Shown piece by piece: positions 1-64,000 of a DNA stretch of 64,000 nucleotides. The notes under the pieces were generated by a model. The model was not told where the DNA came from, did no database searches, and saw only the letters and a list, made by a program, of their open reading frames with translations. This DNA is from Scyliorhinus canicula (taxonomy: Eukaryota), in the NCBI RefSeq assembly GCF_902713615.1, contig NC_052157.1:61530146-61594145 (forward strand). The letters are read 5' to 3'. A program made the translations under genes and the position numbers. How positions within the stretch are numbered: position 1 is the first letter of the stretch; every line of letters begins with the position of its first letter.

Positions 1-54
1 AAGGCAGCTTTAAGAGCACTCCATGCTGCCACCACTGAGCAAAGGCAAAGCACA

Positions 55-1172
55 GTGGATCATGCGAAATGTAGAAAGCAGATTGCGCAGCTGCAATCCC
101 TGCTTTCTGTACAGAATGGGTTCCAAGAGACATTTGGAACCCAATTAGATGAAGAAAATGCCCCAGATTGGCAGGAATTAAGCGAAACCATGCACGTTAT
201 GTTCAGGGAACATGTCCGCCAGCAGCGCAACAGAAAAGGAAAGCGCCCCAACCCCCCACAGATCAGATAGCACCCGCACCTATGAACCCAGTCACCACCC
301 AAAGAAAGGCAAGCACAGAAGGCGCACCCGAGATCACCTACACCACCCCCTTAACCGTAACACAACTAAGGGACGCATGTGAGAAAATCACCCTGTTCCT
401 CCCCACTGCAGACCCCCACCAATTTTTCGCAAGAGTGAAACAACAGGCGGCCATGTATGGCCTGGATGAGCGAGAGCAGGTAAAGCTCACAGTGTTGAGT
501 TTAGACTCATCGATTATAGCAGCCCTCCCCGACCCACAGAACGTTGGAGGAGGCACATTAGAGGAGATGCATACATCTATTTTAGACACGACAGGGTACA
601 ACAGAGGAGACCCAGTCGAAGGCCTAAATAATTGTAGGCAGAAGAGGACAGAGCATCCCACAGCATTCGCAGGAAGGCTGTAGATTTATTTCACTGCCGT
701 TTTTGGCAATTTAGACCAAGCTCATTTAACCCACGATAATATGGTTAAATGGACCCGCACCATAATCTCCCATGCCACAGATGCAGAACAGAATGTCTGC
801 AGCAGTTATGACCCCTCAGAAGAGGCCCATAATGAAAAATGGGTTTCGAAAAGATTGTCCCGTGCTTGGGAACAATCCATCCAAGGCAAGGTTAAAGTTA
901 AGACCCCAGAAGAAGCTCAGGCTGCAGCAGATATACAGGCAGTAAGAGCACACCAAAACCCCGCATGGGTAAATGAAGGAAAGAACAGCCCCCCACAGAA
1001 GTCGCAGGAATGTTACAACTGCGGACATTTAGGACATTTTGCTAGGGAATACAACGCCCCACAGAGATCTCAGAGAGGCCAGCAGACAGGCACTCTGACC
1101 AGGAACAAAGCAAAGCCAATCCATAGTATAGGGATGCAGTCAGGACAGACCAATGTGGACGGAATGGACTGA
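55..1172 (+). pseudogene. gag: gag, disrupted, with one degenerate CCHC zinc knuckle
   Basis: ORFs 55-270, 168-683 and 741-1172. The knuckle CYNCGHLGHFAREY has its last Cys changed to Tyr. Ends in TGA in the same frame as pol. Confidence 0.8.
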
Positions 1173-4100
1173 CGGTGTTCGGGCTCCCCCACTTGGGTCT
1201 GTGACACCCCCTGGGACTGATCCGGAAGACCGGTGGTCACAGCAAAAATTAGAGGGAAGCCCATCGAATTACTTTGGGACACAGGAGGGTCCCGCACTAC
1301 CATTAATTCCTCCACTACACCACAAGCAGACACGTGGCCCACTACAGCTTCAATTACACTCAGCGGATTTACAGGTCACTCACAGCAGGGACACATTACA
1401 GCCCCTGTATCAATTCAGCTAGGGAACATCTCCACCAGACACCCCGTGGTGTTAGTTAATCTGCCCCGCACAGCAAAACACATACTGGGTATTGACTTCA
1501 TGAATGCCCACGGCCTGTCGTTCGATCCAGTAAATCAGTGTGTCTGGCGAATGGCAAAATCTGACAGAGCACCCGCAACTCTCACAGTAGGAGAGTACGC
1601 AAATAGGATTAGCGCTGTAGGCGACTATTGTTTTGACCCAACCACAGTTAGCACGGAAAAATAGGTTAGGGCAGTTTTGAACAGACACAGGACAGCATTT
1701 GCCAGTCACCGGCACGACTGCGGCAGAATGACTGGACAAGTTCAAGTTACTGGACCTGACCCGAGACCACAGAGACAGTACCGATTTCCCCTAGAAGCAG
1801 AGGGAGAAATTGGAAAGGTTATAGAGAGCTTATTAGAGCAGGGTGTACTTAGGACAGTAGCCTCAACTAATAATGCACCTATTTGGCCAGCGAGGAAGCC
1901 TGACGGATCATGGCGTCTGACCATAGATTATCGGGAACTCAACAAAGTAACCCCAGCAGTAGCCCCCACGGTAGCAACAAGTCCCGAGACCATGCTCAAA
2001 CAGGGACTCCACTCCAAATATTTCACGGTATTGGACATTAGCAACGGCTTCTGGTCAATCCCATTGGCAAAGGCGTGCCAGTACAAATTTGCCTTCACAT
2101 TTAAAGGACAGCAGTATACGTGGACATGCCTCCCACAAGGATTCCACAATTCCCCCTCCATTTGCCACCGACAGCTGGCAAATGGACTAGCAAAATTTTC
2201 CCGACCCGAATGTCTGGTACAGTATGTGGACGACCTATTACTGCAGACAGACACCAAGGCAAAGCACATCACGCTTCTGTCCAAACTCCTGGAACTATTG
2301 CAAAGTATTGGATGTAAAGTTAACCCCAGAAAGGCCCAAATATTGGAGAATCAGGTGATGTATTTGGGTACAGTCATCACGCACGGCAAATGAGAGATCG
2401 AATTCGAAAGAATTGACTCGATCATCAGATTGCCCCTTCCCCAGAATGTTTCAGCCCTCCGGTCGTTTTTAGGACTGGTTGGGTATTGTCGGAACCATAT
2501 CGATGGTTTTGCGACCAAGGCAGCCCCACTTTCAGACCTCCTTAAGAAAGGAGCCCCTTGGGAATGGCTTCCGCAGCATACAGAGGCTGTGGAAGAGTTA
2601 AAGAAAGCCCTCAGCGCAGCATCCGTGCTACAAGTTCCAGACCCACTCTCCCCCTATGCAATAGAGGTAGCTAGCACCGATCTGACCCTCTCGGCCGTGC
2701 TCCTTCAGGAATGGCACGAGCAACTACGACCAGAGGCTTATGCCTCCAGACTTTTAGACCCCGTAAAACAGGGATTTTCAGCCTGCGAGAGGCACCTACT
2801 AGCAGTATTTTGGGCAGTTCGGTACTTTTTGTACATTACTGGACTCAATCCCATCACCATTTTGACCGAACACACCCCCAGACAGTTACTTTTAGACGGT
2901 CGACTAAAGGACGGTTCAGTGAGCCAGATAAGAGCTGCTAGGTGGACACTACTGTTACAAGGATGGGACATAACAGTTAAACGGACCAGGACACACACAT
3001 TTTTAGCGGACAACCTACAGTATCTAGGACAACCCCATGAATGCGAGATAGTAGCACCCCTACACAACACAGGACCATTCATTGCCAAGACGCCCCCCAG
3101 GAAGATAGTGAATTCAAGCCAGAGCACCCAGTACACAGACACGTGTTCCCCCTTAAAGATATATTTGGACGGTTCATCCACAGTTTTAGATGGAGAACGC
3201 ATCACTGGATGTGGGATTTATGTGGAAGATGCGCAGGGACGCGCTTTAGAGGAGATATCTCTAAAATTACCAGGTCACTTAGGCGCGCAGGCAGCAGAGC
3301 TTGCGGCCATTGAATATATAGTGGACCACCCAGATTCGTTCCCCAGCCCAGCAGACATATATTCTGACAGTTTATATGTATGCAACAGCCTCACAGACTT
3401 TCTACCGCTGTGGAGGACAAGAGGTTTTGTCTCCGCGGACGGGAAGCCCCTTCCATCAGCCCCATTACTCCGCCATATCCTAGAGAAGGCAAAGGATAGG
3501 ACGTATGGCATTATCAAAGTTAGAAGCCACCATCGGTCATCCCCCCTGGAAATGTAAAAGCCGACGCACTGGCTAAAGCAGGTTCCAGGCGAGGTCATTT
3601 TTGGACACCCCCAGCTAGCGCACCAGCTAGCGCCCCTGTGAGTGCAGTTCAGGTCTCACAGACAGAAATAGAAGATTTAGTACAGGCACAGAAGCAGGAC
3701 GAAAATCTCCGGGAGATTTTAAAAGGAAACTTTGTGGCCCGTTCGATAAATTCAAACACGCTTTGACCACACATGAGGGTGTGATCATAAAAGACAAATT
3801 GTATGTGGTTCCTGAAAAGGACAGGAATCAAATGATTGCCTTATTCCATGATGGTCAGGGACACCAAGGGATCGACCGTACCACAACACACCTTAGACAA
3901 CTCTGTTGGTGGCCCAACTTAAGACAAGGTGTTACCCACTATATCGAGAATTGTTTAATTTGTGCACAGAATAACCCGGAGAGGTATTCAAAGAAGGCAC
4001 AACTCAGCCACACTCGCCCCGTTAATGGCCCCTGGACAAACCTCCAGATCGATTTTATAGGTCCATTGCCCCTTGCAGGAATGGCTATAAATATGTTCTG

Positions 4101-5603
4101 GTGGTCATAGATACCTTTACCAAATGGGTAGAGGCATTCCCTTCCCGCACCAACACAGCAAAGACAACTGCAAAGATCCTGACCCACCACATCTTTACGA
4201 GATGGGGACTCCCCAGAAGTATAGAATCAGATCAGGGATCTCATTTTACAGGACGGGTCATGAAGAACGTCCTGACCATATTCGGAATCAAACAGAACTT
4301 CCACATTGTGTATCACCCCCAGTCAAGCGGGATAGTGGAACGCATGAATCGGACTCTAAAATCGACCCTTAGAAAAATGGTACAGGAGAACAATTCGACT
4401 TGGGATTCAGTGCTCCCATTCGCTCTAATGTTCATAAGAAATACTGTTTCATCATCTACAGGTTTCACCCCACACACACTCATGACCGGACGCCCTATGA
4501 AAGGATCAGAATTCCTTTTAGGACTCTACACGACCAGCCCAGAAGTGACAGCCCTCACACACGAGAAAGCAGTTAAACAACTAGTTGAGACTGTAAGGTC
4601 TGCTCAGTTAGCAGCCGCAGTAAAATTGGGTAAAAGGAGGAAACAGAGCAAGGCCTGTTTCAACAAAAATGTCCACACCACAGAATTTCAGGTTGGGCAA
4701 CAAGTGATATTATCCATATATAACCCTAGCATGTTTTTGGCACCAAAAGTTTCCGGCCCGTACTCAATTTCGGACAAAATCAGCCCCTCAGTATATCGGA
4801 TAAAGTACCCCAACGGTAAGACTGCGTGGTTCCATATAAACCAGCTAAAGGCTTATGGAACACAGTCAAACCACTCACACCATGTCCTGCTAGATGCAGC
4901 AGAACACCTCGCCCCGCCCACAAGAGACACATTTCCACCCTCCCCCTCACAGACCAGTTCCTCATCGGACTCGACCTCGACTCCGCCCACTGACTTTAGG
5001 ACACGCCCCGGAACGCCCACAAGCTGCCACAGCAGAGACAGTGACAGTGACTGTGAGACTGAGGACAGCCACAGCACTCCACCCAACAGCCACCACTTCA
5101 GCGACTTCGACCCCAACTCCAGTGACCCCATGGAGATCACTTACATTAAAAATCCAGATCCACACCCAAACCCACCACCCAACACTGAAATGAAATGAAA
5201 ATGAAAATCGCTTATTGTCACGAGTAGGCTTCAATGAAGATACTGTGAAAAGCCCCTAGTCGCCACATTCCGGCGCCTGTCCGGGGAGGCTGGTACGGGA
5301 ATCGAACTGTGCTGCTGGCCTGCTTGGTCTGCTTTAAAAGCCAGCGATTTAGCTGAGTGAGCTAAACCAGCCCCTGACGACCCCGACAACGCTCCTTCAA
5401 TTTTAGACCCCACGATTTGGCACAGGGACAATTCTTGGAGACTTGTCCGCAATGACGAGAGTGACCCCCGGTCACACAATGCATAAATTACATGCCTGAT
5501 CCATACAAGGGTATGGGATCTGGGAGAAGAGGATGACTTGATGTCTGACTCCCGACACGGCAACCCCTTTGCGACCCTGTTCGCAGAGAATGAAGAGAAG
5601 TGA
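1173..5603 (+). pseudogene. pol: pol polyprotein: aspartic protease, RT, tether, RNase H, integrase with long C-terminal extension
   Basis: Protease LLWDTGGS. RT LPQGFHNSP and YVDD. Tether RSFLGLVGY...YASRLL...CERHLLAV. RNase H IYLDGSS...AQAAELAA...IYSDS. Integrase H-H-CxxC, QIDFIGP, ESDQGSHF, GIVERMN, GPY. After removing the SINE at 5187-5374 the frame continues to TGA at 5601-5603. Confidence 0.92.
5187..5374 (-). mobile_element. Short tRNA-derived SINE inserted in the integrase tail
   Basis: Minus-strand head ggggctggtttagctca...gttcgattccc (A/B boxes) and a (cattt)n tail. A near-identical copy lies at about 22682-22855. Confidence 0.85.
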
Positions 5604-5770
5604 GGTGTCCAGATGATGTAAAAAGAGGAACCGCTTGAGAGAAGCGCTGTCCTTTCTGATGGAACCTGCACGCATGTCGGTTATGTTTGAATGTTTGTAT
5701 GTTAAATGTTTGATATGGAGATTGGCCACTCAGTTTTCAGCTGAAAAGCGTGTGACCACCTCACATGCAC

Positions 5771-6182
5771 GGGGCAGCACGGTAGCATGGTGGTTAGCAT
5801 AAATGCTTCACAGCTCCTTGGTCCCAGGTTCGATTCCCGGCTGGGTCACTGTCTGTGTGGAGTCTGCACGTCCTCCCCGTGTGTGCGTGGGTTTCTTCCG
5901 GGTGCTCTGGTTTCCTCCCACAGTCCAAAGATGTGCGGGTTAGGTGGATTGGCCATGCTAAATTGCCCGTAGTGTCCTAAAAAGTAAGGTTGGGTGGGGT
6001 GGGGTGGGGGGGGGGGGGGGTGGGGGGGGGGGGGTGGGGGGGGGGGGGGGGGGTTGTTGGGTTACGGGTATAGGGTGGATACGTGGGTTTGAATAGGGTG
6101 ATCATTGCTCGGCACAATATCGAGGGCCGAAGGGCCTCTTCTGTGCTGTACTGTTTTATGTTCTATGTTCTATGTTCTATGT
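5771..6182 (+). mobile_element. V-SINE (HE1-like) with CR1-type 3' tail
   Basis: tRNA-like head, V-SINE core tgtgtggagtctgcac...ggtttcctcccacagtccaaag, and (ttctatg)n tail. Sister copies at 10647-11002, 42295-42660 and 31770-31955 (3' half). Confidence 0.9.
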
Positions 6183-6876
6183 TAGTTTGTCCGCCGATAT
6201 TTCTGAGAACTTGACTCAGCTGAAATGTCTGGAGCCCAGCTCAACGTTTCACCAGGAGCATCTTGGCTCCCCTTTTTTTTAGGTGCCCCTCTATTCTGGG
6301 AATAGAGGCTGCAATTCCACAATGACTATATTCTTGCCCGTTCATTTCAGGTTGCTCAGGCAGTGGAGAAACGGCATTGAGGACCCACCCTGTCTGAGGA
6401 CCACCCCTTTGGTCAGCTAAGCTCGGGTACAGCACAGCAACCCCTACCCGGAGATCCCATACAACTCTTTCCCGTCGCGGCCCAAACGCAACTGATTCGA
6501 CCTTTCTTATTTCTAAAGCTTGGTTTCATTTTGTTTAAGGTAGCCTTCGGCCGCCACTCCATATGCTATTTACATCCAGGAACATTTTGGGATGGTAAAT
6601 TGCAACACTCTGCGAGACGGCTCGCACTGGTTTAGTAGATAAGTATACGTCTGGTCCTAAATCCGTTTTTGAAAAAAAAATGAGGGAGTCACATGGAGGT
6701 GACCATCATAAAGGGAAAATTGGAACAAGAGGACAGATATACTTAAAGTCAAGATATTAAGCTGAACACTAACAGATAATACGCTTGATCCCTTAGCTTT
6801 CGGACGTTCGCGAGAGGAACCGAAGCAACAGCACAGCAAGATCCCAGGAAGGAAGAGCAGAGAAGAGACAGATAAG

Positions 6877-7233
6877 ATGAAGAGCACTCCAATTGCTATG
6901 TTTTTAGCTATTGTGGCATCTGTGTGGTTGCGCGTGGACGCGGACCCCCTTTCCCACAGTACAACGTTTGCTAACTTCTCCCAAACCCAGACCACCCCCA
7001 GCCCAGTCAATGGTAACAGTACCCCGACCTGGTGTACCAGATTTCTGACATGGTACTCCTTGTCGTATGTCATAGAATCACTTTTGGTGATTGCAGTTCT
7101 CTGTATTATAGTCCAAACCCTCAGGATGAGGAAATGGAGAAGGAGAGCCCACCGCTCTCGTGCCTCAACAGTGTACAGAGTACAATCACCCATTTTCAGA
7201 TTCCACCAATCCCCCCAACCCCTTGATGTGTAA
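6877..7233 (+). CDS. 118-aa putative type I membrane glycoprotein (accessory ORF of the retrovirus-like element)
   Basis: Signal-peptide-like MKSTPIAMFLAIVASVWLRVDA, S/T-rich ectodomain with NFS and NST sequons, hydrophobic YVIESLLVIAVLCIIV, polybasic RMRKWRRRAHRSR. AATAAA follows immediately after the stop. Confidence 0.65.
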   Translation: MKSTPIAMFLAIVASVWLRVDADPLSHSTTFANFSQTQTTPSPVNGNSTPTWCTRFLTWYSLSYVIESLLVIAVLCIIVQTLRMRKWRRRAHRSRASTVYRVQSPIFRFHQSPQPLDV

Positions 7234-7409
7234 TAAAGGATTTAATTTTGATATGATCTGTAAATAAAGACTTTGCGGATGTATTATAATGTTCTGAGTT
7301 CGACTGCCGAGTCAGAAATGAAATGTAATGATGCTGCTGTGTGAATGATTAAGGGATTAGAATGTTGTAGAATGTTTAAATATGAGATGAGAGTAGTTTA
7401 TTGAGATAG

Positions 7410-10400
7410 TTAAAATGTCCACGTCCAGCATTTCATCTGCCAGTGATTGTTGTGGCGGTCGTGGGTACGTCCTTGTTTCTTTGCACAGAAAGTTTTTAAG
7501 CTGCAGGTACCTGAATTAGTTACCACCAGTTAGGTGGAATCTTTCTGTCAGCTCATCCAGCGTTGTTATTCTACCGTCAGTTTGCAGATCCCTAACTGTC
7601 AGCATCCCCCCATCCTGCCTCCACCTTTCGAAGGGGGCATCTGTGAGCACTGCCATGACCCTGTGGTTGTTGAAGATGGGGGCCTTATCGGACATTTTGG
7701 TTACGCCAAATTGTTGTCGCAGTTGATTTTACGACTGGAATTTTGCCACAATCTTTGGGCTGGTTGATTGCTTCTTGGGTGGAGATGGGAGTTCCACCGT
7801 GGCTAGGGCCTGGAGGAAGCTCCTCCTCCATGAGCACCCACTCAACTTCCGGCTCCTTTATCCACCCCTTTATTCTTTCTGCTGTCGCTGCCCAGAGATT
7901 GTATCTTAGATTTGGGAGGACTAGTTCCCCATGGATTTTTATCTCAGTAGAGCCTTCTTTGGGATCCTTGCATTCTTCCTCCCCCCCACCACCCCTGGCT
8001 TGCCTCCACACGAACACCATAATTAGTTTGTCCTGTGAGTTGAAAAAAGCCTTGGGGATTTTTATCGGGATGGATCTAATGGATCTAAATGGGAAGAGGT
8101 AGATTGGCAGCACATTCATTTTTATCATCTGCACCCTCCCCGCTCGGGAGAATGGGAGTGTGTTTCACCTCTGCAGGCCCTTTTTAACTTTCTCTGTCAG
8201 ACTGGTCAGGTTCTATTTATGAACTCCCGTCCAGTCTTGAGCGAATTGAATCCCCAGGTAGCAGAATTTATGCCAGGTCCGTTTGAATGGCAATCCCACC
8301 AGCTCTGCCCCTCCTCTTGCAGGCTTACTGGGAAGATCTCGCTTTTGCTCATGTTGAGCTTGTCACCCAAGAAGGGTCCAAATTCTTTCAAGAGCGCAAT
8401 GATTCCTTCCATGCTGCTTTGAGGGTCCGTTATGTAATAATCTTTATTGTCACAAATAGACTTACATTAACACTGCAATGAAGGTACTGTGAAAAGCCCC
8501 TAGTCGCCACATTCCGGTGCCTGTAGAGGAGCAGGCCATCCGCATAGAGCAAGACTCTCTGCTCTCTGCCTCCTCTTCAGATCACCTTCCAATTTTTTGC
8601 CATGTTAAGGAATGGGTTAAGAGACATTCCAATTAAATGTCTCATTTATGTTAAGTATCCAATAATTGACACTGATATGTAAACAGCTTCAGGTGGCCTT
8701 TGAGGCATGTGATGTGGTCACAAAGCTTTTGTACAGAGTTGTGTTAAAGGAAAATAAAGGTGTTTGTGAGAAGGAGCAGAACTTTTGACTCTTTATACAA
8801 CAGCAGCTAAACGGCTAACATGCCACTCTGAATGCAATCGCTAATGGCTCTATCACAAATGCAAACAGCAGCAGGGATAGCAGGTATCCCTGTCTCGTGC
8901 CCTTGTGCAGCTGGAGATACTTCGAGCTGGTGGTGTTTGTTCGAATGCTCGCCATGAGGGCGTTATACAGGAGTTTTACTCAGGCGATGAATCCTGTTCC
9001 GAGCCCGAACCGCTTCATCTCGAAGGGCTTTTCTGCTTCCTGGGAGACGATCACCTCAGGTGTTCTCTCCCCGGATGGGGTCATGATCCCGTTTCACCTC
9101 GTGGAGAGCAGGTGAAAGTCCATCTGTAGTTTTTTTCTTTCCGCCAGGAGCTCTACGGTCAGAGCCTCGGAGTATCGCCAGTCCACCTCCGGTATGGAGT
9201 CAACTCGCTGTCACCTGGCCACCCTCTCTTTCCTGTCTCTTCTTGCTTTAAAAGCGATAATTTATCCCCTGATCAAAGCCTTCAGCGCCTCCAAGAACGT
9301 GAAGGGTGAGACCTCCCCGTTCTGGTTGTTCTTTATATATTCATTTGTGGCCTGTGATATTTTCTCACAAAAAGCTTTGTCAGCCAGTAAGCCTGTGTCC
9401 AACCTCCATGTGAGGTGTTGGGCACGGCCTGTCTCCAATCTCACATCCATGGAATGTGGAGTGTGCTCTGAGATTACGATTATGGAGTAGGCCGCCCTAA
9501 CCAGCCCTGGAAGCACCGATTTCCCCACCATAAAGAAGTCGATCCTTGAGTAAACATTATGCACTTGGGAGAAGAAGGAGAACTCTTTCTCCTCTGGGTG
9601 GGTGAATCGCCATGGGTCCACTGCCCCTATCTGCTCCATAAAAAGGCCAAGTTCCTTTGCCATGCTGGAGGTCTTTCCCATTTTGGGGTTCGACCTGTCC
9701 GTCCGTGGGTCCTGTATGCAGTTAAAACTCGCACCATGATCAGTTGGTGCATGTCTGTGTCGGGGATTTCTGTCATGGTCTTCTTTATAAACTCCGTGTC
9801 GTCCCAGTTGGGAGAATTAATGAGGACTACCGGTGCCCCGTCTAGGATACCGATGACCATGACGTACCGTCCCCCTGGGTCCGTTACCGCCTTTGCCACT
9901 GTGTACATCGTCCACTTATTAATTAGAGTGGTTACCCCACTGGCCCTCGTTCCGTAGCAGGAATGGTAGATCTGTCCCACCCAGCCCTTCCTTACCCAGT
10001 CGGTCCTTCTCCCTCAGGTGTTTCTCTTGGAGGAAGACTATGTCGGCTCTCATATTCCTCAGGTAGGTGAAGACTCTGGATCTTTTCACTGGGCCGTTAA
10101 GCCCCCTGACATTCCAGGTGAATATCCTGATGGGGGTTTTTTGTCCTTCCGCTCCTGTGGGATTACCCAGATTCGCTCAGTGGATGTGCCCCTGCACTCC
10201 AGGCTTTCCCTTTGTTAGGGGACCATCCAAAATGGCCGTGGTCACTGTTCTCCCCATGTGGTCGGGCCCCTGCAGTCCGGTGTCTCCTTTTGCCCAGGGA
10301 CCCTTCTAAGTGGTTGCTTAGCCCACGTGTGGCCTGCTGCAGCCAGTCTGCCATTTTTGATCTGTCCTTTCACCTTGCTGGGGGCACACCGCAGCCACTG

Positions 10401-12168
10401 TCCTTCACATGAGTCCTGGTGCTAGCTGTCTCGGTAGTGAGGTGGCTCCCCTCCCAGGAGTTACTGTGCTTGCCTCCCTCGCCCGTTGTCTGAAATTTTG
10501 CTCACTCTGTCCCCTCTCTTACACTGTACTTGTCCGGACGTCACTCACCTTTCCCTTTTTCGCTACCTTCGTTTTTCAGAACGAGGCCATGTTCTCCCAC
10601 GTAAAGCGGTCTCGTTGGTGCTGGTTTGATGTTGGTTACAGATTGTAGGGGGGTAGCAGGGTAGCATGGTGGTTAGCATAAATGCTTCACAGCTCCAGGG
10701 TCCCAGGTTCGATTCCCGGCTGGGTCACTGTCTGTGTGGAGTCTGCACGTCCTCCCCCTGTGTGCGTGGGTTTCCTCTGGGTGCTCCGGTTTCCTCCCAC
10801 AGTCCAAAGATGTGCGGGTTAGGTGGATTGGCCATGCTAAATTGCCCGTAGTGTCCTAATAAAAGTAAGGTTAAGGGGGGGGTTGTTGGGTTACGGGTAT
10901 AGGGTGGATACGTGGGTTTGAGTAGGGTGATCATGGCTCGGCACAACATTGAGGGCCGAAGGGCCTGTACTGTGCTGTACTGTTCTATGTTCTATGTTCT
11001 ATGAACGAGAGTTTCTTTTCTCTCCCCCCAATCTGCTGTCAGCACATTGCCGAGTTACCATCTAGCTCTGTTGGTTCCTCATCGTTTCCCCTGTTGCTGC
11101 TTTTCCAGCCCGCACTATACGACAAACTTATCCACCTCAGCGGGGACTGTAAAAAGTGTTCTTTGCCTTTGTATGTGACCCAGAGCTTGGCTGGGTACAG
11201 CATACCAAATCTTACATCACTCTTGTACAGCACGGCCTTTGCCTTGTTGAATTTAGCCCAGCGCTTGATTAGGTCAGCTCCAATATCCTGGTATATCCGG
11301 ATCCGGATCTGATGTCCTTCCCAGCTGCAGATTTTAGACCGTCTGACCCAGCACAGGATTCTCTCCCAGACTTAGCACCGGTGCATTTTCTCTATAATCG
11401 CCCTTGGCTGGTCCCCGGCTTTGGGCTTTTAGTTTGTGTGCCCTGTATATTTCTGGTGGGTTGGGAAAGGTGTCCCTTCCCACCAGGTTGCCAGCATTTG
11501 GGCCACATACTCTTTCGGCTCCCTACCTTCGATCACCTCCGTAGGCCCACGATTCGTAGGTTTGCCATCTCGACCGGTTCTCTTGGTCCTCGACCTTTCC
11601 TGTTGGGCTGTCCTGTGTCGCGATCAGCCTCGCCACCTCTTTTTGTAGGGCGACGATTCAGCCGTTCTGGTCCGTTGCGGCCCTTTCCAGTTCTGTGATC
11701 GTCACCTCCTGGGCCTCAAATCTCTTAACTGCTTCGTCCAAGGCGAGCTGCATGTGCGCCAGGGCTTTGGCTCCCGCGTCCTTCACCGCTGCCTGGATGT
11801 CCGATTTTGTCTCGTCCCTGTGCTCCCTTAGTGCACTCGAGAGGAACGCCGTCCAGCCATTCCCCACCCCGGTGAGGGAGGGCTTCGTGCGCGACTGGTC
11901 AGGCCCTCTCGTTCCGGTGAAGTTTGGGTTTCGCTGCCTCGTGCGCCGATCAGTTTGTCCGTTCGCTTCTGCTCCAGGCTCGTCTGACTCCTGGTCCCTG
12001 CTCGACCCCTGGATTGAGTTTTGCCCGACATCCATTCTTTTTTCTTTTGTCCCCTGTTGTCCTGTTCAAGCCGAGGGGATGAATTGCTCGGTTTTTAGGC
12101 ATTTTTCCAGGTTCACGGGAGGAGAGTCTCCTGATGTGCAAATTCTCAGCATATGGTCATCATCGGAA
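7410..12168 (-). mobile_element. L1/Tx1-clade LINE, decayed, internally deleted and 3'-truncated
   Basis: 5' end gacttccgatgatg at about 12168. ORF1 fragments (coiled coil 11658-12035; FGMLYPAKLWVTYKG 11039-11233). Endonuclease (9262-9980, YSRIDFF) and RT remnants (7685-8412). SINE insertions at 10647-11002 and about 8425-8523. Confidence 0.88.
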
Positions 12169-12373
12169 GTCTTGAAGCAAATTTCTGTTTATTCACTGCA
12201 GGATGTTGGATAAGATGTCCAATAATTAAAACAGTGGAGGAGTCAAGAGAGGTTGGGGGGGGGGGGGGGTAGAACTGGGTGTCGTTCAGTGTCAGTGGCG
12301 TGCAGAGGGGGGGGCCGACGGTGCATTGGCCCCGGGCATCCATTGGATGGGGGCATCCAATCAGAGAAGGAAA

Positions 12374-12553
12374 AAAAAAAAATTCTTTTTAAAAAAAAAA
12401 ATTTTTTTTTTTACATTTTTTTTTTAAATTTAGATTACCCAATTATTGCAAAATGTGCAAACTTCACACGCACATTGACCCAGAGCTGGGATCGAACCTG
12501 GGACCTCAGTTCCGTGAGGCGGTTGTGCTAACCACTAGGCCACCGTGCTGCCC
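12374..12553 (-). mobile_element. Internally deleted V-SINE inserted in the hAT left subterminal region
   Basis: 12-bp TSD cagagaaggaaa at 12362-12373 and 12554-12565; tRNA-like head at the right end. Confidence 0.85.
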
Positions 12554-13184
12554 CAGAGAAGGAAATAAGATAGTAATTTTAAAATTTCAGCGGTGATAAA
12601 TCAGTTTTTGGAGGCTCACCACACTGCAGAGGCAGTTGTTAGCCCTTTATTCCTTTAACATGGTGTACCCTTTCTGTCTAGAGAAAATGGTCCTTCTCCC
12701 CATCCCCCCCACGCGCATGCGCATGATGTACGTGGTGCAACCATCAAAAGCAACAAGCAGACGTGGCTGTTCGTTTCTGCATTTCCTCGAGTCATAACTC
12801 GTCTTTTCTTCAGCTTTTTGTGCATCTAGATTAGTTCTTTTACCTACTCAGGTCAGTGAATAGCTCTAGAACAGGTGCAACTACGGTTTTTATAGGTTTT
12901 TTGGCGATATTTAATTAAATATTTACGTGGGATGTAGTAAGAGTGAAGCCTGGATGATCAGAGGACTGCTATGGCATTTAATCTCGGAATAGGAGACATT
13001 TATTCCTTAACATGCTAATATTCGAATACAGATACCACTAATTTGCAAGTCTATCATATAAATTGCACAAAATTATCAGTGGAGAATCAGTGTGAAATAA
13101 TTTGATACGAAGGAACAAAGAAATGAAATATGGTTTATCCGTCTGCAACTGACCGATTGTTTACCATTTTCTTCCCATTTTCTC

Positions 13185-15746
13185 ATGCGTCTTACGGTTT
13201 TTGAGATAGAAAATGAAATGTTACGAGTATTTTGTGTACAACCGAGTGGAGCACAGAACAGGGAAAAAAAGAGGGCCAGAGTCGAAGAAGAGTCCCATCA
13301 AAGAGGGGCATTAGATGCATGGATAAAAAGAAGTAAAGAAGAAGTAGGAGAACCTGGAGAAGTAAAAGATGATGTGGGTGCAGAGAAGGATTTTTCTGAT
13401 ACGGATTCAGCTCGGTCAGAACATAATACTCTCTCTCCTCAGTCTCGTTGTCAGGATGATGATCCATGTGAAGAAAATAAAGAAGATATTTGCATATTTT
13501 TGCAAAGAAGCAATTTTGGCTGTTTGAAGAAACCGATTCCAGATCATTTGAAGATGACAATATTACAACATGGCCCTGAAAGATATCAGAATAAAAGTGG
13601 TCCATTTGCTGAGAAGGATGGGAGATCATTTTTCAAACAGTGGTTTGATAAAGTTTCCACAAACAGAGAAATTGTGGAGAGAAAATGGTTGTTATACTCT
13701 CCATATCGGAAAGCATGCTACTGTTTTGTTTGCTTTTTGTTTTCAAAGGAGCATTTGTCGTCTGTGTCAAACTTTGGAAAGGAAGACGGTTTCTCCACTT
13801 GGAGAAAATTAAATCCAACAATACCTGACCGTGAGAAAAGCCCTTCTCATAGAGCTCACATGAGGGAATACCTGAACCTTGTAGTTCGACTCCATCATTC
13901 AACTACGATAGATGCTGAACTTCAACAGCAAATGTCTGCTGAAAAGAAAAGATGGAAAGCTATAACTGAACGGATTGTCGAGGTTATATCCTTTCTGGCA
14001 AAGCAGAATCTGGCCTATCGTGGACATCGAGGAGAAGGAATATCTGGGTTATCAGAGCCAGGGGAGACAGTCAGTGAAAATACAGGAAACTTTCTAGCAA
14101 CAATCAGACTTTTGGCCAAATATGATGACATCTTAGCAAAACACTTGCAGAGAGGGAAAGAGAAACCAAAAAGTGTCACCTACTTGTCCAACAGAATTCA
14201 AAACGAAATAATCAATCTTCTTGGTGAAACTGTCAAGAAAAATATAATTTCTGAAATTAAGGACGCAAAATATTTTAGCATAATGCTGGATTCAACTCCA
14301 GATATTGCCCATGAAGATCAGGTTTCTGAAATTCTGCGTTACGTTCATATTGATGAAAACAGAAAAGTAGAAATAAAGGAGACATTTCTGGGATTTTTTC
14401 AAGTCAACAAGAAAGATGCAGTCAGCCTGGTAAATAAAATTCAGGAAAAATTGGAAGAAGACAAAATTTCCATGAATGACTGTTGTGGTCAAGCATATGA
14501 TAACGCAGCAGTTATGGCTGGAGTGAGAGGAGGTGTTCAACAAAAAATTCTTGAAGTTAACCCAAAAGCTGTGTTTGTGAACTGCGAGAACCACAGCCTC
14601 AATTTGTCCTGTGTCCATGCAAGTGAGGTGCAACCTGTTGTTGTTACATTTTTTGGCATTCTAGAAAAACTCTTTACTTTTTTTTCTTCATCTACTTCTC
14701 GTTGGGAAGTGTTAAAATCATTTGTCACTCGGACTGTGAAAAGACAGTGTGACACAAGATGGAGTTCCAGCCATGATGCTGTGCAAGTAATCCACGAAGA
14801 GTGTGACAACGTTATTGCAAGCCTTCAACACCTGCTGGAAGGAGAATTTTCAAGGGAAACTAAATCTGATGCAGGATCGCTCCTGAACTCTATTCAACAG
14901 TTCCCGTTTATAGCTTTATTAAATTTTTGGTACTCAGTTTTATCATCAGTGGATAAAGTCTCAAAACGTTTGCAGGATCCGAAAATGGGGTTCCATGAAG
15001 CTTCTTGTGATCTGAGAGGACTTATTCATATCTTGAATTTGAAGAATGACGAAATTATCCACAATGCAATAGATTTAGCCAATGAATATTGTCAAAATTG
15101 GGGAATACCAATTGCACGAACAAGGAAAAGAAGAATAATGCCTGGAGAGTCAGCAAGAGATAGTGGACTGACGGCACAAGAAGAAATGAATAGAGTAATG
15201 GTAGAGATAGTGAACAGATTAAAAACTGAAATTGAAGACCGCAGTGTCCGTCTTCAAAGACTCAGTGACCGATTTTCTTTTCTTCTGAACTTGAATTCAG
15301 GAGTGATTGAAGATGAACAAGAAAGAGAGAAATTAAAAAAGGAATGTTCAGACTTTGCAAATTATTATGACAATGATGTGGTTGCAATTCAGTTATATGA
15401 CAAAATTATTGATTTTGTGATGCTCCTTCGAGCTGGAGGGAATAGAGTTCCCCCTGATCCTAAAGATGCTCTGGAGTCTTTACTGCAGTATGGGAGGGAT
15501 GTCTTTCCGACGCTGTGTGTTTCATACAGATTACTGCTTACAATTGCATTTTCAGTCGCAAGCTGTGAAAGGTCATTTTCAAAACTGAAATTAATAAAAA
15601 CATATCTGAGGTCTTCTATGTCACAGGAGCGACTGACCAACCTGGCTTTAATAAGCATTGAAAAAGAATTTCTCACAGCTGATGTAAAAAGTGAAGTAGT
15701 TCAGGTGTTTTGTGACAGAAGGTATCATTTGGGGAAAAGAACTTAA
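13185..15746 (+). CDS. hAT transposase (ZMYM1-like: TTF zinc finger, DDE core, C-terminal dimerisation domain), 853 aa, uninterrupted
   Basis: CYCFVCFLF...H zinc finger, MLDSTPD, AYDNAAVM, CxxH (CENH), TRW, and SCERSFSKLKLIKTYLRSSMSQERLTNLALISIE. The true start codon is uncertain. Confidence 0.93.
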   Translation: MRLTVFEIENEMLRVFCVQPSGAQNREKKRARVEEESHQRGALDAWIKRSKEEVGEPGEVKDDVGAEKDFSDTDSARSEHNTLSPQSRCQDDDPCEENKEDICIFLQRSNFGCLKKPIPDHLKMTILQHGPERYQNKSGPFAEKDGRSFFKQWFDKVSTNREIVERKWLLYSPYRKACYCFVCFLFSKEHLSSVSNFGKEDGFSTWRKLNPTIPDREKSPSHRAHMREYLNLVVRLHHSTTIDAELQQQMSAEKKRWKAITERIVEVISFLAKQNLAYRGHRGEGISGLSEPGETVSENTGNFLATIRLLAKYDDILAKHLQRGKEKPKSVTYLSNRIQNEIINLLGETVKKNIISEIKDAKYFSIMLDSTPDIAHEDQVSEILRYVHIDENRKVEIKETFLGFFQVNKKDAVSLVNKIQEKLEEDKISMNDCCGQAYDNAAVMAGVRGGVQQKILEVNPKAVFVNCENHSLNLSCVHASEVQPVVVTFFGILEKLFTFFSSSTSRWEVLKSFVTRTVKRQCDTRWSSSHDAVQVIHEECDNVIASLQHLLEGEFSRETKSDAGSLLNSIQQFPFIALLNFWYSVLSSVDKVSKRLQDPKMGFHEASCDLRGLIHILNLKNDEIIHNAIDLANEYCQNWGIPIARTRKRRIMPGESARDSGLTAQEEMNRVMVEIVNRLKTEIEDRSVRLQRLSDRFSFLLNLNSGVIEDEQEREKLKKECSDFANYYDNDVVAIQLYDKIIDFVMLLRAGGNRVPPDPKDALESLLQYGRDVFPTLCVSYRLLLTIAFSVASCERSFSKLKLIKTYLRSSMSQERLTNLALISIEKEFLTADVKSEVVQVFCDRRYHLGKRT

Positions 15747-16069
15747 TAAATTTGATTGATTTATATTAAAATCGAATAAAGCGTTTATTTCATGTTTCAT
15801 CTGTGTTTATATATTCAAAATGTTTTCCTTTCTCATAATATTTCTCAGTATATTAGGCCTTATACTTGAGTCTTTGGGGCATACAATCAAGATTTGCCCC
15901 GGGCATCACCAGACCTCTGCACGCCACTGTTCAGTGTACATGTGAAAACTAACACTGTTCAGATGATGTTGCAAAGCCATTACAAGTAATTCTCTATCTA
16001 GGATTAGACAGCAATGGAACCAGGTTAGAGCAGCCCCACCCAGCTGGATAACATTGTACAGAAGCATTG

Positions 16070-17400
16070 GAGGGGTAGGTGTGGTTAATCATGTCAAAGG
16101 CTGCAGAAAGGTCAAGAAGGGCAGGTTTCTCTTCCTCACAGTCACATAAGGTGCCATTAGTGACTTTCTTTTTTTAAATCTGGAGTACCCAATTCATTTT
16201 TTTCAATTAAGGGGCAATTTAGTGTGGCCAATCCACCTACTCTGCACATCTTTGGGTTGTGGGCTGAGACCCACGCAAACACTGGAAGCATGTGCAAACT
16301 TCACATGGACAGTGACCCAGAGCCGGGATCGAACCTGGGACTTCAAAGAACAAAGAACAAAGAAAAGTACAGCACAGGAACAGGCCCTTCGGCCCTCCAA
16401 GCCCGTGATTCCCATCCTATTGTCAAATAATTTACAGTGCAGAAGGAGGCCATTGGGCCCATCGAGTCTGCACCGGCTATTCATGTATTTGTCAAGATGC
16501 CGCTGAAATGTCACGATCGTCCCTGCTTCCACCACCTCCTCCAGCAGCGAGTTCCAGGCACCCACTACCCTCTGTGTAAAAAACTTGCCTCGTACATCTA
16601 CTCTAGACCTTTCCCCTCGCACCTTACACCTATGCCCCCTAATAATTGACCCCTCTACCCTGGGAAAAAGCCTCTGTCTATCCACTCTGTCTATGCCCCT
16701 CATAATTTTGTAGACCTCTATCAGGTGGCCCCTTAACCTCCGTCGTTCCAGTGAGAACAAAACAAATTTATTCAACCGCTCCTCATAGCTAATGCCCTCC
16801 ATGCCAGGCAACATCCTGGTAAATCTCTTCTGCACCCTGTCTAAAGCCTCCACATCCTTCCGGCAGTGTGGCGACCAGAATTGAACACTATACTCCAAGT
16901 GTGGCCTAACTAAGGTTCTATACAGCTTTGGCACCGTGAGGCAGCAGTGCTATCCAGTGTGCCATCGTGCTGCCCCGTCATTAGTGACTTTAATAAGAGC
17001 TGTTTCAGTACTGTCACCGTGGCAGAAACCGGATTGGAAGGGATCAAATATGGAGTTCCTGGAGAGATGTGAACGGATTCGGAAGATGAAAACATGTTCA
17101 AGGATTTTGGAGAGGAAAGAGAGGTTGGAGATGGAATGGGAGTTTATAAGGACAGTGGGGTCAAGGGTTGTTTCTTTGAGGAGAGAGTTGTTTGAGGCAG
17201 ATTTGAAGGAGAGAGGGATGACACATGAAAAGCGAGAACTGTTAACAATATCAGTTGATATGAGGATCAGGAGGGGATGTTGTGTGGCTAGCAACTTACT
17301 GGGAATAGTCAAGGGAAGAGGAGATAGCCCTGATGGAAAAGATGTGTTCACAAAGGACACGAGAGAAGACAGGTGAGAAACTGGAAAAAGATGTGAGTTC
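16070..17400 (-). mobile_element. L2 LINE RT fragment hosting a V-SINE (about 16165-16972) that itself hosts a CR1 3' fragment (about 16345-16925)
   Basis: L2-type RT SNLSFLSKILE...FQSGF...STETALIKVTND. SINE TSD cattagtgacttt on both sides. CR1 C-terminus LYRTLVRPHLEYSVQFWSPH splits the SINE head. Confidence 0.85.
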
Positions 17401-17829
17401 AGGGATAGGGGGGGGGAGGGGGGGGGGGGGGGGGGGGGGGGCATCAGTGGCGTTTGTCATAGTGGATTATTGGAAGGGAGGGTCAAGACAGAGGCAGCTG
17501 ATTCGATTGTCTCAATCTTCGTGACACAGAATCCAGTGTTTTCTTTGAGGAGGATGTTTTCCCTGTAGACATCAGGAGGATCCTGAACCCAGAGGAGAGA
17601 AAGCAAGATGAGTTAAGATGGAGGTTGAAACCTCCGAGGATGGGAATTTATTCAATGCAGACAGAGTGAGGAAGGCAGTGAAGATATCTTGGTGAGAAAT
17701 AGAAAATCATTAAAAACAGTGATGCTGGTTAACACGGCCACAAAACAAGCAAATCAAACACTAGGATGTATTATTTCCCATTGAGTATTGAATGTGAATT
17801 GTTGAGGAATTATATAACACAGCACTTAC

Positions 17830-18186
17830 CAGAAACCTGAAGCTGGGTTACAGGTTCGTAGCTGTATTTATTATGGTCCTCAAATTCTATTCTGAAATAA
17901 TATCTTCCTGCGTCTTGTTGTCTGACGTTGTTTATTATCAGGGAACAGTTGTCATCTTCCAGGTCTCCAGACAGCCGGGTCCGATGCTGGAACTGTGTTG
18001 ATATAATATTCTGATCCTTGGAATGAAAGGCTGTAGTTCCACTGTTATCGTAATACCAGATTCCAACACGCGGTCGGCTTGCCAAGTGCATTGGGTAACT
18101 GTAATTACATGGAATCTGTACACAGGAACCTTTCTCCGCTGTCAACTTTTCTGGAATGTTGGCTTTCCACTCTTGTGACAGTCCAA
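17830..18186 (-). CDS. Intact V-set Ig exon of a Siglec/CD33/MAG-like lectin (copy 1)
   Basis: 357-bp phase 1-1 exon with tttctctctgcag acceptor and gtaagt donor. Siglec-type Cys pattern GSCVQIPCNY...DNCSLII, F-strand YYFRIE retaining the sialic-acid-binding Arg, and G-strand KYSY. Confidence 0.9.
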
Positions 18187-18729
18187 CTGCAGAGAGAAAT
18201 ATCAACATTTAACACCGCATAGTTTGTAGATACACTCAATCAACATCTACCCCTTCCGTCATTGATGCACATGACTGCAGTGTGGACAATCTACAGGACA
18301 CCAAAGGAACTCCCCAAGATTTTACAATGGATGGAAGATAATCCTGGATACAGGAGTGGACAAGTGTATCCTACATTGTCTCATGGGCCTCAGACCCGGT
18401 TTAGTTAAGTCAGTCTTCCACCCTACTCAGTGTCTACAAGATGAAATCAGATACATGCAGACAAAACAATGGATTAGGAGCCCTCAGAACTCCCACCATT
18501 ATCACCAATCATGAATCACTCATTTGCCTCACCTTCCTGGATCCTCACTGTCTCAGACTGCAGTTCCTATTGTAATATGTGTTTGAGGGTTAGCAGCATG
18601 ACATCATGAGAGTGGAAGTGTATCATGTGACCAATCTCAGTTTCACTTTGGCCTGTGAGCAGAACATAGCACACACAGCTCTGTTACTGGGGTCTTCCAG
18701 CTTTCATCCATTTTGATCGGAAAAATGGA

Positions 18730-19798
18730 AAGGCAACTTATCTAAATGGGGAGAGACTTTGGGTGCTCCAATGCAGAGGGATCTGGGTGTCCTTGTTTAT
18801 GCATCACAGAAAACTAGCTTTTATAGCTGAAGAAATAGAGTATAAAGGTAAGGAAGTGTTGTTGCAACTTTACAAGGCATTGGTGAGACATGGAGCATTG
18901 TGCACAGTTTTGGTCCCATTAATTGCGTAAAGATGTAGTGGCATTGGAGGCAGTTCAGAGGAGGTTCACTCGATTGATTCTAGAGAAGGGCAGCATAGTA
19001 GCATAGTGATTAGCAAAGTTGCTTCACAGCTCCAGGGTCCCAGGTTCGATTCCTGGCTTGGGTCACTGTCTGTGTGGAGTCTGCACGTTCTCCCCGTATC
19101 TGCGTGAGTTTCCTCTGGGTGCTCCGGTTTTCTCCCACAGTCCAAAGATGTGCGGGTTAGGTAGATTGGCCATGTTAAATTGCCCTTAGTGTCCAAAACA
19201 TGTTAAGTGGGGGTTACTGGGTTACGGGGATAGGGTAGATACATGAGCTTCAGTAGGGTGCTCTTTGTAAGGGCAGGTGCAGACTCGATGGGCCGAATGG
19301 CCGCCTTCTGCACTGTAAATTCTATGTGATTCTGTGAGATGAAGGATTTGATTTAAGAAGAGAGATTAAGCAGTTTAGGCCTCTACTCGAGTTATGAAGA
19401 ATGAAGGGAGGTTAAATTGAGATATAGAAGGTGATAAAGGGTGTGATAAGGTAGACATGGAGCAGATTCTTCCTCTTGTGGGGCATTCTAGAAACATCTA
19501 GGTCATAGTCTCAGGGTAAGGGGGAGCAAACTAAAACAGAGATGAGGAGAAAGTACTTCTCACAAAGGGTTTTGAATCTGCAATTTGCTTCCCCAGTTTG
19601 CCGTGCAAGTTGGGAAAGTGAATAAATTTAAGGAAAGGACAGACAGATTTTTAATTCGCAATGGGTTGAAGGGTAATGGAGAACGGGCAGGACAATGGAG
19701 TTGAGGGCATGATGCGATCAGTCATGATCGTATTGAACGATTGAGCAGGCTTGAGAGGCTAAATTACCTACTCCTCCTCTTAGCTCTCATGTTCTTAT
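18730..19798 (+). mobile_element. CR1-type LINE 3' fragment split by a V-SINE (about 18985-19330)
   Basis: Degenerate RT C-terminal sequence (ttggaggcagttcagaggaggttcact) on both sides of the SINE, plus a CR1-like 3' tail. Confidence 0.75.
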
Positions 19799-20224
19799 TG
19801 TTACATCACCCTGGGTGAGTTCACGGTCAATTCCAGCCCACAGACCCCGGCGTCCCAACATAAGTGAATTAACCAATAATTTGCGCTTTCTGAAGACCGT
19901 TAACCCTTCACTGGTCCAATGAGTTACAGACACCAGATTTATAAGTAAAACAGGAACAAAATATTTATGAATAAAAAGGAGAAAAGATGAACATAAATAA
20001 GGCAACAACAGGACAGCCGTCTCCCAGTTTACCTAATCCCAAGATTCCTTCCCACCCTCTACCCAGATACACACAAGATAGACACAGGGCAAGGGTCGGC
20101 GGGGAATGAAATAAAATAGGGATTAAACAGGTAGGTTTTGAAATGAGACTTCACTGCTGTGGTTGCAGTCTCTGGGAAATAGGTTTACTTGAGAGGTTCA
20201 GGTTGGCGCAATTCTGACCTTCGA

Positions 20225-21146
20225 CCACCAGATGGCGCTTCACCTAAGAATTCTCGGTCGATGTGATCCCACTTTTTTTTTATTTTAAAAATCTTTTTAT
20301 TGTCACAAGTAGGCTTACATTAACACTGCAATGAAGTTACTGTGAAAAACTTTCATCCCCACATTCCGGCACCTGTTCGAGTACACAGAGGGAGAATTCA
20401 CAATGCCCAAGTCACCTAACAGCACGTCTGTGGGAGGAAACCGGAGCACCTGGAGGAAACCCACACACTCACGGGGAGAATGTGCAGACTCCGCACAGAC
20501 AGTGACCCAAGCCGGGAATCGAACCTGGGACCCTGGAGCTGTGAAGCCATAGTGCTAACCACTATGCTGCCGTGCTGCCTATCTTTCGCCACCAGGTGGA
20601 GCAAAGGCCGGGGAGTTCAGATCAGTGCCATTCTCATTGTCGGCCACCAGACGGTGCTGTACACAGGATATTCAGATCGGTGCACTTCTGCCTTTCTACC
20701 ACCAGATGGAGCTTTCACCTCCCTGCGAGGACAATACAGCTCTGATCCTGGAATTTAGCAGTTTTCATTGGCCTGATTCCTGTACAACACTGGCGGTTTT
20801 ATCGCAAATGCTGCGACTTAAAGCTTTAATTCTTCAGCACTTCCCAGCCTTTGACACACGCGTTTGAAGGTTGCTGATCTGTGGGAAAACTTGTATTTTT
20901 ACCACTCAAGTTCTCTTTCCCAGTTCTGTTGGCTGTCTTTGCTCCTTTCACAGATTTGCCTCGGATGCTTTTAAAATCGACCTGCAGAGAGAGGTAAGAG
21001 AGAGGCAGTCCTCAGGATGGTTGCTCGTTGGCTTCTTAACAGGACTGAGCAAAAGATAGCACTCTCCAGAAAACCCGCCTGTGATGAGATGCCGATGTGT
21101 TATATAATAGTTGGATGGTGTGAGACCACCAACCAGCAGGTGGCGG
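20225..21146 (+). promoter_or_regulatory. Cluster of five same-orientation CTCF-like motifs
   Basis: CCACCAGATGGCGC 20225-20238, CCACCAGGTGGAGC 20589-20602, CCACCAGACGGTGC 20644-20657, CCACCAGATGGAGC 20699-20712, CCAGCAGGTGGCGG 21133-21146. Another copy is at 32028-32041. Confidence 0.55.
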
Positions 21147-21459
21147 TACAGATACACCATGCTGTCTTCAGACCAAGATCATGTGACCTGGGACCCGGAT
21201 ATAAAGGGAGACACATCCAGCCATCTTCAGAAGAAGATTGAGAGGTTACTAAGACGTGCGTGTGATTGGCCAGTGCGATGTAAGTTCCAGAGGAGTAGCA
21301 ATACTCCATGATAACGTGCTCTGTATCAGATTGCCATCTTACCACAAGACACAATAAAAGGATCCTGGTTTGGACATATCGAAATGTTTGGGGAGTTACT
21401 TCATAAAGTACAAGGGACCAAACACAACATGGTACCACGAGTGCTGAAGATTTGAAATG

Positions 21460-23002
21460 GCAATGGCAGTGACAATGTTAGGCAATCGGCTTGAAGACTG
21501 GTCTGGTGAACTGCAACCTGAGGCAACCCAACGTTAAAAAAATACTGAAGTTTGAGATGGACGGACTGAGGGCCTCCCACCAGCTTCAGATGTCCAGTAA
21601 CGTAAATGAGAACAGGCGGCTGTTCAAATAGCAATTCGAACTTTGTTTCGGCTGTCAGACTGCAGGCCCAGCCTGATGAAAGGCTAATGAACTGGCAAAT
21701 CTGGCCGTTTCACTCCAATCACTCAAACTTATAACTCGTTTGTCTTTGAACGTGACGGGTGTCAGAAAAATTCTGATGAAGTTCCAAAGCGCTTTGAGCA
21801 GCATTGTCCCCCCCCCCCCCCCCCCCCCCCCAAGAAGATTGAAACTTTTGAAAGCTACATGATTTATATGCGTCCCCAGAGACCTGGCGAATCATTTGAC
21901 AGTTTTGTCACAGACTTGAGGCTGAACGCCCAGTCATGCAACTTCGGGGACTTAAAATTTGCCTTAATCCACAACCAAATTGTCTTTAGTTTGCTTGATG
22001 ATAAGCATAAGGTGATATTATTGCGGGAGGAAGCTTTGGTATTGGAAAAGGCAGTGAAGATTTGCCAGGCGAGCGAGATTGCTGCACAAAGAGTCGGCGC
22101 ACTCTGCTCAAAAGGTTTTGGTGTCAACGTGGATGAAGATGCCAGTGTCATTCGTGCTGTGACGCACATCATAAAGAAACATGGTCTCAGTCCGGTGGCC
22201 ATTTTAAGCAGCCGATCGGAGCCGCCGCCATCTTGTGCCAAAAATGTGGCACTCGACATCCTCCACGGCAATGTCTGGCCTATGGAAAAATTTGTTCCAG
22301 GTGCGGTGAGACTTTGCTGATCGGTCAGGGGTCAAGATAGACTTCGGCACAAGACTCTAGAGACCTTATATCTTTGCAAATTAGTGGGGCAGCACGGTAG
22401 CACAGTGGGTAGCACTGTTGCTTCACAGCGCTAGGGTCCCAGGTTCGATTCCCGGCTTGGGTCACTGTCTGTGTGGAGTCTGCACTTTTTCCCCGTGTCT
22501 GCGTGGGTTTCCTTCAGGTGCTCCGGTTTCCTCCCCAAGTTCCGAAAAATGTGCTGTTCAGTGAATTGGCCATTCTGAATTCTCCCTCAGTGTACCTGAA
22601 CAGATGCCGGAATGTGGTGACTCGGGGCCATTCACAGTAAATTCATTGCAGTGTCAGCCTACTTGTGGCAATAAAGATTATGAAAATCGTTTATTGTCAC
22701 AAGTAGGCTTTAAATGAAGTTACTGTGAAAAGCCCCTAGTCGCCACATTCCGGCACCTGTCCGGGAAGGCTGGTACGGGAATTGAACCGTGCTGCTGGCC
22801 TGCCTTGGTCTGCTTTAAAAGCCAGTGATTTAGCCCAGTGTGCTAAACCAGCACATATTATGGTGTTCTCAGTGGCAGGTATAAAGTACACAATACTCTT
22901 TCATTTTGTAGATTAGGATGTGGACTTAGTCATTGGTATAAAATCGTGTGAATCCTTGAATATAATCGAGCGGATAAATCTCCTCGGAGACAGCTGGTCA
23001 CC
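21460..23002 (+). pseudogene. Gypsy gag and protease remnants, with two SINEs at about 22385-22680 (+) and 22682-22855 (-)
   Basis: MRPQRPGESFDSFVTDLRLNAQSCNFGDL...LEKAVKICQASE (gag). VIGIKSCESLNIIERIN (protease C-terminus) just before the satellite. Confidence 0.8.
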
Positions 23003-26000
23003 TGAGCACAGTGAATCACTCTGTACACAGTGCATTACGGTGTGCACAGTGCATTACGGTGTGCACAGTGAATGACTGTGTGCACAGTGCATCACGGTGA
23101 GCACAGTGAATCACTCTGTACACAGTGCATTACGGTGTGCACAGTGAATCACTGTGTGCACAGTGCATTACGGTGAGCACAGTGAATCACTCTGTACACA
23201 GTGCATTACGGTGTGCACAGTGAATGACTGTGTGCACAGTGCATCACGGTGAGCACAGTGAATCACTCTGCACAGTGCATTACGGTGAGCACAGTGAATG
23301 ACTGTGTGCACAGTGCATTACGGTGTGCACAGTGCATTACGGTGTGCACAGTGCATTACCGTGTGCACAGTGAATCACTGTGTGCACAGTGCATTACGGT
23401 GAGCACAGTGAATCACTGTGTGCACAGTGCATTACGGTGTGCACAGTGAATGACTGTGTGCACAGTGCATTACGGTGTGCACAGTGAATCACTGTGTGCA
23501 CAGTGCATTACGGTGTGCACAGTGCATTACGGTGAGCACAGTGAATCACTGTGTGCACAGTGCATTACGGTGTGCACAGTGAATGACTGTGTGCACAGTG
23601 CATTACGGTGTGCACAGTGCATTACGGTGTGCATAGTGAATGACTGTGTGCACAGTGCATTACGGTGTGCACAGTGAATCACTGTGTGCACAGTGAATCA
23701 CTGTGTGCACAGTGCATTACGGTGTGCACAGTCACAGTGCATTAAGGTGTTAACAGTGAATCACTGTATGCACAGTGCATTACGGTGTGCACAGTGAATC
23801 ACTGTGTGCACAGTGCATTACGGTGTGCACAGTGAATCACTGTGTGCACAGTGCATTACGGTGTGCACAGTGAATGACTGTGTGCACAGTGCATTACGGT
23901 GTGCACAGTGAATCACTGTGTGCACAGTGCATTACGGTGTGCACAGTGAATCACTGTGTGCACAGTGCATTACGGTGTGCACAGTGAATGACTGTGTGCA
24001 CAGTGCATTACGGTGTGCACAGTGAATCACTGTGTGCACAGTGCATTACGGTGTGCACAGTGAATCACTGTGTGCACAGTGCATTACGGTGTGCACAGTG
24101 AATGACTGTGTGCACAGTGCATTACGGTGTGCACAGTGAATCACTGTGTGCACAGTGCATTACGGTGTGCACAGTGAATCACTGTATGCACAGTGCATTA
24201 CGGTGTGCACAGTGAATCACTGTGTGCACAGTGCATTACGGTGTGCACAGTGAATCACTCTGTGCACAGTGCATTACGGTGAGCACAGTGAATCACTGTG
24301 TGCACAGTGTATTACGGTGTGCACAGTGAATCACTGTGTGCACAGTGCATCACGGTGAGCACAGTGAATCACTCTGCACAGTGCATTACGGTGAGCACAG
24401 TGAATGACTGTGTGCACAGTGCATTACGGTGTGCACAGTGCATTACGGTGTGCACAGTGCATTACCGTGTGCACAGTGAATCACTGTGTGCACAGTGCAT
24501 TACGGTGAGCACAGTGAATCACTGTGTGCACAGTGCATTACGGTGTGCACAGTGAATGACTGTGTGCACAGTGCATTACGGTGTGCACAGTGAATCACTG
24601 TGTGCACAGTGCATTACGGTGTGCACAGTGCATTACGGTGAGCACAGTGAATCACTGTGTGCACAGTGCATTACGGTGTGCACAGTGAATGACTGTGTGC
24701 ACAGTGCATTACGGTGTGCACAGTGCATTACGGTGTGCATAGTGAATGACTGTGTGCACAGTGCATTACGGTGTGCACAGTGAATCACTGTGTGCACAGT
24801 GAATCACTGTGTGCACAGTGCATTACGGTGTGCACAGTCACAGTGCATTAAGGTGTTAACAGTGAATCACTGTATGCACAGTGCATTACGGTGTGCACAG
24901 TGAATCACTGTGTGCACAGTGCATTACGGTGTGCACAGTGAATCACTGTGTGCACAGTGCATTACGGTGTGCACAGTGAATGACTGTGTGCACAGTGCAT
25001 TACGGTGTGCACAGTGAATCACTGTGTGCACAGTGCATTACGGTGTGCACAGTGAATCACTGTGTGCACAGTGCATTACGGTGTGCACAGTGAATGACTG
25101 TGTGCACAGTGCATTACGGTGTGCACAGTGAATGACTGTGTGCACAGTGCATTACGGTGTGCACAGTGAATCACTGTATGCACAGTGCATTACGGTGTGC
25201 ACAGTGAATCACTGTGTGCACAGTGCATTACGGTGTGCACAGTGAATCACTCTGTGCACAGTGCATTACGGTGAGCACAGTGAATCACTGTGTGCACAGT
25301 GTATTACGGTGTGCACAGTGAATCACTGTGTGCACAGTGCATTACGGTGTGCACAGTGAATCACTGTGTGCACAGTGCATTACGGTGTGCACAGTGCATT
25401 ACGGTGTGCACAGTGAATCACTGTGTGCACAGTGCATTACGGTGTGCACAGTGAATGACTGTGTGCACAGTGCATCACGGTGTGCACAGTGCATTACGGT
25501 GTGCACAGTGAATCACTGTGTGCACAGTGCATTACGGTGTGCACAGTGAATGACTGTGTGCACAGTGCATTACGGTGAGCACAGTGAATGACTGTGTGCA
25601 CAGTGCATTACGGTGTGCACAGTGCATTACGGTGTGCACAGTGCATTACCGTGTGCACAGTGAATCACTGTGTGCACAGTGCATTACGGTGAGCACAGTG
25701 AATCACTGTGTGCACAGTGCATTACGGTGTGCACAGTGAATGACTGTGTGCACAGTGCATTACGGTGTGCACAGTGAATCACTGTGTGCACAGTGCATTA
25801 CGGTGTGCACAGTGCATTACGGTGAGCACAGTGAATCACTGTGTGCACAGTGCATTACGGTGTGCACAGTGAATGACTGTGTGCACAGTGCATTACGGTG
25901 TGCACAGTGCATTACGGTGTGCATAGTGAATGACTGTGTGCACAGTGCATTACGGTGTGCACAGTGAATCACTGTGTGCACAGTGAATCACTGTGTGCAC

Positions 26001-27985
26001 AGTGCATTACGGTGTGCACAGTCACAGTGCATTAAGGTGTTAACAGTGAATCACTGTATGCACAGTGCATTACGGTGTGCACAGTGAATCACTGTGTGCA
26101 CAGTGCATTACGGTGTGCACAGTGAATCACTGTGTGCACAGTGCATTACGGTGTGCACAGTGAATGACTGTGTGCACAGTGCATTACGGTGTGCACAGTG
26201 AATCACTGTGTGCACAGTGCATTACGGTGTGCACAGTGAATCACTGTGTGCACAGTGCATTACGGTGTGCACAGTGAATGACTGTGTGCACAGTGCATTA
26301 CGGTGTGCACAGTGAATCACTGTGTGCACAGTGCATTACGGTGTGCACAGTGAATCACTGTATGCACAGTGCATTACGGTGTGCACAGTGAATCACTGTG
26401 TGCACAGTGCATTACGGTGTGCACAGTGAATCACTCTGTGCACAGTGCATTACGGTGAGCACAGTGAATCACTGTGTGCACAGTGTATTACGGTGTGCAC
26501 AGTGAATCACTGTGTGCACAGTGCATCACGGTGAGCACAGTGAATCACTCTGCACAGTGCATTACGGTGAGCACAGTGAATGACTGTGTGCACAGTGCAT
26601 TACGGTGTGCACAGTGCATTACGGTGTGCACAGTGCATTACCGTGTGCACAGTGAATCACTGTGTGCACAGTGCATTACGGTGAGCACAGTGAATCACTG
26701 TGTGCACAGTGCATTACGGTGTGCACAGTGAATGACTGTGTGCACAGTGCATTACGGTGTGCACAGTGAATCACTGTGTGCACAGTGCATTACGGTGTGC
26801 ACAGTGCATTACGGTGAGCACAGTGAATCACTGTGTGCACAGTGCATTACGGTGTGCACAGTGAATGACTGTGTGCACAGTGCATTACGGTGTGCACAGT
26901 GCATTACGGTGTGCATAGTGAATGACTGTGTGCACAGTGCATTACGGTGTGCACAGTGAATCACTGTGTGCACAGTGAATCACTGTGTGCACAGTGCATT
27001 ACGGTGTGCACAGTCACAGTGCATTAAGGTGTTAACAGTGAATCACTGTATGCACAGTGCATTACGGTGTGCACAGTGAATCACTGTGTGCACAGTGCAT
27101 TACGGTGTGCACAGTGAATCACTGTGTGCACAGTGCATTACGGTGTGCACAGTGAATGACTGTGTGCACAGTGCATTACGGTGAGCACAGTGAATCACTG
27201 TGTGCACAGTGCATTACGGTGTGCACAGTGAATCACTGTGTGCACAGTGCATTACGGTGTGCACAGTGAATGACTGTGTGCACAGTGCATTACGGTGTGC
27301 ACAGTGAATCACTGTGTGCACAGTGCATTACGGTGTGCACAGTGAATCACTGTATGCACAGTGCATTACGGTGTGCACAGTGAATCACTGTGTGCACAGT
27401 GCATTACGGTGTGCACAGTGAATCACTCTGTGCACAGTGCATTACGGTGAGCACAGTGAATCACTGTGTGCACAGTGTATTACGGTGTGCACAGTGAATC
27501 ACTGTGTGCACAGTGCATTACGGTGTGCACAGTGAATCACTGTGTGCACAGTGCATTACGGTGTGCACAGTGAATGACTGTGTGCACAGTGCATTACGGT
27601 GTGCACAGTGCATTACGGTGTGCACAGTGCATTACGGTGTGCACAGTGAATCACTGTGTGCACAGTGCATTACGGTGTGCACAGTGAATCACTGTGTGCA
27701 CAGTGCATTACGGTGTGCACAGTGAATCACTGTGTGCACAGTGCATTACGGTGTGCACAGTGCATTACGGTGTGCACAGTGAATCACTGTGTGCACAGTG
27801 CATTACGGTGTGCACAGTGAATCACTGTGTGCACAGTGCATTACGGTGTGCACAGTGCATTACGGTGTGCACAGTGAATCACGGTGTGCACAGTGCATTA
27901 CGGTGAGCACAGTGAATCACTGTGTGCACAGTGCATTACGGTGTGCACAGTGAATCACTGTGTGCACAGTGCATTACGGTGTGCA
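23003..27985. repeat. About 5-kb satellite of two related 19-mers (gtgcacagtgaatcactgt / gtgcacagtgcattacggt) with 1.0-1.2 kb higher-order repeats
   Basis: Direct reading. The rare variant gtcacagtgcattaaggtgttaac recurs at 23731, 24837, 26021 and 27013 (spacings 1106, 1184, 992). Confidence 0.97.
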
Positions 27986-28600
27986 GTGTATGAGGATTCA
28001 GATGAAATCCCAGTGGAATATGACAAACGAGGCACAGCGACGGAACTGCCAGCGAGCATTCCTCAATTCTGGTTAACAGTCTTGAAGAACGTGAATAGAC
28101 TCAATGGCATGATATGAGGATATGATGAACCCGTATTAAAGCATCTGTGAGATGTGAGTGTTAAATGGACAGAGATTGACAAGCCATGGAGCTTCACTCA
28201 CGACTCACGACCACTGAAATCATGTGTGGATGAGCCGCAGATCATCGGCTGCATTGGCTGCACAATTGATTGGAGAGGGGGAAAACATGTAGCAGTACAA
28301 ACAATTCAAACAAAACCAAAATACAGAGGTCGGACCGATCCATGAACCATGACCGATCCATGAACAGTGACAAGACCCATATCCAAGGAATCGTTCTTCA
28401 ACTTCTTTGGCGGTCAAATAAAAGGCTGATTTTGAATTTGGCGCAGTTTCAAAAACAATTAATTCCGTATGCAAAGTCATGTTTTTCAGGTGAAAAGACT
28501 GACGATGATACTGAATCCAAGGCCGACTACTATGAAAATCTGTTTGAGATTACTGACGATGGTGAAGGTGAGACGGATGAGGAACACTATGAGCTGCTTG
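27986..28600 (+). pseudogene. Divergent intronless nucleosome assembly protein 1 (NAP1/NAP1L)-like domain, disrupted
   Basis: IPQFWLTVLKNV...YDEPVLKHL, IIGCIGCTIDWRGGKHV, SKESFFNFF, ADFEFG...LIPYAKSCFSGE plus an acidic tract. These match the NAP1-family motifs IPEFWLT, GCTGCQIDWKKGK, SFFNFF, ADFEIG...YFTGE. Stops, frameshifts and an internal deletion are present. Confidence 0.88.
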
Positions 28601-28693
28601 TACAAGCCTTCTCCAGCGGCACAGATGAGGCTCCAGTGGCACGGCTCCAGTGGTCGGCAAGCAATGACAAGGTGGTCACAGGGAACATACAGG

Positions 28694-30409
28694 GTGACAT
28701 TCTTAATGAGTACTTTGCATCGGTATTCACCAAGGATAGGGACAAGACGGATGTTGAGGCTAGGGATGGATGTTTAAATACCCTTGGTCAAGTTGTCATA
28801 CGGAAGGGGGAAGTTTTGGGTATTCTAAAAGACATTAAGGTGGACAAGTCCCCAGGACCGGATGGGATCTATCCCAGGTTTCTGAGGGAAGCGAGGGTCG
28901 AAATAGCTGGGGCCTTAACAGATATCTTTGCAGCATCCTTGAGCACGGGTGAGGTCCTGGAGGACTGGAGAATTGCTAATGTTGTCCCTTTGTTTAAGAA
29001 GGGTAGCAGGGATAATCGAGGGAATTATAGACCTGTGAGCTTGACGTCAGTGGTAGGCAAACTGTTGGAGAAGATACTGAGGGATAGGATCTATTCACAT
29101 CTGGAAGAAAATAGACTTATCAGTGATAGGCGGCATGGTTTTGTGCAGGGAAGGTCATGTCTTACAAACCTAATAGAATTCTTTGAGGAAGTGACAAAGT
29201 TAATTGATGAGGGAAGGGCTGTAGATGTCGTATACATGGACTTTAGTAAGGCGTTTGATAAGGTTTCCCATGGCAGGTTGATGGAAAAAGTGAAGTCGTA
29301 TGGGGTTCAGGGTGTACTAGCTAGATGGATAAAGAACTGGCTGGGCAACAGGAGACAGAGAGTAGTGGTGGAAGGGAGCGTCTCAAAATGGAGAAGGGTG
29401 ATTAGTGGTGTTCCACAGGGATCCGTGCTCGGACCACTGTTGTTTGTGATCTACATAAATAACCTGGAGGAAGGTATAGGTGGTCTGATTAGCAAGTTTG
29501 CAGATGATACTAAGATTGGTGGAGTTGCAGATAGCGAGGAGGACTGTCAGAGAATACAACAAAATATAGATAGATTGGAGAGTTGGGCAGATAAATGGCA
29601 GATGGAGTTCAACCCAGGCAAATGCGAGGTGATGCATTTTGGAAGATCAAATTCAAGAGCGGACTATATGGTCAATGGAAGGGTCTTGGGGAAAATTGCT
29701 GTGCAGAGAGATCTGGGAGTTCAGGTCCATTGTACCCTGAAGGTGGCAACGCAGGTTGATAGAGTGGTCAAGAAGGCATACAGCATGCTTGCCTTCATCG
29801 GACGGGGTATTGAGTACAAGAGTTGGCAGGTCATGTTACAGTTGTATAGGACTTTGGTTCGGCCACATTTGGAATACTGCATGCAGTTCTGGTCGCCACA
29901 TTACCAGAAGGATGTGGATGCCTTGGGTGCAGAGGAGGTTCACCAGGATGTTGCCTGGTATGGAGGGTGCTAGCTATGAAGAAAGGTTGAGTAGATTAGG
30001 ATTGTTTTCATTGGAAAGACGGAGGTTGAGGGGGGACCTGATTGAAGTCTACAAAATTATGAAAGGTATGGACAGGGTGGATAGCAACAAGCTTTTCCCA
30101 AGAGTGGGGGTGTCAGTTACAAGGGGTCACGATTTCAAAGTGAGAGGGGGAAAGTTTAAGGGAGATGTGCGTGGAAAGTTTTTTACGCAGAGGGTGGTGG
30201 GTGCCTGGAACGCTTTACCAGCGGAGGTGGTTGAGGCGGGCACGATAGCATCATTTAAGAGGCATCTAGACAGGTATATGAATGGGCGGGAACAGAGGGA
30301 AGTAGACCTTGGAAAATAGGAGACAGGTTTAGATAAAGGATCTGGATCGACGCAGGCTGGGAGGGCCGAAGGGCCTGTTCCTGTGCTGTAATTTTCTTTG
30401 TTCTTTGTA
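28694..30409 (+). mobile_element. 5'-truncated CR1 (HER1-like) LINE
   Basis: RT motifs YRPVSLTSVVGKLLE, MDFSKAFDKV, VPQGSVLGP, FADD. One frameshift near 29930. 3' tail ttttctttgttcttt. Short atac duplication at the ends. Confidence 0.92.
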
Positions 30410-31700
30410 TACCAGACCCCGCTGGACTCTGTGGAGTGTGGGAGTTTGGAGATGGCGAGCTCTACGATGTCTCCCTGCTAGCTCCCAGCAAAATGGAGAA
30501 TCTGTGGCCATTTGACGCCAGTTTCCCTGGTGTGAAAGACCACAGTTTTCACAACGGTGTGGGGACTTAGACCCAAAACCGGAGAATCCAGCCCCACATA
30601 CCTCTGAGGGCAGCATTTCCAAGATCGGTACAATTTCTTGCGCCTTTGGTTCCCTTAATAGCCGATCTTCAGCAGTATCAACAGCCTTGAATTCTACATG
30701 CGACATCTCCAAACTCTCGCTCTCCACAGAATCCAGCGCGGTCTGGGCGTCCCCCGTGACCACTTCGTCATTGCTGCCAGAACACTGGAGCCTCATCCGT
30801 GCTGTTGGAGAAAATCGGGAATTCAGCCGGATTTCGGGGGGGGGGGCAAAGAATTTTAAAACCGGCGCCGCTCCCGATTTCGGCACCAAAAGGATTCTCT
30901 TTGGGGAATCCAGCCCCAATGTCCCGCCACGAGTCCTTGAAACAGCTCCAGTAATTTACTCCCAGGCAGTCTGCTTGGGAGTAAATGACGAGTGGGAGGA
31001 TATAGATGAAGATGCTGATTGCAGCGTTGTGGAGGTTGCAATATGAGGCGACTCTGACACTGACTCCGAGAATGGCCTAATGACCATCTCATTATGCAGC
31101 TCCTTGGACCACTGACACATTTGCGAGTTCGATCTGGAAGACCCAGGGCTTGGATCAGCTAAGCCAGACACTATAGTCATCTGCAGTGATGACAAGCAAG
31201 TCACCAATGCTCCGTTTCTGCACTAGTAACCAAGGTGATCCAGCATGTTGATGGGGCCGCAGAAATGGGCGTTCTCACACCAAACAGAGATCCAGAAATG
31301 CCGAGACCTCTTCGGATACCTCACCACATGACAACAGCCAGTGCCACACCAGAGGCTGTTACAAAGAAGACAACCAAGAGACACACTAGAATACTTCAAC
31401 GTGTCCAGAAAGTGAAAAAGTAAAGGAAAAGACTGGGATGACCACCGCATCCCGCCAGCCAACCAGTATCAAAAGTACTGGCAGGTAACAAGCAGCAATA
31501 TGCCAGAAAACGAAAGAGAAAGTGACTGGTAACGCAAATCTAGCAGTCTTGGACACAGGCCTTTCAAAATCACAGGGCGAAGCGCAAGAAAAGCAAGCAA
31601 CCGATAAGCAAGCCAGATTCTGCGGAGGTGGGAACCAACTTGAAACAATGGCATCTACGTAGAATGCAAATGGACACTTTTGTAAAAACTTGTTCACTGT
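30410..31700 (+). pseudogene. Decayed low-complexity coding tail of the Gypsy element, with two MITE ends and an inverted segment
   Basis: Acidic DEWEDIDEDAD, TIVICSDD and basic ARKRKRK*LVTQ segments. ggagaatccagcccc MITE ends at about 30596 and 30918. Confidence 0.55.
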
Positions 31701-33690
31701 ACCAGCTACATACCAGATCTGTATAAAATGTAATGTGTAATGTTGCCTGTAAAAATAATTTAATATAAATGTTAGGTGGATTGGCCATGCTAAATTGCCC
31801 GTAGTGTCCTAAAAAGTAAGGTTAAGGGGGGGGTTTGTTGGGTTACGGGTATAGGGTGGATACGTGGGTTTGGGTAGGGTGATCATTGCTCGGCACAACA
31901 TCGAGGGCCGAAGGGCCTGTTCTGTGCTGTACTGTTCTATGTTCTATGTTCTATGTTTTGTGAGGAAGTAGGAATGTGGTGATATGCCTACGGGCAATAT
32001 CATAGTTGGAAGGTGTGTGGCCTTTAACCAGCAGGTGGCGGTACAGACACACCATGCAGTCTATAGACCAAGGTCACGTGACCTGGGACCCAGATATAAA
32101 GGGAGGTACATCTGGCCACTTTCAGAAGAAGTTTGAGAGGTTAACAAGACATACACCTAGCACTGACCAATTACATGTAAGTTCCAGAGGAGTAGCAAGA
32201 CTCCATGATAATGTGCTTTGAATCAGATTGCCATCTTACCACACGAAGCACAATAAAAGGATTCTGATTTGGACATATCAAAGTGTTTGGTGAATTACTT
32301 CATAAAGTACAAGGGGCCAAACACAACACCGCCTTCTTCCCTGAAGGCTCCTGACTAGATTCACCAACCTCAGGCCTGACAGTAGAAGGTTGAAAGTCCT
32401 ATTTGCACTGATTGCCTGCTTGCCAAGTCTCTCAAACGACATCACAGATTCTGCCACAGTAGCCAAAGGGGATGTTTTCGGACCAGCCCATCTGAAAGGG
32501 GGTTTGTCCCAGTGTCCAAAGTCTACAATTTAAACAGAAACCCCAAAGGCTGCAGTAACTTAGCAGCAGCCAGCCCCGAAGAATGTATATCACAACAGGC
32601 AGCAGGATGGGCATGAAAAGAGAACACAGGACAGACAGATAATATCCAAACATTATGCTCTGAGAAGGAACAATTCTGTCTAATTCCACCTTCCAGCTCT
32701 TGGTCTGCAGTCCTATAGGTAACAGCACCTCAAGCACAAATTTGGTGTTCTTGACTAATAAGCAAATTTCTTGATTAATGAGGGGATCAGGGGTTATGGG
32801 GAGAAGGCAGGAGAATGGGGATGAGAAAAATATCAGCCATGATCGAATGGTGGAGCAGACTCGATGGGCCGAATGGTGTAATTCTTCTCCTGTCTTATGG
32901 TCCTTCTATCTCTGTATATCTGTTCACATGTGTCTTGTCTAAATAAGTGAACCCACAACATATTTACACAATCCCTGATGAGTGACTGATGCCCTTATAT
33001 CATTATAAAAACACAAGATAATGTTAAGCGGTTGTCAAACATCCTGGCAGTAAGATTCAGTACAAGTACGACATGGTGAACAGCCTTAGATCATGCTACA
33101 TGGTATGAGACCACACTTGATATTTTTCTCAGACCACAACAGAGTCGCAGTGTCAGAGAGTGTTGAAATCGTAGCCTGCTGATTGGGCAGGAAATCTTTG
33201 AAAATAGAAACATGGACAGGAAGCGATTGGCAATTTAAAACATGACAGTGATGTACACAATGAGGTGACGAGTGTTGATTAATATTTCACTTTACACAAA
33301 TGTCCTGAAATTAATTGAGTACTATAACCCATAATGATCTCTCGAGGCACTTCAAAGTAACAAAAAATATCAGAGTTTGTTCAACGGTTGTGCTTCACAG
33401 TTATGATGCAATTGTTGAAAAATTTCACATTTCAAACTGTTGATCTCATGGAACACGTAGATACAGTCACACCTTCCGAAGTGTTAGCCAAGATTGGTAT
33501 TATCTGCCCTCAGACAGCTGACAAGTTCTGGTCATTGGCCACGATCGACGCAGGGAAAGAGCTAACACATAACTCCTGTGAATTCTAAAAGACATGGAAG
33601 GCCATGACAAAACCGACTGCTGTGAAACTTTCATTGTGCAATGGTTCACTGATTCCATTTGCACGTTCCACAGTCCTGGATTGCAAGTAT

Positions 33691-34260
33691 TGTTATGGGC
33701 CAGGGTTTAGAGAACTCCAAAGTATATTATGGAGATCACCTGACCAACGATTTTTACTAGATTATGGTATGGGGAGCACACAGCCCACTCTCCAGGTGTG
33801 GTGCAACAGAAATCTAAAAGTATTTTTTTAAAGCAAAACAATGTTTATTCTATGAACTCAGTTAACCTTTTTAAAACATACAGTGACCATCAAATCAAAT
33901 ACAACCCCCACAGAGTACAACACTCTAAGTAATCCATAAACTTTCCTTTTAACATCCAGAAGACAAAAACCCTTTTTACAGAAACACATCAGGTTTAAAT
34001 TCTCTACTGAGAGCTGTTATCACTCTGAATTCACTAAATGATCTAGAGATAGTCTTTAGATGGCAGGGAGATCAAAATTACACCTGTTTTGGCTGGCTGC
34101 AGCTCCAACACTGAAACGTAACTAAAAAACACAGACACACCCAAGCTTTTCCTCAAAGCAAAACTAAAAAGCAGAGCCAGAGCTCAGCTCCACCCACACT
34201 CTGACATCACTGCAGCCACTTGAGCAGACAAACATTTCTTAAAGTGACATTCCCATGACA
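33691..34260. mobile_element. Solo LTR
   Basis: tgttatg...catgaca termini and a 4-bp TSD gtat (33687-33690, 34261-34264). Confidence 0.85.
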
Positions 34261-34410
34261 GTATTTAGAAACATAGAAAATGGGAGCAGGAGGAGGCCAT
34301 TCAGACCTCGAGCCTGCTGCCATTCATTATGGTGGCTCACCACCTCAATAACCTAATCCCGCTTTCACCCCATATCTTTTGATTCCCTTTGCCTTAAGTG
34401 CTCTATCTTA

Positions 34411-34619
34411 CTGCTTCTTGAAAAGATACAGGGCAGGATTCTCCGTCCCATCACACCTGTTTTCTGATGCGGTGCGTCCCTACCGGCATTGGGATTCTCC
34501 GTCCCAGCAGCCGGCCAATGGGGTTTCTCATTGTGGGCACATCCATGCCGTCGAGAAATTTGTGGGTGTGAGTGATCTGCCGGTGAAACAGAGGATCCCG
34601 CCGATGGAAAATCCAGCCC
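34411..34619. mobile_element. PIF/Harbinger-type MITE in a CR1 fragment
   Basis: Imperfect TIRs gggcaggattctcc / ggaaaatccagccc and a 3-bp TSD aca. A related copy lies at about 51225-51390. Confidence 0.75.
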
Positions 34620-35096
34620 ACAATGTTTTGGCCTCAACTACTTCCTGTGGTAATGAGTTGCACAGGCTCACCATTCTCTGGGTGAAGACATTCCTCCTCA
34701 TCTCTGTCCTAAATGGCCGACCCCCGTATCCTCAGACTGTGACCCCTGGTTCTGGACACACCCAAATCGATCCTGGATCTACCCTGTCTAGTCGTGGTAG
34801 AATTTTGTAGGTTTCTTTGATATTCCCCCCCCCCCCCCCCCCCCCCTCATTCTTCTGACTTCTAGAACCTCTCACTTCATGTCCTTCTGAAACATCCATG
34901 ACTTCATCAGGAATCTGAAGAGTTACTGATAAGGGTCTTTGTGATGACCCTTATGAGGCCTAACGGGAATACATTAATCGATGTCTCGGTGTGACTCGTG
35001 GAATACAAACTGCACTGCTAGTGGGTGGAGGCCCGCACAGGTGGGGCCCGGCCCAGACTGTGACCAGCATTCTGGTAGACCCGACTGGGATATATT

Positions 35097-35991
35097 GGCT
35101 GTGATTCAATGGCCATGCTGTTCCTGAAAAGTAGCTCGCTGTGGTGCAGCAGAGCCGATAAAAGCCCGGAGAACTCGCTTCCGGGATCTACCTGGCTGAA
35201 AAAACGTCACGCGATCCAACGCGATCTCACGAGACATTGCGATGTAAATCCCGTCCACAATGGGTCTCACTTTAATGTGCATATTTCTGAGTTACCTGGG
35301 GCTTTGAGATTTACCCTCTTCACCGTGGAGGCCTTGGGCATGCGCTGTTCAATACTGGTCTCCAAATTCCCCAAATTCAGGGACCAGATGGAACGGCACT
35401 TGTGCGGGTCTCCCACAGGATCGGAGGACCCCAGTTCCTTCCCCCTGAGCAAGACAGTGCCCTGGCACTCCTCGGCACCCTGGCAGTGCCATCCTGGCAC
35501 CTTCACAGTGCTACATGTGTGCCAAACTGACATTACCAAGGTGCCCCAGGTGTACTGCCAGCTGGCATGGGCACTGCCATGGTGCCAAGCTGACATTGCC
35601 AAGGTGCCCCATGTGTACTGCCAGCTGGCATGCGCACTGCCATGGTGCCAAGCTGGCATTTTATTCTGAAAATGTATGATTTGCCAGGGGGTGCCCTGAG
35701 GGGTTATGGGTCGGGAGGGGGCTGGGACCCTCCTATAGTATGTTTCGGCTGGGAGGGTCGGGTTTCGCTTCGGGGCCTCGGAGATTGGGACGCCATATCA
35801 AAATGGAGCCCCGTTCTATCGCTACACTGGCGAGTTCCGGCGAGTGGGGCTCCCCAGTGTACAAAGTGGGGCTGTGTGTGTCCTTGGCCCTGCTGAGGCC
35901 CCTTATACAACGCCAGTCACTGTGAGTGCTTGAAACATGTGGCTAAACGTGCTCGCTATGGGACTTTGTTCCCAATTAGTTGAATCGCGCC
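35097..35991. mobile_element. PIF/Harbinger-type non-autonomous element
   Basis: Ends ggctgtgattcaa / ttgaatcgcgccc flanked by att. Internal tandem units ctggcatgggcactgccatggtgcc. Confidence 0.65.
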
Positions 35992-37190
35992 CATTGTGTG
36001 TACTCTGTCATCATGGCCGTTTTCATTGGCTTGAATAAACATCCTTTTACTTACCTTCTCTGGTCTCCTAGGTCTTCGTAGTCTTTAAATTATCTGAAAT
36101 TGTAGAATGCTAGGGCAGCGCAGCGCAGTGGTTAGCACTGCCGTCTCAGGGCACCGAGGGCCCGGATTTGATTCCGGCCCTGGGTCACTGTCCATGTGGA
36201 CTTTGCACATTCTTCCGGTGTCTGCGTGGGTCTCACCCCCACAACCCAAAGATGTGCACAATAGGTGAATTGGCTACGCTAAATTGCCCCTTAATTGGAA
36301 AAAAATAATTGGGTACTCAAAATTTATTTTACAAATCATTGTAAAGAAGTAAAGAAGGAGGCCATTCAGCCTTTTGTGATTGTGCTAGCTCTTTGAAAGA
36401 TCTATCCAGTTTGTCCCACTCCAAAGTTCTGCAAATTTATCCCCTTCAAGTATTTATTCAATTTCCCCATTTTGGAAGTTCCTCTTCAATCTGCTTTCAG
36501 CGCCCTTTCAGCCAGTGAGTCAATGGTCTCCATCTGAGCTGCAAAGTTCAGAGATTCTGTGAAATTTCAACTTTGCAGCAGATCACAGATAATCTTAAGA
36601 ACTAGAAATATTTCACACCTTTCTCCACTGACCGCTTTAACTTCCTTCTCTCTTTCAGTTATCTTGCACCCTTATTGAAGTTTCCAGCGTGGTGAGTATG
36701 GACAGGAAGTGTGACGCTGAACAGCCCGTCTATTCTCGGAGCTGCTGTGTTGTCCTCATGGGAAATTCTGACCAAATTTCAGGCCATTAACATTGGAGTC
36801 TCAGCATCGGGATAGAATTCATTCCCCAGTTTTTATCTCTACTCAAACTATCACCTCCTCATTAACTTGCTGAAATACATTGGTGCGCAGTACAGCAGCA
36901 GCTCGAGTTTACGATTCTCATCTGCAATTTTCAAATAGTCCCATTGCCCTCTCCATTCCCCATCTCTGGGCCAAGTCCAGCCCTGGAACCCTCTGAATTA
37001 TCTGCCCTTTCCCAATTCTGCTGCCAGACAGGGAGTCAGCATATCTCAGTGAGGGTGATGGGTGAATGGGACTTGGTGTGGGTTTGTCCACTGGGTCACT
37101 GCTGAATAGGTTCCCAATCAGAGCTCAATAAGAATGATCGTTTATAAACACTATTAACGATAAATTTTTTCGAACTGAAGATGATATTAC

Positions 37191-37271
37191 CTTGAAGAAG
37201 TGAGAAGAGGAAATAAGATTTCCCGATCATTGTCCCCTCCAGATATTTCATCAGCTTCTCACTCTCAAACT
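37191..37271 (-). CDS. Leader (signal peptide) exon of the Siglec-like gene
   Basis: Acceptor ctttctctttcag, ATG at 37230, MIGKSYFLFSLLQ plus one base, then gtaata donor (phase 1). Joins the 18186 V exon in frame to give MIGKSYFLFSLLQVGLSQEWKA. Confidence 0.72.
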
Positions 37272-37607
37272 CTGAAAGAGAAAGGAGTTAATGAGATCTC
37301 ACCTCTTGTCCGATAACTCTCGAGCAAACTGCTTTTAAAATATTCATTGGATTCTGTGTGGGATGATAGGTGTTCTGCAGAGAGTGACAAGGCTTTAAGA
37401 AGAAACCTCAATAAGGGACTCCCATTTCTATAGCGCCTTTCACCATCTCAGGATGTCCTAGAAAGATGTTCTGTACAACAGACGTGAGCCTCAAATCCAG
37501 ATCTCAATGAAAAGCTGAAATCTTTCAATCATTAGAATCTGTCTTTGTAAAGTCACAACATCCACAATGTGAGCCATAGAAGTGAATTCCAATCGTTAGT
37601 TACTTAC

Positions 37608-37680
37608 CCACGACCTTACCCGCAGCCTTTACCAATAAACCCCCAAACCTCAACTCAGAGGCAGGAAATCTGGCATTCAA
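37608..37680 (-). other. Candidate 5' non-coding exon, paralogous to 43638-43760
   Basis: Donor gg/gtaagtaa. The intron-side sequence (aaagtcaca.catc.aca...aattcca...tacttaccca) is shared with 43565-43640. The 5' boundary is a guess. Confidence 0.45.
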
Positions 37681-37749
37681 GTTTCCAATCCAGAATCTTA
37701 AGTTTCATGATCCTGGTAAATACTTTCTAGAATAATTACAGGGGGAGAA

Positions 37750-38345
37750 CCAGTACTGAAAGGATGCCACAGTTAGAAGGTCAGTACTGAGAATGTGCTG
37801 CACTGTTGGAGGGTCAGTACAGAGGGTGCACTGCACTGCCAAAATGTTAGGCATGAAGCGGTGTATCAGTTTTGGTGGACTTGTACTGAGGGACTGTCAC
37901 AATGTCAGACGATCAGTACTCTGGGAATACTGCATTTTCTGATAGTCATTAGTAAGGGAGTGCTGCACTGTCGGAGTGTCAGTCCTGAGGGAGAGCTGCA
38001 TAGTCGGAGGGTCAGCACTGAGGGAGTGCTACACTGTTGGAGGGTCAGAACTGAGGAGGGCTGCATTACTGGATGGTCAGTACTGAAGGAGTACCACACA
38101 GTTGGAAGGTCAGGACTAAGGAAGTGCTGCACTGTCGCCAGGTAACTACGAAGGGAATGTGCACTGTTGGAGTTTGCATTGTAGGAGGGTCAGTACTGAG
38201 GGAAGGCTGCACTGTCAGTGGGTCAGTACTGAGGAAGTGTAGGAATGTTGGAGCGTCAGTACTGAGGAGTACCACACTATCAGGGGGTCAGCACTGAGGG
38301 AGTGCTGCACTGTTGAGGTTCTGTCACGAGGGAGTGCTCCACTGT
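37750..38345. repeat. Degenerate ~33-bp tandem array (gtcagtactgagggagtgctgcactgtcggagg)
   Basis: Direct reading. A second array of the same unit lies at about 42980-43460. Confidence 0.85.
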
Positions 38346-38640
38346 TGGTGGGTCAATACAGACAGAGTGTTGAACTTGCAGTCGTCCGGGCAAATGGGGA
38401 GCTGGTGGTACGCGGATCTGAGGTCCACCGTGGAAAAGACCTTGTATTGTTCAATCTGATTGACCAAATCAGATACGTGGGGAAGAGGGACCGCGTTGAG
38501 CTGCGTATACCTGTTGATGGTCTGGCTATAATCGATGACCATCCTGTGTTTCTCCCCGGTCTTTACGACCACTACTTGAGCTCTCCAGGTGCTGTTGCTA
38601 GCCTCTGTACTCGAGACCTCTCGCAATGAAGGCCAACCTA
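38346..38640 (-). mobile_element. Gypsy RT fragment
   Basis: WRAQVVVVKTGEKHRMVIDYSQTINRYTQLNAVPLP...FSTVDLRSAYHQLPI. Confidence 0.85.
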
Positions 38641-38649
38641 CCATTAACT

Positions 38650-41600
38650 TTCTTTACCGCCTGCTGCACCTGCATGCTTACCTTCAGCGAATGGTGCACA
38701 AGGACACCCAGGTCCCGCAGCACACTCTACTCTCCCAATTTCCAACCATTCATGTAGTAACCTGCCTTCCTGTTTTCGCTTCCAAAGTGAATAACCTCTC
38801 ACTTATCCAAATTATACTGCATCTGCCATTGATTTGCCCACTCACCCAAACTGTCCAGGTCATGCTGTAGGATCTCTGCATCTTCGTCACAGTTCACCCT
38901 CCCACTCAACTTGGTATCACCTGCAAACTTTGAGATGTTACATCTTGTTCACTCATCCAAATCATTAATACGTATTGTGAATAGCTGGGATACGAACACT
39001 TATCCCTGTGGCACCCCACTGGTTGCTGTCTGCCAATTTGAAAATGACCCATTAATTCCTACTCTTTGTTTCCTCTCTGCCAACCAGTTTTCTATTCACC
39101 TCAATATACTTCCCCCAATACCATGCGCTTTAATCTTGCACAATAATCTCTTATGCGAAACTTTGCCAAATGCCTTCTGAAAGACCCAAAATACCACATC
39201 GACTGGCTCCCCCTTGTCAACTGTACTGGTTACATCTTCAAAGAATTCCAACATATTTGTCAAGCACGATTTCCCCTTCATCAATCCATGCTGACTCTGA
39301 CTGATCATGCCACTGCTTTCTAAATGTTCCGCTATAAAGTCCTTGATAATGGATTCAAGAATTTTCCCCAGTACCGATGTTAGGCTTCCTGGTTTATAAC
39401 TCCCTGCTTTCTCTCTTTTTTGTCTTTTGTTTCATTGTCACAAATAGGCTTCCATTAACACTGCAATGTGAAAAGCCCCTAGGCACAAGATTCCGGCGCC
39501 TGTTCGGGTACACGGAGGGAGAATTCAGAATTCTCAGCTGGGACAGAAATTGAACACGCGCTGGGGGTTCAATTCCTACCTCCCTTTTTGTGTATTGGAG
39601 TGACATTCGTTACCCTCCAATCTGCAGGGACTGTCCCAGAGTCTATAGAATCCTGGAAGATGACCATCAATGCATCTACTATTTCCAGAGTCACCTCCTT
39701 AAGACTCTGGGATACAGATTCTCAGGCCCTGGGGATTTGTCCACCTTCAATCCCATCAATTTTCCCAGCATCTTTTCTCTACTACTATTAATCTCCCACA
39801 GTTCTTCCCTTTCACTAAACGTTTCATTCTCCAACATTTCTGGTACCTGATTTGTGTCGTCTTTTGTGAAGACAGAAGCAAAGTGTGTATTCAATCGCTC
39901 AGCCATTTCTTTGTCCCTGAAATTCATTCTCCTCTTTCTGTCTGTAGGGGGCCTACTTGTGTCTTCACCAAACTCTTTCTCTTCATATATCGAAAGAAAC
40001 TCTCAGTGTCATAGAACGTAGAAAAATACAGCACAGAACAGGCCCTTCGGCCCACGATGTTGTGCCGAACCTTTGTCCTAGATTAGTCATAGATTATCAT
40101 AGAATTTACAGTGCAGGAGGCCATTCGGCCTATTGAGCCTGCACCGGCTCTTGGAAAGAGTACCCTACCCAAGGTCAACACCTCCACCCTATCCCCATAA
40201 CCCAGTAACCCCACCCAACACAAAGGGCAATTTTGGACACGAAGGGCAATTTATCATGGCCAGTCCACCCAATCTGCACATCCCTGGACCGCGGGAGGAA
40301 ACTGGTGCACCCGGAGGAAACCCACGCACACACTGGGAGAATGCACAGACTCCGCACAGACAGCGACCCAAGCCGGAATCGAACCTGGGACCCCAGAGCT
40401 GTGAAGCAATTGGGCTATCCACAATGCTACCATGCTACCCTTAAGAACTAATTACTCTACACTCCATTATTCTACCGTAATCCATGTACCTATCCAATAG
40501 CCGCTTGAAGGTCCCTCATATTTCCGACTTAACTACTTCCACAGGCAGTGCATTCCATGCCCCCACTACTCTCTGGGTAAAGTCTTTATGTTCTCTGCAA
40601 GCTTCCTTTCTTACTGTACTTTCACCTTCTTAATCAATACCTTCATCCTTCTATGCTGAATTCTAAACTGCTCCCAATCCTCAGACCTATTGGCCAAGAT
40701 TCTCCGACCCTGCGCCGGGTCGGAGACTCCTCAGGGGGACGCGAGAATCGCATCCAGCCGCCAGCTTCCCGATCTCCCCTGGCGTTTATCGGGCGCCCGC
40801 GGGATTCCCGCGGGGGTCCGTTGATAGCAACCCCCCCCCCTCCCCGGGTGAATCTCCGGGCCCCGACGGGCCAAGTGGCTGCCGAGTTCGGCTGTGTCCC
40901 GCCAGCATTGGTTACTCACATCCCACACGGCAGAATCTGGAAAGTGTGGCTGCAGGGACCGTCCTGGAGGGGGCGGGGGGATCTGACCCCGGGAGGGGGC
41001 CCCCATGGTGGCCTGGCCCACGATCGTGACCTACCGATCGGCAAGCGGGCTGGTTCCGTGGGGGCCTATTTTCCTCTGCACTGGGCCCCTTTAGGGCTCT
41101 GCCATATTTCCCGGGGACCGGCGCAGAGAAGGGAACCCCCACACATGTGCAGAATCATGCTGACCATAGTGCGCATGTGCGGAATCATGCCAGCCGTTCC
41201 GCGCATGCATGAACTCGCGCCGGCCATTCTGCGCCGTCTGGAGCTGCGGGGACCACTCTGGCTCCGACCTAGCCCCGTAGGAGCCCCGTAGCTTTTCACG
41301 CTGGCATTGGGATATAGCCCCATTATTGGAGAATCCCACCCGTTATTTTTCATGGCCAATCTGTACGCTTCTTCCTTGGATCGGATACTATTTCTAATTT
41401 CCTTTGTAATTGATAGATTGGCTCTCTTCCCCATTTTGCTGTTATGCCAGACAGGAATGAACAGTTGCTGCAGTTCCCCTATGCATTCCTTGAATGTTTG
41501 ACATTGCCTATCCATTGTCATCCCTTTAAGTAACTCTCCCTAATCTATCAAGGCCAACTCATGCCTCATATCTTCGTAGTTTCCTTTCATAAGATTCAGT

Positions 41601-42290
41601 ACCTGAGTTTCCGAATCAACTACTTCACTCTCCAATTTGATAAAATATTCTTTCATGTTATGGTCGCTCATCCCCAAGGGGTCTCGCACAGCCAGATTGG
41701 CAATGATTCCCTTCTCATGACACAGTACCCAGTCTAAGATGGCCTGCTCTCCAGTTGGTTCCTCCAGATATTGGTCAAGAAAACCATCCCGTATACATTC
41801 CGGGAATTCCTACTCTACGGCATTGTGGCTAATTGGATTTGCCCAATCTATGTTAAGATTAAAATCACCCATGATCACCGATATTCCCTTATTACATGCA
41901 TCTTTAATTTTGTGTTTAATGCCATTCCCAACATCACCACTGCAGTTTGGGTGTCTATATATGATACCCACTAATGTTTTTGCCCCTTTGTATTCCTCAA
42001 CTGTACCCATAAAGAATCCACATTGTCAGAGCTAATATCCTTTCTCACTATTGTTAATTTCCACTTTAACCAGCAATGCCACACCACCACCTTTTCTTTT
42101 ATGCCTGTCCTTCCTAAATACTGAATAGCCTGGGACATTCAGTTTCTATCCCTGGTCACCCTGCAGCCATGTCTCCGTAATCCCAATTATATTGTACCCA
42201 TTTATACCTATCTGCGTGATTAGTTCATCCACTTTATTGCAAATGCTCCGTGCATTAAGGCATAGAGCCTTTAAGTTTGTCTTTTTCAAA
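38650..42290 (-). mobile_element. Fragmented CR1 LINE (endonuclease and RT) with nested SINEs and a Harbinger-type MITE (about 40690-41341)
   Basis: GIIYRHPN...VIMGDFNLNIDW (EN), SQHGLMKGKSCLTNMLEFFE...FQKAFGKVSH (RT), KSPGPENLYPRVL. SINEs at about 39420-39590, 40010-40440 and 42295-42660. Confidence 0.85.
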
Positions 42291-43637
42291 TTCGGGGGCA
42301 GCAGGGTAGCATGGTGGTCAGCATAAATGCTTCACAGCTCCAGGGTCCCAGGTTCGATTCCCGGCTGGGTCACTGTCTGTGTGGAGTCTGCATGTCCTCC
42401 CCCTGTGTGCGTGGGTTTCCTCCGGGTGCTCCGGTTTCCTCCCACAGTCCAAAGATGTGCTGGTTAGGTGGATTGGCCATGCTAAATTGCCCGTTGTGTC
42501 CTAATAAAAGTAAGGTTAAGGGGGAGGTTGTTGGGTCATGGGTTATGGGTTACGGGTATAGGGTGGATACATGGGTTTGAGTAGGGTGATCATGGCTCGG
42601 CACAACATTGAGGGCCGAAGGGCCTGTTCTGTGCTGTACTGTTCTATGTTCTATGTTCTAAATTGTTTATTCTGCTCCCAATATTTTTATCTTTTGCCCT
42701 GTTTGAATTTTGGCGTTGATTTCCCCACCTATCACTTTTCTTATTCCCTTTTCTACCTTTTGTTTTCGTCCTTGTTCCCTCTTTCTCTGACTCCTTGCAT
42801 AGGTTCGCATCCCCCTGGTTTGAGAGCCTCTGTCCATCATAGCCACATCAGTATGTTTCTTCTGTGCGTTATTGTGAAAGAAAGGACTTGAGCAACTAAA
42901 CAAGCGATTGTATCTTTTGTTCAGAACTTTGAGATGTCTTGAATTTACCACTTCCTATTTTAGATGATGGTCAGGATTTCAGCAACTCCCACTGTCAGAG
43001 GGTCAATACTGAGGGAATTCTGCACAGTCGTGGGGTCAGTACTGAGCAATCCTCCACTGCACTGTCGGAGGCTCAGTACTGAGGGAATTCTGCACAGTCG
43101 TGGGGTCAGTACTGAGCAAGCCTCCACTGCACTGTCGGAGAGTCAGTACTGAGGGAATTCTGCACTGTCGGAGGTCCAGTACTAGGGAATTCTGTACTGA
43201 TGGAGGGTCCATACTGAGAGAGTGATGTACTGTTGGATGGTCAGTACTGAGCGAGCCTCCGCTACTCTGTCGGAGGGTCGGTACTGAGGGAGTGCCGCAC
43301 TGTCAGAGCGTCTGTACTGAGGGAGTGCTGCACAGTCAGAGGGTCAGTACTGAGAGAGTGCTGCACTGTCACAGGGTTAGTACTGATGGAATGCTGCACA
43401 GTTGGAGGGTCAGTACTGAGGCAATTCTGCATTGTCGGATGGTCAGTACTGAGGGAGTGCTCCTCCGTCGATCAGAAGAATGTTCTATAAAACAGTTTTG
43501 AGCCTCACACCCAGATATCAATACTAAATAGAAATATTTCAATATCACCAATCATTGGAACCTTTCTTTATAAAGTCACAGCATCAACAACGGACAATGT
43601 TGGTCATGGATGTAAATTCCATTTGTTTATTACTTAC

Positions 43638-43780
43638 CCAGGATCTGTCCGGCTGCTTGACTGGAGAGCTAGTTTCGACACAATCTGCTTGGATTGAATG
43701 AGTTCTTCCTCTGCTGCTCCCTCTGTGCATTTCACCAGAAAGGCTTGATCTGTCACTTTGACTCAAAATGAGGAAGCTGT
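43638..43780 (-). promoter_or_regulatory. Candidate first exon/promoter of the Siglec-like gene, with ETS/PU.1-like GAGGAA sites
   Basis: Donor gg/gtaagtaa at 43637. aaaatgaggaagct at 43765-43778 and agaggaag (minus) at 43705-43712. Confidence 0.4.
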
Positions 43781-44620
43781 AGCAAAGTGAGAAAACAGCA
43801 CTTTTCCCTCTCCTAACAGCAAACCCTGTGGCTATAAAAGAATATCAGAACATAATCGGAACACGAGATGGACATCCAGCCCCTCAAGCCTGCTCCACCA
43901 TTTAATCATACACTACCTAACCTGGCCTTAACTCCACTTTCCTGCTTGCCCCCCATAACCTTTGACTCCTGTGATTAATGTAAGAAATTGTCATATGTTA
44001 TATTTATTTGCAGTAATGAAATTAGGACACAGAACATACAGTGCAGAAGGAGGCCATTCGGCCCATCGAGTCTGCACCGACACATTTAAGCCCTCACTTC
44101 CACCCCATCCCCGCAACCCAACAACCCCTCCCACCCTTTTTGGTCACTGAGGGCAATTTATCATAGCCAATCCACCTAACCTGCACGTCTTTGAACTGTG
44201 GGAGGAAAGTGAAGTATCCGGAGGAAACCCACGCAGACACGGGGAGAATGTGCAGACTCCGCACAGACAGTGACCCAACAGGGAATCAAACCTGGGACCC
44301 TGGCGCTGTGAAGCTACAATGCTATCCATTTGTGCTACCATGCTGCCCTGCCTGTGTTCAGATGCATGCAGACAGTATGACTACTCGAGCTGTGATCAAG
44401 GTGTTGTAAAAATGAGCTAATCATTGATTTGCAGCTAAAGCTAATAGATATTGAGAACATTTACTTGTTTACAGATATATAGTTAATGGAATATTATTTA
44501 TGTTTGAAAGACCTCTGGGGTGTACATATTTTATGATTTGTATTGTGTTTGGTCTTGGCTAAACGTGTCAAGAGACGTCTTGTGTGAAGGCACAGAATAA
44601 CGTCTGATACTTTGAGTACA

Positions 44621-44747
44621 TGATGTGGAGATGCCGGCATTGGACTGGGGTCGGCACAGTAAGAAGTCTTGCAACGCCAGGTTAAAGTCTAACAGGTTTA
44701 TTTGGAATCACTAGTTTTCGGAGTGTAGCTCCTTCATCAGGTGAATC
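44621..44747 (-). mobile_element. Penelope-like element terminal-repeat fragment
   Basis: gatgtggagatgccggcattggactgggg...ccaggttaaagtc.aacagg motif, containing a minimal hammerhead core on the minus strand. Confidence 0.7.
44705..44747 (-). ncRNA. Minimal type I hammerhead ribozyme, probably mutated in stem III
   Basis: RNA gauucac-CUGAUGA-a-GGAG-cuaca-CUCC-GAAA-acua-gugauuc: conserved core, 4-bp stem II, 6/7-bp stem I. Confidence 0.7.
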
Positions 44748-45404
44748 ATTCTTTGTTTGGTTTGGTCTTACTGAATTTAAAGACAGCAAGTCTAAGGAGC
44801 TGTGGTTTTCACGCGTTGATACTCTGACAGTTTATCTTAGATCAGAGAATCATATAATTTACACAGGCCCTTGGAAAGAGGACCCTACTTTTTCAAAAAA
44901 TTTATTTAGAGTACCTAATTCATTTTTCCCAATTAAGGGGCAATTTAGTGTGGCCAATCCACCTACCCTGCACATCTTTGGGCTGTGGGGGCGAAACCCA
45001 TGCAAACACGGGAAGAATGTGCAAACTCCACACACAAGTGACCCAGAGCCGGGATCGAACCTGGGACCTCGGCGCCATGAGGCAGCAGGGCTAACCCTCT
45101 GCGCCACCGAGCTGCCTTAAGAGTACCCTACTTAAGCACACACTTCTACCATACCCCCGTTAACCAGTAACCCCACCAAAACTATTTTGTGCACTAAGGA
45201 CAATTTAACATGGCCCCTACACCTAATCTGCACAACTTTGGACTGTGAGAGGAAACCGGAGCACCCGGAGGAAACCCACGCAGACACAGGGAGAACGTGC
45301 AGACTGCAGACAGACAGTACCCAAGCCAGGAATTGAACCTAGGTTCCTGGTGCTGTGAAGCAACAGTGCTAACCACTGTGCTACAGTGCGCCCCCCAATA
45401 GGGC

Positions 45405-47270
45405 TTAATAGGGAGTGACTTCTAAAATGGATCTTTCAGAGGCTAAAGGTGTGATTCAACAATCTTGTCGTGTCAACTCGGAGTCAAGACCGACGGTTGA
45501 ATCCTGGGAGCAACCGAAATCGGACTCATAGAGCCCAACGCGATCTAGGTCTCGCCCTCGCTGTTGATAGGCAAGTATTAAATCTTTTCAAAGATTTTAT
45601 TTCTGAGGGTAAGATTTACTCGTGTACAAGGTGGAGTACGTAAGGAAGTTAAAATCTTAAGAGATTTGGGAGCAAGTTAATTTTTAATGGTGAGAGTTAA
45701 GGAGATATGTAGTTCAGAAGTAGTATTGCAAGAAAAGTGCATATATGTGGGATTGATGGTGAACTGAATAGTCCATTAAGTAAGCTAAGGTTAGGGAGTG
45801 TGGTGAAATGTGTCGAAGTGGTGGTAAGACTAATAGAGAAATTACCTTTTTCAGATAACAGCTTATCCTGGGTAATGATATCGCTGGATCACAGGTGGGA
45901 GTGATACCTACTGTGGTTGAAAAGCCAATGAAAAGCCAATCAATTGAGGTGTTGCAAGAAGCATATGTGGGGTGTTTCCAGATTGTGTGGTAACAGGATC
46001 ACAAAGCCACAGGGCAAAGATAAGGAGACTGAGGTTCAGTTATCAGAAACAATCATTGACCAGATTGTTGATAAGGAACAAGAGCGGTGGAGGATGAAGC
46101 TGATAACATTAGTTCAGGTAAATTAGTCAAATTGTAACAGAAAGATTTTGAGTTAAAGTGTTGAATCAGAAACCACACACAGAGATAGACTTTGAGTAGA
46201 AATAATGTATTGCTGAGAAAGTGGAGCCCTTTATATATTCAGTCAGTTGAGAAATGGACAGGACTTCATCAAGTAATGTTACCAGTGGGCTATAGAAAGG
46301 AGGCTTTGCAGGTAGAACATCAGGGCTGGGAATCCCCCCTACCCAGCAGGGCGGGGGGGTCTCAGTGTACCGGAGTGGCGAGAACCACTCCGGCGTCGGG
46401 CCTCCCCAAAGGTTTGTAATTCTCCGCAACTTTAGGGGCTAGGCCCGCGCCGGAGTGGCTCCCGCTCTGCCGACCGGCGTCAGTGCTGGCCGAAAGGCCT
46501 TCGCCGGTCGGCGTGAGTCCGCGCATGCGCCGGAGCGTCAGCGGCCGATGATGTCATCCCGGCGCATGCGCGGTGGAGGGGGTCTCTTCCGCCTCCGCCA
46601 GGTAGGAGGCCGTGGCGGCGGCGGAAGAAAAAGAGTGCCCTCCACGGACTAGGCCCGCCCGCCGATCGGTGGGCCCTGATCGCGGGCCAGGCCACCGTGG
46701 GTGCACCCCCCGGGGTCAGATCGCCCCGCGCCCCCCCAGGACCCCGGGTCCCGCTCGCGCCGCCTGCTCCCGCCGGCACCAGAGGTGGTTTAAACCTCGT
46801 CGGCGGGAGAGGCCTGACAGCGGTGGGACTTTGTCCCATCGCGTGCCGGAGAATCACCGTGGGGGGGCCCGCCAACTGGCATGGGGGGCACGCCGACCGG
46901 CGGGGCGCGATGCCCGCCCCCGCCGATTCCCGGGTGGCGGGGAATTCCGGCCACGGCGGGGGCGGGATTTAAACGGGCCCCGGGCGATTCCCCGACCCTG
47001 CGGGGGTCGGAGAATTCCGACCCAGGTTCCAGTAGGCAGGCATTTAGGAGTAAGGAAAACTCAAGTGAAAATAAAAAGCATTTTATTGGCCTCGCCTGCA
47101 TAAGAATTTTGTGGATTATGTCACACATGTCAGGTGATAAGAAAACCTCAGGCGGTAATAAAACCTATTTACTTAATAACCATTCTGGCTTTTGAGGAAA
47201 TTTTTACTTGGGTTCAATGAATTGCGTGGGACCCTTTCCTAAGCTGAAAAGTGGGAACCGGTACGGCCAA
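45405..47270 (+). mobile_element. Decayed Gypsy (Gmr1-like) internal fragment with integrase remnant, split by a GC-rich MITE (about 46322-47022)
   Basis: LLRKWSP...HQVMLPVGYRKEAL before the MITE; VPVGRHLGVRKTQ...CHTCQ...CVGPFPKLKSGNRY after it. Confidence 0.75.
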
Positions 47271-47271
47271 A

Positions 47272-50200
47272 CCCTTACCATCCCCACATGCCAGCATCTA
47301 TACCAGCCTCCATGGGCGGGTGCCCTGGCCACTGAGACCACCAGCTACCCAACCCCCAGGCTGCATACGATGGACCACCTTACAGAGTTATTGTATGTGT
47401 TCTCCACCTCCCCGCTCCCCATAAGAAGGCCTCGCACAACCGCCTGGAGTGGGAGGAGACCAGAGGGTGACCACCATACCTGCAGCGCCTCACCATGGCT
47501 GAGCAGAGGGCCCTGGAGCAGCTCGGAGGAACTGGAGGTCTCTGAGGTGGAGTGAGGTCATGGGCGAGGAAGTGAGATCCCGCTGAGTTGCGGTTCCTCA
47601 AGACACGTGTGTCGAGATCCCTCCTTCACCCGACATCACCCTCACCCCCACACCACTCTCACCCCACACCACTCTCACCTCACACCACTCTCACCTCACA
47701 CCACTCTCACCCCACACCACTCTCACCCCATACCACTCTCACCCCACACCACTCTCACCTCACACCACTCTCACCCCACACCACTCTCACTTCACACCAC
47801 TCTCACCCCACACCACTCTCACCTCACACCACCCTTAACCCCACCCTCCACTTACCCCAACACCACCCGCACCCCTACACCACCCACACACCCCTCCACC
47901 AACAACTGCCCTCCCTAACCTTCCCTAACCATTCCTTCCTCAGCCCACGGTCTAATCATGCATGTTGTTATGTGTCTTACGGGACCTGCCAGAGATGGGG
48001 AAGGTCCATCTGGCATCCCCAGCCGGTGCCAGAGCCAGTTGCCCCTCTCAGCCGAGCACTGATGTGGAGTGCAGCTCGGGTACCAGCCCTCCGCCTGAGA
48101 TGCAGAAATCCCCGGAGCTCGAGTCTGAGAGTGATACAGATTTCCCGTCACAGCTGTCTCCAACACCCTCCACCATCCCAGACACACTCACCACGGTTGG
48201 GTACTTGAGTGAAAAGGTTCCTGGAACACACTCTGGTGCGCACCACGCAATAAACCCGGGAGGAACTCCCGAAGGGGTGGATGTTCGGAGGGCCGGCCGA
48301 CCCCAGGAACCTCCTGCTGACCAAACGGGTCCCGGGAATCTGGAAATTCCAGTCCCACCCACAGTGCAGATGCAGTAAGAGCGCCAGGGACTATTGAGGG
48401 AATATCGGCAAGCATCCAGCACCTGTGAGCGCAGGTGGAGGAGTCCAACCGTGTGCAGGAGCAGGAGATGGTGCTGACAATGCATGCCACGCAAGGCAAG
48501 CCAACACCACATGGGTGGCATGTGAAATGGAGGCATAAGGGGCGCCGATTTCGGAAATGGATCAGCATGTCCAAGGCATGGGGCATTCTGTGCGGGCGCT
48601 GGCCGAGATCCAGGACAGAATTTCCCTCTCACAGGCAGCCATGTGGCAGAGCCACCTGGACATTGCAGTGGCGCTCCTCAGCATAGCCCAATTACAGCGG
48701 GCCATGGGTGAGAACATTGGCGGCATTTCCCAGGGGCTGGCCGGTGTGGCACAGGCACTCAGGGAGGTGGCCGAGTCCAAGACGGGGATGGCGCAGCCCC
48801 AGACGGGGATAGTCCACTCCCTGTGCTCCATAGCCATGAGCATGCAGACCCTGGCTGAGACCAGAGCGGGCCTCCAGGACTGGCAATGCCAGGTGGTGGG
48901 CAGGGCCTCAGGGGATGGGTCTGCTTGCAGCCCCATCCCATGGCAAACCAAGGGAGGGGGAGATGATGTCACACTCAAGGGCCCCTCCAGAATAATCCAG
49001 GCACCTGAATCACATCTTCAGGAGGCCGAAGCACGGCTTGAGCACACTGCTGGTCGCTGCTCGGGTGTCATTGTAGCGGGTCTCCTCATTGGTCTGTGGC
49101 TTCCGGATAGGTGACATCAGCCACGGCCACAATGGGTGATCCCTGTCACCCAGGAGCCAACCCCTCATCCAGGGGGTTGCGTCTCAAACATGCCAGGAAT
49201 TGCCCAGTGTGCCAGGATGAAGGTGTAGTGCACACTGCCCAGGTTGTATGATGTGCAGCTGATGGTCACAGACCAGCTGAGTGGAATCTCTTTCTGTTTG
49301 TATAGTGAGGCCTGTTATCGTAGGGGGAATGCATCTCGTCGATCTCCCCCTGAACCCTTGGGCATGCCGGTCATGGCAGCGAACCCCGCTGCCCAAGCAT
49401 CCTAGTGGACTCGGTCCACATGGAAATAGATGTATTGATCCGCCTGTGCTTATAGGGACTCAGTGACAGCGTGGATGTATCTGTGCACCGAGGTCTGTGA
49501 GATATGGTACAGGTCCCCAGTCGGCGCCTGTAAGGACCCCATCGCGTAGAAGTTCGGGGTGACTGTCACCTTGATGGTCGCCGGGAGCCGGTGCCCATCC
49601 CCATACCCCTGAGGTACCAAGTGTGCCATCATCTGGCAGATATGCCGCACTGTCTCTCTGATCATCCGTCTGCTCTGTCTCTGACAGCATGTTGGTCTGG
49701 GAGCTCCTCGAATGGCACGCGGCACCAGTCCACACGAGGCCTGATGTGGTGCCTCTTTGGCCTGTTGTGCTGCCAGCTGTGCAACCTGGGCAGCTGCCAC
49801 CTGCCCTTCTGGGCATGCTCCACTGCTGCAGCTTCCACGTCCTCTTCGAGCGGCTCCCACTCATACGGCCGCAGGGCATTCCGTAGAGCTGCGGCAACCA
49901 CCAGGGCGGCCACCATTCCTGGTCGAACCCCGAAATCCATTACCTGCAGAGGGTGAAAGGCCAACATGTTAGCCTGGTGCATATTCCCGTGGCCAACCAG
50001 GTTCGACGGGCTACACCTTGGCCCTGGTTGGAATTGCGGGCTCTACCCCTGCATGTTCCCCTCCCAATCCCCTCACTTCTGCCCCGTTGGTGGCTGGCAC
50101 CATGGGGGCCTCCAGCAGTGGCTCCCGTCCCTGATGCCAGGGGTACCATTGGCTGGCACTGCCCTCGCTGGTGGCTGCCGTGTGCGTTGCCTCGGGTGGT

Positions 50201-50595
50201 CCGCCGGTGTGTGGCGGGCGGTTGGGCAGGTCGATTGAGGCAGGGGGTGGCGGTGTGGTGGGAGGTGGGGTGCGGGCGTGGAGGTGGGGGCACCCATACG
50301 GCCGGTGCCACTGTGGTGAAGTAGGAGACACGGTGGGTGATCGGTGGGTGCGCAGCAAGATGGCCACCATAATAGCAGTCATTGCCTGGGTCCCGCCCCA
50401 GTACCGTGGGGGGGGGGGGGTTAAAGCCTGTCCCCGCCCCGCTCCACCCTCCCCTGGCACAGCCCCTCAGCCAGCACGGCCAGTGTCTGGACTGGCAGCC
50501 CGCAGTGGCTCCTCTTCGTGTCCCACCTCCATCTCTCTCTCTCTCTCAGCAGCCACCACATCAGGTTCAAGATTTTTGAGAGCACACGTGGACCC
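47272..50595. mobile_element. Decayed autonomous-type PIF/Harbinger transposon: Myb/SANT-type partner gene (+) convergent with DDE transposase (-)
   Basis: Minus 48960-49930: IKVTVTPNFYAMGS...GDLYHISQTSVHR...QGEIDEMH...GDRDHPLWPWLMSP, matching HARBI1-type motifs. Plus strand: spliced low-complexity and heptad-rich ORF remnants (48557-49114) and an intronic 15-bp minisatellite (47640-47830). The Myb domain itself is not visible; that assignment is from element architecture. Confidence 0.8.
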
Positions 50596-50849
50596 CATTA
50601 TTAACTCCCCAGTCACATCATCTAAGGGAGCAGAGTTGACTTTATGTACTCTCTTCCTTTTATATACTCATAGAATCTTTTGCCATCTGTTTTTATATTT
50701 TGCACCAGATTTCTTTCATAATCTACCTTTGCGTTTTTTATTAATTTTTCACTCACAGTCTGTTGGTCTTTAAAGGTTTCCCAATCCTCCAGCCAGCCAC
50801 TGACATTTGCAAGATGGCATGCCCTCGTTTTTGCCTTTATCTTGAACCT

Positions 50850-52192
50850 CCTTGCTTAGCCTCGGATGCAATTTCAGAAGCCGAAACAGTCATCACGTTG
50901 TGTCGCCACTCTCTGGAAACCGGGAAGTAAGTGTTTTTTATCAGAATGCGGAAGGAGATGGTTTAACTGTTTGGATAGGGCAATGCAGTGGAACCAGTAA
51001 GGAAAATATTGTGACATTGTTTGTGTTTGACAAGTTGCTTCATCTCGTCTAAAGTCATCATTTGTTAAGTAAAAAAAAATTGAACTTTTTTCTATACTTG
51101 TTTCAATTTCTAAAGTAATAAGTATATATTTAAAATAAAGCTTGTTTGTTAAAGTAAAGATGCGCATGCTCAACTGAAATTGTTTAATTTTCAGCAGTGA
51201 AAAGACATGTACTTGGAAAAATCAGGGGTGGGATTGTCTGTCCCACTGCACCAGACGCCACACCACTTTGCTGGTGTAGGGCTCCTCCGCCGGCGGTGGG
51301 ATTGTCCAATAGGGTTAACCATTGTGGGCAGCCCACATCGTCGGCAAATTCCCGGGTGTGGGTGCGCTGCCGGTATATTGGAGAATCCCAACAGCGGCCT
51401 TTAAATATGAACAATGGAGTCTTTCCGCCAGAGGCAGCGCCAGAGATAAGGTGCCCAGCACGTACACTGATGCCACATGTCCTGTATGTCCGTGCTTTGC
51501 CAAACTCATGGAGGAGAGATTCCTCCATTTTGTAGCTGCTACCAAGCAAGCAAAAGGACTGTGTGAAGCACTGAAGATGTTTTGTAATAAGGAAGAGAGG
51601 GCCAGAGACACAAGCAGGCCAGGATCTCACAACTAAATCCGCTGGAGAGAGCTTCACAGGAGAGTCCATGACAAGACAAAGCAGTGCTGGTGTGAGCTAT
51701 ATACGGAGCCCCAGGGCCTCTGGTGAACAACTCATTGAGAAGAAACTGAAATCGGGAACAAAGCAGCGTAAAGATGATTTTTTTCAGGTGTGGTTCATTG
51801 TGCCAAATCAGAACGCAAAAGCCATTTGTGTTATATTCAGGGAAGTACTGGCAAATGAACATTCAACACCCTCAAATCTTTAAATGCATTTGAAGACTAA
51901 GCAAGGCGAGTTTGAGGACAAACCTCTTGACTTTTTCAAAGGCTGCAGTGAGAACTTAAACCGTCAGCTGAAGTCCTGAGAAGAAATCTAGCGTTCAATG
52001 AGGACGCAAGTGAGATGATGAGGACGCAAGTGAGATGATGAGGACCAAGCAGGCTCCCCGTCGCACTAATGGTAAGCAATATAGTGTGTTGTGATTGGCG
52101 GCCGTCTTGGGTCACGAATGTCAGCTGGCATGGGGTCCAAAGTTCTGTCGGTTGGTAAGAGTGGGTCCGGGTAAAAAGTTTGAAAAATAATG
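50850..52192 (+). mobile_element. Truncated Buster/Charlie-type hAT remnant
   Basis: BED-finger region ICVIFREVLANEHSTPSNL*MHLKTK...DKPLDFF. Right TIR aaagtttgaaaaataatg followed by ctctattg (NNNTANNN target pattern). Left end not found. Confidence 0.7.
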
Positions 52193-52778
52193 CTCTATTG
52201 CACTCGGCATTAGTATGGGAAGTGTGTGGGGGAATTGATGAGAAATCTGCAGAAACATCTGCTGCTTGGTTTCAGAGTGTGGGCTGTCTGACCAGTTTGC
52301 CCACTGGTTTATATGAACTATGTACTGAGTGTGAACATTAGAGTATGAAGTGGATTTTGTAACTTGTATTATGGCTCTGAATCTGTATATATCGAAAGGT
52401 AGAGTTGCAGAGAAGGAGTGTGTATAATAGTGCATCGAATTTTGTTTCGTAAATGTTTCATTCTTTTCTTATGAGGACAGCAACCGCCCTCAATGTTTTC
52501 AAGCAAAAAATAAAAGTTAGGATCTGCCAAGCCACGTTTCGCCCTGGGATCTAACTTGTCCAGTAATAACCCCAGCTGAGAGCATAACATCATTGACATC
52601 AAAGTGAATATTAGAGGTTGCTTTAGGACTGAACTGGAAGCTATCACCAGGTTACTGATCATCAGACATTGTGTTATAATAAGCTGTGTTTTGTGTTAAT
52701 GTGGAAAAATCACAATTTGTGTTATTTCCCATTGCGTGTTGGATGTGAATTGTTGAGTAATTATAACCCAGCACTTAC

Positions 52779-53123
52779 CAGAAATGTGAAGCCGGGTTAC
52801 CGGGTAACAGTTATGGCGGGAATCAGGTCAAATTCTATTCAGAAAAAACAAGATCCTGCATCTTTTCGTGTCGTGTTGTTTGTACTCAGGGAACAGTCGC
52901 CAGTTTTCAGGTCTCCAGAACCGGGTCCGATGGTGAAACTCTGCCGATACGTAATTCTGATCCCTGGAGTCAAAGGATATTAACAGGCTTCCATATTTCT
53001 CATCATTTCTCTCCATTGGTTTTCCCAGACACGATTGATAACTGAAATGACACAGAATCTGTACACACAAAACTTCCTGCCTTGTCACCTCTTGTGGAGT
53101 CTCACCTTTCCACTGAGGTTCAG
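52779..53123 (-). pseudogene. Siglec-like V-set pseudo-exon (copy 2)
   Basis: Splice sites and intron flanks homologous to copy 1. Frameshift after HRTR. The essential Arg codon reads TGA (CFF*IEF). Confidence 0.88.
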
Positions 53124-54097
53124 CTGGGGAGAGAAATATCAATATTGTACACTGGATAGTTTGGACATCCACCAGACTCAAAATGTACATTTGGGACTTA
53201 ATTAGGGAGACATTCAATACTGAGGATGACGGCAATAAATTACAGAAAGATATTAATAAACTTACAGAATGGACAGATCATTGACAAATTAATTTCAACA
53301 TTGATAAATGCGAGGTGTTACATTTAGGTTAGAAAGATATGGAGGGGACTTCCGGTGATGGAGATGTGTTGAGTAGTCACACATCAGGTGGGTCTTCTGC
53401 GGCGGCACGGTGGCACAGTGGTTAGCATTGCTGCCTACGGCGCTGAGGACCCGGGTTCGAATCCCGACCCTGGGTCACTGTCCATGAGGAGTTTGCACAT
53501 TCTCCCCGTGTCTGCGTGGGTTTCACCCCCACAACCCAAAGATGTGCAGGTTAGGTGGATTGGCTACGCTAAATTGCCCCTTAATTGGAAAAAATAATTG
53601 GGTACTCTAAATTAAAAAAACAACAAAAAAAAAGGTGGGTCTTCTCCTACAAACCCAAAGATAGGCTCTTTCCTTTGAAATAGTCTGCTAATACAAGGAA
53701 AATAAATATCCTCACACCTCAACCAACATCCACGCGAAAGGAGATGCCGAACAACAGCCACTCCAGAGGCCGTGTAGAAGCAAGGGGCGGAATTCTCTGA
53801 TACTGGGCCAAGTCCTCATGCCCATGAGAAAACGGGTGCAAATCACTCTGGGCTTACCTGGAGAAAGTCCACAGTGATTCTCCGTTTTGCAAGGAGCTTA
53901 CAGGGCCTGGAGTAGTCCTCGCAGCTCCGGCAGCCGATACGGGGCCCTGCACTTCCGGACGGAGGTCCGAGCATGCGTGTGGCGGCGGCCCCACGCAACA
54001 TGGCGGACCCACACAGCGGACCAGCTCTGACAATATAGGCCCCCCACGAGATCACCCGTGCCTGCCGATCGGTGGCGCCCGATCACGAGCCTGGCCA

Positions 54098-57002
54098 TCC
54101 TGGAATATGTTTGCATTTGAAAACAAGGCTGATGGCAGAAGCTTTGAAGAAGTACTTAAAAGATTCAATCAGCATTGCTCCCCAAGAAAAAACTAAACCT
54201 TTGAGCGCTATAAATTCCCTACGCCCACCCAAAACAAGGGAGAGACATCTGATAGCTTCCTCACTGACTTGCAATTGAAAGCGCAGTTGTGCAACTTCCG
54301 CACACTCCAGTCATCGATGATACGAGACCAGACAGTGTTTGGAATCTCCAATAATAAAGTGAATGACCAACTACCATGGGAAACAGACCTGAAACATGAA
54401 AATGCCATTCAAGTACGTCACGCCAGTGAGTATGCTGCAAAGCAGCTCGAGACGTTGAATCTCCGTAGTTTTGGCACGAATGCAGAAGAGGCGGCCGGCG
54501 CCATTAGTGTGGTGATGCAGCTGAATGGGAAGTGTGCTCCCAGGTCAGATGGCCATTTTGAGCAGCCGACCCGATCCCCCATGATATGCCAGCGATGTGG
54601 CACTCATCATCCAAATGTGGCAGAGCAAACCACTTTGCCTGGCAATGTTACTCCCGTTGGACGCTGGCGCGACCAAGACAGTTCACTTGGTGGAGGAGAC
54701 AGACAGCGAAGCCCTGTGTGTCATTGATACGTTTTTCAGTGAGAGCAAATTAATGGCAAACAGCCAACTGGTAATTAATTAAATAATCCCCATTTTGGAC
54801 AAATTGACTCCAGAGAAATATGATGAATTAGCCGATGCGCACAGAATGGTTCCTGCAGTGGATTCTCAAATACTCGAGGCCATCAAAAAAACGTTCAGGA
54901 AGAACAGGTGGATTTGGATTTGTTTATTGTCACGTGTACCGAGGTACAGTGAAAAGTATTTTTCTGCGAGCAGCTCAACAGATGATTCAGTACATGGAAG
55001 AAAAGGGAATTAAACAAAATACAAGAAAATACATGAGAATACATAATAGGGCAACACAAGATATACAATGTAACTACATAAGCATTGGCATCGGTTGAAC
55101 CATACAGGGTGTAGTGTTAATGAGGTCAGTCAATAAGAGGGTCATTTAGGAGTCTGGTGACAGTGGGGAAGAAGCTGTTTTTGAGTCTATTTGTGCGTGT
55201 TCTCAGACTTCTGTATCTCCTGCCCGATGGAAGAAGTTGGAAAAGTGAGTAAGCCGGGTGGGAGGGATCCTTGATTATGCTGCCCGCTTTCCCCCGGCAG
55301 CGGGAGGTGTAGATGGAGTCCATGGATGGGAGGCAGGTTTGTGTGATGGACTGGGCGGTATTCATGACTCTCTGAAGTTCCTTGTGGTCCTGGGCCGAGC
55401 AGTTGCCATACCAGGCTGTGATGCAGCCCGATAGGATGCTTTCTATAGTGCATCTGTAAAAGTTGGTAAGGGTTAATGTGGACATGACGAATTTCCTTAG
55501 TTTCCTGAGGAAGTATATGCGCTGTTGTGCTTTCTTGGTGATAGCGTCAACGTGAGTGGACCAGGACAGATTTTTGGTGATGTGCACCCCTAGGAATTTG
55601 AAACTGCTCACCATCTCCACTCGGCTCCATTGATGCTGACAGGGGTGTGTACAGTACTTTGCTTCCTGAAGTCGATGACCACCTCTTTAGTTTTGTTGGC
55701 ATTGAGGGAGAGATTGTTGTCGTTACACCACTCCACTAGGTTATCTATCTCCCTCCTGTATTCTGACTTGTTATTCGAGATCCGGCCCACTATGGTCGTA
55801 TCGTCAGCAAACTTGTAGATGGAGTTGGAACCAAGTTTTGCCACGCAGTCGTGTGTGTACAGGGAGTAGAGTAGGGGGCTAAGTACGCAGCCTTGCGGGG
55901 CCCCGGTATTGAGGACTATTGTGGAGGAGGAGTTGGTGTTCATTCTTACTGATTGTGGTCTGTTGGTCAGAAAGTCAAGGATCCAGTTGCAGAGTGGAGA
56001 GCCAAGTCCTAGGTTTTGGAGCTTTGGTGGATACATCTTCTTGCAGTTCACCAGCACAAGATGAAGCATGCATTGTTGTATCAGATGAGGATGAGCCACC
56101 AATTGAGACTAAAACACAAAGTGAAGAAGCAATACCTAATGTTGAGGACATTGATCCAGCTAAGATACCAAAATGCGAGGGTTTACAGATCATTTCTGAA
56201 GTCGCACATTTGCCTGCAACTTCAAACGCGTCCAAAAGTAATCCGACAGTGGATGCTTCACCAGTTGATGGGCATGCAGCACAGCGTTCGCACGCAAGCA
56301 CCATGGATCAACCAAAACTCCTCAATCTAACAGAAGATCCAGGAACAGCTAATCCCTTGGCCGAGACCAGTAGCAAGAATAATGCTTTGGGTGCACAGGC
56401 AGATGTGAGTGTTGATTGTACCAATTTCACGGATAATGGCACTAAAGCCAAGAAGAAAAGGCGAAGGAAAAGGCTGAAAGAAAGGCTGAAAGAGTTGGTG
56501 ACTCAAAGACAACAAAGAAAACTGGTCTTCTGAAAAAGGAAACAAGATCACATATTCGATCAAAGCTCAGGAGACCAATAAGAAGATGGTGTTAACCTGA
56601 AACACTGAGCGTGAACTGTGTACAGGGTGACGTGTATGTCATTATGCATATCATGTTGAAATGTAAACAGTAATTTCATGCTTATGAATAATTTTCTTTT
56701 ACAAAGGAAAGGGGATGTGATGATATGCATAATGTGAGTTTGTACATTATGTTATGCACAAATTCCGACCATGAGATGGCATTGTAATCACATCACGTCA
56801 CCATGTGATCTGGGAGTTGGGAGTTGATCGTGTTGGGAGGTATACGTATTTGCAGCAGTTCCACAAGAGTTTTTTCGTGTTAGTTGTTTGTAAGTTAATT
56901 TATCCTAGTTATCTTACTACGCAGTTTGGTCGATAATAAATTATTTTAAGCTACATCTTCTGTAGTTTATCATTCACTTCGGGCGGTCTACAAAACATGA
57001 CA
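54098..57002 (+). mobile_element. Second Gypsy copy of a related family: gag remnant, no pol, low-complexity tail, PPT and 3' LTR
   Basis: gag LKAQLCNFRTLQSSMIRDQTVFGI. Tail ORF to 56533. PPT aaaggaaagggga 56703-56715. LTR tgtgatgatatgc...catgaca 56716-57002. Confidence 0.8.
54914..56025 (-). mobile_element. 5'-truncated Rex1/Babar LINE
   Basis: [20 protein letters not shown]...KFADD and LPSGRRYRSLRTRTNRLKNSFFPTVTRLLN. TSD ggtggat at 54907-54913 and 56026-56032. Confidence 0.9.
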
Positions 57003-60000
57003 GGAGCAGCACAGACTATCTGGCCCAAATGCTGGGAAATCTGGGAGGAAGGGATAGCTCTGAGTCACATTCTGAGTCACATTCCAGGACAGGCAGCACT
57101 TCTTCACCGTCCCTGTGGATGCGGACAAATTTGTCCTGGAGAACGGGATGGAGAAACGGCAGCAGGGACAGCGATGACAAGATCATCCAAAGAGACTTTA
57201 TTTATTTACTAAATCAATTAACCAACTCGTTGAACACTTTGCACGGGGCTGCACTTCCTCATTCTGAGGATGGGAGGTGATATAGAGGAAAGAAAGAGCA
57301 AGGGAAGCAGACTGCGGGAAAGGGTGAGGAGGAAGGCAGGTAGAGAGCACAGAGAACAAGCAACTGGAGGATACATAACCAACCCTATGAGAGGGCCACC
57401 ACACTAGCGGGGAAGCTAGCACAGGGAAGGATGAAGGAAAGAAGGAAAGAGAGGCCGCGTTGCATCTCCAGAAGTGGACAGAGCGCTTGACAAGGGGGGG
57501 AGGTGTTAGCATCCCCATCGGGGGGGGGGGGGGGGGGGGGGGGTGGAAACAAGGGGAAGAAACAGAGGAAAGGGAACTTGGGGTCAGCTCTGGGGGTGTG
57601 GTGTGGGGGGTAGAAAGTGCCATAGGGGGATCTTGGAACAAAGATAGCAAGAGCATTAGGCTGGCTACAACAGGCCGCACGTGGCAACTTGGAACACAAA
57701 GGCACCACAAACAACCACTTTGGAGGGTCCCTGAACAAAGGGAAACCCTGGAATGCAGGGGCTCACCCACATGGCGTACACACTTTTGGTGGCCATGTTG
57801 GGTGGCCCCTGATGCCACAATGCCACAATCCCATTGGTGATAGCAACACTCAGGTTGTGGAACCAACTGCAACAGCAATTCGGAATCACCAAAACGCCCA
57901 TGAAGGACCCCATCTACAATAACCAGAGATTCACGCCCATGACAATGGACACCACCTTCAAAAGGTGGAGACAGGACACGGGGACACTGACAGTTAGGGA
58001 CTTCTGCACAGGCAACAGACTGACAATGCTCGAGGAACTAATAGAGAAGTTCCAGCTGACAGGCGGCGAAAGAGCTAGGATATATGCAGGTCAAAAACTT
58101 CTTATATAGGGAAACGAGGACATTCCCATGATCCCCGCAACAATAGTTGCTTGATGACCTCCGGGACGCTGACATCTTCGGGAAGGGGAACTGCGGCCAC
58201 CTGTTTGGGCGATGACTGGGAAGAGCACACATACCGCTGGACGAAACAAGGGAAAAATTGGAGGAGGACTTCAGGGTTTGAAATAGGGTGGGGATTCTGG
58301 TGTGAAGCAGTGCATAGGGTCAACTCCACCTCCATTTGTGCAAGGCTAAACCTAAAGCAGCTGAAAGTGGTACACAGAGCCCACTTAACTAGAAATCGAA
58401 TGAGTAGGTTCTTCCCGGAGGTGATGGATAAATGCCAATGGTGCCAAGGAGGCCCGGCCAACCATGCCCACATGTTCTGGTCGTATCCCAGACTTGTTGG
58501 GTTCCAGCACAGTGGTTAACAATGTTGCTTCACAGCGACAGGGTCCCAGGTTCGAGTCCGCACGTTCTCCCTGTGTCTGCATGGGTTACATCCAGGTGCT
58601 CCGGTTTCCTCCCACAAATCCCGAAAGACGTGATAATTTGGACATTCTGAATTCTCTCTCCCTGTATCAGAGCAGGCGCCGGAATGGTGTGACTAGAGGC
58701 TTTTCACAGTAACTTCATTGCAGTGTTAATGTCAGCCTATTTGTGACAATAATGAAGATTATTATTCCGGACAGCCTTCTTCGAGGCAATGTCCAAGGTG
58801 GTGGGGTTGAGGGTACAGTCGTGTCCATGAGTGGCAGTTTTCGGTTTCTCAGAATAGCCAAATCTCTTCATGGGGAGGAGGGCCGATGCCCTGTCCTCCC
58901 TAATCGCCCACTGGAGAATCCTGCTCCGCTGGCAATCAGCATCACCGCCCAAAGCTGCAGACTGGCTGTCTGACCTATCGATATTTCTCCAGATGGTGAA
59001 AATCAAATTCGCTATCCGGGAGTCAGAGGAAGTCTTCCACATAACGTGGGAACCATTCACTCAGTTGTTACAAGGCCTGTTTCCAGCCAACAGCCAATAA
59101 GCCAGAGGGAACTGAAAGCCATGAAACAACAATGAATGCCAACGAAAGGCGGGGGGGTACACAAAGAAACATGGAGTCCACCCAGCCTCTGCTAATAACA
59201 ATATGCATGGCAGCACACCAACCAAACAGGAACAAAATATATGAACTGAAGAAGGAAGAGGGCATGCCAGACGACTGGAAGGGGAGGGGGCTATCAAAAA
59301 AAGGGGGAGAGGAAGGTTGGGGTCCCGGCTGGAAATAACCTACTGGAGAATACAAAACAAGAAGCAATAACCGACGTAAATAACAAAAGACAACTGATTT
59401 AAATATATTTTCTTTTTTCTTTTCGTTATCTTTTCTGTTGTTTTCAATGTATGTTCATGATTGCCTTTGTTTTGTATAACATAAACAATCCTTAATAAAT
59501 GCACGTATAACAAAGAAAAATTAGAAAAAAGAATATTTACATATTACCTCAAAAATAAGAATCTGAATGAGGTGAGGGAGTGACATGATCTGGTGGAACA
59601 AATATACACATAACTAAAAGTAGGGACATAGGTTAACAAAGTGAATAGACAAACAAACCAAACACTCAAGGTTATTCCTGGAGAGATAGAATTGAAAAAT
59701 GTTCAACCAGTTTTAAACCTTGGTCAGACCACACCTGGAGTAAGATCTCCAGTTCTGGTCATCATATTATAAAACGGCTATAGAGACACTGGAGAGGGTG
59801 AAAAAACGAATCACAGGGATGATATCAGAAATTTGGGGTGAATGGACATGAACAGACAGGGTCTCTATTCCCTTGAAAAGAGAAGTTTAAGGTGTGACCC
59901 TGAGAGAGAATGTTCCAGGATCATTCAGTGCACATGGTCAGTGAGGGGAGACTTCACCCTGAGAGAGACTGAGACCCAGCGAGTATATTTAGGAATTGGG

Positions 60001-60279
60001 TTCAATGTGAGAAACTGGTGCAGAGGGAACAAAGCACTTTAGGTAAGGTTTACTGAAAGAAGTAAAGTGTGCTGAGTGGAGAGTTAGGAGAAGGTAAATC
60101 AGTCATTGGTATTATTGGAAACTGTAAAATTGTTCAGTATTGTAAGCACCGTATTATTTTATTAGTAGTGTAAGTCTTACAGGCAATGCCAAAACCTATC
60201 AAGAGCTACAAACTTTATTAATTATTTTTTAATTATAAATTAATTAATTAGCAATTATTAATTAAGTACAACATATTAG

Positions 60280-60930
60280 AGATGGCAGGGCAGGTGATGT
60301 GCAGCGATTGCAGGAAGTGGGAGATTCTGGATACTGTGTGATCCAGGGAAAATACATCTGCAGTCAGTGTTTGCAATTACAGAAACTTCAGCTCCAGGTT
60401 ATTGAGTTGGAGGCCGAGCTGCAGACACTGCGGCACATCAGGGGAGGTGGTCACACCCTTTAGGAGAGGGTCTTCTGATTTGGCCGGTGTTCAGAGACAG
60501 GACGGTCTGACAAGGCAGCTAAGGGGACCCAGAAGGCAGGAGTACTGGAGCCTCAGTCCTTGTAATTGTCCAACAGGTTTGAGGTCTCATTGGCTTGTTT
60601 GGGTGAGAGTGGGGCTGCCAAGTCTATGAGCTAATTCGCCACGGCACCATGATACAGGAAGCCATTCAATCAGAGGGAGTTACAAGGAATGTAGGGGACA
60701 GGAGGTGGCAGTATGGTTAGAGGGATTGACACCATTCTCTGCAGCAAAGAATGTGAACCTAGACTGCATGTATCCAGGATTCTGGAACTTGGGAGGTTTC
60801 CAGGATTCTCCTTAGGACTGGGGAGGAACTTTCCATTCTGGGGAGGGGGAGTTCCTCTCACAACAACATAGACAGGACAAAGAAGCAGACTCTGCCTGGT
60901 TAGTATGAGCATAATTGCACCAAATTAAAA
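60280..60930 (+). mobile_element. CR1 ORF1 remnant (zinc finger/coiled coil and esterase-like)
   Basis: gtgatgtgcagcgattgcagg...gagttggaggccgagctgcagacactgcgg and degenerate esterase-like sequence. Confidence 0.55.
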
Positions 60931-61071
60931 AGCAGAACTTCAAATATCACACCCTCTCTCTTGCTGCTCAGACACAGTGTTATAATAAGCTGTGTTTAAT
61001 ATGGAAACTTCGCAGTTTGTGTTATTTCCCGTTGAGTGTGAATTGTCGAGTAATTATAACACAGCACTTAC

Positions 61072-61438
61072 CAAAATCGTGATGGTGGGTTATAGCATCG
61101 TAGTTGTAGCTATTGTAGCTATTCTTGGCAAATTCTACTCTGAAATAAAAAGGTCCTGCATCATCCCGTATGATGTTGTTTGTAATCAGGGAAAGTTGCC
61201 ATCGTTCAGGGCTCCAGACAGCCGGGTCCGATGACAGAACTGTGGCAACTCGTGTTTGTGATCCTTGGCGTAAAAGGCTCTGGACCATGTTCCACAAAAG
61301 ACCCAGACCTCACCTTTAAACTGATTCCACCAAATGTGATGGATATCTGTAATGTTATGGGATCTGTACACGCGAACCTTCCTGTGCTGTCACCTCTCGT
61401 GGAGTGTCACATTTCCATCCACTCTTGTGACCGTCGAA
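61072..61438 (-). pseudogene. Siglec-like V-set pseudo-exon (copy 3)
   Basis: 367 bp (not a multiple of 3). The B-strand Cys position reads TAA (QIP*). DAGPFYFRVEF is retained. Flanks homologous to copies 1 and 2. Confidence 0.88.
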
Positions 61439-62039
61439 CTGGGGAGAGAAATATCAATATTTAACACTGGATAGTTTGTAGATCAAGCAGTCTCAATATC
61501 AACTCCCACATCACTGGTGCACAGTGCCTGCAATGTAGACCATCTACAGGACACACAAGGACTCCCCAAGGTTTTACAACAGATGGACGAGAATCCTGGA
61601 CACAGGAGTGGACAAGTTCATTGTACATCGAGTCATGTCCTCAGGCCCCTGTTTAGTGAATCTGGTTCTTGTGCTGTGTAAAATGTCGATTGCCTTAAAC
61701 CTATTATTTAAAAATCTTTATATCAGTTGTCCCATGACTCTGGCAAGCCAATGTGAGCAAAGCTATTTCTCCAAACGACACCTTGCAATGAACTCCAGCA
61801 GAAACTATGAAGCACACGAGCAAAGCACTTCTAGCCTGAGCTCCTGTATCCACTGGCTACTTTGTCTTCCTTCTCACTTTCAGTTATCTTGCCTCTTTAT
61901 CAAAGTTTTTAGCATGGTGAGAATGGACAGGAAGTGTTACACTGAACAGTCCATCTATTCTGGAGTGGCTGTTTTGTCTTCATGGGGAATTCAACAAAAG
62001 ACACAAATTTCAGCCCATCAATATCAGAGTCCTAACATT

Positions 62040-63830
62040 GAACATAGAACAGTACAGGCCCCTCAGCCCACGATGTTGTGCCGACCATTTATCCTAATCT
62101 AAGATCAACCTAACCTACACCCCTTCAATTTACTGCTGCCCATGTGCCTGTCTCAGAGTCGCTTAAATGTCCCTAATGACTCTGACTCCACCACCTCTGC
62201 TGGCAATGCATTCCACACACCCACCACTCTCTGTGTAAAGAACCGACCTTTGACATCTCCCCTATATCTTCCTCCAATCACCTTAAAATTATGTCCCCTC
62301 GTGACAGCCATTTCCGCGCTGGGGAAAAGTCTCTGGCTATCCACTTTACCCATGCCTCTCATCACCTTGTACACCTCTATCAAGTCACCTCTCTGCCTTC
62401 TCGCTCCAGTGAGAAAAGCCCGAGCTCCCTCAACCTTTCTTCATATGACATGCCCTCCAGTCCAGGCAGCATCCTGGTAAATCTCCTCTGTACCCTCTCC
62501 ATAGCGTCCACATCCTTCCTATAATGAGACGACCAGAACTGGACACAATATTCCAAGTGTGGTCTAACCAGAGTTTTATAAAGCTGCAGCAAAACCTCGC
62601 GGCTCTTCAACTCAATCCCCATGTTAATCAAAGCCAACACACCATACGCCTTCTTGACAACCCTATCAACCTGGGTGGCAACTTTGAGGGATCTATGTAC
62701 GTGGACCCCAAGATCGCTCTGTTCCTCCACACTTCCAAGAATCCTGCCTTTAACCCTGTATTCAGCATTCAAATTCGACCTTCCAGAATGAATCACTTTA
62801 CATATATCAAGGTTGAACTCCATCTACCATTTCTCAGCCCAGCTCTGCATCCTGTCAATGTCCTGCTGTAAACTGCAACAACCCTCAACACTATCTGCAA
62901 CTCCCCCAACCTTCGTGTCATCGGCAGACTTACTAACCCACCCTTCCACTTCCTCATCCAAGTCATTTATAAAAACCACAAAGAGCAGAGGTCGCAGAAC
63001 AGATCCTTGCGGGACACCACTGGTCACCGACTTCCTGGCAGAATACTTTCCATCCACTACCACTCGCTGTCTTCTTTCAGCCAGCCAATTCTGTATCCAG
63101 ACAGCCAAATTGCCCTGTATCCCATGCCCCCTAACTTTCTGAATGAGCCTACCATGGGGAAACTTATCAAATGCCTTACTAAAATCCATATACACCACAT
63201 CCAATGCCCGACCTACATCAATGTGTCTCATCACATCCTCAAATAATTCAATGAGGCTTGGGAGGTATGACCTGCCCCTCACAAAGCCATGCTGACTATC
63301 TTTAATCAAACTATGTTTTTCTAATTAATCATGAATCTTATCTCTCAGAATCCTTTCCAATATTTTGCTCACCACAGACGTAAGACTCATGGGTCTGTAA
63401 TTCCCAGGGATTTCCCTACTCCCTTTCTTGAACAGGGGAACAACATTAGCCTCCCTCCAATCATCCGGTACTACTCCAGTGGAGAGTGAGGACGCAAAGA
63501 TCATCGCCAACAGCGCAGCAATCTCCTCCCTCACTTCCCGTAGTAACCTTGGGTATATCCCGCCAGGCCCAGGGGCTTATCTATCCTGATGCTTTTCAAA
63601 ATTTCCAGAACATCCTCCTTCTTAATATCAACCTGTTCAAGTCTATTAACCTGGTTCACGCTGTTCTCATGGGCAACAAGGTCCCTCTCTCTCGTGAATA
63701 TTTAAGCAAGGTATTCATTTAGAGCCTCCCCCATCTCCTCAGACTCTAGGCACAAATGTCCTCCACTATCCCTGATCGGCCCCCCTCTCACTCTGATCAT
63801 CCTCTTATTTCTCATATAAGTGTCGAATTT
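62040..63830 (-). mobile_element. CR1 (HER1-like) LINE 3' portion, frameshifted
   Basis: MDFSKAFDK, VPQGSVLRP, SADD, LYKTLVRPHLEYCVQFWS across ORFs 62153-63534; 3' tail at about 62040. Confidence 0.92.
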
Positions 63831-64000
63831 ATTCCCAGTTTTTACCGCTCCTTCTCCAGTCAACACATCATCCCACTGTCACACTCTGACCTACATTGAC
63901 TCCCATTCTGGCACAACCTTGATTTAAGATTCTCGTCCTCGATTTCCTATCCCTCTCCAATTCTTATCTCTGCAACTTCGTTCAGTTTTGCAATCCATCA

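Follow-up and report, generated by a model that had tools for sequence, protein, structure and literature searches.

To which retroviral lineage does the decayed retrovirus copy belong that lies, on the plus strand, at the start of a 64,000-nt stretch of the Scyliorhinus canicula genome (NC_052157.1:61530146-61594145, GCF_902713615.1; the whole stretch is referred to as the window)? The original prediction described an env-less element of retroviral grade with two RNase H domains in a probable shark genome, and placed it in a basal lineage, either loki-like or foamy-like. Our analyses indicate that it is most probably a defective endogenous retrovirus (ERV) in a shark genome, belonging to the canonical Retroviridae and, among these, to the class III-related grade known as SnRV-like / clade Huo.

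Extent, Host, and State of the Copy

The element had been delimited to positions 1-5603; it probably ends near 7410 and so takes in an ORF for a small membrane protein that had been omitted (Table 1). The window edge cuts off the 5′ end with the gag start, PBS, and 5′ LTR, and a LINE truncates the 3′ end. With four internal stops in gag-pol, several frame breaks, and insertions of two SINEs, the copy is dead. In favour of the suspected shark host, a gene model of Mustelus asterias matched in three segments with 59-65% identity and is nearer than the other named relatives. No tRNA gene was detected in the 64-kb window. A search of sequencing runs with positions 1200-5150 listed 24 runs, 20 of them with part of the stretch (best share 0.51) and no RNA run among them; it was not counted as evidence.

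Table 1: Features of the element and its 3′ flank.
Feature	Position	Strand	Basis
gag 5′ part, helical stretch, frame 1	1..270	+	open frame; gag label suggested by position
gag capsid and nucleocapsid region, frame 3	282..1172	+	ESM Atlas features, translation
Degenerate Cys-His box C-X2-C-X4-H-X4-Y, fourth ligand Tyr	1011..1052	+	
gag stop UGA (next base C), protease in the same frame; probable readthrough site	1170..1172	+	
Aspartic protease	1173..1661	+	Pfam RVP, gag-asp_proteas, Asp_protease_2
Reverse transcriptase (RT) with thumb	1665..2560	+	Pfam RVT_1, E=9e-34
Tether (degenerate Gypsy-type RNase H, catalytic residues gone)	2565..3045	+	Pfam RT_RNaseH_2, RT_RNaseH (about 2565-2960)
Second RNase H	3156..3600	+	Pfam RNase_H, E=1.8e-10 (about 3156-3533)
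Integrase, DDE, HHCC zinc domain to SH3-like C-terminal domain	3800..4860	+	Pfam Integrase_H2C2, rve, SH3_Tf2-1
Long Ser/Pro/Asp-rich Pol extension 3′ of integrase, SINE-interrupted	4861..5603	+	last stop 5601-5603
SINE within Pol extension, flanked by 4-bp duplication CTGA	5189..5373	-	92% match to 22680-22852; junctions
Second SINE, multi-copy in window, downstream of pol	5771..6182	+	80-89% matches elsewhere in window
Non-coding stretch, two splice-acceptor-like sites (AG 6281-6282, 6349-6350)	6183..6876	+	sequence reading
Intact 118-aa ORF at env position	6877..7233	+	hydropathy, shuffles
AT-rich 3′ stretch with AATAAA motifs (low confidence)	7234..7410	+	sequence reading, composition
LINE remnant, presumably L1/Tx1-like, outside the element, abuts/truncates its 3′ end	7411..12170	-	second copy, ORF fragments

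Gag, UGA Codon, and Protease

The first part of gag gave no Pfam match above cut-off. The following region matched retrotransposon Gag clusters by ESM Atlas features (0.91-0.93) and contains one internal stop (681-683) ahead of its terminal TGA. The CCHC knuckle reported earlier is present, with a zf-CCHC score still over the Pfam cut-off, but is degenerate. No significant similarity to the Gag of SnRV was found, and the two could not be aligned. Judging from the frames, the gag UGA was probably a readthrough site. As no stable RNA structure was found 3′ of it (z=+1.08), we do not claim a readthrough element; moreover, UGA readthrough would not be novel here since it has already been reported for SSSV, ZFERV, and XtERV-S.

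The protease contains an in-frame stop (1218-1220) and the motif LLWDTG (1269-1286), confirming the tryptophan in front of the catalytic aspartate. The foamy likeness that had been seen in it amounts to this one residue: Pfam returned RVP-type families only and no Spuma_A9PTase match. Among 20 rows examined, nine non-foamy relatives showed the motif, which reads L/V/I-D[TS]G throughout, and WDTG is also present in one foamy reference.

Reverse Transcriptase, RNase H Domains, and Integrase

As originally read, the RT has LPQG and YVDD (LPQGFHNSP at 2130-2156, YVDD at 2223-2234); in-frame stops lie at 1662-1664 and 2391-2393. The dual RNase H was likewise confirmed, with both domains in one frame according to Pfam. 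Aligned with six Gypsy RNase H domains, the tether has EVAS for TDAS, ERHLLA, and TEH for TDH, and the Gypsy catalytic residues are absent. The second domain retains D-E-D-D but has a frame break near its end, so that D-E-D is read in frame 3 and the final Asp in frame 2. It was compared by BLAST scores and alignment, yielding 62 bits against SnRV and 32-39 bits against lokiretroviruses (Loki); the tether is nearer to Loki (33-40% identity) than to SnRV (26%).

The integrase motifs (HHCC 3847-3963, D 4045-4062, D 4224-4238, E 4329-4346) are accompanied by two frame breaks, one before the zinc domain and one early in the core. Identity was 42-43% to Loki and 32% to SnRV. An integrase end motif was found in 8 of 12 relatives examined, whose Pol stops 4-27 aa later.

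Placement among Retroviruses

Phylogenetic analyses supported the proposed retroviral grade. The RT and RT+tether trees placed the element inside the canonical Retroviridae (support 100/99, 100/100, and 100/99 over three trees), with Loki (99/99 and 100/99), foamy viruses (100/100), and Gypsy outside its group; the foamy rows were mammalian only, and Odin elements as well as fish and shark foamy-like ERVs were left out. Neither trait of Ty3/Gypsy elements was found, that is, an RT inside Gypsy or a single catalytic RNase H adjoining the RT.

RT identity was 50-57% to coelacanth and most frog ERVs and 45.7% to SnRV; it was lower for gamma/epsilon (35-38%), foamy (34-37%), Loki (34-39%), and Gypsy (30-33%) sequences. 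SnRV, an unclassified exogenous retrovirus (L001 in our set, identified through an RT match to the SnRV row in the supplement of PMC7947760), is thus the nearest exogenous virus, all other exogenous references in the set reaching at most 37.7%. PR-RT-tether-RH aligned collinearly with SnRV (372 bits, 33% identity), and quick trees united it with the element (SH-aLRT 92 and 87); the 72-row RT set was used for a quick tree only. In careful trees the position of SnRV at the base was not settled, and the 13-row SnRV-like set formed one group in 22% of bootstrap trees. In AU tests, uniting the element's group with SnRV was not rejected for RT+tether (p=0.115) and rejected for the integrase (p=0.0018). 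We assign the element to the SnRV-like / clade Huo grade, monophyly with SnRV itself not being established. The literature delimits this assemblage by RT/Pol and reports it from all major vertebrate lineages (PMC6001957). It is already described in a cartilaginous fish (CmiERV lineage I, PMC4422223), which the original prediction overlooked; the objection that this prediction had named against itself, an RT inside a known shark ERV family of like organisation, largely holds at the level of the clade, but not at that of the family.

The integrase told a partly different story. Gypsy-rooted integrase trees branched into Loki, then the element's group, then a clade of SnRV, foamy, and gamma/epsilon viruses (97/95 with LG+G4, 99/99 with a mixture model, 97/96 in a 59-row tree), and the element was on the canonical side of Loki at 99/97 and 98/96; CGIN1 was absent from the sample. 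Together with the tether, these trees speak for a distinct unnamed lineage that would be either the sister group of the remaining canonical retroviruses or a grade beneath them. It would be only loosely SnRV-like, would have kept an ancestral Loki/CGIN1-type integrase, and would be env-less in sharks. We regard this as somewhat unlikely. RT and RT+tether trees did not settle the base, the excluded lineages are long-branched so that attraction is possible, and the authors describing Loki (PMC7947760) and Odin (PMC9040795) judged integrase phylogenies unreliable; integrase swaps have been reported. Moreover, an ancestral branch encompassing SnRV has already been proposed, according to PMC4977317, which cites Hayward 2015; the accessible part of PMC9447858 contains no integrase phylogeny. 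A distinct lineage refines the SnRV-like assignment and does not replace it. The term basal was right in part, in that the integrase trees place the group below the other sampled canonical retroviruses, but the RT leaves the base unsettled.

Dual RNase H and the Loki-like integrase and tether might also be taken to indicate the first lokiretrovirus from cartilaginous fish, or an Odin-like element, Odin being env-less as well. Uniting the group with Loki was borderline for the integrase (p=0.050) and not rejected for RT alone with the ten-row group (p=0.062). It was, however, rejected for RT+tether (p=1.7e-5), as was query+Loki for RT alone (p=0.00025), and the motif CPFGY(S/A)NSP in published Loki RT rows, which is not a formal definition, contrasts with LPQGFHNSP here. 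The higher second-RNase-H score against SnRV and the lack of an F-like env point the same way. The loki-like suggestion is therefore extremely unlikely and already largely refuted; with no Odin sequence in the sample, Odin was set aside only indirectly, since relative to the Loki branch the element's RT falls with the canonical retroviruses. The accompanying remark that Loki had not been listed for cartilaginous fish was correct (0/6 genomes; PMC7947760 supplement).

For a foamy-like ERV akin to the shark CmiFLERVs, one could cite the foamy-like pol fragments reported from elephant shark, WDTG in a foamy reference, and a PDB sequence search in which foamy Pr125Pol scored best (234 bits vs 213 for MLV), although no SnRV-like chain was among the 60 rows listed in that search. 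The AU tests allowed group+foamy for RT (p=0.30) and for RT+tether (p=0.084), but rejected it for the integrase (p=0.032), and query+foamy was rejected on RT alone (p=0.013). Published fish FLERV RT rows differ from the element's RT by eye, and the genome organisation is not foamy: spumaviruses start pol separately in a frame other than that of gag and have no Cys-His box (PMC8278194), whereas the element's gag and pol share a frame across the UGA and a Cys-His box is present. We consider a foamy-like origin very unlikely.

When viral contigs were searched directly with the RT, no relative was confirmed; an alignment query gave 14 loci with SnRV as the best. Among the matches listed in a metagenome RT-motif scan there were Loki-type, ERV-L/S-like, and Gypsy-type loci and none of the element's group. 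The accessible parts of PMC12690878, PMC10435555, 10.1101/2023.10.17.562709, and 10.1101/2024.03.25.586437 do not describe the element's family.

The 3′ Region

No env was matched in the 64-kb window, either by Pfam or by a set of 67 reference frames that covered the env of gamma, SnRV, foamy, and Loki viruses; for Loki, the env-position frames of two references (L048 and L072) were used and revealed no F-like env. The element is env-less as stated, but this is established for the present copy only. Since env loss is common in ERVs, it makes an infectious virus less likely and leaves descent unaffected.

At the env position lies the 118-aa ORF, which has a signal-peptide-like start, sequons at residues 33 and 47, a transmembrane helix at about 60-82, and a basic tail. 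Its position suggests that it belongs to the element, and the AG sites upstream may have acted as splice acceptors, as judged from their sequence. No homologue was obtained by word search (0/3 candidates) or by Pfam above cut-off, and all Atlas matches were below 0.9. A viral-contig scan reported one confirmed stretch, with no locus listed. The ORF was also considered as a FAST protein; such proteins are not known to carry a signal peptide, and this candidate was dropped because of the signal-peptide-like start.

Alternatively, the ORF could stem from a retrocopied host gene or from another mobile element beside the provirus, env and the 3′ end having been lost by deletion. A SINE separates it from pol, the linkage is known from this one copy, and AT skew is about 0 at the ORF vs +0.14 to +0.35 in gag-pol; the weak look-alikes, which are leads only, are host single-pass proteins (TMIE, TMEM213, and glycophorin at Atlas 0.84-0.87; Pfam TMEM156 below cut-off). 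On the other hand, the ORF is intronless, on the pol strand, at the env position, and downstream of the acceptor-like sites, an AT-rich stretch follows it as after the CmiERV env, and no host homologue was found. That the ORF is foreign to the provirus is rather unlikely.

A weak candidate polypurine tract (7351-7362) and a candidate LTR start (7363) were noted with low confidence. The match of the LINE remnant to its second copy (57843-58178) starts at 7412. The accessible part of PMC5499810 gave no name for either SINE.

Proposed Mechanism and Implications

The layout suggests that the ancestor made Gag and, by readthrough of the in-frame UGA, Gag-Pro-Pol. In its RT the old Gypsy-type RNase H would have turned into the tether, and the second RNase H, whose catalytic residues are seen, would have cut the RNA; integration would have proceeded via the DDE integrase. 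The 118-aa ORF may encode a small type I membrane glycoprotein; the simplest view is that it is what remains of env, or has taken its place, and was translated from a spliced RNA. Because env is missing and a small ORF occupies its position, the family may have propagated by retrotransposition inside the cell or with the envelope of a helper. In a more far-reaching version, an elasmobranch family from the earliest-branching group among the canonical retroviruses kept a Loki-like integrase and tether, exchanged env for a 118-aa glycoprotein outside known families, with signal peptide and transmembrane helix, and spread free of a fusion protein. This would make it a vertebrate intermediate that links Loki/Odin to the remaining Retroviridae and carries a new type of 3′ gene; we think this quite unlikely.

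With the element, a known but thinly sampled group of early-branching ERVs (sharks, frogs, coelacanths) gains a shark family not described before; the host range of lokiretroviruses is not widened to cartilaginous fish. Should the placement by integrase prove right, this group would have kept the ancestral state of the retroviral integrase in the Loki-type form, which PMC7947760 proposed to be a replacement specific to Loki. If the 118-aa ORF is a fixed family gene in the place of env, it would represent an undescribed type of retroviral 3′ gene.

Comparison with Known Systems

Loki (Wang and Han 2021, PMC7947760) shares the dual RNase H and similarity in integrase and tether, but differs in RT clade, RT motif, and the F-like env. 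Odin (PMC9040795) shares the dual RNase H and lack of env, but is known from sea anemones only. Class III ERV-L / XtERV-S (PMC8278194) resemble the element in the in-frame gag/pol TGA, the tether, and frequent env loss, whereas YIDD, the missing Cys-His box, and a dUTPase after the integrase have no counterpart here. SnRV has the Cys-His box Gag, the in-frame stop before the protease, and the collinear PR-RT-tether-RH, but its stop is UAG, it possesses a large env and 3′ accessory ORFs, and it carries an extra domain between RNase H and a divergent integrase. The top-scoring named relatives are frog, coelacanth, and turtle 'NYNRIN-like' Pol proteins (P0002-P0004, P0007, P0011, P0122), with 36-44% identity over PR-RH, 49-57% in the RT, and identical domain order; unlike the element, they have intact ORFs and no long Pol extension.

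Among shark ERVs, lineage I of CmiERV from elephant shark (PMC4422223; Han 2015) was placed with SnRV. By eye, CmiERV scaffold 2 shares with the element a Cys-His gag, an in-frame TGA before the protease, the RT motif LPQGFHNSP, a tether with CERHLLA, a second RNase H, and similar integrase motifs, and the two are about 58% identical over the first 69 RT residues. CmiERV, however, has LTRs, a gamma-type env (immunosuppressive-domain-like motif, CX6CC), and a Pol ending right after the integrase, whereas in our copy env is missing, Pol is extended at length, and the small membrane ORF is present. The protein nearest to CmiERV in our set is P0282, with about 77% identity by eye across these 69 residues, and since P0282 groups with a Xenopus element and not with the query, CmiERV represents a family different from that of the element.

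Domain organization and decay of the shark element

The window opens within gag of the shark element, for which Pfam identified a zinc knuckle, a retroviral aspartic protease, RVT_1, RT_RNaseH_2/RT_RNaseH followed in the same frame by RNase_H, Integrase_H2C2, rve and an SH3-type C-terminal domain. LPQG and YVDD, originally noted in the reverse transcriptase (RT), were both located. The dual RNase H noted originally is real, since the first domain, a degenerate tether, has lost its catalytic residues while the second keeps its own (D, E and D in one frame, plus a last Asp in a different frame). Alignment with six Gypsy RNase H domains demonstrated EVAS for TDAS, ERHLLA, and TEH for TDH in the tether, a loss common to the query and its relatives. 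The gag knuckle was confirmed by Pfam as a zinc knuckle; its sequence, C-X2-C-X4-H-X4-Y, falls short of a full CCHC. This copy thus shows the domain order, a tether that has lost catalysis, catalytic residues in both the second RNase H and the integrase, and the in-frame gag stop. The copy itself is dead, carrying internal stops, two SINEs and frame breaks near the 5′ part of gag, at the RNase H end and inside the integrase.

Positions of features in the window
Feature	Position	Strand	Remark
Internal stops of shark element	681; 1218; 1662; 2391
In-frame gag TGA	1170-1172
Protease motif LLWDTG	1269-1286
RT motif LPQGFHNSP	2130-2156
RT motif YVDD	2223-2234
Pol tail	4861-5603	+	~180 codons, SINE-broken
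SINE insertions	5189-5373; 5771-6182
Intact 118-aa ORF	6877-7233	+	env position
LINE remnant	7411-12170	-	SINE at ~10650-11003
hAT DNA transposon	12293-15929	+	16-bp terminal inverted repeats, 8-bp target duplication
hAT frame	13101-15743		881 codons, uninterrupted
Gag-like open frames	21691-22317; 54197-54724	+	apparent fragments, different LTR-element family
Weak match to Mustelus gene model	21841-21942
Satellite	22900-27985		19-bp units
Non-LTR-type RT frame	28270-29970	+	567 codons, RVT_1 E=2e-34

Gag and pro-pol lie in one frame across the TGA. UGA readthrough has been predicted for SSSV, ZFERV and XtERV-S (excerpts of PMC13517186 and PMC8278194), and the ancestor of the shark element may have produced Gag-Pol in this way; a search for RNA structure downstream of the gag UGA found none. 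Beyond the integrase, Pol continues into a Ser/Pro/Asp-rich tail, whereas the Pol of relatives ends 4-27 aa after the integrase end motif.

Relatives and reference sequences

Among 647 matches to the pro-pol frame, the best were proteins from frog, coelacanth and turtle that carry the annotation NYNRIN-like (36-44%), together with unnamed proteins; an exhaustive search contributed unnamed fragments at 59-76%. Three segments of a Mustelus asterias gene model match the shark element at 59-65%, which supports a shark host and places the family in at least one named shark. This model (P0028), annotated as a lysophosphatidylcholine symporter, opens with the three retroviral fragments, probably a mis-prediction. 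In the Pyxicephalus gene model P0003, the integrase is followed over the C-terminal 130 aa by what reads by eye as a hydrophobic leader and an Ig-like segment; these may stem from a 3′ gene of that element or from a host exon joined in error.

Reference retroviruses were drawn from viral and metagenome contigs. SnRV, MuLV, FeLV, REV, Xen-1, EFV, BFV, SFV and a lamprey Loki were labelled by by-eye RT match to the PMC7947760 supplement (pages 1-300 of 318). WEHV-1 bears its NCBI name, the remaining Loki rows were labelled by RT motif, and the set was without Odin, fish or shark foamy-like, and CGIN1 sequences. The rows called SSSV-like, ERV-L/S-like, beta and Gypsy carry provisional labels, some of them based on motifs.

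Placement by reverse transcriptase

A quick RT tree of 117 rows (173 selected minus 56 near-duplicate or partial rows) and careful trees of 44, 46 and 40 rows were calculated. All three careful trees placed the query within canonical retroviruses (100/99, 100/100, 100/99), with Loki and mammalian foamy viruses each forming a separate clade of full support. SnRV RT is 45.7% identical to the query RT; the values for gamma/epsilon are 35-38%, for foamy 34-37%, for Loki 34-39% and for Gypsy 30-33%.

The loki-like lineage originally considered is contradicted by AU tests, which rejected query+Loki on RT (p=0.00025) and group+Loki on RT+tether (p=1.7e-5); on RT alone, the ten-row group with Loki was not rejected (p=0.062). 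Lokiretrovirus identity is also opposed by the RT motif, which is LPQGFHNSP in the query versus CPFGY(S/A)NSP or a close variant in Loki rows (PMC7947760 supplement, in part), and by the separate RT clade. The original statement that Loki had not been reported from cartilaginous fish was right, because none of the six chondrichthyan genomes screened in PMC7947760 scored positive, and the shark element does not change this record.

The foamy-like alternative is likewise unlikely. In foamy viruses, pol has a start of its own in a different frame and Cys-His boxes are absent (PMC8278194); the query has a single gag/pro-pol frame across the TGA, a Cys-His box and a protease without a Pfam match to the spuma family. 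The W before the protease Asp (WDTG), taken as a foamy pointer, is a likeness of one residue. Query+foamy was rejected on RT (p=0.013, foamy rows being mammalian), and the ten-row group with foamy was not rejected (p=0.30 on RT, 0.084 on RT+tether).

Group and SnRV were joined in quick trees (SH-aLRT 92, 87), and their grouping on RT+tether was not rejected (p=0.115). A frog/coelacanth/query clade was found in two of three careful trees (91/94) with SnRV unresolved alongside; in the third the base was wholly unresolved. The honest placement suggested by these trees is a basal grade of canonical Retroviridae with SnRV, ERV-L/S and aquatic ERVs, its internal order left open. This grade has been named SnRV-like or clade Huo (PMC4977317, PMC6001957, PMC8922424, each in part).

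Integrase and tether

By BLAST, both the integrase and the tether of the query are nearer Loki than SnRV (41-43% against 32% for the integrase). Gypsy-rooted integrase trees placed Loki first, then the query's group as a grade, then a clade of SnRV, foamy and gamma/epsilon, supported by 97/95 (LG+G4, 36 rows) and 99/99 (mixture model). The same split (97/96) was obtained with 59 rows, which retain the long-branched beta and ERV-L/S rows omitted from the 36-row set. On integrase, AU tests rejected group+SnRV (p=0.0018) and group+foamy (p=0.032), and group+Loki was borderline (p=0.050). The predicted basal position is therefore supported by integrase, whereas RT did not confirm that order. These trees point to a possibly ancestral status of the Loki-type integrase. 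The lineages left outside the query's grade are fast-evolving, and the Loki and Odin authors consider integrase trees unreliable (PMC7947760, PMC9040795, both in part).

The 3′ region and the 118-aa ORF

From 4900 to the element end, no match at E <0.05 was obtained with 67 long frames taken from 17 reference loci, among them the env of gamma, SnRV, foamy and Loki; no immunosuppressive-domain motif was found there, and no Pfam family exceeded the cut-off in the three plus frames of the 3′ region. "Env-less" accordingly holds for the copy in the window, and the element might have spread without encoding its own envelope.

The env position is occupied by an intact ORF whose N-terminus is hydrophobic and signal-peptide-like; residues 33 and 47 mark its two sequons, hydropathy peaks at 2.48 in one putative transmembrane segment, and the tail is basic. 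It is the only ORF of such pattern in the 64-kb window. When 6183-7410 was mononucleotide-shuffled 2000 times, this pattern, which was defined after the ORF had been seen, never arose, and a plus-strand ATG ORF of equal length arose in 35 of the 2000. It probably belongs to the shark element and would be expressed from a spliced RNA; candidate splice acceptors lie at 6281-6282 and 6349-6350. It may represent an env with an internal deletion, an accessory gene or an unrelated neighbour; word search and ESM Atlas detected no homologue.

Neighbouring repeats

A LINE remnant, which we take to be L1/Tx1-like, removes the rest of the retroviral 3′ end from ~7411; its own 3′ end is absent at the junction. 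The hAT transposon, with DUF4371 and Dimer_Tnp_hAT in its frame, looks young. The satellite (~5 kb) was scored as 130 copies of a 38-bp period.

Comparison with known retroviruses

In the largely open-access literature searched, neither the query's family nor the 118-aa ORF was described. Its integrase position and small membrane ORF merit genome-wide study.

SnRV and the query both have gag and pro-pol in frame across a stop, TAG in SnRV and TGA in the query. SnRV Pol carries an additional stretch between RNase H and integrase (~4900-5150 of its contig, L001) with two H-x-[TS] motifs, presumably resembling a 2H phosphoesterase, which the query lacks.

A published precedent is elephant-shark CmiERV lineage I, placed with SnRV by Han 2015 (PMC4422223, in part). 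By eye, its scaffold 2 resembles the query in having a Cys-His box in gag, a TGA in frame ahead of the protease, the LPQGFHNSP motif, a CERHLLA tether, a second RNase H and similar integrase motifs, but carries a gamma-type env, absent from the query copy. Its first 69 RT residues are, again by eye, ~58% identical to the query and ~77% to P0282, a protein falling in the same basal grade in RT trees. The feature mix, originally regarded as unusual, is thus already on record in a cartilaginous fish, and we regard the shark element as an undescribed member of an already known kind of ERV.

Follow-up and report, generated by a model that had tools for sequence, protein, structure and literature searches.

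An open reading frame (ORF) of 118 codons occupies the place of env in an endogenous retrovirus (ERV) of Scyliorhinus canicula. It belongs to a known kind of gene, internally deleted Env, and stands out in that an active lineage has it throughout as a fixed gene under selection. We give a probability of roughly 0.45 to the whole explanation proposed here, namely an env-derived gene which was selected during multiplication of the element and whose product is likely a membrane anchor recruiting capsids.

Structure of the element and state of the window copy

The window analysed here is the whole stretch of 64,000 nucleotides (contig NC_052157.1, 61,530,146 to 61,594,145, forward strand), and positions refer to it unless a locus is named. 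The element is organized as LTR-gag-pol-ORF-LTR, which leaves no room for env, and the ORF is a fixed part of a large retrovirus family. In 29 of the 29 other copies examined, the 3' LTR was reached 186-192 bp past window position 7412 without any env in between. A reading made earlier from the sequence alone (the sequence-only reading) had found no env downstream of pol; this holds for the family, and the region does belong to the element.

The window opens within the 3' part of gag (1..1172, +), which is broken here and encodes one CCHC knuckle, while the gag start and a 934-bp 5' LTR lie upstream of the window (L031:8170-9103). It is followed by a likewise broken pol (1173..5600, +; PR-RT-tether-RNase H-IN), which in intact relatives lies in frame behind the gag TGA. 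The lesions already noticed in both genes amount to two stops and at least one frame break in gag, and to four stops, at least three frame breaks and one copy-specific insertion in pol. This insertion is a repeat at the end of the gene (5189..5373, unstranded), and a SINE-like one with a G-rich tract lies between pol and the ORF (5772..6180, +); in the other copies, pol continues to the ORF without either. The 3' untranslated region (7234..7412, +) is truncated at 7412, where a LINE-like fragment cuts the element, and the polypurine tract and 3' LTR of this copy are missing. A decayed LINE-like element (7413-9960, -; recognized by eye, with no Pfam match) adjoins the truncation point.

The integrase has a long C-terminal extension (4870-5600), rich in S, T, P and D and ending in W-x-P-G-E...N-P-F, which is common to all families. 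The primer site just upstream of the window resembles one for tRNA-Arg, as for SnRV. Among young copies (L148-L153), the primer-binding site that follows the 5' LTR differs beyond its first eight bases, which would not usually be expected with a single priming tRNA.

Gag carries a CCHC knuckle (zf-CCHC, E 1e-7) and has no Gly2. The reverse transcriptase bears the retroviral motifs L-P-Q-G...Y-V-D-D and is closest, among solved structures, to foamy RT. The closest Pol proteins are the 'NYNRIN-like' retroviral Pols of frog and coelacanth (55-60% identity in RT), a likeness to the SnRV-like, class III-related ERVs of fish and amphibians. An SnRV-like lineage is reported from a chimaera (PMC4422223). 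SnRV differs in having a full env plus accessory ORFs (PMC12193657). From its sequence likenesses, we file the element as a candidate unclassified class III/SnRV-related ERV. A search of viral contigs with the RT found no relative.

Anatomy of the ORF

The ORF (6877..7233, +) is real and runs from ATG to TAA without interruption, as first reported, and is annotated as a mini-env, to which env was reduced by internal deletion and whose predicted product is a type I membrane glycoprotein of 118 aa. Hydropathy and sequence agree with the parts originally described, that is, a signal peptide, an S/T/P-rich ectodomain with two sequons, one transmembrane helix, a polybasic run and a short tail. The signal peptide is predicted at aa 1-22 (6877..6942, +) from hydropathy, anatomy, dN and alignments, with a putative cleavage site; the Kyte-Doolittle 19-aa mean is 1.25-1.53 for spans starting at residues 1-7, and the segment is hydrophobic in every aligned subfamily and variable in sequence. 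The stalk (aa 23-50; 6943..7026, +) is 54% S/T/P and contains the sequons N33-F-S and N47-S-T, both read from the sequence. N33-x-S is invariant in nine of nine aligned members, and in a longer, 218-aa form described below the equivalent stretch aligns with env HR2.

A Trp-rich membrane-proximal segment (aa 51-61; 7027..7059, +; hydrophobic moment ~0.4) is the counterpart of the Trp-rich segment preceding the env transmembrane helix. The helix itself (about aa 62-82; 7060..7122, +) is the single strong one of the protein (Kyte-Doolittle peak 2.48 at 61-79) and its most conserved part. The cytoplasmic tail (7123..7230, +) starts with a basic run, R83-R95, and continues with Y-x-V-x-S-P-I-F-x-F-H-Q, a conserved segment of amphipathic character. 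Like the basic run, the C-terminal PLDV is read straight from the sequence. The sequence-only reading had singled it out, and it is present in this copy but not conserved, sister subfamilies ending in PLEM, PHDE or DYNTL instead; a PDZ-type role was rejected.

Two AATAAA hexamers soon after the stop (7232..7268, +) were also correctly noted, the first at 7232, overlapping the stop codon, and the second at 7263. At least one AATAAA lies within 60 nt of the stop in all 15 of 15 young sister copies, as a putative signal. An overlapping minus-strand ORF of 178 aa was rejected, as it has no Pfam match and the selection signal described below is specific to the plus frame (three plus frames tested).

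Protein searches with the 118-aa ORF gave no match at similar lengths (3 candidates) and no characterised relative. Pfam returned sub-threshold TM matches only, and the best ESM Atlas score was 0.88, below the useful level, the look-alikes being generic small type I proteins.

Selection on the protein and activity of the family

A DNA search of the same genome with window positions 6200-7330 gave at least 3485 candidates (the best 40 scored, 30 taken as loci), and a protein search gave at least 5374 (the best 150 scored). Among 29 DNA-picked copies, 12 have an ORF that no stop or frameshift interrupts, 11 of them with the ATG, against 15 of 22 copies open over an integrase stretch of equal length. 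Openness of the ORF in this copy is thus what chance gives: the observation that it stays open while gag and pol decay is correct here, but carries no more than chance weight. Nor is the copy better preserved than its neighbours, with two private changes in 354 nt of ORF versus nine in 954 nt of integrase and spacer (Fisher p 0.74). The suggested retention by the host therefore fails on both counts, and co-option was rejected because this locus shows no excess conservation after insertion.

Selection was assessed on 49 copies, namely the 29 DNA-picked ones and 20 picked by protein similarity, which were excluded from the intactness counts for that reason. Codon-level conservation, which the sequence-only reading had proposed to look for by aligning copies, was found among variants common to at least three of these copies (w 0.36 from N=28 and S=29, p 1e-4; w 0.32 without CpG sites). 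The same test gave 1.36 and 1.58 in the shifted frames, 0.72-1.33 for the upstream spacer and 0.11-0.14 for integrase, while singletons are neutral (w 1.18, 49 copies). Between subfamilies, dS exceeds 1, whereas a comparison with the young group gives a dN of 0.07-0.11 for aa 51-83. For this stretch, dN/dS comes to 0.04-0.14, and for the tail to 0.10-0.29. Leader and stalk diverge between subfamilies yet remain hydrophobic and S/T/P-rich. Purifying selection acted on the protein during element replication, not after insertion. It was the multiplying virus family that kept the ORF, not the host, and, as selection maintained it there, it likely still has a job.

The family includes a young group. 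An integrase query gave 132 matches, and 15 of the 20 fetched belong to this group, the other five being older loci with broken homologues of the ORF. A 106-118-aa version of the ORF, about 50-58% identical to the window protein, is present in 15 of 15 young loci, and intact members start with MKS or MME and have a hydrophobic leader. LTR pairs are 98.4-100% identical in all six full copies (6/6), which also have an open pol frame of 1408-1411 codons (6/6) and, in four of six, a full 582-aa gag. Gag begins M-A-M-Q (MAMQ) in 12 of 12 copies and thus has no myristoylation glycine. The near-identical LTRs and intact pol frames suggest that the young subfamily is currently active. It comprises many near-identical copies (L053-L072, L148-L153), two of which show a 4-bp target duplication.

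Descent from env

Three graded forms of the gene occur in one genome: a decayed env of ~700 aa, a 218-aa form and the 113-118-aa form. A third family, with a pol about 67-70% identical in DNA, was found via a chance neighbour in locus L067. The 218-aa ORF lies in the same place and comprises a signal peptide, a 110-aa Cys-rich domain, a stalk, a Trp-segment, a helix, a basic run and a tail. Searching with its Cys domain (595 candidates, 150 scored) led to older elements in which this domain opens a gene of ~700 codons. In this gene, the Cys domain is followed by a Pro-rich linker, a beta-rich stretch and an R-V-K-R furin site. Beyond that site (R-V-K-R|G-L), a fusion-peptide-like segment rich in Gly and Ala precedes two heptads with a Cys-rich region between them, and the gene closes with a Trp-rich segment, the helix and a tail of basic character.

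Its position and anatomy are the grounds for calling the long gene env. Of the marks of a gamma-type Env, ISD and CX6CC, no CX6CC was seen by eye in the long relatives, and there was no TLV_coat-type Pfam match. Among 20 loci picked by the env C-terminal piece, 14 have three markers behind pol, spread over ~2 kb and ordered as Cys domain, fusion-peptide/HR1 piece and C-terminal piece. Separate internal deletions are seen in three others of the 20 and in L121; as read from these sequences, env shrank more than once in the lineage. No intact copy of the long env was found, the longest open frames being 335 aa (150 of 384 candidates scored) and 393 aa (150 of 321 scored). In L121, L135, L139 and L140, separate internal deletions have fused the region of the Cys domain with the C-terminal part of env.

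The forms are linked in steps. The 218-aa family and the long env share two collinear DNA blocks with ~1.3 kb missing between them (for L120 versus L128, q428-1421/s934-1973 and q1541-2135/s3399-3971), and their Cys domains are 41-50% identical. Between the window and the 218-aa family, the upstream non-coding blocks and the anchor align, with about 280 nt missing in between. HHalign connects the 118-aa with the 218-aa family (P 98.6, E 6e-16) and the 218-aa family with the C-half of env (P 91.7, E 8e-7), the direct comparison of the 118-aa family with the full env being weak alone (P 30.6, E 5e-4). Against shuffles within 10-aa windows, z is 9.8 for the window protein versus the 218-aa form, 3.4-8.6 for the 218-aa form versus the long one, 3.6-4.2 for the window protein versus three env tails, and 1.9-2.5 for the young-subfamily protein versus env tails. 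The 118-aa gene is thus very probably the remnant of env after internal deletions, its link to the full env resting on the 218-aa intermediate.

Deletion, and not insertion, is indicated because the stalk of the 218-aa form aligns with the second heptad, which makes sense only in a full fusion protein. Pol trees, which left out rows with frame-broken hits, group the short-ORF families (support 93/98 for RT and 93/85 for IN) with an open base. AU tests of one short-form clade gave p 0.30 (RT) and 0.46 (IN), so that a single origin is neither shown nor rejected. As the RT and IN trees leave the family order open, the direction of change rests on parsimony.

By position, the short ORF is an env, as it lies between pol and the 3' LTR behind a putative splice acceptor. 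A furin site, a fusion peptide, HR1/HR2 and a receptor-binding ectodomain are all lacking in the 118-aa protein and occur only in its long, broken relatives. In the 218-aa form, the Cys domain is under selection (w about 0.2-0.5 between divergent members), and this N-terminal env domain (110 aa; L084:1822-2187 (-) and relatives) is a likely receptor-binding domain. It had no match in Pfam, PDB or the Atlas. The 218-aa family profile, run against 1.84 billion representatives, gave seven hits, all apparently pieces of the same lineage. AlphaFold models were of low confidence (pLDDT 46.6 for the env C-half, 40.5 for the Cys domain), a single fold search gave no match at E<=0.001, PDB phmmer searches with env pieces returned nothing meaningful, and Pfam named no relative of the long gene.

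The sequence-only reading had proposed an unknown retroviral accessory membrane protein. The gene is indeed encoded by the element, selected and without characterised relative in the protein searches, but it is the remnant of a longer env, which that reading had named as an outcome that would speak against it, though a conserved remnant and not a decaying one. A role as receptor-interference factor, also put forward there, is unlikely for the 118-aa form because its only globular ectodomain has been deleted. The other two roles suggested in that reading, a restriction antagonist and a mini-fusogen, may still apply and are weighed below.

Splicing, gene models and RNA

A non-coding block (6666..6796, +) is conserved between the 118-aa and 218-aa families (72-78% DNA identity) and ends at AG 6795-6796, the likely env splice acceptor, 80 nt upstream of the ATG. 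Another conserved non-coding block, also located between pol and the ORF (6310-6490), shows 63-70% DNA identity between families. The 5' LTR contains a splice-donor-like GTAAGT, 135 nt downstream of its TATA box.

The ORF forms the end of eight database gene models from two catshark species, fused there to upstream sequence, which in five of the eight belongs to named host genes; two catshark species also account for the named protein matches of the ORF family. These models are predicted; in two of them, the element match begins at AG 6795-6796, and several others read alike by eye. Genes with models ending in the ORF are SUGCT, a B3GAT1-like gene, KIAA1958, a galectin-domain gene and a HEPACAM2-like gene. 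The unit formed by acceptor, ORF and AATAAA may thus act as a terminal-exon trap giving host proteins a membrane anchor, as these models suggest.

About 1 in 100 reads of a raw single-cell poly(A) run, together with contig sets of presumed-RNA runs, were mapped to two relatives. Reads of the family occur, and for 50 reads a poly(A) end lies 23 nt past the AATAAA in the LTR of a young copy. The ORF itself is thinly covered on both strands (depth about 7 in one mapping and 9-50 in another), with reads not assignable to loci. RNA junctions into the region, which the sequence-only reading had suggested looking for, did not turn up, as no spliced read into the acceptor was among the joints listed from the single-cell poly(A) run and the presumed-RNA contigs. 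Immediately 5' of the acceptor there is a pile-up of single-cell reads from both strands.

Possible functions of the short protein

We propose that the mini-Env would be expressed from a spliced subgenomic RNA, with its donor in the LTR and its acceptor at 6796, and would enter the secretory pathway to serve as a membrane anchor for capsids whose Gag lacks the myristoylation glycine. Contact between tail and Gag would gather or bud capsids at the membrane. As furin site, fusion peptide and heptads are gone, the protein cannot act as a class I fusogen, and new insertions would therefore come about within the cell of origin or through direct transfer. We hold the capsid-to-membrane anchor tentatively, at somewhat less than even odds, partly by analogy. 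It is favoured because selection holds the membrane-proximal segment, the helix and the tail, because the myristoylation glycine is absent from Gag (12/12) and because foamy viruses bud only with their cognate Env (PMC3667135). Against it, the leader is short and variable here, whereas the Gag-binding site of foamy viruses is the Env leader peptide; the foamy analogy is thus functional only. It also counts against an anchor that other env-less ERVs multiply without any env remnant.

Two other functions deserve weight, though both are doubtful. The mini-Env could be a repurposed Env fragment acting on host membrane proteins, either as a restriction-factor antagonist, in the manner of Vpu or glyco-Gag, or as a receptor modulator like gp55 of SFFV. 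Conservation peaks in the transmembrane helix, as expected for helix-helix contacts, the Cys domain stays selected in the 218-aa form, and gp55, an internally deleted env with a new activity, has the layout of that form (PMC3185572). However, no partner was identified, the youngest families discarded the ectodomain, and gp55 lacks the cytoplasmic tail that is conserved here. It is unlikely, by a similar token, that the mini-Env remodels or fuses membranes at cell contacts in the manner of FAST and sORF2 proteins, so that capsids pass directly, for example from follicle cells to the oocyte. Its size (113-118 aa, with a mature ectodomain of about 35-40 aa), its single helix flanked on either side by amphipathic segments and the polybasic run next to the membrane match sORF2/FAST hallmarks, some sORF2-like proteins sit downstream of pol (PMC11952523), and the family is large, with at least 3485 DNA candidates. 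On the other hand, the N-terminal Met-Gly myristoylation motif, a criterion in sORF2 searches, is replaced by a predicted cleaved signal peptide and a glycosylated stalk, searches gave no sequence link to FAST or sORF2, and the polybasic run may be a stop-transfer signal inherited from env. The bolder form of this idea, in which a still-active vertebrate retrovirus whittled its env stepwise to a FAST-like 113-118-aa protein moving capsids from cell to cell into the germline, is equally improbable; if true, env would here for the first time have given rise to a minimal transfer or fusion factor, a vertebrate counterpart of insect sORF2 with its intermediates in one genome.

Readings without env descent or without function in the element fare worse. 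That the ORF is an independent accessory gene, whose likeness to the env anchor reflects generic type I membrane-protein composition, would agree with the low direct profile score against env and with the generic Atlas look-alikes, but is very unlikely and largely refuted by DNA collinearity through the 218-aa form, the common upstream acceptor block and the shuffle-controlled scores. There is scarcely more than a slight chance that the ORF is a leftover of env evolving neutrally, or that the host co-opted the copy found here, as the open frame of this copy and the eight gene models could suggest: codon-level selection among shared variants excludes neutrality, and co-option is opposed by private changes that match the neighbouring sequence, by neutral singletons, by the lost 3' LTR and by the nature of the gene models, which are scattered chimaeras with unrelated host genes.

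Comparison with known systems

The 218-aa relative has the layout of SFFV gp55, in which a large internal env deletion removes the SU/TM cleavage site and joins the N-terminal SU domain to the C-terminal TM part (PMC3185572). However, gp55 belongs to one helper-dependent defective virus, keeps its receptor-binding domain and has no tail, whereas the short gene is a fixed feature of several subfamilies, in two or more shark species, has a conserved tail and, in its 118-aa form, has lost the globular domain too. With sORF2 of MDG1-group LTR retrotransposons and reovirus FAST proteins (PMC11952523), it shares a small single-pass protein with a short ectodomain, a polybasic run and amphipathic segments, and its presence in an env-less LTR element. 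It differs in env descent, in having a predicted signal peptide and N-glycan in place of a myristoylation motif, and in its carrier, a vertebrate retrovirus, while sORF2 elements are insect Metaviridae.

Foamy viruses resemble the element in the RT (closest among solved structures), in a Gag without Gly2, in the 4-bp target duplication (2 copies) and in GTAAGT inside the LTR. Foamy Gag is not known to carry a Cys-His box (CCHC), and foamy Pol is expressed apart from Gag, whereas here Gag has a CCHC knuckle, and gag and pol form one frame behind a TGA; foamy Env also binds Gag through a long leader peptide, the leader being short here. A true foamy virus was rejected on the Gag zf-CCHC match (E 1e-7) and on pol lying in frame behind the gag TGA. 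A lokiretrovirus was rejected as well, the RT having L-P-Q-G and not the CPFG of Loki (compared by eye with sequences in the paper's supplement), with no PF00523 match. Env-less ERV megafamilies such as MuERV-L and IAP similarly reached high copy number after losing a fusogenic env, and were reportedly described by Magiorkinis in 2012 as 'genomic superspreaders'; here, by contrast, an env core is under purifying selection instead of decay.

The full-text literature, in which few subscription papers were included, yielded no account of a minimal env conserved in ERVs of fish or sharks, although the family may already be catalogued in repeat libraries. The sources compared were PMC7947760, PMC5210030, PMC12067270, PMC12193657, PMC10435555, PMC11905727, PMC4422223, bioRxiv 10.1101/2021.11.23.469661 and bioRxiv 10.64898/2026.05.06.723177.

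Implications

A screen requiring a long env ORF or ISD/CX6CC motifs would class elements of this kind as env-less (PMC10435555; bioRxiv 10.64898/2026.05.06.723177). The acceptor of the gene appears, in addition, to trap host genes as a terminal exon. ERVs are usually sorted as infectious, with an intact env, or as intracellular, with an env lost or decaying, and this lineage fits neither class. It dropped the fusion machinery, but the anchor and tail have stayed under strong selection in subfamilies whose silent sites are saturated, up to copies with identical LTRs. The gene thus isolates a function of Env that is independent of entry and can be tested with the 118-aa protein.

Follow-up and report, generated by a model that had tools for sequence, protein, structure and literature searches.

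Defective transducing retroviruses carry Gag-onc fusions, depend on helpers and represent short-lived, somatic oncogenic events. RSV, WEHV and v-kit are named as transducing examples in work on crocodilian ERVs, among which CrocERV29 carries KIT-ligand and CrocERV31 carries nectin3, both from captured host mRNA (PMC4299795). As described there, these ERVs are retroviruses whose host-derived ORF is intronless and evolves under purifying selection; they are present in 6–9 copies and in several species, keep pol, and encode a secreted or membrane cargo that either lies between pol and env or takes the place of env (PMC4299795). Drosophila telomeric elements with fragments of nxf2, piwi and aub are a further case in which a transposon takes a host gene of a genome-control pathway; the fragments reported are 140–235 bp in length and act as RNA (PMC13534243). 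The capture of host genes by LTR elements is already known. A search of the literature proper, as distinct from Repbase and Dfam, returned no described chromatin-factor protein replacing pol in a high-copy vertebrate Gypsy element.

In this study, we describe a Ty3/Gypsy family of the catshark Scyliorhinus canicula with the layout LTR-Gag-protease-NAP-tail-LTR, approximately 4 kb in length and devoid of RT, RNase H and integrase. The K02A2.6-like Ty3/Gypsy elements, which we take to be of the Mag type, share with it a one-frame CCHC Gag and protease, a tRNA-Leu primer-binding site (PBS), a polypurine tract (PPT), TG..CA LTRs and a 5 bp target-site duplication (TSD). The catshark family differs from them in exchanging RT, RNase H and integrase in frame for a domain of NAP1L1 origin followed by a new tail, and in a protease motif that drifts away from DTG. 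It resembles the crocodilian ERVs in being an LTR element with an intronless host ORF, purifying selection and several copies and species; whereas those keep pol, the catshark Gypsy element has kept only the protease of pol, its cargo is probably a nuclear chromatin protein and is fused to Gag, and matches number at least about 180 loci. With the Gag-onc retroviruses it shares the capture of a host mRNA at the expense of replication genes, the Gag fusion and, as we infer, helper dependence, but its lineage is inherited through the germ line, with element evolution amounting to approximately 0.59 substitutions per site. Unlike the Drosophila fragments, approximately 700 bp of NAP1L1 has been retained as protein while nucleotide identity decays. 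The NAP chaperones themselves have in common with the element-encoded copy the earmuff domain, the start of the acidic C-terminal tail and a PF00956 match over the cut-off; the catshark copy, however, lacks the N-terminal tail and the dimerization helix, has eroding acidic patches and is fused to Gag-protease and to a non-host tail of approximately 300 residues.

The window analysed is a stretch of 64 000 nucleotides, and the features in it lie on the + strand except where stated. It contains an element bounded by a 5′ LTR (21080–21429) and a 3′ LTR (31975–32328), paired by BLAST and both with TG..CA termini, and flanked by an exact 5 bp CCGCC duplication (21075–21079 and 32329–32333). The PBS (21430–21443) is complementary at 13 of 14 bases to the 3′ end of the host tRNA-Leu(TAA) gene plus CCA, and the PPT occupies 31956–31974. 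An earlier sequence-only reading had joined the paired LTRs, the TSD, the PBS and the purine tract into one Gypsy element, and all were confirmed; its LTR divergence of about 20% proved slightly too high (83.6% identity by BLAST; 297/350 aligned sites; K2P 0.17). Insertion of the family elements is shown to be of the integrase type.

Between these ends Gag and protease remnants are present and RT, RNase H and integrase are absent, as had been read from the letters; the sole RT within the 21080–32328 span belongs to a nested LINE. Gag (21470–22306, start approximate), with the capsid and zinc knuckles (22236–22307), is frame-broken and is followed by a deletion of approximately 310 bp, by which the N-terminal half of the protease, including the active-site region, has gone. 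The C-terminal half (22301–23005) survives as two pieces, 22301–22385 and 22863–23005, split by SINE-like repeats (approximately 22386–22862). A 38 bp satellite of approximately 130 units (23006–27985) extends from there to the intronless NAP1L1-derived earmuff domain and acidic tract (27986–28600), in which the NAP part has four stops, frame breaks and a deletion of approximately 65 bp; its fragments match Pfam PF00956 with E values of 2e-4 and 2e-5, under the curated cut-off. The start of the non-host tail (28601–28696) is in frame with the acidic tract and is interrupted by the nested, 5′-truncated LINE with RT (28697–30408, boundaries approximate), presumably of the CR1 type. Beyond it lie a tail segment (30595–30823, − strand) whose inversion is private to this locus and has a short duplication at its breakpoint, the remainder of the tail (30919–31773), which is acidic and Ser/Thr-rich with a basic end, and a SINE-like nested insertion (31771–31955). 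The claim of a stop-free run stands for the passage from the acidic tract into the tail (open at 28441–28707) but not for the NAP part upstream; nested insertions are present as the LINE and the SINE-like element, but the satellite of approximately 5 kb grew out of the element's own protease–NAP linker and is not foreign; and the tail does resume towards the 3′ end, but with part of it locally inverted. The element in the window belongs to a non-autonomous Gypsy family with many copies, of which it is a dead and decayed one.

On the evidence of Gag and protease, on which its placement rests, this family is classed as a non-autonomous derivative of Ty3/Gypsy. The database proteins nearest to its Gag are teleost K02A2.6-like and Ty3-type Gag-Pol proteins (27–29% identity), and autonomous copies in the same genome show 67–69% nucleotide identity to early copies, the LTR being included in one; 69% is the figure for the closest autonomous copy among those sampled. 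Locus L232, considered as a shared-LTR link to a helper, resolved into separate insertions. The NAP segment is not confined to the window: all 40 scored candidates of a DNA search of the genome (40 of 665) match it, and all 144 scored candidates of a Pfam search (the best 144 of 2050) exceed the PF00956 cut-off. An LTR search gave 2331 first-look candidates, 40 of which were scored. NAP lies downstream of the family gag at 21 of 30 loci chosen by gag alone and RT at none (0/30), while two of the 30 skip NAP, each with its own private breakpoint. Gag/protease is found within 3.5 kb upstream at 65 of 77 NAP loci, and an RT match accompanies a single one of the 77, at a distance of 4.5 kb. The copies examined are decayed. 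Natural stop-free frames join the zinc knuckle, protease and NAP (356 amino acids) and NAP and the tail (387 amino acids); less broken copies reach an E value of 7e-47 for PF00956, over the curated cut-off. Within the length limits that apply to them, word-index homologue searches with late copies gave no Gag-protease-NAP fusion, and a whole-library search gave one among the best 150, from S. torazame. Several RefSeq entries named 'NAP1L1' in two catsharks are transposon copies.

The captured segment crosses seven host exon junctions free of introns, a comparison of sequences which shows that spliced mRNA of host NAP1L1 was the source of the NAP part. The in-frame fusion lies at the protease/RT boundary, where RT would begin, and eight of 11 early copies have a common 5′ capture junction. 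The N-terminus and dimerization helix of NAP were found at none of the 77 NAP loci, and the helix was never captured. The element NAPs form a single clade (100/99) among shark NAP1L1. In a tree of 70 rows (nine of 79 were dropped: one gave no protein hit, a long insertion broke up another, and seven were partial or poorly aligned), the seventy copies make up one ladder-shaped lineage that descends from approximately 85% to approximately 60% identity with the host gene. Early copies are 84–85.5% identical to host NAP1L1. The window's subfamily is only about 55–63% identical, which is not the closeness to a host paralogue that the earlier reading had set as a ground for refutation. Gag and NAP distances correlate with a rho of 0.91 (47 copies); one origin of the family NAP and its descent together with gag are shown. 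That an ordinary NAP1L1 retrocopy landed in a dead LTR element would agree with an intronless, host-mRNA-derived segment, but its probability is practically nil: identical junctions and context recur at dozens of unlinked loci, poly(A) and a TSD of its own are lacking, natural copies have NAP in one reading frame with the protease and the tail, the trunk is under selection, and the host N-terminus occurs in the genome only as four exon matches. The same absence of TSD and poly(A), the many loci and the non-neutral trunk refute a LINE-made processed pseudogene. A structure predicted for a late NAP has low confidence (pLDDT 51); its best Foldseek matches are NAP1L1, speaking to fold identity only, and the predicted β-sheet core agrees with NAP1L1 structures.

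Selection on the captured frame was estimated with a purpose-written codon-model script, for which the nucleotide tree was fixed. The early and middle copies had been chosen as top NAP scorers, which may push omega down, and the late clade by DNA likeness to the window. Omega for NAP is 0.38 on the trunk, 0.50 on side branches, 0.82 on tips and 0.07 in the host (LRT for branch classes 42.9 with 2 df; a trunk omega of 1 is rejected at 58.7), with values of 0.32 on the later trunk and 0.33 on the late-clade stem. Twelve site bootstraps place the trunk at 0.34–0.50 versus 0.75–0.87 for tips, and shifted-frame controls show no drop (trunk omega 1.5 for +1 and 1.15 for +2). Other parts give 0.14 (capsid), 0.30 (tail, alignment-biased) and 0.55 (protease). 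Silent sites drifted freely, amino acids were held, and the NAP frame stayed open over approximately 1.1 neutral-scale substitutions per site. Purifying selection thus acted on Gag, NAP and the tail during replication of the lineage, and the earlier suggestion of a NAP1 lineage that evolved inside the element is upheld by a trunk that is not neutral. A tip omega below 1 (0.82, LRT 18.8) could be read as a sign that the host uses certain copies as genes, but such domestication is highly improbable as the source of the constraint, which falls on internal branches and includes Gag. The 70 tree rows hold 134 stops, and even of the best 144 candidates (of 2050) most lack a stop-free NAP frame. We give still less credence to an RNA-level decoy resembling Drosophila TART-nxf2, in which small RNAs would act against host NAP1L1 or the resemblance would deter silencing. 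Comparable captures have been described and early copies are close to the host gene, but host-targeting piRNAs are reported as almost absent at approximately 80% identity (PMC13534243), late copies are only approximately 60% identical, and silent sites drift while amino acids are held; for the window's subfamily, omega below 1 at low nucleotide identity largely refutes a decoy.

Because the NAP omega of 0.38 lies well above that of the capsid and above that of the tail, part of the NAP constraint may be fold maintenance only. In a rival reading, NAP would be a useless folded passenger, with selection merely purging misfolded fusions that poison Gag assembly. Late-copy residues keep their class at 84% of hydrophobic versus 41% of acidic positions, and the catalytically altered protease likewise has an omega below 1, both in keeping with a passenger. 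Such a burden would, however, be shed by a deletion or by a stop behind Gag, yet the frame remained open throughout and the two NAP-skipping gag loci have differing private breakpoints; omega is also low in the polar, basic and acidic site classes, and a short motif persists in a low-complexity tail. We consider the passenger quite unlikely.

The surface of the domain changed along the lineage. The net charge of the NAP core moves from −6.7 in early copies through +0.5 in middle copies to +3.5 in late copies, and the acidic earmuff surface, largely kept early, is lost in the late (window's) subfamily. With the yeast patches mapped by eye, no more than 4% of late copies retain the host acids before helix 8 (HBR2), and the HBR1-like acids are mostly lost there. 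In CeNAP1 the earmuff and acidic tail of one monomer bind H2A–H2B, and yeast Nap1 is described as using both monomers (PMC9128123), a point against such binding by a domain that has no dimerization helix. The loss of acids counts against plain histone chaperoning in the window's subfamily; histone binding in early subfamilies was probably similar to that of NAP1L1, and the window's subfamily probably moved it to the tail. A complex prediction for host H2A and H2B with the NAP of a window-clade neighbour copy gave no answer (score 0.09). The protease motif passes from DTG (seven early copies) through DMG/DIK to DPK or variants in the window's subfamily, and is deleted in the window copy.

The tail has no match in Pfam, no usable match in the ESM Atlas and no match past the acidic exon in 100 kb of the host NAP1L1 locus. 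A SUMO-interacting motif (SIM) has, in its general form, a hydrophobic core beside Ser/acidic residues (PMC12295420), and a tail heptapeptide, IVICSDD at 31173–31193 of the window, would by resemblance fit this form, its hydrophobic core being flanked by Ser and acidic residues. Under patterns written after the sequences had been seen, the SIM-like motif occurs in 31/70 copies, across all subfamilies, versus 0/70 antisense, a looser pattern in 39/70 versus 11/70 and a tail basic cluster in 29/70 versus 1/70. No intronless SUMO was found among 31 PF11976 matches. The hairpin region, which contains the NLS in yeast Nap1 (PMC9128123), has an omega of 0.22–0.24, among the lowest, while the earmuff acids erode and the tail terminates in a basic cluster. 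These features suit a module in which NAP takes the particle or cDNA complex to the nucleus, or shields basic nucleocapsid or helper integrase, rather than handling histones, and human Nap1 is reported to chaperone the basic retroviral protein Rev (PMC13255070). Rev, however, is described as binding the acidic concave face of the dimer (PMC13255070), which late copies lack, and the conserved SIM-like motif would be left unexplained; we regard this as a minor possibility.

We lean, by a modest degree, towards a single-frame fusion of Gag, protease, NAP and acidic tail that acts as a particle-borne nuclear chromatin-accessory factor; the role of the NAP domain as a nuclear chromatin factor is likely. 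NAP1L1 would have been captured by template switching onto a co-packaged host mRNA, with RT and integrase supplied in trans by autonomous relatives, which have LTR ends, PBS and PPT in common with the family. Because the fusion occupies the place of Pol, it would be packaged together with the RNA of the element that encodes it, to the advantage of that element's copies. Nuclear import signals may be provided by the hairpin of NAP and the basic tail, the acidic tail may buffer histones around new cDNA or the target site, and the SIM-like motif may engage SUMO-dependent silencing or nuclear-body proteins. Unintegrated retroviral DNA is reported to become histone-loaded and silenced (PMC8795523). 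We propose tentatively that the pirated chaperone was rebuilt into an anti-silencing protein that travels in the particle and combines parts for binding histones, binding SUMO and entering the nucleus; its passage through approximately 1.1 neutral-scale substitutions per site while the host gene barely moved is what an arms race would be expected to produce.

A search of sequencing runs with one early copy gave no RNA run among the matches listed. Four raw RNA runs gave 569, 74, 168 and 159 reads against one late copy at 80% likeness, mostly less than 90% alike, and, provided that the libraries are stranded, the interior leans to the sense strand. Signal of this kind, scattered and at a low level, carries no weight for function.

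The genome of this catshark holds NAP copies in a graded series that starts close to the host gene and ends in remodelled forms, which lets the conversion of a host protein into an accessory factor be tested. The series could also test whether non-autonomous elements repay the supply of helper enzymes by countering silencing or by aiding nuclear entry, and transposon-derived RefSeq 'NAP1L1' entries would distort gene-family counts.

The NAP segment of the window (G000:C12:61530146-61594145 of the catshark assembly) belongs to a family of non-autonomous Gypsy elements with the order LTR-Gag-protease-NAP-tail-LTR. One copy in this assembly is identical to a protein recorded for Scyliorhinus canicula, which is accordingly taken as the host. 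When the genome was searched with the segment's DNA, all 40 scored candidates matched (the best 40 of 665); among the matches listed, the same tail start was found in 27/27 distinct other NAP loci and Gag or protease within 1.5 kb upstream in 24/27. With the Pfam NAP model 144/144 scored candidates (the best 144 of 2050) lay above the cut-off, and the LTR returned 2331 candidates, none of these totals (665, 2050, 2331) being a copy number; 21 of 30 LTR candidates examined were apparently solo, and six of these 21 show an exact 5 bp duplication. NAP was matched in 77 of 78 fetched loci and Gag or protease lay upstream in 65 of the 77, in keeping with the association proposed in the sequence-only reading, while the NAP N-terminus was found in 0/77 and RT in one, distant from NAP. 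To escape the selection bias of picking by NAP, 30 loci were chosen by gag: NAP came next in 21, seven were interrupted before the flank end, two had private deletions and RT adjoined gag in none. Copies that retain both LTRs and have taken up few insertions measure about 3.8-4.2 kb. Natural stop-free frames join Gag to protease (404 aa), link the zinc knuckle across the protease to NAP (356 aa) and, as had been suspected, connect NAP to the tail (387 aa). We regard the existence of this family and of its protein-level constraint as close to certain.

In the window copy the paired LTRs (21080-21429 and 31975-32328, both with TG..CA ends and a CCGCC flank), the primer-binding site (PBS; 13/14 bases pair with host tRNA-Leu(TAA)) and the purine tract directly 5' of the 3' LTR were all found as claimed, but LTR divergence is below the claimed ~20% (297/350 aligned sites identical; K2P 0.17). 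PF00956 matches its NAP fragments weakly. Comparison with three other copies defined the damage private to this locus: a ~310 bp protease deletion, SINE-like insertions, a 5 kb satellite (23006-27985, 38 bp period) originating from the element's own coding protease-NAP linker, an inverted tail segment and a LINE insertion, the sole source of RT there. Short insertions with similar terminal motifs (30458-30594 and 30824-30918) flank the inverted segment, and the sequence suggests that a small inverted-repeat element may have caused the inversion. A segmental duplicate of ~16500-32300 lies ~126 kb downstream (G000:C12:61676000-61689000) with 96-99% identity over most of its length and just 93% between the 3' LTR copies; its satellite (61.68 Mb) is ~1.7 kb, implying that the array was resized after duplication or assembled differently. 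The window also holds several other tandem arrays (35469-47883; periods 16, 33, 63, 65 and 70) and a second, minus-strand LINE copy (~62141-63647).

The proteins closest to the family's Gag-protease are those of teleost K02A2.6-like Gypsy elements. Autonomous copies in the same genome show 67-69% identity to early NAP copies across this part (one match begins inside the LTR) and run on into RT at the point where NAP copies turn to host sequence, a switch lying within a few bases of one host position in 8/11 early copies. In the host, NAP1L1 and NAP1L4 are interrupted by GT-AG introns; the captured stretch spans seven host exon junctions without introns and ends in an acidic exon. The closest copies are 84-85.5% identical to NAP1L1 versus ~68% to NAP1L4, and identity to NAP1L1 falls to ~55-63% in the window's subfamily. 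A plain retrocopy, expected at a single locus and close to a host NAP1L paralogue, is not borne out by this identity or by the many loci, and its probability is negligible. All 19 element rows of the protein tree cluster together (100/99); the cluster branches with shark NAP1L1, leaving the ray outside (95/82), and two S. torazame proteins fall within the early copies. These relationships indicate a single capture of NAP1L1, which probably postdates the separation of sharks from rays and predates that of the two catsharks. A young autonomous Gypsy family (L223, L224, L235 and others) has intact frames of 1433-1436 residues at dozens of loci; the one copy fetched has identical LTRs, and its LTR start, PBS type and polypurine tract (PPT) are common to the NAP family.

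The copy tree (n = 70; 9/79 rows dropped) is ladder-shaped: the window's subfamily occupies its distal end, and tips measure ~0.085 in early, middle and late groups alike. Gag and NAP distances are correlated (rho 0.91, 47 copies). Under a purpose-written GY94-type codon model on a fixed tree, with frame breaks as missing data, omega (dN/dS) of NAP came to 0.38 for the trunk, 0.50 for side branches, 0.82 for tips and 0.07 for host genes. A single common element omega was rejected (LRT 42.9, 2 df), as was a trunk omega of 1 (LRT 58.7); 12 site bootstraps gave disjoint ranges (trunk 0.34-0.50, tips 0.75-0.87), shifted reading frames gave trunk values of 1.5 and 1.15, and constraint was not weaker later on the trunk (0.32 vs 0.50). 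Trunk evolution was therefore non-neutral, and the single clade, co-descent with gag and trunk constraint agree with the earlier suggestion of a NAP1 lineage evolving as an element-encoded protein; that the segment acts as an RNA decoy is highly improbable, and domestication by the host is very unlikely. Omega was 0.14 in the capsid, 0.26 in the zinc knuckles, 0.55 in the protease and 0.30 in the tail, the last from protein-guided alignments biased toward conserved parts. Tip omega below 1 (LRT 18.8) probably stems from active history not covered by the sampled copies, from the choice of the best NAP scorers or from poor model fit. Recurrent stops sit in CpG-containing codons and none is fixed, as expected for post-insertion decay. 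On the neutral scale the trunk measures 1.13 substitutions per site, the host gene since capture 0.091 and tips 0.089, and LTR-pair distances overlap among the three copy groups (0.13-0.20, 0.14-0.18, 0.10-0.18); the radiation is thus rapid on the host time scale, its period of activity being uncertain because CpG decay inflates the tips. Some copy pairs are near-identical or have very short tip branches (L085/L086 at G000:C18:82.07 and 81.98 Mb, L101/L102, L112/L126, L058/L064), probably through segmental duplication or gene conversion.

The protease motif changes from DTG via DMG and DIK to DPK. Along the lineage the NAP core holds its hydrophobic residues and loses acids: its net charge is -7 in the host, -6.7 in early, +0.5 in middle and +3.5 in late copies, and the last have also lost the acidic patch before helix 8. 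The tail has an acidic and then a basic part. Its hydrophobic-Ser-acidic heptapeptide is kept from early to late copies while flanking sequence turns over; with patterns drawn post hoc, it occurs in 31/70 copies versus 0/70 antisense (strict) and 39/70 versus 11/70 (loose). In L117 (G000:C12:133098000-133106000) an acidic EWEDIDD-type unit of the tail is expanded in tandem, and acidic tract length varies among copies (L117, also L084). The heptapeptide resembles phospho-regulated SUMO-interacting motifs (PMC12295420) and is a candidate for one. NAP proteins dimerize via a long helix, which the elements did not capture. They bind H2A-H2B with the acidic tail and with acidic patches on the earmuff; a single monomer is enough in a C. 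elegans structure, and both are used in yeast (PMC9128123).

What is established is the architecture of the family, the capture and its single origin, the co-descent of NAP with gag and the constraint. Gag and Pol form one frame in this Gypsy clade (1433 residues in an intact relative), so that NAP-tail would go into the particle as Pol does; once packaged, its product would favour its own element's RNA, which would explain selection in a non-autonomous element, and helper RT and integrase would work on the common LTR ends, PBS and PPT. We lean towards a nuclear job for NAP-tail, which would take in import, the buffering of histones near newly made cDNA and contacts with SUMO-dependent silencing. 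Retroviral DNA that has not integrated is quickly loaded with histones and silenced; NAP1L1 was among the chaperones tested, the factors named being CHAF1A/B (PMC8795523). A role in import or as a charge chaperone instead of in histone handling, for which the binding of HIV Rev by human Nap1 speaks (PMC13255070), is rather unlikely, and it is unlikely that NAP is simply a folded passenger.

The closest captures described so far occur in crocodilian ERVs, which carry KIT-ligand or nectin3 (PMC4299795), and in Drosophila telomeric elements, whose captures act as RNA (PMC13534243). The words 'nucleosome', 'histone' and 'chaperone' do not occur in the main text of a review of cargo-carrying transposons (PMC6431247), and no NAP1L1-carrying Gypsy family was found in listings of the open literature, although a repeat-library entry (Repbase, Dfam) may exist. 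Several RefSeq entries of S. canicula and S. torazame named NAP1L1 (one 'uncharacterized') are element-derived (loci L074/L104 and L075/L105; proteins P0006, P0127, P0128, P0134, P0072 and P0079, the last being Gag joined to NAP). The NAP family is a real and, as far as these listings go, previously undescribed form of gene-capturing LTR element, several copies of which are carried in RefSeq as NAP1L1 genes.
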